Positions 1-64,000 of a stretch of DNA of 64,000 nucleotides are shown here, piece by piece. The notes beneath the pieces are model-generated. The model saw only the letters and a list, made by a program, of their open reading frames with translations. It had not been told where the DNA came from and made no database searches. Position 1 is the stretch's first letter. Each line of letters opens with the position of its first letter. Made by a program: the position numbers and the translations under genes. Source of the stretch: Squalus acanthias (Eukaryota); NCBI GenBank assembly GCA_030390025.1, contig CM059432.1, positions 45,572,001-45,636,000 on the forward strand, in the 5' to 3' direction.

Positions 1-476
1 AATGCCAGGTATCCAGGCAGCCGTCATGATGCCTTCATTCTGTATCAGTCCGCTGTGCCAGCTGTATTCCAGCCACCAGGGCAAACCAAAGGGTGGCTAC
101 AGGACGACAAGGGCTATCCATTAACGATATGGCTCATGACTCTGGAGCGCAACTCACGCACACATGGGCAGCATGCGTACAATGAAAGTCATGCTGCCAC
201 ATGAAATGTGATAGCGCAGACAATTGGCGTGCTGAAACAACGTTTCCGCTGCCTGGACCACTCTGGAGGAGCCCTGCAGTACTCGGCAGAGTGGGCGTCA
301 AGATTTGTGGTGGTCGCCATCATGAAGGCACAGCCCTTGCCACCAGCTATACAACGAGCAGCTAAGGAGGAGGAGGAGAAAGAGGAAGAGGAGGAAGCGG
401 AAGGGAGGAAGCAACCTAGATAGTCCCTTTCTGCTCGGGCTGTCTGTGAAGAACTCATCCGAGTGCGATACCAGTA
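1..476 (+). pseudogene. Harbinger DDE transposase (HARBI1-like), C-terminal fragment
   Basis: NARYPGSRHDAFIL, DKGYP and IGVLKQRFRCLDHSGGALQYS motifs followed by an acidic tract; internal stops and frameshifts. Confidence 0.85.
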
Positions 477-1449
477 AACACAACCCCAATTCCCCATTCA
501 CCAACAGTCCCACACCTTATCTTCCCTCTGTCAACTGACCAGCAGAAAGTCCGCTTGGCCACAATGCAAAAGTAAACACCACCACAACATAAACATTCCC
601 AACCAAATTTATAAATCAAATCATGCCATATTGTATAAAAGCATGAACTAATCACCCTTGTGCATTCCCTTAGTGCCTGTCTTCCCTGTGCCTTTGCCTG
701 TCTTAGTGCTCCTATTAAGTGCTACCCCAGTGTCTGCAGCATGGCTGGTGGAAGGCTGCTGACTTTCAGTAGAGGAGACTGCAGATGGCCTTGCAGGATG
801 ACCTCGAGCAGCTCTGGGCCTAGAAGGCCCGGCTGCGACTGCGTCATCGCGACATGGGCGGGGTGGTTGACAGGCAACAGCAAGGGCACTGGCAGAGTGG
901 TGGGGTGGGAGGACGAATGCAGAGAGAGGACAGCAGGTTTGTGCTCCATGGAGCCACTGCCACTGCCACTCCCCCGGGGTGGCGCCTCAACATTCCTAGT
1001 AATCTGTTGGAGGGCAGATTGCTGGACTGCTGTGACACCCTGCAAGCCCCTTTGAAGACTGGTATCCACAGCCATGATAGCAGAAAGCTGAGCTTCCACT
1101 GCAGCACTCAGAATGTGGGTGGCTACTGCTTGTGCTGCAAAGGAAGCTTAGACATCGGCCATCAGACACTGCATCATGGTTGGTTCTGCAAGTGTGCTAA
1201 TTGAGTTGGCCACCGTTTCCATACTGGACAGGATGGGCTCCAAGCTCTGCGCAAAGCCCTGTGCCAAGTTGGTGCTGGACTCCTCCAAGCTCCTTGACAT
1301 TGCACGCAGGCTTTCTGGCAGGCTTCCCAATGCATCAAACATTTCATTGTGCATACCCATCAGAGTTCTTCTGTAGACCGCTACTTGCCTTGCCCTCTGT
1401 CGAGCTGGCACCTGCGCTAACCTTGCCCCCTGCTCTGGCTGCAGGGCAC

Positions 1450-3098
1450 TGTAGAATTCGCAAAATTATCGCGATTTTATAAAATAAGAAGAGACATAAA
1501 GTTTCGTACAAACAGCTTTATTTCAGCAGAATGCTGTCAGGTTTTCAAAGCGGACACAAACAGCCTGTAAAATGGCCACCACGCCTCGTGGCAGAACGTT
1601 CTAGACTTTCAATGAGCAGACAAGATGGCGTTCCAATAAACATTTGTGCAAGATCGTACAGGACTCAGCACATTTGAGATAATTGACAAGACATAATGGG
1701 TTTGCATTTTATACATAAATACTGGAATCGGTCTCCCAGGTGCGAATAAGGGCTATTGTACCGAGCGATCAAGAACCCATCCAAAGACATTAATATGCAA
1801 AATCCCCACGACTCTACGATGAGAGAGCCGTTTGCGGGTAGTTACAGAAAGCATTTGGAAGCCCCAAAACCCCTCCAGGGAGACTACTAGCCGGTTACAC
1901 AATGGGAGAAGTATTAACGGGTACTCAGACAGTTACAAGTATCACCGAAACCCATTAAAACGGAGATCACCCTATACAAGAAGTTTGAGCGCCAAAACCC
2001 TGACAAAGGATAGACATTAAGATTGGGCGGGAAAAGAGGAATTACAGCACTATAACTGTAAGGTACAACCGTCCATCTGTCTCTTGTTGCTCTTGTCTCT
2101 TGCCGCCTGCCTCTTGCTGCTCTTGCTGTTTTGACTCGCTGGAAGACTGTTGAACTTTTATTCTCTTGCCTGACGGCTCTGGACTCTGATCCGCTAGGAT
2201 CAACCTCGTGGCTTGCCGCGAAGATCTGTGTAGAACTGGGCTGTGAGGCCTTGAAACGGGCACACCATCCCGAGAAGTCGGTAAACGGTGTTGGAACCGA
2301 AGCCCCGAGATGAGATAAGATGAGATGAGATGAGATGAGAAGAGAAGAAGACGACAATACGTATCGCCACGGTCAGTAAGCCCCGACCGCGCCTGTAGGT
2401 CGAATAAACACTTTCCTTGCCCAGGAAGACCATTTCTTGAATTTTACAAACTGGTGAGGGCACAGGAAGACTCTTCTTCGAGTAGTATCGGAACTCCGAG
2501 GACAACACAGATCTTCATGACAGCAGACGGTCCAGCCTGCTAGCCGGAGCAGAGACGAGTAAACAAGTGGGGTACAGAGACCCCTGATCAACACGTGGAT
2601 AGTCAGGTGCTGCGGGAAAAACATCCGAGCAGAGTTTCGGAATTCTCCGAGTTATCACGAGTGGTGAGCATGAGTCTCGATCCTACAAATCTAGTTTAGG
2701 ACAGGTATTGATAGGGGAGGGTTTAAGTTTTAAGGATAATTGTAATGTGTGCCCCCTTTTACGATGTGTCATGCGCTCCTCGTTTCCCTAAAATTAGTTA
2801 CATAACTGTGTGTAAGATTGTACTGTCATTAATCTGTGCTTATGACATGTATCTCGTAATCTTGAATAATATGCAATAAAGATTTTCCATTTCGCACTAT
2901 TCAACCGGGTCTACCTGAGTTTTTCTCTGCATTATTGCTCTCGCACCTAAGTCCAGTGTCAGAACCGTAAGGGCGAGTGGGTCGAACCACTCACAGGTGT
3001 CTAGTGTTATCAGGCTGGCTGGAGACCAGAACAGGCAACAAGGCCTAACCCCGCACTAGCACCCAGGCTAAGCACAGAGCCGCAGGTCACCCCTTACA
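1450..3098 (+). mobile_element. Solo LTR (1649 bp) related to the LTRs of the provirus at 27604-42031
   Basis: TGTAGAATTCGC...CCCCTTACA ends; GCAC TSD at 1446-1449 and 3099-3102; AATAAA at ~2875; its 3' block is nearly identical to the proviral LTR. Confidence 0.95.
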
Positions 3099-4282
3099 GC
3101 ACTCGCGCCCAGTGTCTCACCACGTGGAGATCCCACCTCTATGCTATCCTCTAAATTACGCAGTGTCAGTATCTAAGCTGGTGGCTGTGAGTGTGAAATC
3201 GCATGATGGAGTGTCTTCATCGTAACTGTCTTCTTGCTCTTCCACCACTGCCTGGGCAGGTTGCAGTTCTTGGGTATCTGAAAGGAGAAAGGCACAAGAA
3301 TAGGGTTGTGGTGAGGGGAGGGGAGAAAAGTAAATGGTGCATGCTTACACCATCTGCAGCTTGTAAATCAGAAGAGATTATGGGATGAGAGGGAAGAGCG
3401 ATGTGAGAAGAATTAAGTATGAGGATACCGTCATCTTCGATGGTTTCAGCCCCACCGCTGGCCACGGCCTCAGCAATGGCCATCCCAATAATGGCCAGAA
3501 CCGTCTCCTCCATGGGGGATAGGAAATTCAGGCGCGCCTGTCCCCCACCGGTTAGCTCCTGCTGCCTCTGGTTGTGTGCCAGCTTGACCTGCAAGAGAGA
3601 GGGAAGTGTGTCAATGAGTGTTGTGCAATTTGTTTGAGTGATGTGGCCATTATGTTGAATAGCTGGCAGTGTTTTCAAGCTGTGAGATATGGGTGTGAGA
3701 CTTGTAGCAGTGATAAGTGTGTGATGGTGAGGTGAAGCATATGCATGTTAGGTATGAGTCCTGATTGATAGAGATTGTGGCCGCAAACTTTGGCTCCGTA
3801 GCACCTGTTGTTTGGGCACTACGGGTGCCAATTCAGGATCAAAATGCCGCCCGTGGTGTGCGTGCACACTTCTGGTGCAGGCCGCGCCAACGCCATCTTG
3901 AGTAGGGCGTTAATACGGGTGCAGGGAGCATGCGCCGGAAGTATGCAGAGTAGGCAGATCGTGACATGAAGCAGCATGCAACGCTGATTTGACGCCAATG
4001 CTGCCATTTTGTATCTCAAAGCTCCAGTTAAAGCTAAACACGCACAGCTGAACACGCATTCAGCAGCAGGAAGGACCCACACCAGCGCTATTTAAAGGGA
4101 TCATCAACTACTTATAGGTTAGTTGCTGATTGATTTCTACTGGCTGTTGCTGAGTTTGTAGAAGTGTTTGGTGCTTTGTACAGTTCTTTCACATTGCCAA
4201 CGTCTACAGGGAGTGGTGTGGCAGGTGCTGAAGGACTTTGTCCTGTCTTCAAGGATTTTGCACAAACTAATTGCTCCCAGAC

Positions 4283-5390
4283 ATGGATGCAATAGTTGGC
4301 GTTCCCCTTGGAATACAGAATCTCAGGGAGAATGAGCTGAGGCAACACAGAGCAGGACAAGCTGCTAGAAGAGGGAGGAGGAGGAGGGAGGAGAAGGGCT
4401 CTCAGCAGGAGGCCATATCCACCCAGGGAGTTCAGGGAGCAATTCTCCTACCTGAGCCTCAGCGAGGAACAATGTGTGAGACGTCTGTGCTTCAGTAAGG
4501 ACGTCCTCACTGAAATCTGCCACCTGCTGTAGACACAACTGCAACCTCAGAGCAGGGCAAGGACCGCATTGCCAGTGGCTGTGAAGGTGACCGTGGCCAT
4601 GACCTTTTTGCGTCTGGCTCCTTCCAGACTGGAGCTGGAGATATTTGCAACATCTCGTAGTTTGCCGTCAACTGTTGCGTAAGTGAGGTCACTGATGCTC
4701 TCTATTCAAAGAGAGCTGACTACATTTCATTCTCTCTTGCCAGAGAGCAGCAGGCGGAGCGAGCACATGACTTTGCGAGGATTGCAGGCTTCCCCATGCA
4801 TGCACGTCGCTTTGTGGGCGCCGCATCTCAACTCTGAAATGTACTGCAACTGAAGGGGATTCCACTCCCTCAATGTCCAGCTGGTTTGCGACCATGCTCA
4901 GTGAATCATACAAGTTAATGTCTGGTATCCTGGCAGCAATCATGAAGCCTTCATTCTGTGGCAGACCGCTGTCCCATTTGCATTTCAGCCACCACGTCAA
5001 ATCAAAGGGTGGCGATTGGGTGACAAGGCATATCTGCTGACAAAATGGGTCATGACTCCGGTGCGCAACCCACACACACATGGGCAGAATTTATACAATG
5101 AAAGCCATGGTGCTACATGAAACATCATCGAGCATGCCATTGGCACGCTGAAGCAACGCTTCCGCTGCTGGACAGCTCTTAGGAGCCCTGCAGAGCGGGT
5201 GTCGAGATTTGTGGTGGTCTGCTGCATGCTGCACAACCTCGCCATCATGAGGGCACAGCCATTGGCACCAGCTATATGGGGGACAGCTGAATAGAAGGAG
5301 GAGGAGGAAGAATAAGGGAGGAGGTAATCCAGACAGCCTCTTTCTGGCTGGGCTGTCCGTGACTGACTTATCCAACTGCGATAGCAGTAA
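4283..5390 (+). pseudogene. Harbinger transposase of copy B
   Basis: MDAIVGVPLG start; RTALPVAVKVTVA, FASGSFQ, GFHSLNVQLVCDH, YPGSNHEAFIL and IEHAIGTLKQRFRC motifs spread over several frames. Confidence 0.85.
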
Positions 5391-5554
5391 ACGCAACCCT
5401 AATTCCCCATTCACCAACAGTCCCACACCTCACCGTCCCTCTGTCACTGACCATCACAGTGTCTGCTAGGCCACAATGCAAAATAAATGGCAACACAAAA
5501 TAAACATTCCATAACCAAATTTATAAATAAAATCATGCCACATTGCATTCAAAA

Positions 5555-6710
5555 CCAGATGGGCTTGGAGGACGACCTCGAGCATCTCTGGGCCTAGAAG
5601 GCCCAGCTTCAGACTGCACACCTCGGCATGGGCGGCAGCAGTATGGACAGGCTGGCTGACAGGCAACAGCAAGGGCACTGGTGGAATGGCAAGTGTGGGA
5701 GGATGAATGCTGCCATCTTGAGAGAGGACAGCAGGTTTGTGCTCCACAGAACCACTGCCACTCCCCCAGGGCAGCGCTTCAGCAATCCTAGTAATCTGTT
5801 GGAGGACAGATTGCTGGACTGCTGTGACACCCTGCAAGCCCCTTTGAACACTGGTAAGCACAGCCACGATGGCAGCAGTCTGAGCTTCCACTGCAGCACT
5901 CAGTTGGGTGGCTGCTGCTTGTGCTGCAGTGGAAGCTGAGACATCAGCCATCAGATGCTGCATCATGATTGGGTCCACAAATGTGCTAATGGAGTTGGCC
6001 ATCACTTCCATGCTGGTAAGGTTGGGCTCCAAGCTCTTCGCAAAGCCCTGTACTAAGTTGCTGTCGGACCTCTCCATGCTCCTTGACATTGAATGCAGGC
6101 TTTCTGGCAGGCCTGCCAATGCACCTAGCATTTCATTGTGCATATGCTCAGCCGTCTTCTGTAGCTGGCCCCATCGATGTGCTCATCTGAGTGCTCTGCA
6201 GCAGAACTCGTGTGCGACTTCGCCCTCTGGGGAGCTGGCACCTGGGCTACCCTAGCCCACTGCCCCGGCTGCAGGCCATCCATGCTCGGTGTCTCACCAT
6301 GTGCAGATCTGGCGTCTAAGCTATCCTCTAAAGTACGCAGAGTATCAGTATCTGAGCTGATGGCTGTGAGTATGAAAGCAAGTGACGGTGCTGTGTCTTC
6401 AACATCATGCCTTCTTCCTCTTCCAGTTCTTGCTCTGCCACCACTGCCTGGCCAGGTTGCAGTTCTTGAGTATCTGAAAGGGGAAAGGCACAAAGGTAGG
6501 GTTGTACTGAAGGGTGGGGAGAAAGCAAGAGGTGCATGCTTACACCATCTGTAGCTTGTAAATCAGAAGAGATTTTAGGATGAGGGGGAAGAGAAATGTG
6601 AAAAGGAGGATTAGGTATGAGGATACCGTGTTTGATAGTTTCAGCCCTGCCGCTGGCTATGGGCTTAGCGAATGCCGATCCAATTATGTCTAGTATCATC
6701 TTCTCCATGG
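5555..6710 (-). pseudogene. Harbinger partner gene of copy B (part of exon 2 plus exon 3)
   Basis: MHNEMLGALAGLPESLHSMSRSME...SVQRGLQGVTAVQQSVLQQITR is shared with the other copies; exon 1 is deleted. Confidence 0.75.
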
Positions 6711-7959
6711 GCCTGCATCAGAAGAAACGGGCGCGGGTTAATCACGCATCACGATCCCCACCCCCATTTTTGGGGGCTATCAAATTTAGCCCCCTGTTGG
6801 TGGGTGAGTGATGGGTGTGCAGTGAGTGAGCAGTGGATGAGGCTAGGGGTGCAGTTAGTAGGCTATGGCATTTGAAAATGCATTCACTGACCTTGACTAC
6901 TTGTGTGAGGTCATTGAACTTATTGCGGTACTGCATCCAGGTCCTCGGAGCTTGACTCCTGGCATTGACCTCCACTATGTGGTCTCACTTCCTTTTGTGT
7001 GTGAGTCTGGAGGGCCTCCTGGCCCCCTGTGGATACAGGACCTCTCTCCTCCTATCTAGCTCCTCCACCAATGCCTCCAGTGCAGTGTCCGAACACCTTG
7101 AAGCATGCTCTCTCATATGTTGTGCATCACTGTTTCCCAGGTCAGATTCACATCCTGCACAAATCCCAGCACCTGCTCCAGCCACAATGCATCTCCCCTT
7201 TAAGAGGTGCAGGCTAGCTTTAAGCAGTGCAGGCTAGCTTTAAGTGGTGCTAGCAAGTAACGATATTGGACCCCTGCTGATGCGTCCAGCTAATGAACAG
7301 CACGGTTAGCACTGGCTGGATCCTGAAATCATGTTAATGAGCAGGAAGCAGGAAGTTGGTCTGCTGCTTGCATTTTAATCAACTAGCTGGGTTAATCGCC
7401 CATTGCAATATCTGCGCACGTTTTCGGGGGCTATCCAATTTAGCCCCCCGATCTTCTCGCCCCCCTCCCCGCCCACCCCCCCCAAAATCAAAGGACCGTA
7501 TCCAGGGGTGTTCCCAGCTTTCCTTGGGAAATTCCACCCAATACACCAACTGGTAGGCCCGACAGAACTCACATCTGCTGAGAGCAGGTGAAGGTTCTGT
7601 TATAGCGCTAGCTCAGAGAAAGGTTAATCAATCTCAGAAGGGATTGATTATCTTGCAAGGAGAGTCCAATAGCTCTTTTGAGAGCTGAAAAGTTCTGCTG
7701 CACTATTTAGGTGAGGTCCTACTTGAGCCTCTGGTGTTGAATCGGAGCGGCATGGCACCGCTGATGCGTTGATACAAGTGCAATGCACCCACCTCGACCT
7801 TACTAATGATTCTGTCCCCGCAACTTGGGATGGTGTTGGCATCCGCGGAAGTCGGTGAACTTCGGCCCTGTTCCACTTCACTTCTGCTGGTAGAGTGGAG
7901 GCATTGGAGTTTTCACATTTGTGAAGTGGGTGCAACAATTTATAGCATCGTAGGAGATG

Positions 7960-10821
7960 TGGCATGAGTATAGAAATAGGAGGATAGAGCAGATGAATGT
8001 GTGGCTGGAGAGATGGTGCAGGAGGGAGGGCATCAGATTCCTTGGACATTGGGACCAGTTCTGGGGGAGGTGGGACCTGTACAGGCCAGACGGGTTGCAC
8101 CTCAACAGAGCCGGAACCAATGTCCTCGCAGAGGGGTTTGCTAGTGCTGTTGGGGAGGGTTTAAACTAATTTGGCAGGGGGATGGGCACCAGGATGTAGC
8201 AGTAGAAAGGAGAAATAAAGTGCACAAAGGATGGGGAGAGACAGATAGCACTAGAGTAAGAAATAGTAAGGTATTAGGTGGGGTCAGATTAAGAGAGAAT
8301 ACAAAAAGGTCTAAGACAGGTTTACAGTGCATGTGTGTAAACGCACACAGTGTGGTGAATAAGGTTGGTGAGCTGCAGGCACAAATAGCCACAGGGGAAT
8401 ATGATGTCATGGCAATAACGGAGACCTGGCTCAACAAAGGGCAGGATTGGATTTTAAATATTCCTGGATATAAGGTGTTCAGGAAAGATAGGGAAGGAAA
8501 GAAAGGTGGGGTGGCAGTATTGGTTAAGGAAAATGTTACAGTGCTGGAGAGAGAGGGTGTCCTGGAGGGGTCAAGGACAGAATCTATTTGGTTAGAGTTA
8601 AGAAATAATAGAGGTGCCATTACACTACTAGGTGTATTCTATAGGCCGCCAACTAGTGGGAAGGATATAGAGGAGCAAATTTGCAGGGAAATTACAGAGA
8701 GGTGCAAGAACTATAGAGTAGTAATAATGGGGGACTTCAATTATCCTAAGAGACTGTAATAATAATAGTGTAAAGGGCAGAGATGGGGAAGAATTTCTGA
8801 AGTGTATTCAGGCGAACTTTCTTGATCAGTACGTTTCCGGCCCAACGAGGATGTAGGCATTGGTGGATATGGTTCTGGGGAATGAGGTGGGCCAAGTGGA
8901 GCAAGTGTCAGCAGGGGAACATTTAGGGAACAGTGATCACAGTATCACAAGGTTTATATTAACTATGGAAAAGGACAGGGAGCAATCTAGAGTAAAAATA
9001 CTTAATTGGAGGATGGCAAATTTCAGTGGGTTGAGAACGGATCTGGCCTGGGTAAATTGGAATCAAAGATTGCAGGCAAAACTGTAATCGAACAATGGGC
9101 TGCCTTTAAAGAGGAGATGGTTCGGGTATAGTCGAGGTACATTCCCATGAGGGGAAAGGTAGGGCAACTGAAGCCAGAGCTCCCTGGATGATGAAAGAGA
9201 TAGAGAGTAAGATGAAGCAGAAAAAGAATGCATATGACAGATGTCAGGTTGAGATTACAAGTGAGAATCAGGCTGAATATAAAAAATTAAGAGGGGAAGT
9301 GAAACAGAAAATAAGAGGGGCAAAGAGAGAGTATGAGAATAGACTGGCAGCTAACATAAAAGGGAATTCAGAAGTCTTCTATAGGCATATAAATAGTAAA
9401 CGGGTAGTAAGAGGAGGGGCGGGGCTGATTAGGGACCAAAAAGGAGATCTACGCATGGGGGCAGAGGGCATGGCTGAGGTACTAAATGAATACTTTGTAT
9501 CTGTATTCAACAAGGAAGAAGATGCTGCCAATGTCATAGTGAAACAGGAGTTGGTGGAGATACTGGATGAGATAAAAATTGATAAAGAGGAGGTACTAGA
9601 AAGGCTGGTTGTACTTAAAGTTGATAAGTCACCAAGACCGGATGGGATGGACTTCCAAAAGGTGTTTGATAAAGTGCTACATAATAGGCTTGCCAGCAAA
9701 ATTGAAGCCCATGGAATAAAAGGGACAGTGGCTGCATGGATATGAAATTGGCTAAGTGACAGAAAACAGAGAGTAGTGGTGAACAGTTGTTTTTTCGGAC
9801 TGGAGGAAGGTATACAGTGGTGTTCCCCAGGGGTCGGTACTAGGACCACTGCTTTTCTTGATATCTATTAATGACTTGGACTTGGGAGTACAGGGCACAA
9901 TTTCAAAATTCGCAGATGACACAAATCTTGGAAGTATAGTGAACAGTGAGGAGGATAGTGATAGACTTCAAGAAGACATAGACAGGCTGGTGGAATGGGC
10001 GGACACGTGGCAGATGAAATTTAACACAAAAAAGTGCAAAGTGATACATTTTGGTAGGAAGAACGAGGAGAGGCAATATAAACTAAAGGGTACAATCCTA
10101 AAGGGGGTGCATGAACAGAGAGACCTGGGGGTGTTTATGCACAAATCATTGAAGATGGCAGGACAGATTGAGAAAGCGGTTAAAAAAGCATACAGGATAC
10201 TGTGCCTCATAAATAGAGGCATAGAGAACAAAAGCAAGGAAGTTATGATGAACTTTTATAAAACACTGGTTCGGCTTCAACTGGAGTATTGTGTCCAGTT
10301 CTGGGCACTGCACTTTAGGAAGGATGTGAAGGCCTTCGAGAGGGTGCAGAAAAGGTTTATGAGATTGATTCCAGGGATGAGGGACTTCAGTTACGTGGAT
10401 AGACTAGAGAAGCTGGGGTTGTTCTCCTTAGAGCAGAGAAGATTGAGAGGAGATTTGATAGAGGTGTTCAAAATCATGAGGGGTCTAGACAGAGTAGATA
10501 GAGAGAAGCTGTTCCCATTGGTGGAAGGGTCGAGAACCAGATGACACAGATTTAAGGTGATCGGCAAAAGAACCAAAGACGACATGAGGAAAAACTTTTT
10601 TACGCAGCGAGTGGTTAGGATCTGGAATGCACTGCCTGAAAGGGTGGTGGAGGCAGACTCAATCGTGCTTTCAAAAGGGAATTGGATAAGTACCTGAAAC
10701 GGGGAAAGGGCAGGGGAGTGGGACTAGCTGAAGTGCTCTTGCAGAGAGCCGGCACGGGCTCGATGGGCCGAATGGCCTCCTTCTGTTCTGTAACCATTCA
10801 ATGATTCTATGATTCTATGAT
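7960..10821 (+). mobile_element. CR1 LINE, 5'-truncated, with ORF1 esterase C-terminus (7960-8169) and decayed ORF2 APE-RT (8220-~10740)
   Basis: DGLHLNRAGT (SGNH esterase); CVNAHSVVNK, ITETWL, MGDFNYP and SDH (APE); GVPQGSVLGP and KFADDT (RT); (ATTCTATG)n tail at ~10796-10821. An internal deletion joins PDGM to DFQKVFDKV at ~9650. Confidence 0.93.
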
Positions 10822-11041
10822 CATCGCAAACCAGCAAAAAATAGTGCAGCTATAAAAATAAACAGAAATATAGGAAATATGAAATAAAAACATATTTAAA
10901 AACTGCACAATAGGTTGATTAACATCTGAAATAAAGATTCACTAATGTTTCAAATCTGACTCATTATCAAAACACGGTAGCGCAGCATTCTACTCTCTTT
11001 CATTCTACAATATGAAGATACAGTCCATAAAATAACAATAT

Positions 11042-11215
11042 GGGGGTAATTTTGACCTAACCCGGCCGTTGAGAAACTGATGGGATTGGTTCCATCACTT
11101 GATTTACACCCCGCTCAATTGCACTCAATAGAAATTAAAATCAGTCAGGGTGTAAAATGGGAGATTGTTCCGTTCCTCTCAGTTACCCACCAGGCTGGTT
11201 CGGTTATAATTTCAC
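11042..11215. repeat. Old palindromic MITE-like element
   Basis: Imperfect inverted arms (GGGGGTAATTTTGACC...GGTTATAATTTC; TTTACACCC...GGGTGTAAA). Confidence 0.4.
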
Positions 11216-11376
11216 ATTTTTAGAGAACTGTATTTGTTCCATTATGCACACATCTCACTGTACTGACTACTTAAACTCCAGAAGCTGTAATATTACAATG
11301 GAAAAATCCACTGCACCAAAAATCAAAGATGGCGGATCCTCAAACATTTCCAGGGTCTCCCCTACACATCATTTTT

Positions 11377-13359
11377 GGCTGGATTTTACTGTAGAAATAA
11401 TGGGGAGGGTAACAGCGCTCACTGTTATCAAAGTGTAAATCGGACAGCAACCTCCGGCGACCACGCATGTGCAATTAAACATGGAAATCAGGAAGTTGCT
11501 GGTTGAATTGCCCTGCTCCTCCAGAAGCTTCGCTATAACAGTATCTCGCCGATATACTCGGCATTGCAATACATGGAATCGCATGAAGTTGCTGCATTTA
11601 AGAACATAAGAACATAAGAAATAGGAGCAGGAATAGGCCACTTGGCCCCTCAAGCCTGCTCCGCCATTCAATAAGATCATGGCTGATCTTGGGCTCAAAG
11701 CCACTTCTCTGCCCGCTCCCCATAACCCTTCACTCCCTTATCTTGCAAAAATGTGTCTATCTCCACCTTAAATGTATTTAATGACCCAGCCTCCACAGCT
11801 CTCTGGGGCAGAGAATTCCACAGATTTATGACCCTCTGAGAGAAGAAATTCCTCCTCATCTCAGTTCTAAAAGGGCGACCCTTTATTCTGAAACTATGCC
11901 CCCGAGTTCTAGATTCCCCCACGAGGGGAAACATCCTCCTGCATCTACCTTGTCGAGCCCCCTCAGTATCTTATATGTTTCAATAAGATCACCTCTCATT
12001 CTTCTAAATTCCAATGAGTATAGGCCCAGCCTGCTCAACCTTTCCTCATAAGTCAAGCCCCTCATCTCTGGAATTAACCTAGTGAATCGTCTCTGAACTG
12101 CCTCCAATGCAAGTATATCCTTCCTTAAATAAGGAGACCAAAACTGTACGCAGTACTCAAGGTGTGGTCTCACCAATACCCTGTACAGTTGTAGCAGGAC
12201 TTCCCTGCTTTTATACTCCAACCCCTTTGAAATAAAGGCCAACATTCCATTTGCCTTTTTGATTACTTGCTGTACTTGCATGCTAACTTTTTGTGTTTCA
12301 TGCACAAGGACCCCCAGGTCCCTCTGAACTGTAGCATTTTGTAATCTCTCTCCATTTAAATAATAATTTGCTTTTTTATTTTTCCTGCCAAAGTGGATAA
12401 CCTCGCACTTTCCCACATTATACTCCATCTGCCAAATGTTTGCCCACTCACTTAGCCTGTCTATATCCCTTTGCAGGTTCTTTGAGTCCTCTGCACAACT
12501 TGCTTTCCCACCCATCTTTGTATCATCCGCAAACTTGGCTACATTACACTCGGTCCCTTCATCCAAGTCATTAATGTAGATTATAAATAGTTGAGGCCCC
12601 AGCACCGATCCCTGTGGCACCCCACTAGTTACCGTTTGCCAACCGGAAAATGACCCATTTATCCTGACTCTGCTTTCTGTTAGTTAGCTAATACTCTATC
12701 CATGCTAATATATTACCCCCAATTCCGTGAGCTCTTATCTTATGCAGTAACCTTTTATGTGGCACCTTATCGAATGCCTTCGGAAAATCTAAATACACCA
12801 CATCCACTGGTTCACCTTTGTCCACCCTGTGGTGATAGATACCCACTAAACTCGCCAGAAAATGTTAGTGCGTGTCCATTCCAGTCTAAGTAAATTTTGA
12901 ATGGCGTGATAAGCCTCAATTAATGCCAAACAATCTCGCTAGCACTAAAAATTAACTTTTTCAAGTGTGGAGTCTCATTCCTTCAGATTTTAATTATTAT
13001 TGGAGATTTAAAAAAATTAAAATATTTAATTTTTTTTCACTTTTTCTGTTTCTTTCATCTCCATCTCAATCCCATCTTTATTTCCCACTTTATTTTGCTT
13101 TCTGTAACTGATTTGACATTGAATTAAATATTCTGACTGACACTTCCTGGTTCAGACTGTGTGCCGCTCATTAACGATTCTTCAATCTGATTGGTTAAGG
13201 AGATACACAGTTGCTTGCCCTGTGGAGGGCGCTGTGCCGAAATGGCTCTCCTAATTACAGTAAGTTCCAGTGCAAAACCCCATAGAAAGTCTGTGGGCAA
13301 GTGCAAGTGTAATGAACAGCTGGCACCATTTATTTGTCACTGAGCGCAAAATCCGGCCC
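11377..13359. mobile_element. Non-autonomous TIR element (Harbinger-type ends) interrupted by a CR1 fragment
   Basis: GGCTGGATTTT at the left and AAAATCCGGCCC at the right, the same terminal inverted repeat (TIR) type as 47351-48043. Confidence 0.55.
11601..12829 (-). mobile_element. CR1 LINE 3' fragment (RT C-terminal half, 3' UTR and tail)
   Basis: PQGSVLGPQLFIIYINDLD...KFADDTK...RPHLEYCVQFWSP; (AAGAACAT)n tail on + at 11601-11620. Confidence 0.93.
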
Positions 13360-15092
13360 ATTGTGTCTGTGACACTGACATCCTCCACTACAGATGAGGT
13401 TTGAAGAGTAGAACAAAGGAGATTTACATTAAGGGTCATATTCCATTTCCAGACGTGCAAGAACCACAAGCCGATGACGACAAAAGGTCATTTAGCCCTC
13501 TAGTGACCTAACTCTCTCATTACAGCAGCCAGCTGCATTTTTAACCTCCACTGTCCCACTTGGAAAATTGCTCCAATCATTTATCATTTTTTGAGTGAAG
13601 AAGTTTCTAATGTCTGTTTTAAATTTACCTTTCATTAATTTGGATTTGTGTTCTCTGGTCATCCTTTCCCAGCTTGAGTTGAAGTAAATTTACCTTTTCC
13701 ATACCTTTTAATATTTTACAGCTCATCCTCTTTACACTTGAAATTAGTCTTGTTGCTCCCTTTGCATGCTTACAAGGCAATAAACAGCAAATTTAGAATT
13801 GTGTACAATCCCTCCAAATTTTACACTTGCATGATCCAAGCACAGAACCCTGTCCACCAGCAGCATTTAACAGGAAATCTCATCCATGCACCCAGGGCTG
13901 GGTTTTCCTCCATTTTGCCTTTGCCTTCCTCATCCTTCCCAATCACTGTTACCCTCCCTCAGGGCCACTGCTCCCCTCCTAACCCGATCGCACCCCCCCC
14001 CCCACTCCTGACCCAGTTGCCCCTCTTCCTGGTTGGCCCCCTTCGTGGTCTCCTTTAACAACTCAGCTGAGGGCCACTGCGAACTTCAAGTCATCTTCGC
14101 CGGCGTGCTACCTGGGATTGCTTGTCTCTGCAAAGAACTCTTTGGTAGTAATTACTGGCCTCACCAGCAGGCAGATGCCGTAGATGCACCTCTAGTGGTA
14201 TTGGTGGCCGCCAGTGAGATGATAATTAAAGGATTTTCTCTGATCCAGCCAATTTTGGTGGGGCCAGTGGTGGAGGTTCTGGGCAGGCACACCCCGACAC
14301 CTACGCTTTGGAAATTTTCGCCATCTTTATCTTTAAATAACAAACTTTTATTTAAATCTTCAAATTTGAGAAAATATGTTCTTTACAAACTTTCATCTTC
14401 TTTCCCTGAATTATGTCACCATTTGCACACTTTGGCTTATTTTCTGTTAACATTTTTGCAGTACCTTATGGACACCTGTTTCAACAGATACTGCACCTTA
14501 ATGCTAACAGAACCACTGTCCATCTTGGTGCCTTACACCAATTTAATATTATCATACTGTGCTCCAAATATATTCATTTGCTTGAGATGTTGTTTTAACT
14601 TCTTGTCTGTGAGCAATGCAGTGGAAGATCAAGTAATTTATGTGAAAGGTACCTTTTTTCACTGAATGTTTGCTGTTATTATTAATGAATTTTGAGAAGC
14701 CATGCTCATTTTTTTTTGCACCAGTGCTTTGATCTACAGATCATGCCAGTGTTGCCACCTCCTGGCACAATTGTGTAAATAAGGAATGAAGGTGAACAAT
14801 ATTACTGTTCACATGCTCGCAAGTTTAGGTTAAAGTAGTTTCTTTATCTTTTACACTTTAATGACTGTTTAAATTCAAAAAATTATCAGATTAATGGATT
14901 AGCTGCTATTTTATACTGTTTTGGATTATTTTCTTTTTGTGCTTTGTGCAATGGTCTAAGCTTGTATGCAGTTATGAAACCTACAAGTGTTCAACTGATT
15001 TTCGTTTCCATTGGAAAGGAGAAGAGGGTGGGGTGTATAATGTACAGCCAACCTGATACCACCTGTTTTGTGCCCCAGCTGAAGTTGAATTT

Positions 15093-16730
15093 TGTAAAAT
15101 TCGCAATTATCGCGATTCAAAATAACGAGATAGAGCAGATTCGTTTCATCAGTTTTATTTCAACGAAATGCTGTCATGATTAAACAGGACACAGAAGCCT
15201 GTAAAATGGCCGCCGCGCCTCGTGGCAGAAGCTTCCAGAATTTTCAGTGGGCAGACAAAATGGCGTTCGAATAAACATTTCAGTAAAGATTGGTTAATAC
15301 GCAGCAAACACTGATAAAGACAGGATGCAACCTGTCTGCATTCGACACAATAGCAAAGATATAAGTGCTGGAATCATTTTCCATGCACAAGTAAGGACCA
15401 TTGTAATGGGCAATCGAAGGCCCATCCAGATACATCAATACGCAAATTCCCCACGGCTCTACAATGAGAGAGCCATTCTCGGGTGATTAAGTCAGTATTC
15501 GAGGAGGCCCCAAAACCAGTCAGGGAGACTCCTAGCCGGTTCGACAATGGGGAAAACATTAACGGGTAGTTGGCCAGTTTAAGGTGCTACCGAAACCCAT
15601 TAAAGGAAAGAATCACCCCATACTGGGAATTTTGAGTGCCAAGATTTTACAAAGGATGAACATTAAGATTTGGGCGGGAGATAAGGGAACACAGCACTAT
15701 AACTATAGTGAACAAATGTCCATCGCTCTCTTGACTCTTATCTCGCTGCTGGCTGCTGAACTCTCTTATTCCTCTGATCCTCCCGGGGCTGATTCGTTTG
15801 AATTTGGAACGAGTCGCCTCGACGAAGGCCAGTAACCGGGTGCACCATCCCGAGGGTCGGTAAACGGTGTTCTGGACCCGAAGGCCCGACGAGACGAGAT
15901 GAGAAGAGAAGAAGAACAATTCACGTGCCGCCGCGGTCAGTAAACCCCGACCGCGCCCGTAAATATAAAGACCATTTTTGAACTCTATTAGGTTGCTGCT
16001 GAACCAGTGGAAGACTCTCCTTCGAATTCTATCGACAACTGGTGTCAATACAGGAAGACTCTTCTTTGAATTTTACCGGTTAACTGGTGTCGGTCCAGAA
16101 AGACTTTTCTTTGAGTTCTACAGCCGGGCCCGAGCACTGTCGAGTTCTTCATGACAACGGGGAGCCCAGCCTGCTAGCCGGAGCAGAGAAGATAAACAAG
16201 TGGGGTACAGAGACCCCTTCCAACACGTGACAGTCAGGTGTTGCAGCAAAACAAGCCGAGTGCCTCGTTTAAAATTCTCCGAAGTATCACGAGTGGTGAG
16301 CATGTTTCCTCGATCCTACAAATCTAGATTAGTGTAGGTATTGATAAGGGAGGGTGGTTTTTATTAAGGATAAATATAATGTGTTCCCCTTTTTACAATG
16401 TGCCGTGCATTCCTCATTACCCTAGACCAAGTTTTATGAATGTATGTATACTTGTACTGTCATTAATTTGTGCCTATGACATGTACTTCATGATTTTGGA
16501 CGTTATGCAATAAAGATTTCCATTTCGTACTATTCAACCGGGTCTATTTGAGTTTTTCTCTGCATTACTGCTCTCGCACCTAAGTCCAGTGTCAGAACCG
16601 TAAGGGCGAGTGGGTCGAACCACTCACAGGTGCTTATTGCAACAAGGCTGGCCGGAGACCAGAGCAAGCAATAGTATTAGGCAACGAAGGCCTAACCCCG
16701 CACAAGCACCCCGAACCGAAACCCCTTACA
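15093..16730 (+). mobile_element. Solo LTR (1638 bp), closest to the proviral LTR subfamily
   Basis: TGTAAAATTCGC...ACCCCTTACA ends; ATTT TSD at 15089-15092 and 16731-16734; colinear with 40349-42031. Confidence 0.95.
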
Positions 16731-17731
16731 ATTTTACCCCCAATGACGGTTTATTTCATGTGGATCAATAGAAATGAGGGAAGTGGCCCAAAGTCATCCC
16801 TTTTTCCTTATCATTGAGGGATGAGCATTTATATCAGCATGGCCCAAGGAAAAATGCAGATGGCTCTAAAGAGAATAAAAAGCAATGTAGTGAAAGTAAT
16901 TTTCAGAAAAATAAACCATGAAACAATGGTGGCCTCCATTAACCCCACGATTGAAGACTAAGTTGATTATACGGTACAGGTATTACTGTGTAATTGAATT
17001 TTCTATCATTGTAAACCAAATATAATTATGTAATTTGTACCATAAAATGTGTGCTGATCGGATTGCATCTTTCAAAATAAAAATATTTTATATGAAATAT
17101 TTGTCATTCTTTTTGTAGGAGGAATGAGTGCATAATGGATTAGAACTCATTCTTACAACTCAGGGGCCAGGTAGAATGTTGAACAGCAAAACAGTAAATA
17201 CAAGTCAGAAGTAGTCATGGTCAAACTGTGTAGTTTGGTCAGACCAGAAATGAAGTATAGTGTCCAGTTTTGGTCACCAAGACACAAGAGAAACATTCGA
17301 GCGTTGGAGCCAATGCAGATAAGAGCCACAAGATTGATCGCTAGTTTTAGAACTCTGAGTTATGAGAAATTGAAGAAACCTGGGGGCGGGGGGGGAGGGC
17401 TAAATTGGATAGCCCCCAAAAACAGGCGTACGGATCGCAATGTGCGATTCACCCGCGTCCGTTGATTGAAATGCTGGCTGCACGGCAACTTTGTGCTGCC
17501 TGCTCATTAGAATGATTTCTGTGTGCAACCAGCACTAACCGTGCTGTTCATTGACTGCACGCGTTAGCAGGGGGCCCAAAATTGTAACTTCTTAGCACCA
17601 CTTAAAGCTAGCCTGGACTGCTTAAAGCTAGCCTGCACCTCTTAAAGGGGAGGTGCATTGTGGTTGGCGCAGGTGCTGGGAGTCATGTAGGAAGTGAATC
17701 TGACCTGGGAAACAGTGATGAAAGGCACAAC

Positions 17732-19897
17732 ATGGAAAGAGCATGCTCCAAGGTTTTCAGACGCTGCACTGGAGCCCTTGGTGGAAGAAGTGGAAAGGAG
17801 GTGGGCAACACGGTGGCATAGTGGTTAGCACTGTTGCCTCACAGCGCCAGGGACCTGGGTTCGAATCCGGCCTCGGGTGACTGTCTGTGTGGAGTTTGCA
17901 CATTCTCCCCGTGTCTGCGTGGGTTTCCTTCGGGTGCTCCGGTTTCCTCCCACAGTCCAAAGATGTGCGGGTTAGGTTGATTTGGCTATGATAAATTGAC
18001 CCTTAGTGGTAGGGGGATTAAATACGTGGGGTTACGGGGATAGGGTGGGATATGTGTCGGTGCAGGCTCGATGGGCCGAAATGGCCTCTATCTGCACTGT
18101 GGGGATTCTGTGATTCTGTGATTCTGAGGTGAGATGCCCTGTGTCCACAGGAGGGCAGGAGACCCTCTAGACCCACAGTCAAAAGGCAGTGGGAGCAGAT
18201 AGCCATGGAGGTCAATGCTAGGAGTCAAGCCCTGAGGACCTAGATGCAGTGCCACAAGAAGTTCAATAGCCTCACAGGAGTGGTCAAGGTCAGTGAATGC
18301 ATCTTCAAATGCCATATCCTACCAACTGCACCCCTAGCCTCATCCACTGCTCAATTCACCACTCACCTACCAATAATCTCTATCAATCAGGACTCATACT
18401 TAGCATTCATATGCTTCAACTCACTCTCACACACTTAGCACTGCTGCAAGCCTCACATCCACATCTAACAGCTTGCACACACTGCCAGTTATTCAACCAT
18501 GACAGCCACATCACCCAAACAGATTGCACGACACTCACTGACACACATTCCTCTCTCTTGCAGGACAAGGTGGTGCACAACTGGAGGCTGCAGGAGCTAT
18601 CGGAGGGGGACAGGTGTGCCTGCATGTCCTTACCCCCATGGAGGAGATTGTGCTGGCCATTATTGGAACAGCCATTGCTGAGGCCGTGGCGAGCGGCGGG
18701 GCTGAAACCATCGAAGATGATGGTATCCTCATACCTAATCCTCCTCCTCTCAGCTCACTTCCCCCTCATTCCACAATCTCTTCTGATTTACAAGCTGCAG
18801 ATGGTGTAAGCATGCACCTCCTACTTCCCCCCACCCCTTACCACAACCTTACCCTTGTGCCTTTTCCTTTCAGATACCCAAAAGGTGCAACCTGGCCAGG
18901 CAGTGGAGGAACTTCAAGAAGAGAATGATGATGAAGACAGGGCACCAGTACTTGATTTCACACTCGCAGCCACCAGCTCAGATATAGACACTGCGCCTTT
19001 CGTAGAGGATAGATTAGAGGTAGGATCTGCATGTAGTGAGACACCGGGCACAAGTGCGTTGCAGCCAAGGCAGGGGGCAAGGAGAGCGTAGGTGACAGCT
19101 CGCCGGAGGGTGAGGTCGCACACGGTTTCTGCTGCAGAGGACTCAGATGAGGACTTCGATGGGGCAGCCTTCAGAAGAACACTGATGGGTATGCACCCCC
19201 AAATGCTTGGTGCATTGGGAATCCTGCCAGAAAGCCTGCATTCAATGTTAAGGAGCATGGAGGGGTACAGCACCAACTTGCCGCAGAGCTTGGAGCTCAT
19301 CCTTTCCAGCATGGAAGTGGTGGCCAACTCTATTCGCACACTTGTGGACCCAACCATGATGCAGCGTCTGATGGCTGATGTCACAGCTTCCATTGCAGCA
19401 CAAGCAGTAGCCACCCAACGTCTGCATGCTGAAGTGAAAGCTCAGACTGCTGCCATCATGGCTGCACTTACCAGTGTTCAAAGGGGCTTGCAGGGTGTCA
19501 CAGCAGTCCAGCAATCTGTCCTCCAAAAGATTACTAGGAATGCTGATGCACCGCCCCGGAGGAGTGGCCATGGCTCCCTGGAGCTCGAACCTGCTGTCCT
19601 CTCTCAAGATGACAGCATTTGTGATCGCACCCCTGCCACTCCACCAGTGCCCTTGCTGTTGCTGCCAGCCATCCAGCCCAGACTGTTGCCGCCCATGCCG
19701 AAATGTTGCAGTCATCAACCAGGCATTCTAGGCCCAGAGCTGCCTGAGGTCATCCTCCAAGGCCATCTGCAGTCTCCCCCACTGAAAGTCAGCAGCCTTC
19801 CACCAGCAACGCTGCAGCCACTGAAGTAGCACTGTGTAGGAGCACTAGGACAGGCAAAGGCACACACAAGACAGGCACTAATGCACAAGAATGATTA
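17732..19897 (+). pseudogene. Harbinger Myb/SANT-like partner gene of copy C; exons 17732-18288 (SINE inserted), 18564-18722 and 18874-~19897
   Basis: APRFSDAALEPLVEEVERR...EVNARSQALRT*MQCHKKFNSLTGVVK|GTCAGT; TTGCAG|GACAAG; GATG|GTATCC; TTTCAG|ATACCC. Confidence 0.8.
17803..18125 (+). mobile_element. tRNA-derived V-SINE (HE1-like)
   Basis: A box TGGCATAGTGG, B box GGTTCGAATCC, V-core GTGTGGAGTTTGCACATTCTCCCCGTGTCTGCGTGGGTTTCC, CR1-type tail (GATTCTGT)n, GAGGT TSD. Confidence 0.92.
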
Positions 19898-21914
19898 GTT
19901 GACTTTTGTATGCAATATGGCTTGATTTCATTTATAAATTTGGTTTGAAATTTAATTTGTGTTGGCTTTTATTTTTGCACTGTGGCCAAGTGGATGCGAT
20001 AAGGTCAGTGACAGAGTGAAGGTAACATGTGGGACTGTTGATGAATGGGGTATTGGGGTTGTGGTTACTGGCATCGCACTCGAATTAGGTCTTCATGGAC
20101 AGCTCGGCCAGAAAGAAACTGTCTAGGTTGCTTTCTCCCTTCCTTCTCTTCATCTTCTTCCTCCTCTTGCTCCTCAGCTGCTCACTGTATAGCTGGTGGC
20201 AAGGGCTGTGCCCTCACGATGGTGCAGTTGTGCATGCAGCAGACCATCTCGAACCTTGACACCCATTCTGCTGACATCTGCTCATTGTCCCAGTCATGCT
20301 GTATTCCAAGGGTAAGGCCTACTAGTGCACCCATGTCTGGGAGCAACTGGTTTGTGCAGAAGCCTTGAAGTCAGCAAAAGTCCTTCAGCACCTGCCACAC
20401 CACTCCCTGTAGACTTTAACAACTTGTAAGAATTATGGAAAGCACTAAACACTTGTAGAATCGTAGGAACAGCCAGAAGAAATCAACCAGCAACTAACCT
20501 GTAAGTAGTTGATGATCCCTTTAAATAAAGCAGGTGGGGGGTCTTTCCTGCTGCTTAACGCGTGTTCAGCTGTGTGAGAATCAGAGAGGGCGTCGGTTGG
20601 AGCGTTGAGCTCCAAACTGGCACCGCTGGCGTCATGACGTCATGATCTGCCTGCTTTGCATGCTTCCAGTAGACGTGAGTTGCGTGCGCCAGCACCCTCA
20701 CCAAGATGGCATCCGGTGCGATTCATGGCAGAAATGTGCGCACACGCATCTGACTGCCATTTTGGTCCCCGAACGGCATTTGTAGCGCCCAAACAATGGT
20801 CGCTACCGAGCCCAATTTCACGCCCATGGACTTGTCAACCTTGAAAGTAGGTGTCAGAGGGGTGATCTTAGAGCTGTATGAGATAATTAAAATTATTAAA
20901 AAGATAAATACAGAAAATTAAATTAAATGCAAAATTAGGATAAGGAAACACAGGTTCAAACTATAAGTGGACTTTCAGGTAGAGTAGTCGAGGTGAAAAC
21001 CCTTGAATTTTTTAACAACCAATTTGATGCCGCATGGGAAGACTCCATGGTCCTTCTGGATGGATGAACTAAAATAGGTTGAATAGCCTTCTTCAACTTG
21101 TGGGTTGGAATCCATCCAAGGTGATTTGATTAAGGGCTCTCTTTCGAATGGATTTCAAGGTTCTAACTGAAATGAATTTGAACTCTCAGTTCACAGTGTG
21201 TAATTCCTCAGCACAAAACATTATACATTAATGGTAAATTGGTAATCCAATTCAGAGAGGGTGCAAGGATGGTTAGTGAGGAAAATGAAAATGTGAAGAA
21301 TGAAATACTTTTCTATATGGTTCATATCAAGCAGCATCTGACCAGAATTGAGGAAACCTATTTAATATGCATTATACATTAACCTGGCAGTGCTTGCTGC
21401 AAAAGTGGGAACTGGCTATCTATTAGCCCTGACATTAGTATGTCATTTCACTTGCAGTTTAAGAATTTTAAAATATCAATTTTGCAGAGATAATTTGAGA
21501 CACAGATTAATGCTATTGATGTATTACAGCAGGCATTTCACACCAGATTTATGATGGTACAGTATTAATTTGGTGATGAAATCCTAGTTCACAATATCCA
21601 AATTATACTCCAGTTTAGTTGATCTGCCTAATTGATGACTCGCCAATGGATTCTGTCTGGTCCAACATCACAGCTTAGCTCTTTCGGGCTGGGACTGACC
21701 ACAGGTCTCCAAAACCAAACATGTGTCCTGACATCACAACATTACAACATGCTGACTATTCACCACCACTACCCCATAAGACTTGTAGAGTTACATTGGT
21801 AAGTAGACCAGATAGATTATGCATTCCACATCAGGAGATCTCATTTCCTCTGCGTGTGTAGAATTATGTATGTACAACTCAAGACATTGCCCTCCACTTT
21901 CCAGATGATTTTTT

Positions 21915-22290
21915 GACCCTTCGCCACCTCCTCATTCCCATCCCCCTCGCCACTCATCAATCTCCATCTCCCTCCTCTCCTTTTGCATCCTCCTCCCTCT
22001 GTTCCTCGCCCTGTCCTTTCGCCCCTGTCCTCTCAATCGCCATCCCTTTCCCCATTTCTCATTATCTCATAATCCCTTCTCCCTACCTCTCCCCTTTTTT
22101 GCTCTATTCACTGCTCTCCTCACTCCTCTCTCCTTTCCGCTCATCGCCTACTGTTTTTCTCCCTCCTCTTCCCACTCACCTTCTGAAAACTCTCTTCCTC
22201 CCTTTCCTACTCACATCCCTGCTCCCCTTCCCTGCCTCCCACTCCCATTTCCCCATTGATTCCATTATCCGCTACCCTCTAACCCTACTT
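21915..22290. repeat. Pyrimidine-rich low-complexity tract
   Basis: Almost exclusively C/T on the + strand. Confidence 0.7.
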
Positions 22291-22980
22291 GACCTGAAAA
22301 ATTAATAGTTATAAAAGCAGAACAGAAAACTAAGCATCCAAGCTTACATTATTAAGTCTTTAATCTATTGGAGGACTGTTCGCAACCTTGGCGTCCTATT
22401 TGACCCTAAGCTGAACTTCTGACCCCGGCACGGGCTCGACGGGCCGAATGGCCTTCTTCTGTGCTGTAACCATTCTATGATTCTGATCCTCTCCATCACA
22501 AAGACCGCCTACTTCCACCTCCTTAACATCGTCCCTCTCTGCCCCTGCCTCAGCTCATCTGCTGCAGAAACCCTCATCCATGCCTTTGTTACCATTAGAC
22601 TCGACTGTTCCAATGCACTCCTGGCTGGCCTCCCACCTTGCATCCTCCGTAAATTGAACTTATCCAAAACTGCTGCCCGTATCCTAACACGCGCCAAATC
22701 CTGTTCACCCATCACCCCTGTGCTCTCTGACCTACATTGGCTCCCGGTCTGGCAACACCTCGATTTTAAAAGTCTCATCCTTATTTTCAAATTTCTCCAT
22801 GGCCTCGCCCCTATCTCTGTAACTCTCTTCCAGCCCTACAAGCCTCCGAGATTTCTGCGCTCCTCCAATTCTGGCCTCTTGCGCATCCCTGATTTTCTTC
22901 GTTCCACCATTGGCGTCCGTGCCTTCAGCTGTCTAGGCCCTAAGCTTTGGAATTCCCTCCCTAAATCTCTCCGACTCTCT

Positions 22981-24620
22981 ATGAGGTTGATTCTGGAGAT
23001 GAAGGGTTTGTCTTATGAAGAAAGGTTGAGCAGGTTGGGCCTATACTCATCGGAGTTTAGAAGAATGAGAGGGGATCTTATTGAAACATATAAGATTCTG
23101 AAGGGGCTTGACAGGGTAGATGCAGAGAGGATGTTCCCCCTCATGGGGGAATCTAGAACTAGGGGGCATAATTTCAGAATAAGGGGGCACCCTTTTAAAT
23201 CGGAAATGAGGAGGCATTTCTTCTCTCAGAGGGTTGTGAATCTTTGGAATTCTCTTCCCCAGAGAGTGACTGCCCTTGACATCAAGGCAGGAGCCCTAGT
23301 AAAACTGAAGTCAATGGGAATCAGGGGGAAAACGCTCCACTGGCTGGAGTCATATCTAGCCCAAAGAAAGACGGTTGTGGTGGTTGAAGGTCAATCATCA
23401 CAGCCCCAGGACATCGCTGCAGGAGTTCCTCAGGGCAGTGTCCTAGGCCCAACCATCTTCAGCTGCTTCATCAATGACCTTCCCTCCAACATAAGGTCAG
23501 AAATGGGGATGTTCGCTGATGACTGCACAGTGTTCAGCGCCATTCACAACTCCTCAGGTATTGAAGCAGTCCATGCCCACATGCAACAAGACCTGGATGA
23601 CGTTCAGGCTTGGGCTGATAAGTGGCAGGTAACATTCGCACCACACAGGTGCCAGGCAATGACTATCTCTAACAAGCAAGAGTCTAACCACCTCCCCTTG
23701 ACATTCAATGGCATTACCATCACCGAATCCCCCAATATCAACATCCTGGGGTCACCATTAACCAGAAACTTAACTGGACCAGCCACATAAATACTGTGGC
23801 ATCAAGAGCAGGTCAGAGGCTAGGTATTCTGCGGCGAGTGTCTCACCTCCTGATTCCCCAAAGCCTTTCCACCATCTACAAGGCACAAGTAAGGAGTGTG
23901 ATGGAATACCCTCCACTTGCCTGGATGAGTGCAGTTCCAACAACACTCAAGAAGCTTGACACCATCCAGGACAAAGCAGCTCGCTTGATTGGCACCCCAT
24001 CCACCACCTTAAACATTCACTCCCTCCACCACCGGCGTACCATGGCTGCAGTGTGTACCATCTACAAGATGCACTGCAGCAACTCGCCAAGGCTTCTTCA
24101 GCAGCACCTCCCAAACCCGCGACCTCTTCCACCTAGAAGGACAAGGGCAGCAGGCGCATGGGAACACCACCACCTCCAAGTTCCCCTCCAAGTCACACAC
24201 CATCCTGACTTAGAAATATATCGCCGATCCTTCATCATCGCTGGGACAAAATCCTGGAACTCCCTACCTAACAGCACTGTGGGAATACCTTCACCACATG
24301 GACTGCAGCGGTTCAAGAAGGCGGCTCACCACCACCTTCTCAAGGGCAACTAGGGATGGGCAATAAATGCTGGCCTTGCCAGCGACGCCCACATCCCAGG
24401 AATGAATAAAAAAAAAGGTTGTGGAGGCTGGGTCATTGAATATATTTAAGGTGGAGATAGACAGATTTATGAACGATAAGGGAGTCAAGGGTTATGGGGA
24501 GCGGGCAGGGAAGTGGAGTTGAGGCCAAGATCAGATCAGCCATGATCTTATTGAAAAGCGGAGCAGGCTCAAGGGGCCAAATGACCTACTCCTGCTCATA
24601 CATCTTATGTTCTTATGTTC
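22981..24620 (+). mobile_element. CR1 3' fragment (22981-23267 and 24417-24620) nested in L2
   Basis: GLSYEERLSRLGLYS..RRMRGDLIETYK..FFSQRVVNLWNSLP; (TTCTTATG)n tail at ~24603-24620. Confidence 0.88.
23268..24416 (+). mobile_element. Second CR1-group LINE lineage, 3' fragment with poly(A)
   Basis: GVPQGSVLGPTIFSCFINDLP..FADDCT, YKAQVRSVMEY and WNSLPNS; 3' end GGGATGGGCAATAAATGCTGGCCTTGCCAGCGACGCCCACATCCC followed by A9. Confidence 0.85.
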
Positions 24621-25511
24621 TATCTCTCTCTCCTCCTTTAGGATGCTCCTTCAAACCTACCTCTTTGACCAAGCTTTTGGTCACCTGTACTGTCAAGTTT
24701 GGGTTGATAATCACTCCTGTGAAACGCCTTGGGAATTTTGCTATGTTAAAGGCGCTATATAAATGCAAGTTGTTTTTGTTGTTATGTGTTGCATTCTGAA
24801 CTTTGAGCTACGGTGACCTCCAACTTGCGTCAATTTAGCCATCATCTTTCTGCACCGCTACCGACTCTCATTCCTACGCAACAACCTCCATCCTTGAACT
24901 TTCTACCCTTCAAATAGCTTCTGGACTTCACTCACCTGCTTTGGACAGCGGTTCGTCGATGCTCCGTACCGGCCCATCATGCTTATGTCGATTTTGTCCT
25001 TCCATAGGGCCTCTGACTTTGACCCTGGTCTCCCTACTATTGTCTCCAACCTATTCCCTGCTACCAGGATATATGTATTCCATTAATTATTACATTTAAA
25101 CAGGCCTCTGTAACCTGAGCTTTTCCTGTGCCCATTCGTGTGCACACTTTGGCTGTTGCTCCGGACCCGAGCCATTCAATACTTTTCCAGTTTTTCCCCA
25201 TCTTTTCCTTTCTCTCTATCCCTCCCTGACCGCTCTCCCCTGTCGTCATGCCTCCTTTCATCTCTCCTCTCTCGGATACTCTGCCCTCCCAAATCCCTAC
25301 CCCAACCCTTCATTACTCATCGACTGTCTTACTTTCCTGCCAACGTCCCAGGCTTGACTCCCCCTTAGATAAGCCTACAGCTTCCCTCTGTGCCTCTCTT
25401 AGCATCCTATGAAGGGCCCATCGAGGCACTCGTTGCTACCGCCTTATGAGCAGCAACCCCAACTGTCCCATCTTACTCTCTCGATGATCTTCCCGCCCAG
25501 CGCGCCCACTG

Positions 25512-27603
25512 GTGTCAAATCTTGCCAATGTCCTCCCGGTCCAACTCACCCCTCCCAGCGCTGACCCTGTGGACACTGGCAATGGGGCAGCCATCACCGA
25601 CCCTCCCCGCGTCTCCCTCCAGAATGTCCGTTCACTTGCGAACAAGGTCCTTGCCATCCATGAGCTTATCGTGGATGATTGCATCGAAATGGCCCTGACG
25701 GAAACTTGGTTGAGGGGTGATGACATCTTACCCTTAAATGAAGCCTCCCCGCCTGGCTATACTTTCCACCACTTGCCCTGTTCAGACCGCCGTGGTGGCG
25801 GTGTGGCTCTCATCACCAAATCACACCTTGGTCCGGCCCCCTACTCCTCTGGCACTTTCTCCTCCTTTGAGCATCTCCTCTTATTCCACCCCTCTCACCT
25901 CTCATTTAAAATTCTCGTTCTCTACTGCCCACCCAAGTACCATAAAATGTTTATTACCGAGATATCTTCACTATTCTCCTCCCTCAGCCTCTACACCGAA
26001 CGACTTCTCATCCTCGGTGATTTCAACCTCCATCTCAATTCATCATGCTCTCTCCTCTGAGTTCACTAGCCTCCTATCCTCCCTTAATCTCTCCCTCCAT
26101 GTAAACTCCCCAACCCATATTCACGGCCACCCCCTCGACCTTGCCATCTCTCGTGGCCGCGCTACTCCCATCTTGTCAATCGCAGATAAGGCCATTTCTG
26201 ACCACTTCCTCGTATCGCTCTCCACCCACATCCCTCTTCCACCACCCCCCTCCCCCAAACTCTACTTCCTTCTGTGTCCGCCCCTGGAGAAAAACTTTCT
26301 CCCAACTCTCTTACAACTGCACTTATGAAATCCCAACTGTCTAGCCTTTGGCCCTCCATTCACCATGACATTTCTGCAGCTACTGATCTGCTCAACCACA
26401 CCTTCACCACCACCTTTGATGCACTAGTCCCTATTAAAAGAATTATTATCTCTCACACTGGCCACTCCCCCTGGTACATCCCTCATCTCCACTTGCTTAA
26501 GTCCAAGGGACACAGACTTGAACGGATATGGCGGACAACTGGTTTAGCCATTCACCGCCAGATCTGGCTGGACCACATAAAGCATTATCGGGTCCTGCTC
26601 TCGTCTGCCAAAATTGCTCACTATTCCAGAATCATTCTGGAATGCAAAGATAAACCCCAGCTCCTATTCTCTACTGCTAACTGTCTTCTTAAACCCCTCT
26701 CCCCGTCTCCTCCACTCTCACCTCTGACAACAAGTGTGAGGAGCTCATGGACTTCTTTGTCTCTAAGATTGAGACCATCCGTTCCGCTGCCTCTGCCACT
26801 TCCCTTCCTTTTCCTAGCCCACCGGGTGAAACTTCCTCTAAGATTTCCCCCTGTCCTAGCCCTGAACTCATATCTTTCTCCAGTTTCTCTCCGATCTCCC
26901 CTCATGACCTCTCTGCGCTCATCTTGTCCATGAGATCCATTTCCTGTTCTCTCGACCCTATTCCCACCAAACTGCTGACCACCCAACTTCCTTTTCTGGC
27001 TCCCATGTTAGCTGACATTGTTAACGGTTCTCTCTCTTCAGGTACTGTCCCCGTCCTTCAAATCTGTCATCATCACCCCTCTCCTCAAAAAACCAACCCT
27101 TGACCTCTCTGTCCTTGCAAACAACCGCCCCATCTCCAACCTCCCTTTCCTCTCCAAAGTCCTTGAATGTGTTGTCACCTCCCAAATCCGTGCCCATCTT
27201 TCCCGCAATTCCACGTTTGAATCCTCCAATCAAGTTCCCGCCCTTGCCACAGTACCAAAACAGCTCTCATCAAAGTCACAAATGACATTCTTTGTGACTG
27301 TGACAAAGGTAAACTATCCCTCCTCGTCCTTCTTGACTTGTCTGCAGCCTTTGACATGGTTGACCACTCCAACCTTCTCCAATGCCTCTTCCCTGTCATC
27401 CAGCTGGGTGGGACTGCACTTGCCTGGTTCCATTCTTATCAATTTAATCATAGCCAGAGAATCACCTGCAATGGCTTCTCTTCCCGCTCCCGCATCATTA
27501 CCTCTGGTGTCCCCCAAGGATCTATCCTTGGCCCCCTCCTATTTCTCATCTACATGTTGCCTCTTGGCGACATCATCCAAAAACACAGCATCAGTTTCCA
27601 CAT
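25512..27603 (+). mobile_element. L2 LINE ORF2 5' part (APE endonuclease and RT up to FH|MYADD), frameshifted; 5' region probably extends to ~24800
   Basis: LQNVRSLANK, LTETWL, ILGDFNLH, LDLAISRG, ISDHF, RPISNLPFLSKVLE, LDLSAAFDMVDH, GVPQGSILGPLLFLIYMLPLG. Confidence 0.93.
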
Positions 27604-29612
27604 TGTAAAGTTTCTCAATTATCGCGATTCAAAATAACAAGATAGAAACAGATTCGTTTGATCAGTTTATTTAAACGAAATGCTGTCATGATTAAAAAGG
27701 ACACAGAAGCCTGTAAAATGGCCACCGCGCATCATGGCAGAAGCTTCCAGAATTACAGTGGGCAGACAAGATGGCGTTCGAATAAACATTTCAATATAAG
27801 ACGGGATCATACTCGATAAGCACTGATAAAGACAGGATGCAACCTGTTTGCATTTGTGACAATAGCAAAAGATATGAGTGCTGGAATCGTTTTCCATGCA
27901 CAAGTAAGGACCATTGTACTGGGCAATCGAAGGCCCATCCAGACACATCAATACACAAATACCCCCACGGCTCTACAATGAGAGAGCCATTCTCGGGTGA
28001 TTAAACAAGTATTCGGGGGCCCCCGAAACCATCAGGGAGACGATTCATACTATCCTGGCTGGGTCAACAATGGGGAAAACATTAACGGGTAGTTGGCCAG
28101 TTTCAGGTGCTACCGAAACCCGTTAAAGACAAGAATCGCCCCATGCTGGGAGTTTTGTGTGCCAATATTTCACAAAGGACAAACATTAAGATTTGGGCGG
28201 GAGATAAGGGAACACAGCACTATAACTATAGTGAACAAATGTCCATCGGTCTCTTATTCGCTCGAATCGTCTCCTATTCTCTTAGCTTGCTGCTGACTGC
28301 TGAAGCTCTTCTCTAGGGCTGGACTCTGTTGACTCTGGACTTTTAGCCGCACTGGACGGTTATTCGAATGTTGGGTGGAGCTCAATCGGAACGAGCCGCC
28401 TCGACAAAGGCAAGTGACCGGGTGCACCATCCCGAGAGTCGGTAAGAACATAAGAACATAAGAACATAAGAAATAGGAGCAGGAATAGGCCAATCGGCCC
28501 CTCGAGCTTTGCTCCGCCATTCAATAAGATCATGGCTGATCTGATCCTAACCGCCAATCTACTATCTACTATCACAGAACCATCTCCTGCATCTAACAGA
28601 ATTGCACACACGAAATAGGAGCAGAATCAGCCTACACGGTCCCTGGGCCCACTCCACTACCCACACGGCCATGACCGATCCGAACCTAGACTCATGTCCA
28701 AATTCCTGCCCGCTCCCCGTAACCCTTAATGCCCTTTACTTCTAGGAAACTGTCTATTTCTGTTTTAAATTTATTTAATGATGTAAACGGTGTCTGGACC
28801 CGAAGGCTCAACAAGACAAGACGAAATGACAAGAAAAGAAGAAGAATCCATGTGCCGCCGTGGTCAGTAAACCCCGACCGCGCCCGAAAATATAAGACCC
28901 ACTTCTTGAACTCTACAGGTTATTGCACTAACTCTTTGAATTCTACCGACAACTGGTGTCGGTACAGGAAGACTTTTCTTTGAGTTCTACAGCCGGGCCC
29001 GAGTTCTGTCGAGTTCTTCATGACAACGGGGAGCCCGGCCTGCTTGCCGCAGCAGCGAAGATAAACAAGTGGGGTACAGAGACCCATCCAAACACGTGAC
29101 AGTCAGGCGCTGCAGCGAAACGAGCCGAGTGCCTCACTTTAAAATTCTCCGAAGTATCACGAGTGGTGAGCATGTTCCCCGATCCTACAAATCTAGATGT
29201 AGTGTAGGTATTGATAGGGGAGGGTGGTTTTATTAAGGATAAAGTATAATGTGTTCCCCTTTTTACGATGTGCCGTGCGTTCTTCATTACCATAGACCAA
29301 GCTTTATGAATGTATGTATACTTGTACTCTCGTTAATTTGCACCTATGACATGTACTTCATGATTTTGGATGCTATGCAATAAAGATTTCCATTTCGTAC
29401 TATTCAACCGGGTCTATCTGAGTTTTCTCTGCATTACTGCTCTCGCACCTAAGTCCAGTGTTAGAACCGTAAGGGCGAGTGGGTCGAACCACTCACAGGT
29501 GCTTATTGCAACAAGGCTGGCCGGAGACCAGAGCAAGCAATAGTATTAGGCAACGAAGGCCTAACCTCGCACCAGCACCGTCTGCGATACAAGCACGCCG
29601 AAACCCCTTACA
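27604..29612 (+). repeat. 5' LTR (with a 341-bp CR1 tail insertion)
   Basis: TGTAAAG...CCCCTTACA; AATAAA at 29379-29384; direct repeat of 40349-42031. Confidence 0.97.
28446..28786 (-). mobile_element. CR1 3' UTR/tail fragment inserted in the 5' LTR
   Basis: (AAGAACAT)n tail; absent from the 3' LTR; GTAA duplicated at the junctions. Confidence 0.9.
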
Positions 29613-29616
29613 GAAA

Positions 29617-31441
29617 ATGGCGACCGCGGCAGGACACTGGCAGCGAGAGAGTAATGTTTTAGACCCTGGTGTGAATAGGCGAAATGTGATGGATGAGAGG
29701 GTAGCCGACTATGTGTTTGGGAAGGTTAACTTAACCAAAAGGTGGATAAGTGACCTACTGATGGATAAGCGTCCGCTAGACGCAGCCATCAAATGGACAG
29801 GCAGTAAAGAGCATAAGAAGTCGGTGGAGAAAGCGGTCTGGCTGATGTGCTACAAGAAGCAAGTCCAACTTTCGGACCAGGTCATTGTAGCACAGGCAGC
29901 TCAGATCAGGGATTTGGAAGTTGAGATGGAGGAAAAGATCACGGGAGGACAGAAACTCATTGCATCCTTGAATGCGTTACATCAGGAACGCCAGATAGTA
30001 GCCAACCACCATGAGGCTAAAATTGATTACCTAGAGTGTCAGGTCACGGAAGCGAAATTAAACGAGGGTAGGATTAGGGAACGGTGTGCCCGCCTAGCTA
30101 ACCAGATAAAAGCCCAGGAAGAAAGCTTGAAGGGAGTTAGGGCGGCATATAAGATGGCCCTCGAGGATAGGCATGAGGGAGCCGACCACAGTGTTTGCCA
30201 GAAGGAGATAGGGAACCTAAGAGAGGCCCTGAATAAGGCAAACGGCTTGCTGTTCCTCATCAGCCCGTCAGAAAACCAGCCACAGGTGGGTAGGGAATTC
30301 CCAAAATCCCTACCAGACAAAGCAGAGGAGGTATTTGCCACTGTGCCCTCCGCGCCACCCAGCTATTCGGCAACCTGGGTAAGGGAGGAAGTGGTGGAAA
30401 TAGAAAAGGAGGTTCCCGAGGTAGGACAATCCCCAGAGGTAGAGTCGAAACCGGGACCGATGTGTCCGCTCCGAGGTCACAAGAGAGGCCCGAATGCAGC
30501 CAATGGGGATGACGGGGATGTCCTGAACCAGCTTATATTGCCTCACAGCTCACACCAGCTGAGAGCAATGATTAGCCATGTACGGAAGCTGTCCGAGTCA
30601 GACGACCCTTCCGTACACTTTAGGGAGGTAGAACAGACCGCAGCAATTAATGGCTGCGACGATGTGGAAAAGACCAAAATGTTGCTGTTCTCGTTAGATA
30701 GCTCGATCCTTCAGTGTCTCTCAGACGAGAGCAAGAAGGGAAATAAAACCTATGAGGAGTTACGGGACGAGGTCCTAGAAGTGTTAGGGGCGGATGACGA
30801 AGGTCCGTTCGTCAGATTGAGTCAAATCATACAGATGGAGGGAGAACTCCCGAAGGTTTTCGCCGACAGGCTGTGGCCAGTATACCAGCGTAGCTGCCCA
30901 GGTGCGCCAGCGTGCACCTATCTGAACGGTGCCAGGTTTAACTCATTGGCTCAGGTGTTCAGTAGCCAACAGTTTGCCAGCCGTCAGGGAGCAGGCCAAA
31001 GCGTGGTTTGATCCCACTAACCCCGCCACAACAGAGGAGTCTGTCCTAAATCGACTCACCATAGGGTATCGTAACACTAGGAGCACGGGAGCGCGTCCCC
31101 TTAAGGGAAAGGTGCATGAGGCACGGCCCGCAGCCCCGGCTCAAAAGGAGTGGCATCAGGAGGGAAACCGCGCCCCACAAGCCAGTGGTGCTTGTTACGG
31201 GTGCGGGAAGACAGGTCACTGGCGTAAGAACTGTAGGAACCCCTGGAAGGACCCCAGGGATAAAAATCCCGCAGCCCGAACCCAAGCGCCTGTCTCTGAG
31301 AGAGGAGCTGGTGTGCCTATCCATCCCGATGCGATAGAATCAATGTTGGGAGCTATGCGGTCCCTTATGATTTCGCAAGGAAGGGTGGCAGTCGCTACCG
31401 GCCTCACAGATGCCACAAAATCGTCCACCAGTACCCAATGA
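29617..31441 (+). pseudogene. gag: Gag: N-terminal coiled coil, PSAPPSY late domain, capsid-like region, CCHC knuckle; one frameshift at ~30928
   Basis: ORFs 29479-31011 and 30929-31441; CYGCGKTGHWRKNC; candidate starts at ATG 29617 or 29689. Confidence 0.9.
29618..29635 (+). promoter_or_regulatory. Primer binding site, tRNA-Arg(UCG)
   Basis: TGGCGACCGCGGCAGGAC is complementary to the vertebrate tRNA-Arg(UCG) 3' end ...GTCCTGCCGCGGTCG-CCA (tRNA sequence recalled from memory). Confidence 0.85.
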
Positions 31442-34400
31442 CTAGAGCCCGCGTAGCCCGTTTACCTGTGTCCGCTCAGCTATGATGCGTGGAAAAGACC
31501 CCTGGTTGAGATGGAGGTAGAGAAGCAGAAGGGTAGTTATTTGTTGGACACGGGAGCTTCATGCACCGTGATTCATACGGATAGCCCCTTTGACTCACTG
31601 CTGTCTACCAAGGTCCCATACACATTAGCGGGGTTCACGGGAAAAGAGCAGGCTGGCGCGTTCTCCATTCCGCTCTCCATTCATTTAGGAGCACTCCACA
31701 CCACATGGAAGTGCATACTGATGAAATGGCAAGAGTGGGGTGGCAGAGGTATCCTCGGATCGGATCTCCTATCGGAACACGTGATCCTCGTGGACCTTAG
31801 GAATCACTGTCTCTGGGGAGCCAAGGGTGGGAAAGGCAAGGTAGTTGTAATCCCAGGGAAGGAAGGTAAAGGGGCCCTGTGTACCATGAAGCCATCCGGA
31901 GGTTACGACCTCGGGCTTATGGTCGCGGATGTCCCAACGGACATGCAAGCGTACGTGTCAGATAATATGCACGCGTTTGCAACCCACAAGCACGATTGTG
32001 GGAGGGTTACCGGGTTTGAGGTCAGCATAGACGGGGACCCCATGACCCGGCCCCAAAAGCAGTATAACTTCCCCAAAGAAGCAGAACCCGACATGGAGAC
32101 AGCAATGTCCTCATTGGTGCAGCAGGGCGTGTTGAGGCCGATAGCCACACACGTGAACTCCCCATTATGGCCGGTGAGGAAGCCGGATAATTCGTGGAGG
32201 GCCACGGTGGACTACAGAGTCCTTAACAGTAACATCCCCGCCTGCGCGCCCACAGTAGCAGCAGTTGCTGACCAATAGGGAGTATCCCAGCGTCCGCGAC
32301 CACGTTCACGGTGCTGGATATCTCGAACGGTTTTTGGTCCATCCCGCTGCGGCGAGAGGACCAGTACAAGTTTGCCTTTACTTTTAAAGGACAACAGTAC
32401 ACATGGAACTGTTTGCCACAGGGTTTCCACAACAGCCCCAGTATTTTCCATCAGTGTATGGCAGGAAGTTTAAAGGAGTTTAGTCAGCCCAATCAGATAG
32501 TGCAATACGTGGATGATTTGCTCCTGTTCACGGACTCAAGGGAAGAGCATGGACCACTGCTAGCCGAGTTATTGGAGCTGCTAGCGAGAAAGGGTTTTAA
32601 AGTGAACCCTAAGAAAGCACGTATCGGTCAGCAGGAAGTAAAATTCCTGGGTCTGACCATTCGCGCTGGGGAAAGAGCCATAGATAAGGCTAGGAGGGAG
32701 TCGGTGCAGGAGTTACCGATTCCCAACACCATAACGGGTGTGAGGTCCTTTCTGGGACTGACCGGTTACTGTAGAGACTTCATCGAGGACTATGCGGCCA
32801 CAGCAGCTCCGCTGCTCCGACTCCTCCATAAGGGAGTGGAGTGGTCTTGGGACGAGGGTTGCCAGGCAGCATTCGAGAAGTTAAAAAGGGATTTGCAGAC
32901 CGCGCCAGCTTTAGGGGCCATAGATGGGGGGAAGGAGTTTTTCCTGGAGGTAGCTGCCAGCGGAGACAGCTTGAGCGCCGTGCTGCTCCAAGAGCGTCAC
33001 GGCAAGCTGAGGCCGGTTGTCTATTCGACCAGGGTGTTAACGGATGTGGAGAGGAGTTTTTCCAACTGCGAAAGGCATCTTTTAGCCACGCATTGGGCTG
33101 TGAAAAGATCAGCGATCTTCACAGGGCTCTCTCCCATCACTCTCCTCACCCATCACACACCAACTAAGATGCTTCTAGATGGGAGGATTAAGGATGGGAC
33201 CGTAAGCAGCGCTCTCATTGCGCGCTGGACCCTTCTCCTTTCCCAGATGGATCTTAGAGTTAAAGGTCTTTGCGAGCCCAGGCTTGCGGCCAACTTGGTA
33301 TACCCCGGAACAGCCCACCGGTGTTCGGTAGAAGGGGTGTGGGAGGTCAACATAGGTTTGCGGGCCGGGATACATCCCACAGGTCGCGAGATTTATGTTG
33401 ATGGTTCCAGCACAGTGTCCGCTGGCGAACGACTCACAGGGTGTGGAGTTTATGACCCTGCGGCAAACCTTGCCCTGGCGATTAAACTCCCCAGCACCAT
33501 GAGCGCGCAGCAGGCTGAGCTGTCTGCGGTGGTGTACGTAGTGACCCACCCAGAGATCTTCCCAACCACATACACGATTTGTTCGGACAGTATGTTTACG
33601 TGCAATTCGTGTACGGAATACCTGGCCATTTGGTCCCGCCGTGGATACACCTCCGCGGACGGGCGACCTTTAACGGTGAAGCCCTTGCTGGAAAAGATCC
33701 TAGCAGCAGTAGGGGAGGAAGGGGAGATTTTCATCCATAAGGTGAAAGCTCCCTCCTCCACAGAGCCCCGCGGGGAGGGCAACCAGCAGGCGGATGCGCT
33801 AGCCAGGGAGGGTGCCCGTAACGGCATTTTCTGGGACCCCTATGGACCCGGACCCGTGGCAGCAATCCAAGGCAGGGAAGGGAATCCCGGGAACACCAGG
33901 GTAGCACTGCCCCTAGACCTTAAGGCCGTCCAGAACCAGGATCCCGCGCTAAAAGCAGTTCTCAGAACGATTACTGAGGGCAAGCAGGTAGAGGGCCTGT
34001 ACAGTACGGCAACCCTCTCCGTTAAAGAAGGCATGCTGTTCCGCGAGGAACAGTGGGTTGTGCCGCAGCAGCACAGGAGGGAATTCCTACAGTTGGCTCA
34101 TGAGGGGCCGGGGGCAGGACACCCCGGGCCGGAGGTTACCTGGCAACGGGTAGAGCAGGCGGGATGGTGGCCGGGACTCAGGGAGCAGGTCCGCGAGTTC
34201 TGTGCAAACTGTCTCGTGTGCGCTGCAAACAACCCAGACCCCCAGAAAAGGAAAGTGCACATGGGGCACATCAGGAGGGTGGAGGGACCGTGGCAGTCGA
34301 TACAGATCGATTACATAGGGCCCCTGCCCACCACCCAGGGAGGCTACAAATACTGCCTCGTCTTGGTGGATGTGTTTTCCAAATGTGTAGAAGCCTTCCC

Positions 34401-34621
34401 CTGTAGAACAGCTACGGCGCTGGGTACTGCTAAGATCTTGGTCCAGGAAGTGTTCTCGCGGTGGGGACTCCCCCGTTTCGTGGAGTCAGACCAAGGGAGT
34501 CATTTCACCGGCCAGGTGATGCAGAACACCCTCATGCTTTTGGGCATTGAAGGGAAGTGGCACGTAGCGCACAATCCCCAGTCATCCAGGATTGTTGAAC
34601 GCATGAACCGGACCCTCAAGC
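31442..34621 (+). pseudogene. pol: Pol: protease, RT, degenerate RNase H (tether), RNase H, integrase core; stop at 31454, frameshift at ~32272
   Basis: LLDTGAS; PQKQY, LDISNGFWS, LPQGFHNSP, YVDD; YVDGSS/AQQAEL/CSDS/GNQQAD; H..H..CANCLVC, IQIDYIGP, ESDQGSHF, VERMNRTLK. Confidence 0.96.
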
Positions 34622-36265
34622 TGTAAGGGATTCTGACCCTGCGTGTCTCGCAGCCTGTGAGATTCACGCGGCTCTGTGCAGCCTGTATGTCAGTGCGGGT
34701 TTAAGCCTTGTTGCCTGTTCTGGTCTCCAGCCAGTCTGGGAGCACTAGACACACCTGTGAGTGGTTCGAATCACTCGCCCTTACGGTTCTAGACACTGGA
34801 CTTAGATGCGAGAGCAGTAATGGAGATGAAACTCATGTAGACTCGGTTGAATGGTACGAAATGGAAAATCTTTATTGCATGATATTTAAGATTATGAAAT
34901 ACATGTCATAAGCACAGATTAATGACAGTACAATCTTACAAGCAGTTATATAGCTGATCCTAGGGAAACGAGGAACGAACGACACACCGTAAATAGGGGC
35001 ACACATTACAAGTATCCTTAATACTTAAACCCTCCCCTATCAATATCTGTCCTAACTAGATTCGTAGGATTTCGAGACTCATGCTCACCACTCGTGATAA
35101 CTCGGAGAAATTCCAAATAGCTGATCGGATGTTTTTCACCGCAGCACCCACGTGTCGGTCAGGAGATCTCCTGGTCCCACTTGTTTACTTGCTTCTGCTC
35201 CGGCTAGCAGGCTGGACCGTCTGCTGTGATGAAGATCTGTGTTGGTTGGTTTAACAGGTACTTTTCCGAGCAGGTTTCACAGCTCAGTCAATATCATCGA
35301 TGATGAACCGTTCTTGCAAGTTCAAAGAAGTCTTCCTGGCAAGGAAAACTTGGCTATTCGACCTACAGGCGCGGTCGGGATTTACTGACCGTGGCGATGA
35401 GTATGGTCTTCCTCTCTTCTCATCTCATCTCATCTCATCTCATCTCGGGCCTTTGGTTCCGCTGCCAGTTACCAACATAGGTCTTCGTTACGCGACACGA
35501 GGTAGATCCGAACGGATCAGAAAGTTCAACAGTCTTTTTCAAAAAGGCACCAGGAAAACAGGAACCAGACTACGAGTCAAAACGCAGGAGCAGCCATGAG
35601 GTTACGAGTCGATCGGATAAGAGAAATAAGAGAGAGATGGACGGTTGGAGCTTGTAATTATAGTACAAAATCTTCCGTTTCCCGCCCAACCTTAATGTCC
35701 TTTCTTTTGTTTGGGTCTGGCGCTCAAATGTCTTGTATGGGTGATCTCCGTTCTTAATGGGTTTCGGGGCTACTCGTAAATGTCTGAGTACCTGTTAATA
35801 TTTCTCCCATTGTTAAATCGGTCGGTGTTCTCCCTGGAGGGGTTTTGGGGCTTCCAAGTGTTTTGTATAACTACCTGCTAATGGCTCTCTCATCGTAGAG
35901 TCGTTGGGATTTTACATATTAATGTCTTTTGGATGGGCCCCTGATTACTCGGTACAATAGCTTTCATTCGTACCTGGGAGACCGATTTCAGTATTTATGT
36001 GTATACTGTAAACCCATAATGTCTCGTGTATTATCTTCACTGTGCTGAATCTTAATCGATCTTGCACAAATGTTTATTGGAACGCCATCTTGTCTGCCTG
36101 TCGAAAAGTCTGGAATGTTCTGTCACGAGGTGCGGCGGCCATTTTACAGGCTGCTTGTGTCTACTTTGAGAAACCTGGCAGCATTCTGCTGAAATAAAAG
36201 CTGTTTGAACGAAACTCTGTGTTTTCTCCTTATTAATAAAATCGCGATATATTGCGAATTCTACA
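34622..36265 (-). mobile_element. Solo LTR (1644 bp, antisense) inserted in the integrase; 1450-3098-type subfamily
   Basis: Reverse complement reads TGTAGAATTCGC...CCCTTACA; AAGC/AAGG 4-bp flanks; removing it restores RTLK-EKLRKE. Confidence 0.95.
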
Positions 36266-36670
36266 AAGGAGAAGCTGAGGAAAGAGACTATGAACTCGCC
36301 CCAAAAATGGGCGGAGGTTCTGCCTCTAGTCCTCATGGGAATCCGGGCCAGCCAGTCGAAGAGTACGGGGTATTCCCCGTACGAGGTGATGACTGGGAGG
36401 ATCATGCGAACCCCCACCCATGTACTAGCCCCGGTGCTCACTGAGGATCAGCTCCAAGAGGTGAAACGGGACAAGTTTGTCCAGACCCTCTTGGAGCGCC
36501 TGAAGCAGGTTTACGAGCAGGCGGCTGGGAACATGGGAAGACAGCATCAGGGCAATCGCCTGTTGCTGGAACCCTGTAAGAAGCAGGAGTGGGAAGTCGG
36601 AGATCAGGTCATGGTTAGGAACTATGCCAGAGTAGGGAGTTTGGAACCACTGTATATGGGACCCTACAGT
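36266..36670 (+). pseudogene. pol: Integrase C-terminal part up to the GPY motif
   Basis: KWAEVLPLVLMGIRAS..STGYSPYEVMTGR..WEVGDQVMVR..LEPLYMGPYS. Confidence 0.9.
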
Positions 36671-37338
36671 CAGATGAGGAAGAGCTCGAGGAGCTCGACC
36701 AAGGTAGTGACCCGATCGGAGAGGTGCTGGGGTCAGAGGACGAAAGTTTCGTCCTCGACTCAAGCTCAGGGGAGATAGGGGCTGCGAGTGGAGATCCACA
36801 CAGGGTGGAATCGGAAACTGCAGATCCCGAGCCCAGGGGGGCGGAGCTAGGGGAGACGGAGCCAGTGGCTGTGGTAGGACCATAGGCCGTGACGGTGGAA
36901 GTCTCGGTACCCGGTCCGTCGGCCCTGGAAGTCTTGCCCTTGGGGGAGGTAGGGATTGCGAGTGGAGGACCACATACTGGGCCAAGTAGGGTGGAGCCAG
37001 AAACTGCAAATCCCGAGTTCAGGGGGGCGGAGCCAGGGGAGACGGAGCCAGCGGCTGTGGTAGGACCACAGGCCGTGACGGTGGAAGTCTTGGTTCCTGG
37101 TCCGTCGGCCCTGGAAATCTTGCCCAAAGTAGCCCTCCGTAGGTCAAGTCGGACACCCCAGCCCAGGAAGTCGTGGTCAAGTCCCCCGTACACCCCAAGG
37201 CGTAAGTTCAAGGTCAAGGCAGCCAGGGAGATCCCAGTCCCAGCGCAGCGGCGACAGGCTGCGGCAGATCAAAGGAAGGGGTCAGTGCCCTCCCACCACT
37301 GGGAAAAGCTCGTGGCAGCCTTCGCAGAATTTAAGTAG
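36670..37338 (+). pseudogene. Acidic/Pro-rich reading frame with an internal ~60-aa duplication and a basic tail (integrase extension or accessory ORF)
   Basis: SDEEELEELDQG...; repeat units 36769-36942 and 36943-37128; LRRSSRTPQPRK; one internal TAG; ends EFK*. Confidence 0.6.
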
Positions 37339-37599
37339 GCTGCCCTGGGAATGGGCAGCGCTGTACAGATAAGTTTATAAGTTTAAGTTTAAGTTTTGTA
37401 AGTTTGGTAAGTTTGCAGTTTAATTTTAACAGAAAATGGTAAAATGATGGGAGTTAGTGATAGGAATAGTTAAAGTCTATCCAGCATACATGTCGTTATA
37501 CGTGAGACGAGGTCAAGGGACCCGCTCACCCTTCACAAAAGCCAGAGACTCTTGGGAGGCTGGCTACACCATTTTATCTGATCACAGGAACCAGGAAAG

Positions 37600-39950
37600 A
37601 TGGAAAGGATTCTGATAGTGCTCGCAACGATCGGATATGGATTGGCCTATCGGGGCCTCACCAAGGATGTCGTTGTGTTTGGCTGCTCCGGGGACACGGG
37701 CCCCATCGCGACGGATGGGACCGGGGAGCGAAAGGCTGAGGAGACCGCCACTTATTTCCACAAGGGAAGGTGGCCGGGATGGCTGGGAACGAATTCAACG
37801 GAATACTCAAGCGCATCCGGATTTGCCTACAAAGAGACTTCTTTACTGTGCCCCAGAGTGAGGATCATTGCACCCAGAATCAGCGTCACCGTCGGCAAAA
37901 GGATTTGTTTGACATGCAATGGGAAGGTCCCATTGAGCCGATGGTGGTGGTTACGGAAATTAAGCAAGACTATGAGAAATTCCTCGGTTGAGTGGGAGCG
38001 ATTGGGTAACAACACCCATCGGACAATTACGGGGACTAACGGACAATTGAAAGTCTGTTGGGACAAATGGTGGGAACCGGATGAGGGAATATATGTTTGT
38101 ATGTGGGGATCGAAGTACGTTTGCCCCAAGGGTATATCCATATTTTTCGTACACCAGTGGCAGGATAGCGGAAAAGGGATGAGGTGGGATGTCAGCACCA
38201 AGGGGTGCGGAGCTGCATTCTCCCCGATCCCGGTAAACGCCACTGAACTCATCACGCGCCCACGCAAGGCTCTGCCCACGATTCCGGTGGTTTTGGCTCA
38301 GAAGGAAGGGTGCCCTAAAACCACTAAGGGGCCCGGGAATGGTTTGGTACTGGTCCCAACAGACCAGATACTATTTCAAGGGGTACATTACGCGGTGGCT
38401 TCGGTGATTCTAAATCTCACCGAGGTGCGTTTACCAGAGTGGTGCCCCAAAGAGACGGAACAATTGTACCAGGTCCTGTTGACAAACATGTTCAGACAAT
38501 TCTACGAGTTTGATTTTGCGGAGATTGACAAAACAAGCTTGTACACCACACCACACGAAGTTTTGGGTCAGGTGGGGAGACAAAGAAGGGGTATTGTGAA
38601 CGATATGTTCACTGCCTTTAATACAGGAACATCTGTGGTCAACGCTCTAGACAACGTGGAGCTGCAGACCCAGATCAATGGTTTAAAAACACAATTAAAA
38701 AGCATCCTCACAAGCGAAAACAAGGTAGTAGGGTCTGAGTTACATGAGGACCAGGCCATGACACTACACTTAAAGGAGATTATAGCAGAGCTGGAGAAGC
38801 ATGCGAGAACGGTAAATGCCCTGATCAGGGAAGATCGGAATGCATCCGATCAAGCTGCGCAGAACGAGGTGTGCGTACTATACGGGGCGTGGTTACTGGG
38901 CGAGGGCTGCAGTAATTTGGAGGATTTAAAATAAGGTTTGGTCCCGTCCTGGATAAGTAACAAACACCTGCAGGCGCTCCACCCTTTTCAGAACGCATTA
39001 AGCCCGTGCCAGCTCAGGCTAGCCTCAGAGGCATACCCAGTCCCCGTGGACTGTGGACGGTCAAATCATACCATCATGGGTATAGTACTACGTATGCCGG
39101 TGTTGGGCGACACGGCAAAGCCCACCCCGGTGTACCGGGTGGAGAACATTGGTGTCATTCAGGGGGAGCCCACATTCGCTACGCAGCAGTCCCACCTTAC
39201 GTCATCCGCTGGGAGCAAACGATGACAGGTACCGACCTATCGGGTTGTCGTGGCCGGGGAGCACACATCATACTGTGTCCCCAGCACTTGAATGCCTTTT
39301 TACCACCACAATGCGGGTTCAGAACGGCTGGCGCCAAGGGAATGAATTGCACCATGGAAGCAATGACACAAGATCATGTGCCTCCGCAGGTGGCATACAT
39401 AGGGGGTGGAACATATTGCGTTACCACTGCAGCGCAACACTACCAGCATGGAAACCACAGCCGGTGTCCGGTGAGTGACAGCAGTTTCTGTTTTAAACCC
39501 AGAGTTGAAGTTCAAGTGGCACAACAGCGAATTGTCCCGATCCCTGAACCATCCACTGTTCACCTTACAGTAAAAGAGAATTTCACCGACTTGCAGCGAT
39601 TCGTCGCGCATTTTGGATACATCATTCCCCCTCTCCCTGAACACCTCACCAAGCTTTTGAAAGCCGTCGCGGTGTCACAGAAACATTTTTACACCCTGGA
39701 ACAAAAGACTGTCGAGATAGGGACAGAAATTTTGGACATAGTAATCCCACCGTGGTGGGATCTGTTCACTAATATTGAAGTTCCTTCATGGATCAGGATA
39801 GCCTCCCACATTTTGGTAGTGTGCCAAGTTATAATTGTAGTGTACCTATTGGTCGTGCACTGCAGAAGAGGCAAACGCCTCACAAAGCAGGAGAACACAG
39901 GGGAGTGGAGAGAACGTTACGTGCGCGTGAATGAAGAAAGTGCCGCATAA
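37600..39950 (+). pseudogene. env: Envelope glycoprotein (~780 aa): signal peptide, Ig-like domain, F-like class I fusogen, TM and tail; stop at 38932, frameshift at ~39165
   Basis: MERILIVLATIGYGLA signal; RQRR|GIVND cleavage; heptad region; Cys-rich region; ILVVCQVIIVVYLLVV TM; acceptor-like TTTTATCTGATCACAG ending at 37587. Confidence 0.9.
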
Positions 39951-40336
39951 ACGGCCAGGATGACGCCGCTCCATTTTTACCATGTGTGTTTTCGTAATTG
40001 ATTGTTAGTAATGAATATGTGTAACTAAGTTTGGAACTTTGTATTTTTAAAATGGTTGTTTGATTATTTTTCTCTTGTATAATAAAAACATGCATATACA
40101 GGTGGTGCGAGAGGCATCGGCCTGTTGCACCTGGAAGGCGTATACGCGATGTAAGTTTAAAGGCAATACTGCCTACAATTTGTCCAAGTTTAAACAATGT
40201 AATTTTCCCTGGGAAATGAGGACGGCATGGAGGCCATAGATAGTTCAAGTTAAGGGAGTGTTTGGATGTGGAGAATCGGGATAATTTTTGCTCACCACCA
40301 TTTTTAATTGATACGATAAGCGGAGTTATTCGCATC

Positions 40337-40348
40337 AACAGGAGGGAC
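40337..40348 (+). promoter_or_regulatory. Short purine tract (PPT) before the 3' LTR
   Basis: AACAGGAGGGAC immediately precedes TGTAAAG. Confidence 0.7.
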
Positions 40349-42031
40349 TGTAAAGTTTCGCAATTATCGCGATTCAAAATAACAAGATAGAAACAGATTC
40401 GTTTGATCAGTTTATTTAAACAAAATGCTGTCATGATTAAAAAGGACACAGAAGCCTGTAAAATGGCCACCGCGCATCGTGGCAGAAGCTTCCAGAATTA
40501 CAGTGGGCAGACAAGATGGCGTTCGAATAAACATTTCAATATAAGACGGGATCATACTCGATAAGCACTGATAAAGACAGGATGCAACCTGTTTGCATTT
40601 GTGACAATAGCAAAAGATATGAGTGCTGGAATCGTTTTCCATGCACAAGTAAGGTCCATTGTACTGGGCAATCGAAGGCCCATCCAGACACATCAATACA
40701 CAAATACCCCCACGGCTCTACAATGAGAGAGACATCGACGGGTGATTAAACAAGTATTCGGGGGCCCCCAAAACCAGTCAGGGAGATGATTCATACAATC
40801 CTGGCTGGGTCAGCAATGGGGAAAACATTAACGGGTAGTTGGCCAGTTTCAGGTGCTACCGAAACCCGTTAAAGACAAGAATCGCCCCATGCTGGGAGTT
40901 TTGAGCGCCAATATTTCACAAAGGACAAACATTAAGATTTAGGCGGGAGATAAGGGAACACAGCACTATAACTATAGTGAACAAATGTCCATCGGTCTCT
41001 TATTCGCTCGAATCGTCTCCTATTCTCTTAGCTTGCTGCTGACTGCTGAAGCTCTTCTCTAGGGCTGGACTCTGTTGACTCTGGACTTTTAGCCGCACTG
41101 GATGGTTATTCGAATGTTGGGTGGAGCTCAATCGGAACGAGCCGCCTCGACAAAGGCAAGTGACCGGGTGCACCATCCCGAGAGTCGGTAAACGGTGTCT
41201 GGACCCGAAGGCCCAACAAGACAAGACGAAATGACAAGAAAAGAAGAAGAATCCATGTGCCGCCGCGGTCAGTAAACCCCGACCGCGCCCGAAAATATAA
41301 GACCCACTTCTTGAACTCTACAGGTTATTGCACGAACCGGTCAAAGACTCTTCTTTGAATTCTACCGACAACTGGTGTCGGTACAGGAAGACTTTTCTTT
41401 GAGTTCTACAGCCGGGCCCGAGTTCTGTCGAGTTCTTCATGACAACGGGGAGCCCAGCCTGCTTGCCGCAGCAGCGAAGATAAACAAGTGGGGTACAGAG
41501 ACCCCTCCAAACACGTGACAGTCAGGCGCTGCAGCGAAACGAGCCGAGTGCCTCACTTTAAAATTCTCCGAAGTATCACGAGTGGTGAGCATGTTCCCCG
41601 ATCCTACAAATGTAGATGTAGTGTAGGTATTGATAGGGGAGGGTGGTTTTATTAAGGATAAAGTATAATGTGTTCCCGTTTTTACGATGTGCCGTGCGTT
41701 CTTCATTACCATAGACCAAGCTTTATGAATGTATGTATACTTGTACTCTCGTTAATTTGCGCCTATGACATGTACTTCATGATTTTGGACGCTATGCAAT
41801 AAAGATTTCCATTTCGTACTATTCAACCGGGTCTATCTGAGTTTTCTCTGCATTACTGCTCTCGCACCTAAGTCCAGTGTTAGAACCGTAAGGGCGAGTG
41901 GGTCGAACCACTCACAGGTGCTTATTGCAACAAGGCTGGCCGGAGACCAGAGCAAGCAATAGTATTAGGCAACGAAGGCCTAACCTCGCACCAACACCGT
42001 CTGCGATACAAGCACACCGAAACCCCTTACA
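40349..42031 (+). repeat. 3' LTR (1683 bp)
   Basis: TG...CA ends; AATAAA at 41798-41803; TATA-like AATATAA at ~41293. Confidence 0.97.
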
Positions 42032-43012
42032 ACATGTACGCTGACGACACCCAGCTCTACCTGACTACCACTTCTCTCGACCCCTCCACGGTGTCTAAAT
42101 TGTCTGACTGCTTGTCCGACATCCAGTTCTGGATGAGCAGAAATTTTCTCCAATTAAATATTGGGAAGACGGAAGCCATTGTTTTCGGTCCCCGCCACAA
42201 ACTCCGTTCCCTAGCCACTGACTCCATCCCTCTCCCTAACATCTGTCTGAGGCTGAACCACACTGTTTGCAACCTTGGTTTCATATTTGACCCTGAAATG
42301 AGCTTCTTCTGACCACTTATCCGCAGCATAACTAAAAATGCCTATTTCCACCTCCGTAACATCACCCGTCTCCGTCCTTGCCTCAGCTCATCCGTTGCTG
42401 AAACCCTTATCCATGCCTTTGTTACCTCTAGACTTGACTATTCCAACGCACTTCTGGCTGGCCTCCCACATTCTACCCTACGTAAACTTGAGGTGATCCA
42501 AAACTCGGCTGCCCGTGTCCTAACTCGCCCCAAGTCCCGTTTACCCATCACCCCTGTGCTCGCTGACCTACATTGGCTGCCATTTAAGTAACGCCTCGAT
42601 TTCAAAATTCTCATCCTTGTTTTCAAATCCCTCCATGGCCTCACCCCTCCCTATCTCTGTAATCTCCTTCAGCCCTACAACCCCCCGAGATATCTGCGCT
42701 CCTCTAATTCTGCCCTATTGAGCATCCCTGATTATAATCGCTCAACCATTGGTGGCCGTGCCTTCTGTTGCCTAGGCCCCAAGCTCTGGAATTCCCTGCC
42801 TAAACCTCTCTGCCTCTCTACCTCTCTTTCCTCCTTTAAGATGCTCCTGAAAATCTACCTCTTTGACCAAGCTTTTGGTCACCTGCCCTAATTTCTCCTT
42901 ATGTGGCTCGGTGTCAAATTTTTTGTCTTATAATACTCCTGTGAAGTGCCTTGGGGCGTTTTACTATGTTAAAGGCGCTATATAAATACAAGTTGTTGTT
43001 GTTGTTGTTGTT
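42032..43012 (+). mobile_element. L2 LINE 3' part (continuation of 25512-27603)
   Basis: MYADDTQLY..WMSRNFLQLNIGKTE..LIHAFVTSRLDYSN; tail GGCGCTATATAAATACAA(GTT)n. Confidence 0.95.
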
Positions 43013-43322
43013 TTTCTTGTTAAACTTATTTTCTAGATAGATAATGGGGTACGGGAGAATAGGTCTCAAGGTACACAATAAGGGCAAGACAAAATCACTA
43101 CTACTCAAATTGACTCTTACCGCATTCACATTGGCCATTTGCCTGGTTGTAAATAAACTCCGATAAAGTGGACAGGGATTTCAGAAAGCATTATGCCCAC
43201 TCCGATTAGAGAGCTCATGGTGTCACAGTACAGAGGAATTCCCAACAGGAAAAAAAGAGCACAAACATTAGACCAATGGGAAGAAAAGACTGAGGTGCAG
43301 TTTGAATGAAAAAAGATTCAAT

Positions 43323-44215
43323 GGGGAAAAATGTGGTTGCTTTGCGCCTCCTGTTAGCACCTTAAGAGGGCACTAATGGGGCGCAAAGCAACTAGCGCCC
43401 GGGCGCGGCGAGGTTTGTGCCGCTCGCGAAATTGACCAGACATTGTGCGGCGGCGCTAAACACTAATGCCACGATCTCCTGCGCCCACAGATCGTGACGT
43501 CAGTCGAGCGTGCAACGCCCCGGTAGCGCCCCGGACCGGATATTGAGTGGCGCCCCCTGCCTTACCGCCTGCCGCTAGCAACGACAGGTTGAGGGGAACA
43601 TTTTGCAGTTGGGAAGGGACTGGGGGAGTGCTATTTAAAGGCGACCGCTTCCTGCCTTTTTTTGTAGCGACATTTTTGTACCACGCATTCTGAGAGAGAG
43701 AGAGAGAGAGAGTTCTGGAGAGATTCAATGCTGTGTGAAGGAGTTTTGGGTACTGAGCAGCACTTTGCAGGTTCATTTTGATTTGACCTTCATTGCATTG
43801 ATTTAGAAGAGGCTGTGGGGGCTGCACTCTGAGCTCTTTCCCCGGGACTCTCCATTGTTCTTTCCAGCAGATTTGATGTACAGGTCTCTCCAGGCCGAGA
43901 TTCAAGGCTGCAATGAGCAGGGTGTGGATGGAGAGCAAGATCGACCCTCCCCTTTAAGAACTGGCCGGCGCCAGTGTGTCTGTGTTCCATTGTTGACTGA
44001 CATCACATGAGCTTCGCCAGCGCTCTGAGTTAATGCCTCGCTCCTCGGCGTTAGCACCTTAAGAGAGGTGTGTAGCGCCTGATTTAGCGCTCCAATCACC
44101 TCCAGGGGCGATAGAAGCCAAGTTTGCAGTCGGAAGCAATAATTAGCGCCAGATGCTAAACTTTGCGCCCGGCCGATAATTGCGCCCCAAACGGGGCGAT
44201 ACCGAATTTCTCCCC
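43323..44215. mobile_element. Non-autonomous TIR element (Harbinger-like MITE)
   Basis: GGGGAAAAAT ... ATTTCTCCCC ends; CpG-rich subterminal GCGCC motifs; contains a (GA)n tract. Confidence 0.6.
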
Positions 44216-44348
44216 GTGTGTCTGTGTGTGTGTGTGAGTGTCTGTGTGTGTGTGTGTGTGAGTGAGTGTGTGTGTGTGTGTGTGTGTGAGTGTGTGTGTG
44301 TGAGTGAGTGTCTCTCTGTGTGTGTGAGTGTGTGTGTGTGTGTGTGTA
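44216..44348. repeat. (TG)n microsatellite, imperfect
   Basis: Direct inspection. Confidence 0.97.
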
Positions 44349-46757
44349 TTTCTGAAGTTTAAGTTTTACAACAAGCAAATGATAAATCATTTACAAAACG
44401 GAAAGTCAGTGATATCCTTTTGCACTTCCAGTTTGCTAGCCATAAATTAATAAAGATTGGAATTTAAAAATATCAGATGATATCTTCCAATATATAGATA
44501 TCCCAGGAAGATGGAGAAGTCAAGAAAGCACTCAATAAAAACAGTTTTACAACAGAAAAAAATCACAATGAAAATTATTTTTTTTCACTCCTTTTTATTC
44601 CAGTTTTACAAAGAGTCACAAGAAACCGCAGTGCAGCTTCCTTGTTAAATGCAGAAAAGTGAACAGCAAATTATTATAGTGTACATTTATCGTCATCTTT
44701 GCACCTGGAAGTGCTCAGTCCCCAGGGGCAGCAAAGAGGAAATGGCACCAGAAACCCGTTGCATGAGATTTCCACCGCCACAATGGTCCCCTGGAACTTC
44801 TGGGGCTTCCCGAGTCAAATTAACTGGGTTGGTATTTACAGTAGGTGCAAACCCAGGATAAGGATGTAAATGAGGTGGGATGGGGTGTTCCCAGCCCTCC
44901 CACCTAAATTTCCTCTGTGTGCACCTATGGAATGCTCAAAATATTCCCCAAAAAGCTAGCAATTCGGCTTGCATTGAGACCCTCGCTAACAGGATGGTCT
45001 GCAGGGGTCTGCTTAGCATCCTGATAATTTCTAGATCAGTTAGTATTTCAACCCTCCCGCCCCCCCCCCCCCCCCCCCCCCCACACACACCAACAATTTT
45101 CTGGTCTCAAAGCCTTTTCAGCAGCAAAGGCAAGGCCCCATGCCTGGCGGCCAGGAGCATAGCTCAGATTTCCGAGGCCTCCACCTATGGTCCTGCTTCA
45201 ACCTCCTCCCCCTGCTTTCAATGCAAGGCCCTGCCAGGACACAGGCCTGGAGGAGACCCAGACTATACAAATGGTCCAGGCAAGTAGAAATTGGCAGACT
45301 TCTGACCTCACAGGGGAAGCACACCTCCAATATGCTGCACCTGTTCGGTAGGGCCTGAAGAGGACATGTGCAGACTTAGGGTGCAGTTATACCACAGATT
45401 CAGATCTGAGTCTGGTACCTTGCTTAGAAAGATACAGGGCCAGCAACAGCCTGTTGTACTACTGATTTCACATTGCTTTCTGGCCAGGAAAAATGGAGTT
45501 CCACTCACTGGCGTCCAAATTTTGGTTTAACTTTGATATCGGTGAACACATTAAAAAGGTGAAAAAAGAAGTTTAAAATGTTTCCTAGATGTCGGTGCTG
45601 GTGCAAAGCCAAAACAGTCTGAGACTATCTTCTCAAAGTAGTCTCAAGCCACTTGCCTATGTCTGATTTGGACAACTTTCTACCAGAGCTATACAACATT
45701 GATGTAAAATGTATAACGTTACTGGCCTAGCACAGACTACTCAGAAGATACATATGCTACCCCCACATCAGCTGTACTGTTTTAATAACATCACTGATAC
45801 ATTCTTTAACTTCATCAGAATTTAATGTTATGTTGTTATTGCTACTATATCTTGTTCATTAACAACTAGCTCAACTTAGCATTGACAACAATACCTCCTC
45901 CAAATCTACATTGAAAATTTTATGTTAGGAAATTGAAATGGATCAAATGGAGCAACAAACAACAACTAATATACTGATAACACATTATGTAAAAAAAAAG
46001 AACTGTTCAAAGTGCTTAACAAGAGGAAATGGTGGCCACTGAGTAGGAAGTAAGATTTAGGGAACCAAAAGCATCACTGAGGGAACAGGTCTTAAAACAA
46101 ATTTTGAAGGCAAAGAGTGAGGAAGTCTATGGTTGTTAGGAAATTGTCAAGAGGTTAAGAAATAGATTGGGTGGAGGGCTGCAACTGCTAAAAAATGGTC
46201 AAATGGGTTAGAAAATAGGGCTAATTTCACAATGCCACCTTCCGAGTGGGGAGTACGGGTTGGAGAATTAGGGAAAAAATGCTTTAGTCCGAGATCCACC
46301 TCAGGCTCTCTTCAAATGCAATTCCTCATTGGGAGCACAACATTAATCCTTACATAAATATATTAAAATTGGAAAATAACAAATGTGTATCAACACAGCT
46401 TTAGATTGGCAATGGTAATATGAAAAGCTCAGGAATATAATGATAAAGAATAGAGTAAGCTGCGCATATATATTTTCTTCCATCATCTCCTGAGAGTGCT
46501 GACTTTTTCTGGGGTACTAGCACAACAACCCTCTAGTATTTCACCCAACTGGTCTTTCTTCATGTGTCAGTACAGGCAGTGAATATTAGCAGGTTATTCA
46601 ACCAAGGGCATTACAGACAAACCTTATCCTGGTGTCGTCAAACAGACATGTATGCTCACTTTTACCAGAAGTGACCAGACAACAATCAGAAGTAGAACCT
46701 TGTCTGATTTCCCCCTCCCCAGGTTAGGAGAACTGATGTCAAATGAAACACCTGCTA

Positions 46758-46885
46758 CCTAGGAACATAGGAACAGGAGAAGGCCATTTAGCCCCTTGAG
46801 CCGGTTCCACCATTCAATGAGATCATGGCTGATCTGTGACCTAACTCCATATACCCACCTTTGGCCCATATCCCTTAATAACTTT
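46758..46885 (-). mobile_element. CR1 3' tail fragment
   Basis: TAGGAACATAGGAACAGGAG..GGCCATTTAGCCC..GATCATGGCTGATC. Confidence 0.75.
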
Positions 46886-47337
46886 GGTTACCATCACCGA
46901 ACTGAGCCCAGACTTGGAATCAACCCTTGTATGTATGTTTTAGTGTTATACTGGACAGCCCCTTTACCCATTACTCTATCAGGGAACAATGAGAAGTAAA
47001 TTGTAATATTAAAAAATGGAGAATGATAGCTACCGTTGCAAGCTGTACATATTTTCTCAGTTATAGCGATGCTTGTCACTCCCGTGAAGTGGTCTCTGCA
47101 TGTTGTGTTCAGCAGTTGCCCATACTGCCCAATTATATGGTAACATAACCCAGGGATCTAACAACAGGAACCCCTTGTGACCTGAACTAGATATTATCGG
47201 GTACATTTTCAACAGGCCATCCAGGGAGTAAAAATGATGTTGCGGAACAGTCGTCGATTTTTATTTTCATTGAAATCAACAAATACATCTTCACTGACAT
47301 TGTCTTCAGACCCTATTGAATAGCCAAAGATATATTG

Positions 47338-48306
47338 TCATAGAGTCATAGGGCTGGATTTTGATACTGGGGCGGGTTGGGGTCGTGTCATCCACATTTT
47401 GTGTTATCCACCTGACTGCAATTGGATGTGGGAGATTGATGCGATTTTCACCTAATTGGGCAATTGAGTTTCAGCATGTGGGAACCCATGACCCAATTCG
47501 TGTTTTCAGTCTGAAAGTCGCCTCTGATGATGTCATCATTGCTGCTGCATTGAAGGTCTGCAAAGACTGCCTGGCCTTTGCTGTGAGAGGACCTGGATGC
47601 AAAATGAGCAGCAGCCCTAGGTCTGCTCCCAAATATTTTTGCACCACCACTCCCAGATATGTCTCCCATCCACCACCACTCCCAGATATGTCTCCCATCC
47701 ACGCCAGCCAGCCAGCCAGCCAGCCAGCGTCAGCTATCCAAATGTGCTCCCGCCAGGTTTCACATTCGTGGTTCAGAACAGGCGTGCTTCACGTAGAAAA
47801 AGGATTAAAATCACAAAGGCCTTTCAAAATGGCATTATAGAGGCAATTTAGAGCTTGTTAAGGGCCTTAACAGCCTATCCTGCCTCTTAGAGGCGGGACG
47901 GAGTCGGGACCAGCAGACACAATTTAATGAAAATTGCGTGGAGGCGGGATGGAGGCGGGCTTGTGCCCGCCCGCCAGTTTTCGCAATTTTAACCCCCCAC
48001 ACGCCTCCAAACCCACCTCCACGGGTCAATGAAAATCCAGCCCATAGAGTCATAACGGTACAGAAGGAGGCCATTCGGCCCATCGAGTCCACGCCGGCTC
48101 TCTGTATAGCAATCCAGTCAATTCCATTTCCCCGCTCCAATCCCATAGCACTGCAAGTTTATTTCCCTCAAGTGCCTATCCAGTCTCCCCTTGAAAACAT
48201 TGAGTGTCTCCGCTTCCACCACTTCCGTTGGCTATGAATTCCAGGTCTTCACCACTCGCTGCATAAAAAAGTTTTTCCTCACCACCCCCTGTATCTCTTG
48301 CCCAAA
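47338..48306 (-). mobile_element. CR1 3' end with (CATAGAGT)n tail, split by the MITE
   Basis: RKNFFMQRVVKTWNS frame and CR1 3' UTR; tail units lie on both sides of the MITE. Confidence 0.8.
47351..48043. mobile_element. Harbinger-type MITE (693 bp)
   Basis: Perfect 12-bp TIR GGGCTGGATTTT/AAAATCCAGCCC; ATA TSD; internal 29-bp tandem duplication at ~47642-47700. Confidence 0.88.
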
Positions 48307-48389
48307 ATCCAGTTTGTCATGTTTTAATAAGGCCAGAATTCTTTCATAAGATAGTGTATTTTTCTGAATAGGTTATATGGCTTATTCCT

Positions 48390-49506
48390 TCACAGCCACA
48401 TGGCTAATTGTGCTTGTAGTTCACCAACCTTATTCACCACACTTCGTGCATTTACATACATGCATTCAAAACCCATTTTTGAATTTTTTGTAGTCTTTCT
48501 TAGTCTGCTCCTATATAATATGGTACTTCTACCTCCTCTAGTACTATCATCTCTAGTACTATCCAACACAATCACTCTTTTATGCACCTTATTCCTCTTT
48601 TCTACTCCTATATGCTGGTGCCCATCCCCCTGCCAAGCTAGTTTAAATCCTCCCCAACAGCACTAACAAACCTCCCTGTGAGAATATTGGTCCCGGCTCT
48701 GTTGAGGTGTAACCCGTCCAGCTTGTACAGGTCCCACCTTCCCCAGAAACGGTCCCAATGCCTCAGGAATCTAAAGCCCTCCCCCCTGCACCATCTCTCC
48801 AGCCACGCATTCATCTGTTCTATCCTCCTATTCCTGTACTCACTAGCACGTGGCAACGGTAGTAATCCGGAGATTACTACCTTTGAGGTCCTGCTTTTTA
48901 ATCTCTTTCCTAGCTCCCTAAACTCTGCCTGCAGGACCTCATCCCTCTTTCTGCCTATGTCATTGGTACCGTTATGGACAATGACCTCTGGCTGTTCACC
49001 CTCCACCCTCAGAGTGTCCTGCAGCTGCTCAGTGACATCCCTGACCCTGGCACCAGGGAGGCAACATACCATCCTGGAGTCACGTCTACGGCCGCAGAAA
49101 CGCCTGTTTGCTCCTCTAACTATTGAATCCCCTACCACTATTGCTCTTCCACTCTTTTTCCTCCCCCCCTGTGCAGCTGAGCCACCCGTGGTGCTGTGGA
49201 CTTGACTTTGGCTGCTCTCCCCAGAGGAACCATTGCCCTCACCAGTACACAGAACAGAATACTGGTTGGAGAGCACAATGTACTCCGGGGACTCCTGCAC
49301 ACCTGCCTGGTCCTCCTCTTCTGTCTGGCGGTTGCCCATTCTCTCTCTGCCTGCACACTCTTAAGCTGCGGGGTGACCACATCCTGAAATGTGCTATCCA
49401 CGTAACGCTCAGCCTTGCGGATGCACCGCAGTGAGTCCAGCCACCACTCAAGCTCCGAAACCCGGAGCTCGAGTTGCTGTAGCTGGCGACACTTCCTGCA
49501 CATGTA
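48390..49506 (-). mobile_element. CR1 5' part: ORF1 (half Zn finger, leucine zipper, SGNH esterase; frameshift at ~49320) and start of ORF2 APE
   Basis: CRKCRQLQQLELRVSELE; VVGDSIVRG, CLPGARV, HNGTNDIG, DGLHLN; ECMYVNARSVVNKVGEL. Confidence 0.92.
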
Positions 49507-52500
49507 CCGCTCCTCCCGCTCTCGGCGCTCTTTATACTGCTCCTCCTGCTCTCGGCGCTCTTTATACCACTCCTCCCACTCTCGGCGCTCTTTATACCAC
49601 TCCTCCCACTCTCGGCGCTCTTTATACCGCTCCTCCCGCTCTCGGCACTCTTTATACCGCTCCTCCCACTCTCGGCACTCTTTATACCACTCCTCCCACT
49701 CTCGGCGCTCTTTATACCACTCCTCCCACTCTCGGCGCTCTTTATACCACTCCTCCCACTCTCGGCGCTCTTTATACCACTCCTCCCACTCTCGGCACTC
49801 TTTATACCGCTCCTCCCGCTCTCGGCGCTCTTTATACCACTCCTGCCGCTCTCGGCGCTCTTTATACCGCTCCTCCCGCTCTCGGCGCTCTTTATACCGC
49901 TCCTCCCACTCTCGGCGCTCTTTATACCACTCCTGCCGCTCTCGGCACTCTTTATACCGCTGCTCCTGCTCTCGGCACTCTTTATACCGCTCCTCCCACT
50001 CTCGGCACTCTTTATACCGCTCCTCCCACTCTCGGCACTCTTTATACTGCTCCTCCCGCTCTCGGTGCTCTTTATACCGCTCCTCCCACTCTCGGCGCTC
50101 TTTATACCGCTCCTCCCACTCTCGCCGCTCTTTATACCGCTCCTCCCACTCTCAGCGCTCTTTATACCGCTCCTCCTGCACTCGGCGCTCTTTATACCGC
50201 TCCTCCCACTCTCGGCGCTCTTTATACCGCTCCTCCCGATCTCGGCGCTCTTTATACCGCTCCTCCCGCTCTCGGCACTCTTTGTGCCGCTCCTCCCACT
50301 CTCGGCACTCTTTGTGCCGCTCCTCCCACTCTCGGCACTCTTTGTGCCGCTCCTCCCGCTTTCGGCGCTCTTTATACCGCTCCTCCCACTCTCGGCACTC
50401 TTTATACCGCTCCTCCCACTCTCGGCGCTCTTTATACGGCTCCTCCCGCTCTCGGCGCTCTTTATACGGCTCCTCCCGCTCTCGGCGCTCTTTGTGCCGC
50501 TCCTCCCGCTCTCGGTGCTCTTTATACCGCTCCTCCCACTCTCGGCGCTCTTTATACCGCTCCTCCCGCTCTCGGTGCTCTTTATACCGCTCCTCCCACT
50601 CTCGGCGCTCTTTATACCGCTCCTCCCGCTCTCGGTGCTCTTTATACGGCTCCTCCCGCTCTCGGCACTCTTTATACTGCTCCTCCCGCTCTCGGCGCTC
50701 TTTATACCGCTCCTCCCGCTCTCGGCACTCTTTATACCGCTCCTCCCACTCTCGGCACTCTTTATACCGCTCCTCCCGCTTTCGGCGCTCTTTATACCAC
50801 TCCTCCCACTCTCGGCACTCTTTATACCGCTCCTCCCACTCTCGGCACTCTTTATACCGCTCCTCCCACTCTCGGCGCTCTTTATACCGCTCCTCCCACT
50901 CTCAGCGCTCTTTATACCACTCCTCCCACTCTCGGCACTCTTTATACCGCTCCTCCCGCTCTCGGCACTCTTTATACCACTCCTCCCACTCTCGGCACTC
51001 TTTATACTGCTCCTCCCACTCTCGGCGCTCTTTATACCGCTCCTCCCACTCTCGGCACTCTTTATACCGCTCCTCCCACTCTTGGCGCTCTTTATACGGC
51101 TCCTCCCGCTCTCGGCACTCTTTGTGCCGCTCCTCCCGCTCTCGGTGCTCTTTATACTGCTCCTCCCGCTCTCGGTGCTCTTTATACCGCTCCTCCCGCT
51201 CTCGGTGCTCTTTATACCGCTCCTCCCGCTCTCGGTGCTCTTTATACCGCTCCTCCCACTCTCGGCGCTCTTTATACTGCTCCTCCCGCTCTCGGCACTC
51301 TTTATACTGCTCCTCCCGCTCTCGGCGCTCTTTATACCGCTCCTCCCGCTTTCGGCGCTCTTTATACCACTCCTCCCACTCTCGGCACTCTTTATACCGC
51401 TGCTCCTGCTCTCGGCACTCTTTATACCGCTCCTCCCGCTCTCGGCGCTCTTTATACCGCTCTTCCCGCTCTCGGCACTCTTTATACCACTCCTCCCACT
51501 CTCGGCACTCTTTATACTGCTCCTCCCGCTCTCGGCACTCTTTATACTGCTCCTCCCGCTCTCGGCGCTCTTTATACGGCTCCTCCCGCTCTCGGCGCTC
51601 TTTATACCGCTCCTCCCACTCTCGGCACTCTTTATACCGCTCCTCCCACTCTTGGCGCTCTTTATACGGCTCCTCCCGCTCTCGGCGCTCTTTGTGCCGC
51701 TCCTCCCGCTCTCGGTGCTCTTTATACCGCTCCTCCCGCTCTCGGTGCTCTTTATACCGCTCCTCCCGCTCTCGGTGCTCTTTATACCGCTCCTCCCACT
51801 CTCGGCGCTCTTTATACTGCTCCTCCCGCTCTCGGCACTCTTTATACTGCTCCTCCCGCTCTCGGCGCTCTTTATACCGCTCCTCCCGCTTTCGGCGCTC
51901 TTTATACCACTCCTCCCACTCTCGGCACTCTTTATACCGCTGCTCCTGCTCTCGGCGCTCTTTATACCACTCCTCCCGCTCTCGGCACTCTTTATACCGC
52001 TCCTCCCGCTCTCGGCACTCTTTATACCGCAGCTCCCGCTCTCGGCACTCTTTATACCGCTGCTCCCGCTCTCGGCACTCTTTATACCGCTCCTCCCACT
52101 CTCGGCGCTCTTTATACCGCTGCTCCCGCTCTCGGCACTCTTTATACCGCTCCTCCCGCTCTCGGCACTCTTTATACCGCAGCTCCCGCTCTCGGCACTC
52201 TTTATACCGCTGCTCCCGCTCTCGGCACTCTTTATACGGCTCCTCCCACTCTCGGCGCTCTTTATACCGCTCCTCCCACTCTCGGCGCTCTTTATACCGC
52301 TCCTCCCACTCTCGGCGCTCTTTATACCGCTCCTCCCACTCTCGGCGCTCTTTATACCGCTCCTCCCACTCTCGGCGCTCTTTATACCGCTCCTCCTGCT
52401 CTCGGCGCTCTTTATACCACTCCTCCCACTCTCGGCGCTCTTTATACGGCTCCTCCCACTCTCGGCGCTCTTTATACCGCTCCTCCCGCTCTCGGCGCTC

Positions 52501-52716
52501 TTTATACGGCTCCTCCCACTCTCGGCGCTCTTTATACCGCTCCTCCCACTCTCGGCGCTCTTTATACGGCTCCTCCCGCTCTCGGCGCTCTTTGTGCCGC
52601 TGCTCCCGCTCTCGGCGCTCTTTATACCGTTCCACCCGATCTCAGCGCTCTTTGGGCCGCTGTTCCTGCTCTCGGCGCTCTTTGTGCTGCTGCTCCCGAT
52701 CTCGGCGCTCTTTATT
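49501..52716. repeat. 30-bp tandem array, ~107 units, consensus TTTATACCGCTCCTCCC(A/G)CTCTCGGC(G/A)CTC
   Basis: Units stay in exact 30-bp register throughout; the most degenerate units are at the 52.6-52.7 kb end. Confidence 0.99.
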
Positions 52717-52739
52717 GCTGTAATTTGTTGATGCTGCAG

Positions 52740-52811
52740 GATCATTTGGCTTAGTGGCAGCATCCCTGCCTCTGATTCAAAAGGTTCAGGGCTTAAACCC
52801 TGCTCCAGACA
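52740..52811 (+). mobile_element. Degenerate tRNA-like SINE head
   Basis: TGGCTTAGTGG A-box-like sequence, GCCTCTGATTCAAAAGG and a decayed B box. Confidence 0.4.
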
Positions 52812-54013
52812 GTCCCGGTAAGTCCCGGTAAGTGAAGCTCCTGCTCTGGGTTGACATCCAGTGGGATAATCGCGTCTGGTGGGTGTGGGTGCTCCCCTCT
52901 CATCATATGGGAGAATAGAATAAAATAGCCATCAACTAGTTAATTAATCATTACCTTTTGATTTTCTTTCCTTTTACTCTGCGTCCTCCAGAGTATGTGT
53001 AATGCCTCATCTGCCAGCCAGTTCTGCTTATACCTGTGATCATATTTCAAACTCTTCCTTCTTTGATAAGTTGCTTAGCAACAAGCCTGATTGAAATATA
53101 TTCAAAGGTTTGCAAAGAAACTATTGATATTATTTTGCAGAAGTTTGAAATTTGAACCAACTGAAATTTTTCAGCATTGCACAGGATACCTTTCTTTCAT
53201 TGTTTACTAACATTTTCATTTTGTGCATAATTAACAGTTAATTAAATGGAAACTGAGAAAAGATAATTTTAATGAAATCAACTGATATGATTAGAACAAG
53301 AGCAATGACTTTTGTATATGTTGAAATTTCTCGTACATTGGTTCCCCATTCTACATAAGCACAGTTGATGAATATTAGCAGACCTACAATAGAAAGTAAA
53401 TATAAATATTAAATAGTAAAAGATAAGAAGAACTCAAATGCTACCAGTTCTAATGAAACATTGCACCTGAACCATTTTCGATTGCTAATTTGCTCTAAAT
53501 TGGCCATCACACTTGAATTGCACAAGAATGGTTGATGTAGGAAACAGAAACATTGGTCCCGAAAATCTGCAGCTGTCAGACTCTTGCTACAACTTTCGGA
53601 ACAGCATACTGGGTCCCAACTTAGTGCCAAATTTTCGAAGTTGATCTTGTGGCAAGTTCCGCCGCCCACCACAAACAAGGCAATCAATGTAAGGGGGAGG
53701 GGCTCCTGGGACTCCAAACAATGGAGTTTCCACATCCCATGTCTTCTTTGTCTCCCAGCCTATGGTTGGGGCAGGAATGTCTGGCATACCAGCTGACCAA
53801 AGGCAGAAGAGAGGCCCATCTGAGATTCTGGCCAGGATCGTGTCCTGACCCCTACAGACCTGGAAGCAATTTTTTTTCATGTTTTAAGGCAGCCCCATTT
53901 GTGAGGGGTTATAGGACAACTAAAAGCTATTTCCAGCGGGAATTTGACACCCCACCTAGCACCAGGCATTTATTACTACTTACTGATCATCCCAAAGTAC
54001 TGCACAAAGGCGT

Positions 54014-56105
54014 AATCTCTCTCCATTTAAATAATAATTTGCTTTTCTATTCTTTCCTACCAAAGTGGATAACTTCACATTTTCCCACATTATACTCCAT
54101 CTGCCAAATTCTTGCCCACTCACTTAACCTATCTATATCCCTTTGCAGATTCTTTATGTTCTCCTCACAACTTGCTTTCCCACCTATCTTTGTATCATCC
54201 GCAAATTTGGCTACAGTACACTCGCTTCCTTCATCCTAGTCATTAATATAGATTGAAAATAGTTGTCTCAGCACTGATCCCTGTGGCACCCCACTAGTTA
54301 CAGATTGCCATCCTGAAAATGACCCATTTATTCCAACTCTCTGTTTTCTGTTAGTTAGCCAATCCTCTATCCAATCTACTTTATTACCCCCAACACCATG
54401 AGCTCTTATCTTATGCAGTAACCTTTTATGTGGCACCTTGTCGAATGCCTTTTGGAAATCCAAATACACTACATCTACTGGTTCCCCTTTATCCACCCAG
54501 CTCATTATCTCCCATAAGAACTCTAATAGATTTGTCAAACACGATTTCCCTTTCATAAAACCATGTTGACTCTGTTTGATTGTTTTATGATTTTCTAAAT
54601 GCCCTGCTACTACTTCATTAATAATGGATTCGAGCATTTTGCCAATGACAGATGTTAGGCTAACAGACCTATAGTTTCCTGCTTTCTGTCTCACTCCTGT
54701 TTTGAATAAGAGTGTTATATTTGCGGTTTTCCAATCTGCTGGGACTTTTCCAGAGTCATGGGAATTTTGGAAGATTACAATCAATGCATCCACTATTTCT
54801 GTAGCCACTTATTTTAAGACCCTAGGATGCAGGCCATAAGGTCCAGGGGACTTGTCAACCCATAAGTTTGCCTAGCACTTTTTCTCTAGTGATAGTGATT
54901 GTTTTAAGTTCCTTCCTCCCTTTTGCCCCTTGATTTTCTACTATTACTGGAATATTTTTAGTGTCCTTTACTGTGAAGACAGATACAAAATATTTGTTCA
55001 ATGCCTCTGCCATTTCCTTGTTTCCCATTATTATTTCCCCAGTCTCATTCTCTAAGGGACCAACATTTACATTAGCTACTCTCTTCCTTTTTATATACTT
55101 GTAGAAGCTCTTACTGTCAGCTTTTATATTCCTTGCTAGTTTACTCTCATAAGCTATTTTCTCCCTCTTTATTATTTTTTTAGTCATCCTTTGCTGGTTT
55201 CTAAAATGTTCCCAATCTTCTGGCCTACCACTAATCTTTGCAACATTGTACGCCTTTTCTTTCAAGTTGATACCATCCTTAACGTCCTTAGTTAGCCATG
55301 GTTGCAATGTCACCTTTTCTTCGAGTCTTTCTTTCTCACTGAATTATATCTTTGTTGAGAGTCATGAAATATCTCTTTAAATTTCTGCCACTGCTTTTCT
55401 ACCATCTTACCTTCTAGTCTATTTTACCAGTCCACTTTAGCCAACTCTCTCCTCATATCTTTATACTTGCCTTTATTTAAGTTTAATACTCTAGTTTCAG
55501 ACCCAAGTTTCTCACCTTCAAACTGAATGTGGAATTCTATCATGTTATGATCACTCTTCCCTAGAGGATCCTTTACTATCATTAATTAATCCTGTTTCAT
55601 TACACATATCCAGATCTAAAATAGTCTGTTCCCTGGTCGGTTCCACAATGTATTGTTCCAAGAAACTGTCCTGAATATACTCTATGAACTCGTCCTCAAG
55701 GCTGCTTTTGCCAATTTGATTTATCCAATCTATATGAAGATTAAAATCACCCACGATTATTGCAGTACCTTTCTTACAAGCCCCCATTATTTCTTGATTT
55801 TTACTCTGTCCTATAGTGTAGCTACTTTTAGGGGGCCTATAGACTACTCCCACCAGTGCCTTCTTTCCCTTACTATTTCTTACCTCCACCCAAATTGATT
55901 CTACATCTGGAACTTCTGAGCCAAGATCATTTCTCACTACTAGACTGATCTTATCCTTTATTAACAGAGCTACCCCACCTCCTTTTCCTTTCTGTCTATC
56001 CTTCCAAAATGTCAAATACCCCTGAATATTCAGTTCCTAGCCTTGGTCACATTGCAACCACGTCTCTGAGATGGCTATTGGATCATACACATTTATTTCT
56101 ATTTG
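54014..56105 (-). mobile_element. CR1 ORF2 fragment (APE to RT), truncated at both ends
   Basis: GGGVALLIK, YRPP, VGDFNL, NYRSVSLTS, QHGFMKGKSCLTNL, LDFQKAFDKVPH, GVPQGSVL, KFADDTK. Confidence 0.93.
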
Positions 56106-56328
56106 CTCAATGTACCACACCCCATCACTCACCTACCAACAATCTCTATCAATCAAGACTTATACCTCATATTCATAGCTTCACCTCACCCTCACACACT
56201 TAGTACTGCTGCAAGCCTCACACCCACATCTCACAGCTTGCACACACTGCCAGCTATTCAACCATGACAGGCACATCACCCAAACACATTGCACCACACC
56301 CACTGACACACTTATCTCTCTCTTGCAG

Positions 56329-57714
56329 GACAAGGTGGCTCACAACCGAAGGCAGCAGGGCTACCCACAGGGAGACGGGAGTGCCTGCATGACCTAACCC
56401 CCATGGAGGAGTTGGTGCTGGAGATTTTTGGACCGTCCATCACTGAGCCCGTGGCCAGTGACGGGGCTGAAACAAAATGATGGTACCCTCATAACTAATT
56501 CTCCTTCTCACATCCCACATCCCTCTCATCCCACAATCTTTTCTGATTTACAGGCTGCAGATGGTGTAAGCAGGCACCTCTTACTCCCCCCACCCCTTCC
56601 CTCACCGCACCATACCCTTGTACCTTTATCCTTTCAGATAGCCAAGAACTGCAACCTGGCCTGGCAGTGGTGGAGGAGCAAGATTGGAAGAGGAAGAAGG
56701 CAGTGATGCTGAAGACACAGCACCATCACTCGATTTCACACTCGCAGCCACCAGCTCAGATACTGACACTCCGCATACTTTAGAGGACAGGTTAGGTGTG
56801 GGATCTGCACATGGTGAGACACCGGGCACGAGTGGCCTGCAACCAGGGCAGGGGGCAAAGGTAATGCAGGTGCCAGCTCCCCAGAAGGCGAGGTCGCACA
56901 CAAGTTCTGCTGCAAAGGACGCAGATGAGGACTTCGATGGGGCCGGTTCCAGAAGAAGGCTGATTGATATGCACAATGAAATGCTTGGTGCATTGGCAGG
57001 CCTGCCAGAAAGCCTGCATTCAATGACAAGGAGCATGGAGGAGTCCGGCACCAACTTGGCACAGGGCTTTGCGCAGAGCTTGGAGCTCATCCTTACCAGC
57101 ATGCAAGTGATGGCCAACTCCATTCGCACACTTGCGGACCCAACCAGATTGCGGGGTCTGAGGACCAATGTCTCAGCTTCCATTGCAGCACAAGTAGAAG
57201 CCACCCAACATTTGGATGTTGCAGTGGAAGCTCAGACTGCAGTCCTGCAAGCTCAGACTGCTGCCACCATGGCTGCACTTACCAGTGTTCAAAGGGGCTT
57301 GCAGGGTGCCACAGCAGTTCAGCAATCTGTCCTCCAACAGATTACTAGGAATGCTGAGGTGCTGCCCCGGGGGAGTGGCAGTGGCTCTGAGGAGCACGAA
57401 CCTGCTGTTAGTTCTCAGAATGACAGCATTTGTCCTCCCACCCCACCACTCTACCAGTGCCCTTGCTGTTGTCTGTCAGCCAGCCCGCACTGACTGCTGC
57501 CGCCCATGCCAAGATGGTGAAGTCCGAAGCTGGGCCTTCTAGGCCCAGAGCTACTCGAGGTTGTTCTCCAAGGCTATCTGCCGTCTCCTCCACTGAATGT
57601 CAGCAGTTTTCCACCAGCCATGCTGCAGCCACTGGGGTAGCACTTCGTAGGAGCACTAGGACAAGCAAAGGCACATGGAAGACAGGCACTAAGGGAATGA
57701 ACAAGTGTGATTAG
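56329..57714 (+). pseudogene. Harbinger partner gene exons 2-3
   Basis: Same splice junctions as the other copies; ORF 56684-57493 with MHNEMLGALAGLPESL. Confidence 0.78.
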
Positions 57715-57889
57715 TATAAGCTTGTATGCAATATGGCATGATTTAATTCATAAATTTGGTTTGGAATGTTTATTTTGTGTTGCCTTTTATATTGCATTGT
57801 GGCCAAGTGGATACTGTGATCGTCAGTGACAGAGGGAAGGTAAGGAGTGTGGGACTGTTGGTATATGTGGAATCAGGGTTGCATTTACT

Positions 57890-59021
57890 GGTATTGCAGC
57901 CGGATGAGTCAGTCACAGCGCGGCCAGAAAGGGACTCTCTGGGTTGCCTCCTCCCTTCTGCTTCCTCCTCCTCCTCCTCCTGCTCCTCAGCTGATTGCCA
58001 TATAACTAGTGGCAAGGGCTGTGCCCTCATGATGGTGAGGTTGTGCAGCATGCAGCAGACCACCACAAACCTCAACACCCGCTCTGCCGAATACTGCAGG
58101 GCTCCTCCAGAGTGGTCCAGACAGCGGACACGTTGCTTTAGCATGCCAATGGTCTGCTTGATGATATTTCGTGTGGCAGCATGGCTTTCATTGTATGAAT
58201 GCTGCCCATGTATGCGTGAGTTGTGCACCTGAGTCATGAGTCATGTTGTTAACAGATAGCCCTTGTTGCCCAGTAGCCACCCTCTAGTTTGCCTTGGTGG
58301 CTCAAATGCAGATGGGACAGTGGACTGCCACAGAATGAAGGCATCATGACTGCTGTCAGGTTACCGGGCATTGACCTGCATGATTTGCTGAGTATGGTCG
58401 CACACCAGCTGAACGTTGAGGGAGTGAAATCCCTTTTGGTTGCGGTACATCTCAGAGTTGACATGCGGCGCCCGCAAAGCAATGTGAATGCAGTCAATGG
58501 CACCCTGCACCATTGGGAAGCCTGCAATCCTCACAAAACCGCATGCTCGCACTGCCTGCTGCTCTCTGGCCAGAGAGAAGGAAATGTATTCAGCTCTCTT
58601 GGAATACTAAGCCTCATTTACCTCCCTTATGCAGCAGTGCACGGCAAACTGGGAGATGTTGCAAATATATCTTGCTCCAGCCTGGAAGGAGCCAGATGCA
58701 TAAACGTTCATGGCAACCGTCACATTCACAGACACTGGCAAAGCGGTCCTCGCCCTGCTCTGAGGTTGCAGTTGTGGCTGCAGCAGGTGGCAGATCTCAG
58801 TGAGGACATCCTTGGTGAATCCCAGATGTCTAATGCACTATTCCTCGCTGAGGTTCAGATAGGAGTATTGTTCCCTGAACACCCTGGGAGGATACGACCT
58901 TTGTCCTGCACCCCCTCCTCCTCCTCCTCCCTCTTCCAGTAGCTTGTCCTGCTCTGTGTCTTCTCTGCTCATTCTCCCCGCCATGCTGTAGGCCAAGTGG
59001 AATGCCTATGACTGCACCCAT
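57890..59021 (-). pseudogene. Harbinger transposase, near full length, frameshifted
   Basis: MGAVIGIPLG; IAGFPMVQGAIDCIHIAL; YRNQKGFHSLNVQLVCDH; SHDAFIL; LGNKGY; IGMLKQRVRCLD; CCMLHNL. Confidence 0.92.
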
Positions 59022-60749
59022 GTCTGGCAGCAAATGGTCTGTGCAGAATCCTTGAACTCAGGACAAAGTCCCTCAGCACCTGCCACACCACTCCCTGTAG
59101 ACTTTAGCAACTTGAAAGAACTGTATAAACCACCAAACATTTCTACAAACTCAGCAACAGCCAGTAGAAATCAATTGCAGCTAAATTGTAAAATGGTGAC
59201 GATCCCTTTAAATAATGCTGGTGGGGGTCCTTCCTGCTGCTGAATGCATGTTCAGCTTTGCATGTTTAAGAGAGGGCATTAGCTGAAGCGTTGAATTGGA
59301 GCATTGTCCTCTGATTGACGTCACAACCTGCCTACTCTGCATACCACTGGCACACGCTACATGTGCCCGTGTTAATGACCTGCTCAAAATGGTGTCCGGC
59401 GCGGCCACACCAGAAGCGTGCGCAGCGGACGTCATTTTGGACCCAAATCAACACCGCTAGTGCCCAAGTAACAGCTGCCAAGTAGCCAAATTTTGTGGCC
59501 AATGTTCCTTAGTGCAATATTTGTTCTCATTTACAAAAGGCAGTGAAGCAGCAATGTATCATAGAATCATAGAAAGTTACAGCACGGAAGGAGGCCATTT
59601 TGGCCCATCGTGTCCACGCCGGCCAACAAAGAGCTTTCCAGCCTAATCCCACTTCCCAGCTCTTGGTCTGTAGCCCTGCAGGTTAGAGCATCCCAAGTGA
59701 ACATCCAAGTACTTTTTAAATGTGGTTAGGGTTCCTGCCTCTACCACCCTTTCAGGCAGTGAGTTCCAGACCCCCACAACCCTCTGGGTGAAGAAATTTC
59801 CCCTCAAATCCCCTCTAAACCTTCCCCTAATTACTTTAAATCTGTGCCCCCTGGTTTTTGACCCTGCTGCTAAGGAAAATAGGTCCATTCTATCCACTTT
59901 ATCTATGCCCCTCATAATTTTCTACACCTCAATAAGGTCTCCCCTCAGCCTATCCAGTCTTTCCTCATAGCTAAGATTCTCTACTCCCGGCAACATTCTT
60001 GTAAATCTCCTCTGTACCCTCTCTAGTGCAATCACATCTTTCCTGCAATGTGGTGACCAGAACTGCACGCAGTACTCTAGCTGAGGCCTAACTAGTGTTT
60101 TATACAGTTGAAGCCTAACCCCCCTGCTCTTGTATTCTATGCCACAGCTAATGAAGGCAAGCATTCCGCATGCCTTCTTAACCACCTTATCTAACTGGCC
60201 TGCTACCTTCAGGGATCTATGGACATGCACTCCAAGGTCTCTTTGTTCCTCTACACTACTCAGTGTCCTACCATTTAATGTGTATTCCCTTTCCTTGTTA
60301 GCCCTCCCCAAATGCATTACCTCACACTTCTCTGGATTGAATTCCATTTGCCACTGTTCTGCCCACCTGACCAACTTATTGATATCTTCCTGCAGTCTAC
60401 AGCTTCCTTCTTCAGTATCAACCACACAGCCGATTTTAGTATCATCTGCAAACTTCTTAATCATACCCCCTATATTCAAGTCTAGATCATTGATATATAC
60501 CACAGAAAGCAAGGGACCTAGTACTGAGCCCTGCGGAACCCCACTGGAAACAGCCTTCCAGTCACAAAAGCACCCATCAACCATTACCCTCTGCTTCCTG
60601 TCTGCGAGCCAGTTTTGAATCCAACTTGACACTTTGCCCTGGATCCCATGGGCTTTTAACTTCGTGACCAGTCTGCCATGTGGAACCTTATCAAAAGCCT
60701 TGCTAAAGTCCATATACACTACTTCAAACGCACTACCCTCATCTACCCG

Positions 60750-61206
60750 ATAGCAAAATACTGCGGATGCTGGAAAATTGAAACAACAACAGAAAATGCT
60801 GGAAAAACTCAGCAGGCCGGGCAACATCCGTGGAGAGAGAAACAGAGTTAACGTTTCAGGTCGAAGCCCTTCATCAGAACTGAGAAAAGAGCAGGAAATA
60901 GAACAGATAAACATGCAAGGGGGAGGTGTGAAATGCTGGCAGAATGAGAGACAGCTGCCGTAGGGGGAGAGAGAGAAAAAAAAAGGAAAAAGGCACGAAC
61001 CAAAAGGGTGGATAAAATGTATATATATGTGGTGGGGGCCGAGGTTATGATCTGAAATTGTTGAACTCGATATTGAGTCCGGAAGGCTGTAAAGTGCCTA
61101 AACGAAAGATGAGGTGCTGTTCCTCGAGCTTACGCTGAGCTTCCGTGGAACAATGCACGAGGCCGAGGACAGTGAGGTCTGAGTGGGCGTGGAGAGGTGA
61201 ATTAAA
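60750..61206 (-). mobile_element. Penelope-like element 3' fragment (GIY-YIG C-terminus at 61206-61045 plus pLTR)
   Basis: FNSPLHAHSDLTVLGLVHCSTEAQRKLEEQHLIFRLGTLQPSGLNIEFNNFRS*, followed by a hammerhead-containing repeat. Confidence 0.85.
60846..60881 (-). ncRNA. Minimal type I hammerhead ribozyme
   Basis: AGTT-CTGATGA-AGG(GCTTCGA)CCT-GAAA-CGTT-AACT: stem I AGTT/AACT, core boxes, stem II, palindromic stem III. Confidence 0.75.
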
Positions 61207-62279
61207 TTGTCAGACACGACCTTCCCTTAACAAATCCGTGCTGACTATCCTTGATTAATCCGTGTCTTTCTAAATGTCTTCTATGTCTGTAATTTTTGAA
61301 AGAAGTAGAGCTGACCAAATCACATTCCTGCACTTCTGCAAACAAAAAGGGATGTGATGAAAATGTCAAAGGGTGGAGTGTCCCAGGCTTAATGATAATA
61401 TTGTTGACTGAAAGTAGGCAGGCAGCCATTCACCTGTGACCACACTTCTGGTCAAACTACACGCTGTCCCTGAGCACTTTTCCAAATCACACAATAATTT
61501 TATACTAGATATAGTCCTAGAGTGGGAAAGGATTAGAACAGTGCTGCAATAACCTGACAAGAGTCTTGCATTTTAGACTTAGTGAAGTGTAAAAACCACA
61601 ATGCAGACTCATGGTGAGAATTATCAGATCTGACGGGCACACAATGTGACAATTGTAAGTAGTTTTAAAAATGTGAGATGTCATTCAGGTTTTGAGACTT
61701 CAGTTGCAACATGTTGGTACATGAATCACTTACAAAACCCTGATTTTAAGATAAGCGCCGGAATTTTCACATTAAAGAGAGTGCAGGTTCGCGAGCGGGT
61801 CAGCATTTAAAAGTGCTGAAATTGACAGCGTGTCAGGAAACTACCTTCATCCTCCAACTTCCGCGTGCGCCACGGAGCCGCTCGGGAGAGGTTGGCGACC
61901 TTACTGAAGTAGTTAACAGCTCATTGAGAGACCCTTAAGAGGGTTTTTAACCTGAGGTTTCAGCTTTTACTGCTTGTGCACGGGATTCACGGACTTCCTG
62001 AAGCTCGCCTGTGAAGGCAAGGCGAGAGCTCAGCAGCCATTGTGCGAGTTCATTAATTGACAGCTGGAAAAAGCACATAAATACTCACACCTTACACATG
62101 CTTCCTTGCCGAAGGGAAAGGCTCTGGCTGACACCATTTGGTGCAGAGATTTTGCTTTAGGAGTTTGCAGGTGATATCTACAGTTTCGGAAGTTACTCTC
62201 CCTACATTGGACGTCACTCTCATTACATTGGAGGACTGTGCCTCTGATCTTCATTTTAACTGGCATCTATCAGATCATC

Positions 62280-63920
62280 ATGGGTGCTACTTATGCTGTT
62301 TCACCTTGGACCTCAGATATGGACCAAGATGAGCCCCAGCACCAACACCAGCAACAACACCAGCAGCCTTCTCCTCACTGACCTGATGCTCCACAGGAGA
62401 GAGGGGATCAGTACAGGGGTGCACCTCGCCGGAGGCAATACCCCCAACACAGGGTATACAGGCAGAGGATGAGCTTCCCGGACATGACTGAACAGCAGTG
62501 CTTCAGGAGGCTCAGGCTATCGTGTCAGGTCATTTCAGACATTTGTAGCTTGCTGTAAGAAGACCTGCTGTCCAGAGGACCTGGTGGACACGCCTTACCA
62601 GTGGCTGTCAAAGTCACCATTGCCCTCAACTTCTTCGCCTTAGGCTCCTTCCAGGGATCTGTAGCAGTCATTTGCAGGATCTTGCAGTCGGACGCCCAGA
62701 AATGCATCACCCAGGTGACCGATACCATGTTTCACAAGTTAGCCACTTATGTACACTTTGCCACTGATAAAGCCAGTGTTACTGAGCGGGCGCTTGGCTT
62801 TGCGGCTCTGGCTGAATTCCCACAAGTGCAGGGCATCATTGATTGCACACATTTGACCATCAAGTCACCCCCATATCACCCAGGAGTGTTCCTGAACTGG
62901 AAGGGCTTCTACTTCCTCAATGTGCAATTTGTCTGCAACCATAAAAGAGCATCATGCATGTGTGTGCCAGATTCCCAGGGAGCTGTCATGACTCTTTTGT
63001 CCTGCACCAGTCCACCCTCCCACAGCAATTTGCATCTCCAAACAGACATACCGGCTGGCTGCTTGGAGACAAGGGCTATCCACTGAAGTTGTGGATGATG
63101 ACATAAACATAGAAACATAGAATCTAGGAGCAGGAGTAGGCCATTCGGCCCGTCGAGCCTGCTCCGCCATTCAATACGATCATGGCTGATCATCCAAATC
63201 CAGTACCCTGTCCCTGCTTTAATCCCCACAGTACACATATCCCACCCTACCCCCGTAACCCCACGTATTTAATTCCCCCTAACATATCCCATCCTATCCC
63301 CATAACCCCACATATTTAATCCCCCCTAACACTAAGGGTCAATTTATCATAGCCAAATCAACCTAACCCACACATTTTTGGACTGTGGGAGGAAACCGGA
63401 GCACCCGGAGGAAACCCACGCAGACACGGGGAGAATGTGCAAACTCCACACAGACAGTCACCCGAGGTCAGATTCGAACCCGGGTCTCTGGCGCTGTGAG
63501 GCACCAGTGCTAACCACTATGCCACCGTGTTGCCCACTCATGACACTCTTGAGGAGGCCAAGCAATGAGGCCGAGGAGCGCTATAATCAAAGCCACATGA
63601 TGACCAGATGTGTCACAGAGCAAGCAATCAGAATGCTGAAGATGCACACCAGATGCCTGGACAGATCTGGAGGAGCCCTTCAGTACGCACCATCCAGGGT
63701 CTCCAGAATGATCATCGTATGCTGCGCGCTGCACAACAAAGCGCAGCAGTGAAGATTGGAGCTGCAGAAAGAGCAAGGCGCAGAGCGCACAGTCTCTTTC
63801 GAGGAGCAGGTGGAACACGAGGAGGAGGAGGAGGACCCTGAGGTGGAGATGGCACCAGCAGCAGCACACATTGCTGCCCAGGAGGCCTGGGATGGCCTCA
63901 TAATGGCACGATTTAGTTAA
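62280..63920 (+). pseudogene. Harbinger transposase of a different subfamily (copy E; element starts at ~61750 and runs out of the window)
   Basis: GHALPVAVKVTIALNFFALGSFQG; FPQVQGIIDCTHL; NWKGFYFLNVQFVC; GDKGYP; TEQAIRMLKMHTRCLD; CCALHN. Confidence 0.9.
63103..63535 (-). mobile_element. HE1-like V-SINE inserted in the transposase of copy E
   Basis: Head and V-core nearly identical to 17803-18125; different CR1-type 3' end and (CTATGTTT)n tail; internal ~45-bp duplication. Confidence 0.92.
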
Positions 63921-64000
63921 GTTGCACCAGTGCACCGATCTGGCTCCAAGATGCTGAACCAACTTCCCCACCCACCTCCACCAACACCACAAAGCAGTCC

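Follow-up and report, generated by a model that had tools for sequence, protein, structure and literature searches.

The window analysed here, a stretch of DNA of 64 kb, contains a defective germ-line provirus, likely of a shark or ray, which we assign with a probability of roughly 80% to a deep-branching retrovirus lineage distinct from the lokiretroviruses (Loki). Its nearest named virus is the snakehead retrovirus (SnRV), and its envelope protein (Env) is predicted to be a fusogen of the paramyxovirus/pneumovirus F type.

Provirus layout and insertion site

The provirus occupies positions 27604-42031 in the order LTR-gag-pol-env-LTR, begins with TGTA (at 27604), ends with TACA (at 42031) and is flanked on both sides by ACAT, a 4-bp target duplication. 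These ends and flanks, together with the domains between them, bear out the complete layout with a 4-bp duplication that had been described in an earlier note on this DNA. The features are listed below.

25488-27599, + strand: left half of a LINE (endonuclease and RT fragments), target of the provirus insertion
27600-27603, no strand: left target-site duplication, ACAT
27604-29612, + strand: 5' LTR, 2009 bp, lengthened by a later insertion
28443-28783, no strand: 341-bp dispersed-repeat insertion carried by the 5' LTR and lacking in the 3' LTR
29616-31441, + strand: gag, split between two frames by a frameshift near 30926-31011, with a helical N-terminal part
29618-29635, + strand: primer-binding-site-like 18-mer, starting with TGG 5 nt past the LTR
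31442-37338, + strand: pol, in the same frame as the end of gag, past a stop
about 31490-31777, + strand: protease, within pol
within pol, + strand: reverse transcriptase (RT), frameshift near 32272-32278
about 32848-33246, + strand: tether (tether-type RNase H), within pol
about 33388-33816, + strand: second RNase H, within pol
34060-34621 and 36266-about 36690, + strand: integrase, split by a solo LTR
34622-36265, - strand: solo LTR of a related family, antisense within the integrase, 1644 bp, flanks AAGC/AAGG
36769-37125, + strand: 180-bp duplication in the proline-rich tail of pol
37600-39950, + strand: env, about 780 codons, stop at 38932-38934, frameshift at about 39162-39165
38578-38589, + strand: RQRR cleavage motif of Env
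40337-40348, + strand: short purine-rich tract preceding the 3' LTR
40349-42031, + strand: 3' LTR, 1683 bp
42032-42035, no strand: right target-site duplication, ACAT
42036-42312, + strand: right half of the LINE RT, same LINE as the left flank

The flanks are two halves of one LINE RT, covering positions 41-146 (left) and 144-193 (right) of the Pfam RVT_1 profile; the insertion is therefore real and not a chance pairing of ends. An Rfam search of the 64-kb window gave no matches. This copy is dead and could not make virus, since gag, pol and env carry frameshifts and premature stops, a solo LTR interrupts the integrase and a 341-bp element interrupts the 5' LTR. The breaks found agree with the earlier tally of about three stops, three frameshifts, one insertion and one deletion; to call the provirus nearly intact was an overstatement, gag, pol and env each being broken.

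LTR divergence and later insertions

The two LTRs differ at 27 of 1668 aligned sites (1.6%; K2P distance 0.0164), as anticipated by a previous estimate of 25-30 substitutions; 16 of the differences are transitions, 12 of these at CpG. The 'few indels' noticed between the LTRs number three, of 1, 14 and 341 bp, the last of which had not been recognised as an insertion of repeat DNA. Parts of this 341-bp insert recur at six other places in the window. The description of the provirus as young holds or fails with the substitution rate: at 2.2e-9 substitutions per site and year the LTR divergence corresponds to 3.7 My, at 2e-10 to about 40 My. A rate of 2.2e-10 was assumed for a chimaera in the consulted portion of Han (2015; PMC4422223).

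The solo LTR nested in the integrase is 74% identical to the provirus's own LTR and 85% identical to a solo LTR at 1450. Contigs span the nested-LTR site without a break in all four sequencing runs examined, out of 20 (organisms A, B and C), and, because they join across it, indicate other copies without the nested LTR. Among the related solo LTRs of the window, 4-bp duplications were seen at two exact sites and one near-exact site.

gag, pol and the primer site

The primer-site 18-mer is identical at 13 of 18 positions to the TGG 18-mer at SnRV position 85, and the site is presumably that of tRNA-Arg. A single CCHC knuckle in Gag, as claimed in the earlier note, was found by profile at about 31190-31237 (E 6e-4), its 20.2 bits lying just below the cut-off of 20.8. 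The Gag capsid region matched nothing in the PDB. Two in-frame stops (31439-31441 and 31454-31456) mark the gag-pol junction, and we take the context of the gag stop to be of the leaky type. All of the RT motifs quoted beforehand (PQKQY, LDISNGFWS, LPQGFHNSP and YVDD) are present in Pol, where similarity to relatives ends just past the GPY motif of the integrase.

Env and its predicted fold

Env has a hydrophobic N-terminus, long heptad helices, a Cys-rich region, a transmembrane segment (about 39798-39860) and a short tail of about 30 residues; the N-terminal region at about 37828-38160 is possibly an Ig-like arm. No CX6CC motif occurs in Env, and no accessory frame was found 3' of env, the longest ATG frame there having 55 codons. 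Searches with the Env sequence against Pfam and the PDB yielded nothing significant and no match to PF00523. The model of the Env core (pLDDT 63.7) gave four Foldseek matches at E<=0.001, all to hPIV3 or RSV F, and its top seven VIA rows were F proteins or foamy virus Env (Z 7.0-8.0 over about 160 residues, rmsd 4.4-5.5), with foamy Env tied for the best match. These matches are middling, with TM-scores of 0.2-0.3, and unrelated helical proteins reach a Z of 7.0. A model of an unbroken Env relative from bamboo shark (P0110) matched the same families, F proteins and foamy Env. The ESM Atlas returned no usable match for the provirus Env and, for P0110, one unnamed chordate cluster at 0.82. On the basis of these models, Env is predicted to be a fusogen of the paramyxovirus/pneumovirus F type, the kind found in RSV and parainfluenza virus. 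The earlier remark that Env is not of retrovirus type is upheld in the sense that it is non-gamma, lacking CX6CC, and has a predicted F-like fold.

An Env-family profile of 16 rows, aligned with SnRV Env by hhalign, gave a probability of 89% and an E of 2.3e-6 over 288 colinear columns, scoring 9.4 bits against 2.8 for the best of 300 shuffles. The match is weak but colinear and supports homology between the two Envs. The N-terminal arm of Env compared with that of SnRV was no better than shuffles, and no statement that SnRV-type Env is F-like was found among the open-access papers searched. An eel Env relative (P0113) was considered as a Loki Env and set aside; two of its short motifs have no occurrence in the available part of the supplement to the Loki paper.

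Relatives in cartilaginous fish and other vertebrates

Sharks and skates harbour the closest relatives, at 84% in Pol and 77% in Env, and endogenous retroviruses (ERVs) of frogs and coelacanth come next. The best named Pol match is from Heptranchias perlo (84%), and 15 of the 17 Env relatives looked up, out of 26 matches, are named from sharks or skates, which supports the shark or ray setting proposed beforehand. Beyond elasmobranchs, the nearest relatives are ERV Pols of frogs, coelacanth and turtle (P0001, P0042-P0047 and P0116), which fall in the same group or grade as the provirus in all trees; the frog and coelacanth rows are 38-43% identical to it over Pol. These Pols are annotated as 'NYNRIN-like' or 'Gypsy integrase-like' and are not named as viruses. 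SnRV-like ERVs are known from the elephant shark (Han, 2015; PMC4422223). By the available description, CmiERV lineage I of that animal resembles the provirus in being SnRV-related, complete with LTRs and resident in a cartilaginous fish, and differs in its holocephalan host, its length of 9.6 kb and LTRs 3.3% apart (PMC4422223). A viral-contig scan with the provirus RT-RNase H confirmed none of three candidate stretches.

Placement among retroviruses

By RT, the nearest named virus is SnRV (45% identity), represented by rows P0118 and L001, the RT of which agrees with the SnRV row of the Loki paper and the length of which is 10,688 nt, as given in the accessible text of PMC12193657. SnRV, which gives its name to a loosely defined clade (PMC12193657, PMC4977317; both as excerpted), shares with the provirus its RT motifs, a single CCHC and a pol that directly follows an in-frame gag stop; its primer site is similar and its Env homologous to those of the provirus. 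The provirus differs in its LTR of 1.68 kb and shorter Env tail (136 residues in SnRV), has no counterpart of the SnRV 3'ORF and shows a Gag similarity to SnRV no better than shuffles. No free tree joined the two as sisters. A narrow clade of provirus and SnRV was not rejected by the AU test (p 0.17), whereas a broad clade with SnRV and the turtle rows was (p 0.014). Four RT trees place the provirus outside the node that unites SnRV with the rest (96/91 in the careful tree; 98-99 with foamy rows). A foamy-first tree, for its part, was not rejected (p 0.65) and exceeded the quick free tree by 4.8 log-likelihood units; branching below the foamy viruses was dropped as an established fact, as the AU tests do not support it.

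The class labels in these trees (Loki, Gypsy, gamma, epsilon, foamy and class II) were assigned by motifs and names, and Loki is represented by 14 proteins, picked out of 223 by motifs from the rows of the Loki paper, and not by that paper's own sequences. The careful RT+tether tree holds 38 of 63 rows, near-duplicates and long branches accounting for the 25 omitted; further rows are omitted from the full-integrase tree and from the trees with foamy rows, the latter being quick trees. The RT lies outside Ty3/Gypsy (outgroup, 100/100 split), and Pol has two RNase H domains, so no Ty3/Gypsy membership was found. Nor was membership in the epsilon- or gammaretroviruses, the RT falling outside class I and Env lacking the CX6CC/ISD character of the gamma type.

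The earlier note had taken the provirus for a member or relative of the lokiretroviruses. That it is a lokiretrovirus, the first in a cartilaginous fish, is a reading now largely refuted and one that we regard as very improbable. Lokiretroviruses, according to the available portions of Wang and Han (PMC7947760), resemble the provirus in having gag-pol-env between LTRs, a tether plus second RNase H and an F-like Env with a basic cleavage site, coiled coil and transmembrane segment, the F-like character resting on predicted fold on the provirus side. Identities in the tether (32-40% for Loki-motif rows, 26% for SnRV) and integrase (39-42% and 36%) also lean towards Loki, five Loki rows nest in the provirus's group at 92 in a quick integrase tree, and a provirus+Loki clade survived the first AU test, run on 63 rows with a quick tree (p 0.058). 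However, all four RT trees recover Loki as one clade without the provirus. In the careful RT+tether tree that clade has support of 100/99 and the provirus lies on the retrovirus side at 100/98; the careful full-integrase tree, which has no CGIN1 row, separates them likewise (99/96) and brings Loki back as sister, upon which an acquisition of the Loki integrase from the provirus's lineage, suggested by the quick tree, was dropped. The provirus+Loki clade was rejected by further AU tests (p 0.0024, and p 0.0099 when foamy and class II rows were included). Identity over the C-terminal RT piece is 52-58% for frog and coelacanth ERVs, 45% for SnRV and 35-42% for the seven Loki-motif rows listed. 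The RT motifs are of SnRV and not of Loki type: the provirus has PQGF where Loki rows have PFGY or PFGL, and in the Loki supplement (pages to 300 of 318) the DISNGFWS stretch occurs in SnRV rows only (two of two places). Loki Gag excerpts, unlike the provirus, lack CCHC, and Loki Envs are shorter, starting at the F core without a long N-terminal arm (in the 4 of 23 rows available). A dual RNase H is common to all retroviruses, and an F-like Env is no Loki hallmark, because the Env model matches both paramyxovirus/pneumovirus F and foamy Env. As the provirus falls outside Loki, the extension of the Loki host range to elasmobranchs that had been proposed lapses; the Loki screen reported none in three of three chondrichthyan genomes, as given in the accessible part of that paper (PMC7947760). 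Odin retrotransposons have been reported to cluster with Loki (PMC12440569, in part).

That the provirus is an early foamy virus relative, on the spuma side, which retained a zinc knuckle as well as readthrough from gag into pol, is improbable. A provirus+foamy clade was not rejected (p 0.61, with rows that include no FLERV) and scored 3.4 log-likelihood units over the quick free tree, and the long LTRs and the tied VIA match of foamy Env point the same way; yet no free tree unites the two, including the quick RT trees with foamy rows, and RT identity to 15 foamy loci (33-38%) is below that to SnRV. Spumaretrovirinae have a Gag without CCHC and accessory genes after env, traits absent from the provirus, and foamy viruses express pol independently of gag. 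Class III/ERV3 elements also lack the CCHC knuckle (PMC4299795). Foamy Env, the solved structure of which is F-like, and paramyxovirus/pneumovirus F ('class Ib' fusogens in the consulted part of PMC11468914) share with the provirus Env a predicted core sheet and helical bundle, and differ from it in sequence (about 10-16% identity) and in its extra N-terminal, possibly Ig-like region. A mosaic of retroviral pol with an env acquired from Loki or a mononegavirus would account for the predicted F-like fold, and incongruence between Env and Pol is frequent among anamniote ERVs (10.1101/2021.11.23.469661, in part). We consider this quite improbable: Env is homologous along 288 columns to that of SnRV, which among named viruses is nearest in RT, and this fits joint descent; the published Loki Envs available (4 of 23 rows) are shorter and lack the long arm.

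Discussion

For a non-Loki retrovirus of deep origin, the preferred reading, the parent virus would have primed reverse transcription at the site adjoining the 5' LTR, carried a Gag with one zinc knuckle and produced Pol when ribosomes read through the in-frame gag stop; the layout is observed, and readthrough is suggested by the same layout in SnRV and the leaky-type stop context. Its Pol would have had two RNase H domains and an integrase leaving 4-bp duplications. Env would have been cleaved by furin at the observed motif, its predicted F-type core driving fusion, and the N-terminal arm may, on weak grounds, have bound a receptor. As observed at the locus, the provirus, after integrating into a LINE, decayed and received two later insertions.

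A broader reading, speculative and on balance unlikely, joins the shark family with the frog, coelacanth and turtle ERVs, whose 'NYNRIN-like' label would be wrong, in a slowly evolving lineage without a name. This lineage would have diverged earlier than SnRV, the foamy viruses and every other named retrovirus, and would retain an ancestral set of traits: a tether and integrase like those of Loki, a single zinc knuckle, a pol expressed by readthrough and an F-type Env. The first retroviral envelope would then have been paramyxovirus-F-like, since Loki, foamy viruses and SnRV are all F-type in that reading, and the gamma/beta Env would be a later replacement or reduction.

An F-like Env cannot diagnose Loki, and a false lead is removed: this locus gives no Loki in sharks. 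Four scenarios for the origin of Env were left open in the available text of the Loki paper (PMC7947760). If the modelled fold is right, the provirus, with an Env homologous to that of SnRV, adds a third deep branch bearing the F type, next to the solved F-like Env of foamy viruses, and would favour the two scenarios that place such an Env in the common ancestor, a hint that this type may be ancestral in retroviruses. SnRV-like ERVs in cartilaginous fish are known, and the provirus adds a member whose chief value lies in its Env. With pol and env across sharks and skates and close copies in several related genomes, the family lends itself to dating and to the building of an Env tree from structures.

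Structure and decay of the provirus

The provirus has the complete LTR–gag–pol–env–LTR layout with a target-site duplication that the earlier note described, at the position given there. Its two flanks are halves of a single LINE reverse transcriptase (RT), so chance pairing or misassembly is unlikely.

Provirus and related solo LTRs in the window
1450–3098: solo LTR of a related family; exact 4-bp duplication GCAC; 78% aligned-column identity to the 3′ LTR
15093–16730: solo LTR of a related family; exact 4-bp duplication ATTT; 91% aligned-column identity to the 3′ LTR
27604 (TGTA start)–42031 (TACA end): provirus; 4-bp duplication ACAT at both flanks
34622–36265, antisense: 1644-bp solo LTR of a related family, within integrase

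Gag carries a single CCHC knuckle, as had been noticed by eye and is now supported by a domain match just under the cut-off, and Pol comprises protease, RT, a tether-type RNase H, a second RNase H and integrase; similarity to relatives is lost after the GPY motif. The Pol C-terminus (36769–37338) contains a duplicated proline/glutamate-rich stretch followed by a basic SP-rich tail, and the Pol of snakehead retrovirus (SnRV) likewise ends in a basic tail. None of the three genes is intact: the reading frame shifts in gag, RT and env, the gag–pol junction carries a second stop and env one stop, and the nested solo LTR interrupts integrase; this copy is presumably inert.

Between the two LTRs, 27 of 1668 aligned sites carry substitutions (K2P 0.0164; 12 of them are CpG transitions), within the 25–30 estimated previously, alongside indels of 1, 14 and 341 bp. 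A mammalian rate turns this divergence into 3.7 My; with a rate ten times lower, as assumed for cartilaginous fish (Han 2015, PMC4422223), it becomes about 40 My. Because the age hinges on the rate, the description of the insertion as young is not established.

With four related insertions within 64 kb, this group of families is probably abundant. The window also holds more decayed LINE endonuclease/RT fragments (8145–12683, 22423–23790 and 59922–61097) and a 30-bp minisatellite of 107 copies (49505–52715), open in several frames and adjoined by a GDSL-esterase fragment (48638–49360, minus strand; E = 2e-15); esterases occur in LINE ORF1. No host gene was found among the 13 long frames scanned.

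Relatives and probable host

The closest Pol relatives are a Logan protein (87%) and a sequence from Heptranchias perlo, 84% identical across an alignment covering 48% of the query, followed by frogs and coelacanth at 38–43%. There are 26 Env relatives; among the 17 with names looked up, 15 belong to sharks or skates, one carries no species name and one is from an eel, the sole named non-elasmobranch (Anguilla anguilla P0112 and P0113, a protein distantly related to the provirus Env; E = 7e-4). An elasmobranch setting, as previously proposed, is thus likely, judged from these viral relatives. Pieces of gag–pol are present in 20 sequencing runs from 8 studies under six organism codes, and in each of the 4 runs examined every one of the 30 bins is covered by contigs, which also run uninterrupted through the nested-LTR site; the family is therefore multi-copy, with other copies free of the nested LTR.

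Env proteins P0087 and P0088 of the skate Rhinoraja longicauda are 75–77% identical to the provirus Env. Together with the 84% Pol identity in the sevengill shark, this is high for the shark–skate split, so that the sequences have either evolved slowly or been transferred among elasmobranchs. In Pristiophorus japonicus, Env pieces lie within gene models annotated as 'Niban 1-like' and 'ZFP2-like' (P0089 and P0090), through either annotation artefact or exonisation.

Phylogenetic position

The earlier interpretation is upheld for the provirus itself and fails for its assignment to the lokiretroviruses. Trees were built with a lokiretrovirus set of 14 of 223 retrieved proteins, chosen by Loki-type motifs, to which SnRV Pol and genome, foamy genomes and class II genomes were added; for the provirus, the intact RT C-piece and tether were used, alongside an unbroken relative (P0040). 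In the RT + tether tree the lokiretroviruses form one clade (support 100/99) and the provirus falls on the retrovirus side (100/98), a split repeated in three further RT trees. Forcing the provirus into the Loki clade costs 34–40 log-likelihood units and is rejected in two of three AU tests (p = 0.0024 and 0.0099, but 0.058 in a first, quick, 63-row test). The RT motif is likewise of SnRV type: the provirus has PQGF versus PFGY/PFGL in the Loki rows, and in the part of the supplement of Wang and Han (PMC7947760) that was searched its DISNGFWS stretch occurs in SnRV rows only. Their own screen of three chondrichthyan genomes found no lokiretrovirus. In favour of lokiretrovirus membership are tether and integrase identity, by which Loki rows are nearer to the provirus than SnRV is, and a quick integrase tree in which they nest in its group; in a careful full-length integrase tree they do not. 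We read this leaning as old states retained by a slow-evolving lineage.

On the retrovirus side the provirus has a basal position, together with ERVs of frogs and coelacanth and close to those of turtles. SnRV is the nearest named virus by RT identity (45%; Loki rows shown, 35–42%; foamy, 33–38%). Both have one CCHC knuckle and an in-frame gag stop immediately followed by pol, and their primer sites agree at 13 of 18 positions, whereas the provirus lacks the 3′ORF and long Env tail of SnRV. Gag similarity between the two is at shuffle level, and no free tree unites them; a narrow clade of provirus and SnRV is not rejected (p = 0.17), a broader clade with SnRV is (p = 0.014), and neither a foamy-first tree (p = 0.65) nor a provirus + foamy clade (p = 0.61) is rejected. 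The provirus thus counts as SnRV-like in the loose sense used in the literature. A lineage related to SnRV had already been reported from the elephant shark (Han 2015, PMC4422223).

Envelope protein

The earlier note took Env to be of non-retroviral type and a sign of lokiretroviruses. Env indeed has no CX6CC motif, its RQRR cleavage site precedes a long heptad region, and its fold is predicted to be that of paramyxo/pneumovirus fusion (F) proteins. The Env core was modelled with the stop replaced by X (pLDDT 63.7); Foldseek found four matches to it with E ≤ 0.001, every one an F protein of hPIV3 or RSV. With VIA, the top seven rows were F proteins or foamy Env (Z 7.0–8.0, about 160 residues, rmsd 4.4–5.5), a range in which unrelated helical proteins reach 7.0. 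A model of P0110, an unbroken bamboo-shark relative (pLDDT 47.7), matched RSV, hPIV3, NDV and hMPV F as well as foamy Env. TM-scores are low, so the evidence lies in the consistency of the matches. Between the Env-family profile and SnRV Env, the alignment extends across 288 columns (hhalign E = 2.3e-6; 9.4 bits, best of 300 shuffles 2.8). Foamy Env is known to share the F core (PMC11468914), and an F-like Env is therefore no marker of lokiretroviruses.

No paper was found that names the provirus family or calls an SnRV-type Env F-like; supplements and subscription papers may do so. The boldest reading, in which the provirus represents the earliest-branching retrovirus lineage and the first retroviral Env was of F type, is unlikely (probability about 0.2).

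The N-terminal arm of Env (37828–38160) shows a C...W...DxGxYxC pattern, and SnRV Env a similar one. In a sequence comparison with the PDB, the arm of the provirus Env comes closest almost exclusively to Ig V domains, none of them at a significant level (best E = 0.07).

In the parent virus, Pol would have been made by readthrough of the gag stop, reverse transcription was presumably primed by tRNA-Arg, and the possibly Ig-like arm may have bound the receptor. A BFVD search with the low-confidence P0110 model returned, among F-type matches, a fish filovirus-like glycoprotein (E = 4.4e-7) and walleye dermal sarcoma virus Env (E = 1.1e-5); the Env of epsilonretroviruses may be of F type too.

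Follow-up and report, generated by a model that had tools for sequence, protein, structure and literature searches.

What kind of envelope protein does the retroelement in this stretch of the Squalus acanthias genome encode, and to which virus lineage does it belong? The initial annotation of the 64-kb window (the whole stretch of DNA analysed here) had proposed that env encodes a fusogen resembling the F proteins of paramyxoviruses and pneumoviruses, and that the two share ancestry. We consider it probable that the locus is the broken env of a many-copy endogenous retrovirus (ERV), likely SnRV-like (the snakehead-retrovirus-like group, clade Huo), with a predicted F-type (class Ib) product that likely bears an Ig-like domain at its N-terminus.

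The env frame is open from 37582, and the ATG at 37600 is followed by a signal-peptide-like hydrophobic stretch, so that about 237 residues precede the F2-like part. The span originally assigned to env, 38270..39950, was therefore right at its end and wrong at its start, which lies 670 nt further upstream. Within the window, a stop (38932-38934) and a frameshift (near 39165) interrupt the gene; both had already been reported and are confirmed in the translations. Among 19 other env copies fetched, nine are open (783 aa). The motifs of the initial description were all recovered, among them GLVLVP at 38341, the furin motif RQRR at 38578-38589, where cleavage would fall before 38590 and ahead of GIVNDMFTAF, the TM at 39798-39854 with the YVRV tail at 39918-39929, and a post-cleavage subunit estimated at ~450 aa, which is 453 aa in the open paralogues. 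A regular-expression search of all three env pieces found neither CX6CC nor an ISD-like motif, again as described. The F2-like segment is present, but its proposed length of ~105 aa is excessive: the Cys at 38311 (aa 238), kept in 14/14 aligned rows, and the structural match to F, which begins at aa 244-245, set the F2-equivalent at about 87-93 aa. The putative fusion peptide fits the proposed place and is assigned by position; it is only mildly hydrophobic (KD 0.72 over 20 aa) and is modelled with pLDDT <50. The likely N-terminal Ig-like module and the virus lineage did not figure in that annotation.

The gene is part of an LTR provirus at 27604-42031, identified from its sequence anatomy (Table 1), whose family is young and has at least 40 copies in the genome. 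The insertion site is a LINE reverse-transcriptase remnant (RVT_1 E 0.0009, right flank). A 337-nt repeat insertion at 28446-28782 splits the 5' LTR, and the two LTRs differ by a K2P distance of 0.016 over 1668 columns. The first gag ATG overlaps the primer-binding site; gag is frameshifted near 31000, and its TGA stop, with CTAG next to it, shares the reading frame of pol. The pol gene is itself damaged by stops, a frameshift, an LTR insertion and a deletion near 36670. At the border of the purine-rich tract (PPT) and the 3' LTR, GGGAC is directly followed by TG. No separate attachment gene was found among the open reading frames of the provirus.

Table 1. Features of the provirus and its env gene, in window positions
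Feature	Position	Strand	Basis
Target-site duplication ACAT, left copy	27600..27603	.	Sequence
5' LTR (TG...CA)	27604..29612	+	LTR-LTR comparison
gag, one CCHC zinc knuckle	29617..31441	+	zf-CCHC E 6e-4
Primer-binding site, 18 nt	29618..29635	+	Complements 3' end (with CCA) of host tRNA-Arg(TCG)
pol: protease, RT, tether, RNase H, integrase, acidic/Pro-rich tail	31442..37338	+	Pfam and translations
Solo LTR from a related family, about 70-75% identical, inverted and inserted into integrase	34622..36265	-	Flanks AAGC/AAGG
env gene	37600..39950	+	ORF translations; 783 aa in open paralogues
Likely signal peptide	37600..37647	+	Inferred from hydrophobic N-terminus; best 19-aa window from 37609
N-terminal module: likely Ig-like domain, then Pro/Thr-rich linker	37648..38310	+	Ig_3 E 0.014; predicted model
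F2-equivalent, ending in RQRR	38311..38589	+	Structure match and conserved Cys
Likely fusion peptide and long heptad repeat A	38590..38931	+	Model helices 333-376, 383-444
Cys-rich beta-sheet domains, equivalents of F1 domains I and II	38935..39560	+	Model; two frames in this copy
Heptad repeat B	39639..39743	+	Model helix 681-715
TM helix and short YxxPhi tail	39798..39950	+	KD19 2.6
Short purine-rich tract 5' of 3' LTR	40340..40348	+	Sequence
3' LTR	40349..42031	+	LTR-LTR comparison
Target-site duplication ACAT, second copy	42032-42035	.	Sequence

Residues 245-650 of the env product are predicted to adopt the paramyxovirus-F (class Ib) fold. A Foldseek search of the PDB with the predicted env model gave hPIV3 F as the best match (E 2.5e-10) and 233 matches at E<=0.001, and in the VIA comparison seeded by Foldseek all 50 matches listed were F proteins of paramyxoviruses or pneumoviruses. 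The best VIA match (Z 13.1) superimposes model residues 245-649 on F 26-431, with 329 residues aligned at rmsd 8.0. In an unbiased structure search of 48,161 chains, the top nine were F chains (Z 8.6-12.2), followed by foamy Env (Z 8.1), and the unrelated matches were helical, with Z<=6.4. The full env model itself has a mean pLDDT of 63 and pTM of 0.45, with rmsd to the matches of 5-37 A and TM-scores to the query of about 0.3 or lower. A best structural match to a gamma/beta-type TM had been set beforehand as the refuting outcome; F chains rank top instead, and no orthoretroviral TM is among the fold-search matches listed, an absence that excludes nothing. In the ESM Atlas, env features score 0.91 to the Baculo_F and Fusion_gly clusters. 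The BFVD search placed lispivirus and fish filovirus glycoproteins high and matched the walleye epsilonretrovirus Envs (WEHV1, E 7e-9; WDSV, E 7e-5), and SnRV Env is not among the 50 matches listed.

Sequence profiles gave a different outcome. The proposed check against Fusion_gly came out negative, with Pfam silent on the window pieces and on four open paralogues, and Fusion_gly is not among the 25 of 41 Pfam families listed for 40 alignment members; its best score, for one divergent genomic relative, is E 0.036 (12.8 bits vs the gathering threshold of 29.8). F chains appear neither in a profile search of PDB sequences (22 matches at E<=10) nor in a single-sequence search of them, and identity between env and F in the structure alignments is 6-16%. 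The best PDB profile match of the Cys-rich stretch is foamy Env 8rm1 (E 0.051); a HERV-K chain matches weakly (E 0.014), limited to the membrane-proximal end of env.

The order of elements is that of class Ib proteins: furin site, mildly hydrophobic fusion peptide, HRA, HRB and TM. The furin motif is RQRR in 16 of 19 other loci and RQRM in one, with no match in the remaining two. Hydrophobic residues occupy 14/28 of the a/d positions in heptad repeat A, vs 15/72 elsewhere, and 9/11 in heptad repeat B; seven F1 cysteines are conserved in 21-24 of 23-27 aligned rows; and the tail motif is YVRV in seven and YMRV in two of the nine open copies. Structure searches, Atlas features and the conserved F1 cysteines make the resemblance to F, predicted as it is from models, more than a chance one and favor the proposed F-protein-like fusogen.

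The ~220 residues upstream of F2 likely hold an Ig-like domain, as suggested by both sequence signature and model. The Ig signature consists of Cys at 37906 and 38098 with a C-strand Trp and a D-x-G-x-Y-x-C motif, and the Ig_3 match of the isolated N-terminal piece (E 0.014) reaches 16.4 bits vs a cut-off of 30. All 50 VIA matches listed for the N-terminal model are Ig domains (Z 5.8-6.9, the upper value being within the tool's 'common' range), with 76-90 residues at rmsd 2.3-3.6; the model is weak, with a mean pLDDT of 55 (36-45 in the other four models). The best Foldseek match has E 0.019, and the Atlas search (0.84) provides a lead only. The same Ig pattern recurs in a divergent env family of the same genome, and a distant homologue has a V-set match (E 0.045). 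Searches with the N-terminal part retrieved just three close proteins, and hhalign comparisons between four N-terminal groups were not significant (probability 2% or less). In the 11 proteins checked, F2 starts at aa 20-23 in three, two of them from eel, and at aa 154-238 in eight. The env family, with and without the N-terminal module, therefore shows a bare F core gaining a likely receptor-binding part.

Env is under purifying selection among copies: the 36 pairs of the nine open copies have a mean dN of 0.014 and a mean dS of 0.074, and dN/dS of the whole env is 0.08-0.19 across all comparisons and 0.08-0.18 in those with four divergent copies. These are simple NG86 estimates from non-independent pairs, and dN/dS is lowered by the lack of a transition or CpG correction.

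The fold and the lineage may stand even if the N-terminal module does not bind a receptor and serves for shielding, to help the protein trimerise or fold, or as an immune decoy, or if it is not Ig-like. We find this unlikely, although worth serious attention: the model and Z-scores of the module are modest, relatives without it exist, and it is itself under purifying selection without sign of rapid change (dN/dS 0.12-0.44 vs the four divergent copies, by the same simple method). Against this, the module occupies the position of the N-terminal receptor modules of class Ib fusogens (PMC11468914), the provirus has no separate attachment gene, and the module is far more divergent between env families than the F core, each of which speaks for a receptor-binding part.

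As judged from its RT, the virus likely belongs to the SnRV-like group (clade Huo), which is known from cartilaginous fish, including chimaera, and from coelacanth and amphibians (PMC6001957, PMC4422223). In a hand count over 193 columns against five named published rows, one of them SnRV, the RT of the element is identical at 93 positions to SnRV, 74 to WDSV, 73 to FFV, 71 to MuLV and 70 to Loki-Lca. The element and SnRV share the motif LPQG, vs PFG in 24/24 loki rows in the part of the published alignment consulted. In Pol, the element comes nearest to elements of frogs and the coelacanth (44-47% identity). An RT tree built by a quick method from 46 rows (the best 45 of 101 Pol matches and one genomic RT), in which SnRV, loki, foamy and ERV-L were not represented by name, did no more than place the element with retrovirus-like Pols. 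In the same genome, related pol genes (35-63% identity over matched stretches) precede env in four divergent families of F type. Named env homologues come from skate, sawshark and four other shark genera, and the env family as a whole spans sharks, skate, coelacanth, frogs and eel, with distant members at ~17-38% identity.

The element might instead be foamy-like, a FLERV of sharks or a foamy virus of cartilaginous fish (FLERV, foamy-like ERV), with the class Ib fold simply the known fold of foamy Env. Foamy Env is class Ib (PMC11468914) and, as noted, follows the F chains in the unbiased search and leads the profile matches of the Cys-rich region; PFV integrase is the best PDB match of the integrase; shark and frog FLERVs cluster together (PMC5512871), and sharks and frogs also have this env family in common; and the 4-nt target-site duplication is compatible with such an element. 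However, foamy viruses are characterized by a Gag without a Cys-His knuckle, GGGTG at the PPT-LTR border and a mostly tRNA-Lys primer (PMC5210030), whereas the Gag found here carries a CCHC knuckle, GGGTG is not present at the border, and the primer is tRNA-Arg, where foamy-like ERVs of fish use tRNA-Lys, -Thr or -Asn. The in-frame position of pol behind the gag TGA also counts against foamy-like identity, as do the lack of a large insertion between F2 and F1 and the RT count to FFV, the sole foamy row counted. We regard a foamy-like identity as improbable.

Lokiretrovirus identity was our first guess, and would have made the element the first lokiretrovirus from cartilaginous fish and its F-like Env a published loki trait; it was dropped because the published RT rows, in the part consulted, disagree. 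The Pol, with its tether and RNase H, fits this identity, and the Pol relatives are named NYNRIN-like, which agrees with the CGIN1-like integrase that loki has (CGIN1 is another name for NYNRIN). Loki Env resembles PF00523 (PMC7947760) and, by eye, the loki Env rows consulted share with this env a GP..G F2 start, 'IP.(Y/W)' after heptad A and 'NVG'. The RT is nevertheless closer to SnRV than to Loki-Lca and has LPQG, not the loki PFG; the loki screen found 0/6 chondrichthyan genomes positive, although this env family is present in two of the species screened; and in 13 of the 14 loki Env starts listed in the part of the source consulted, F2 comes directly after the signal peptide, without an additional domain, the 14th being a fragment. 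Together, we consider a lokiretrovirus very improbable.

Recent capture of env from a fish paramyxo-, pneumo- or other negative-strand RNA virus, which would explain the best solved-structure matches and the high BFVD ranks of lispivirus and fish filovirus glycoproteins, is the least probable reading, with next to no weight in our assessment, given the low identity to F, the spread and divergence of the env family, the related pol genes next to four divergent families, and the facts that solved structures are biased to paramyxoviruses and that an Env without the foamy insertion scores better against bare F.

With the SnRV-like, F-type reading preferred, the protein would work as follows, by analogy with F biology. 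After removal of the signal peptide, it would trimerise and be cut by furin after RQRR; the N-subunit (Ig module and F2) would stay bound to the 453-aa F1-like subunit, likely via Cys282-Cys425. The Ig module would likely bind a cell-surface receptor, in the place of S1 of the coronavirus spike, and the fusion peptide would then insert, after which heptads A and B would assemble as a six-helix bundle. The virus likely spread in the germ line by Env-dependent reinfection, and copies that lack pol but keep env open were likely mobilised by those with pol.

As to the shared ancestry proposed in the initial annotation, the F-like fold is supported, but the idea is not new, having been put forward for lokiretrovirus Env (PMC7947760) and foamy Env (PMC11468914), and no special retrovirus-paramyxovirus link follows: the F-type fold extends beyond Mononegavirales to baculovirus F, aquatic herpesviruses and errantiviruses, and so indicates neither such a link nor a direction of transfer. 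The link between a retroelement and paramyxovirus F is already in print; in the literature searched, no account emerged of SnRV-like ERVs whose Env is F-type or Ig-bearing, although Calcraft et al. 2024 may cover part of the subject. The analysis also supplies a predicted fold for an 'uncharacterized' env family of sharks, skates, coelacanth, frogs and eel. Wang and Han (PMC7947760) left open four scenarios for the origin of retroviral Env, and if a third deep lineage besides loki and foamy has an F-type Env, this would favor those that place it in the common ancestor. We tentatively suggest, while judging it somewhat more apt to be wrong than right, that retroviruses ancestrally had an F-type (class Ib) fusogen as their Env, kept in loki, foamy, snakehead-like and possibly walleye epsilonretroviruses, so that the familiar gamma/beta SU-TM would have replaced it later; in the shark and frog snakehead-like viruses, an Ig domain taken from the host would have been joined to the front of the F core to serve as an exchangeable receptor-binding module, in the layout of the coronavirus spike.

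Compared with known systems, the element is closest in RT, among named viruses, to SnRV and the SnRV-like ERVs (clade Huo; CmiERV lineage I; PMC6001957, PMC4422223), with 93/193 positions. With lokiretroviruses (PMC7947760) it shares the signal peptide, RxxR site, fusion peptide, coiled coil, TM and F relatedness of Env and the tether and RNase H in Pol (dual RNase H), and differs in its non-loki RT and in coming from cartilaginous fish, reported negative; loki Env is ~570 aa in the one full row of the source portion consulted and begins F2 immediately downstream of the signal peptide, where this env has ~220 extra residues. With foamy Env (PMC11468914; PDB 8rm0, 8rm1) it shares the class Ib core (273-275 residues aligned at Z 8.1), and, as in foamy Env, there is no gamma-type CX6CC/ISD motif; the foamy receptor-binding domain is inserted between the subunits, whereas here the extra module is N-terminal, and the Gag, PBS, PPT border and RT are not of foamy type. 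Gamma-type Env, in contrast, has CX6CC and ISD in a short TM subunit, whereas this env lacks both and has a C-subunit of 453 aa.

The paramyxovirus and pneumovirus F proteins (hPIV3 1ztm, NDV 3maw, RSV, hMPV) have the same order of F2, furin site, fusion peptide, HRA, domains I-II, HRB and TM, and the same fold as predicted here; unlike them, this env is below Pfam detection at its level of identity, has the extra N-terminal module and a weaker fusion peptide, and is encoded without a partner attachment gene. Errantivirus F-type Env, baculovirus F and spike S2 belong to the same fold superfamily (bioRxiv 2023.10.26.564294; PMC12583693), although their carriers are invertebrate Ty3/gypsy elements or non-retroviral, and the parts of these sources consulted describe no Ig-like N-terminal module. 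The coronavirus spike resembles this env in carrying N-terminal receptor modules on an F core.

The env gene begins further upstream than the initial annotation had it, at 38270: its frame is already open well before that point and has an ATG and a hydrophobic N-terminus, so that about 237 residues lie ahead of the F2-like part. The motifs from which an F-protein-like fusogen had been read are all present in the sequence, as are the stop codon and the frameshift that interrupt this copy, and neither CX6CC nor ISD-like motifs were found in the window env. Seven F1 cysteines are kept in 21-24 of 23-27 aligned rows.

The Pfam comparison that had been proposed for this reading gave no sequence-level match: Fusion_gly was not reported for the window pieces, four open paralogues or, among the families listed, the 40 alignment members, and the best match was that of one relative (E 0.036). 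Likewise, a 40-sequence profile compared with the PDB retrieved no F chain among the matches listed, and its best mid-region match was foamy Env (E 0.051). Structure prediction for a naturally open paralogue with the 40-sequence alignment yielded a model with a mean pLDDT of 63, reaching 80-95 across most of the beta domains. Structure searches with this model rank paramyxo/pneumovirus F first and bear out the predicted F-like fold. The top Foldseek match is hPIV3 F (E 2.5e-10); in VIA, model residues 245-649 align to F 26-431 (Z 13.1), and all 50 rows listed are paramyxo/pneumovirus F. Among 48,161 representatives, the top nine are F (Z 8.6-12.2), followed by foamy Env (8.1), with unrelated chains, all helical bundles, at Z 6.4 or lower; ESM Atlas features agree with the F fold (0.91). 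The rmsd values are high, and against the whole query the TM-scores do not exceed about 0.3; a monomer model that contains long helices and whose N-terminal third has no match would be expected to give such values. The matches listed from predicted viral structures (BFVD) include lispivirus, fish filovirus, baculovirus and abalone herpesvirus proteins, feline foamy Env and walleye epsilonretrovirus Env. Walleye epidermal hyperplasia virus 1 Env and walleye dermal sarcoma virus Env match at E 7e-9 and 7e-5, respectively, with low TM-scores, hinting that epsilonretrovirus Env might also be F-type.

The module ahead of F2 (residues 17-235) carries an Ig-type pattern, Cys103, Trp114-116 and DEGIYVC. 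The isolated piece matches Ig_3 (E 0.014), and its four best PDB sequence matches are antibody V domains (E 0.5-1.1). Modeled separately, it reached a pLDDT of 55 (36-45 in other models); all 50 VIA rows listed are Ig domains (Z 5.8-6.9), and the best Foldseek E value is 0.019. The module probably holds an Ig-like domain. Among 11 proteins checked, F2 starts at aa 20-23 in three and at aa 154-238 in eight, indicating that the env family is modular. In lokiretrovirus Env, F2 directly follows the signal peptide in 13 of the 14 starts shown.

The window env belongs to a complete provirus, inserted within a LINE remnant and flanked by an ACAT target-site duplication. The LTR-LTR distance is 0.016, which would make the provirus about 3.7 My old at a rate of 2.2e-9 per site per year and 37 My old under the shark rate assumed in PMC4422223. 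The gag product has one CCHC knuckle; pol, in the same frame, encodes protease, RT, tether, RNase H and integrase. In 9 of 11 other pol-bearing loci, the pol frame also opens immediately past the gag TGA, and gag-pol expression likely involves stop-codon read-through. The TGA-CTAG context is a known read-through signal; gammaretroviruses use TAG at the gag stop, whereas the window provirus has TGA. A Pfam search of the Pol extension C-terminal of integrase returned no match. In another copy (L025), an inverted LTR piece lies within the 3' LTR which, together with the inverted LTR in the window integrase, shows that nested insertion recurs. The genes for tRNA-Arg(TCG), whose product matches the PBS, and tRNA-Ser(GCT) form long tandem arrays whose period is about 1.6 kb (loci L063-L065), a pattern with 433 matches genome-wide.

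Features of the provirus and its surroundings (window positions)
Feature	Position	Remarks
5' LTR	27604-29612	TG...CA; holds 337-nt insertion
PBS	29618-29635	begins 5 nt past LTR; 18-nt match to host tRNA-Arg(TCG); overlapped by first gag ATG
First gag ATG	29617	
gag terminator	31439-31445	TGA-CTAG
Inverted solo LTR	34622-36265	related (sister) family; within integrase
Pol extension	36270-37338	~290 aa, acidic, Pro-rich
Repeat in Pol extension	36769-36939, 36943-37125	~180 nt
env open frame	from 37582	
env ATG	37600	
GLVLVP	38341	
RQRR	38578-38589	
GIVND... peptide	from 38590	
env stop codon	38932-38934	
env frameshift	near 39165	
TM	39798-39854	
YVRV	39918-39929	
3' LTR	40349-42031	TG...CA
Minisatellite	49505-52715	107 copies, 30-nt unit, 92% matches

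The 3.7-Gb genome contains 4,878 candidate env matches, and all 40 that were scored show 90-100% identity. Nineteen other loci were fetched, and nine of them have an open 783-aa env. Pairwise NG86 comparison of these nine copies (36 pairs) gave a mean dN of 0.014 and dS of 0.074. Four divergent copies were each set against two open ones by the same method, which is crude and biased low; dN/dS came to 0.08-0.18 over the whole gene, 0.04-0.15 in the F core and 0.12-0.44 in the N-terminal module. These values point to a functional Env while the family spread. The layout upstream of env, read in 16 of the 19 loci, includes integrase in 11; in four, gag runs straight into the pol tail and the enzymes are missing, and a longer stretch reveals a fifth such locus. 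This pol-less subfamily (L002, L010, L011, L019 and L020) has an open env in four of five members, accounting for four of the nine open copies. Its members keep the first pol residues past the gag TGA; in L020, the frame then leads to the acidic, Pro-rich pol tail by way of a diverged gag coiled-coil copy (36%, 81 aa, E 7e-12). They are likely non-autonomous elements retaining Env and a read-through product. Further F-type env families (loci L039-L053) share about 22-38% identity with the window env in matched stretches; in one of them a 784-aa frame is open, and their very diverged N-terminal modules keep an Ig-like pattern. Homologues, named from 20 of 48 matches, come from skate, sawshark, Mustelus, Chiloscyllium, Heterodontus, Scyliorhinus, coelacanth, Xenopus, Pelodytes and eel. 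The host of the window provirus is itself likely to be a cartilaginous fish. Three shark gene models (P0004, Niban 1-like; P0006, ZFP2-like; P0038, fbxo15) include pieces of this env, likely annotation chimeras or read-through from proviral insertions.

With an Env described as resembling F in PMC7947760, lokiretrovirus is the obvious candidate for the lineage, but published RT rows argue against it: PFG occurs in all 24 loki RT rows, whereas the window element has LPQG at that site. In the screen reported there, none of six chondrichthyan genomes was loki-positive; the env family is present in two of these six species. Foamy marks, as listed in PMC5210030, are absent from the window provirus. 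Over 193 RT columns, identities to five named reference rows, counted by hand and good to about 2, are 93 for snakehead retrovirus (SnRV), 74 for WDSV, 73 for FFV, 71 for MuLV and 70 for Loki-Lca. The nearest Pols are those of frog and coelacanth elements (44-47%). In the same genome, a related pol gene precedes each of four divergent F-type env families. An RT tree built without named reference rows placed the element only in a retrovirus-like clade. SnRV-like ERVs (clade Huo) occur in chimaera, coelacanth and amphibians, according to PMC4422223, PMC6001957 and PMC4977317. We consider it quite likely that the window element is SnRV-like.

By analogy with F, as treated in PMC11468914, Env would form a trimer and be cleaved by furin, with F2 and F1 probably linked through Cys282 (kept in 17 of 18 rows) and Cys425 (22 of 24). 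The provirus encodes no attachment gene, and we therefore lean slightly toward receptor binding by the N-terminal module. The fusion peptide would then insert and a six-helix bundle form; the YxxPhi motif would drive trafficking.

The F-like reading in the initial annotation was right; the ancestry that it proposed to be shared between a retroelement Env and negative-strand virus F is already in print for lokiretroviruses (PMC7947760), foamy viruses (PMC11468914), errantiviruses (bioRxiv 2023.10.26.564294) and more widely still (PMC12583693). A review mentions a prediction that epsilonretrovirus Env is unlike the gamma and beta types (PMC3758190), and a survey of anamniote Env, in the part covered, deals with the gamma and beta types only. 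The literature searched, which is incomplete, yielded no account of an Env in SnRV-like ERVs that is F-type or bears an Ig domain. The present analysis contributes a likely placement of the virus, its host group and the recognition of the Ig-like module. A bolder reading, which we hold somewhat less likely than not, is that retroviruses ancestrally had an F-type Env and that the Ig receptor module was gained later.
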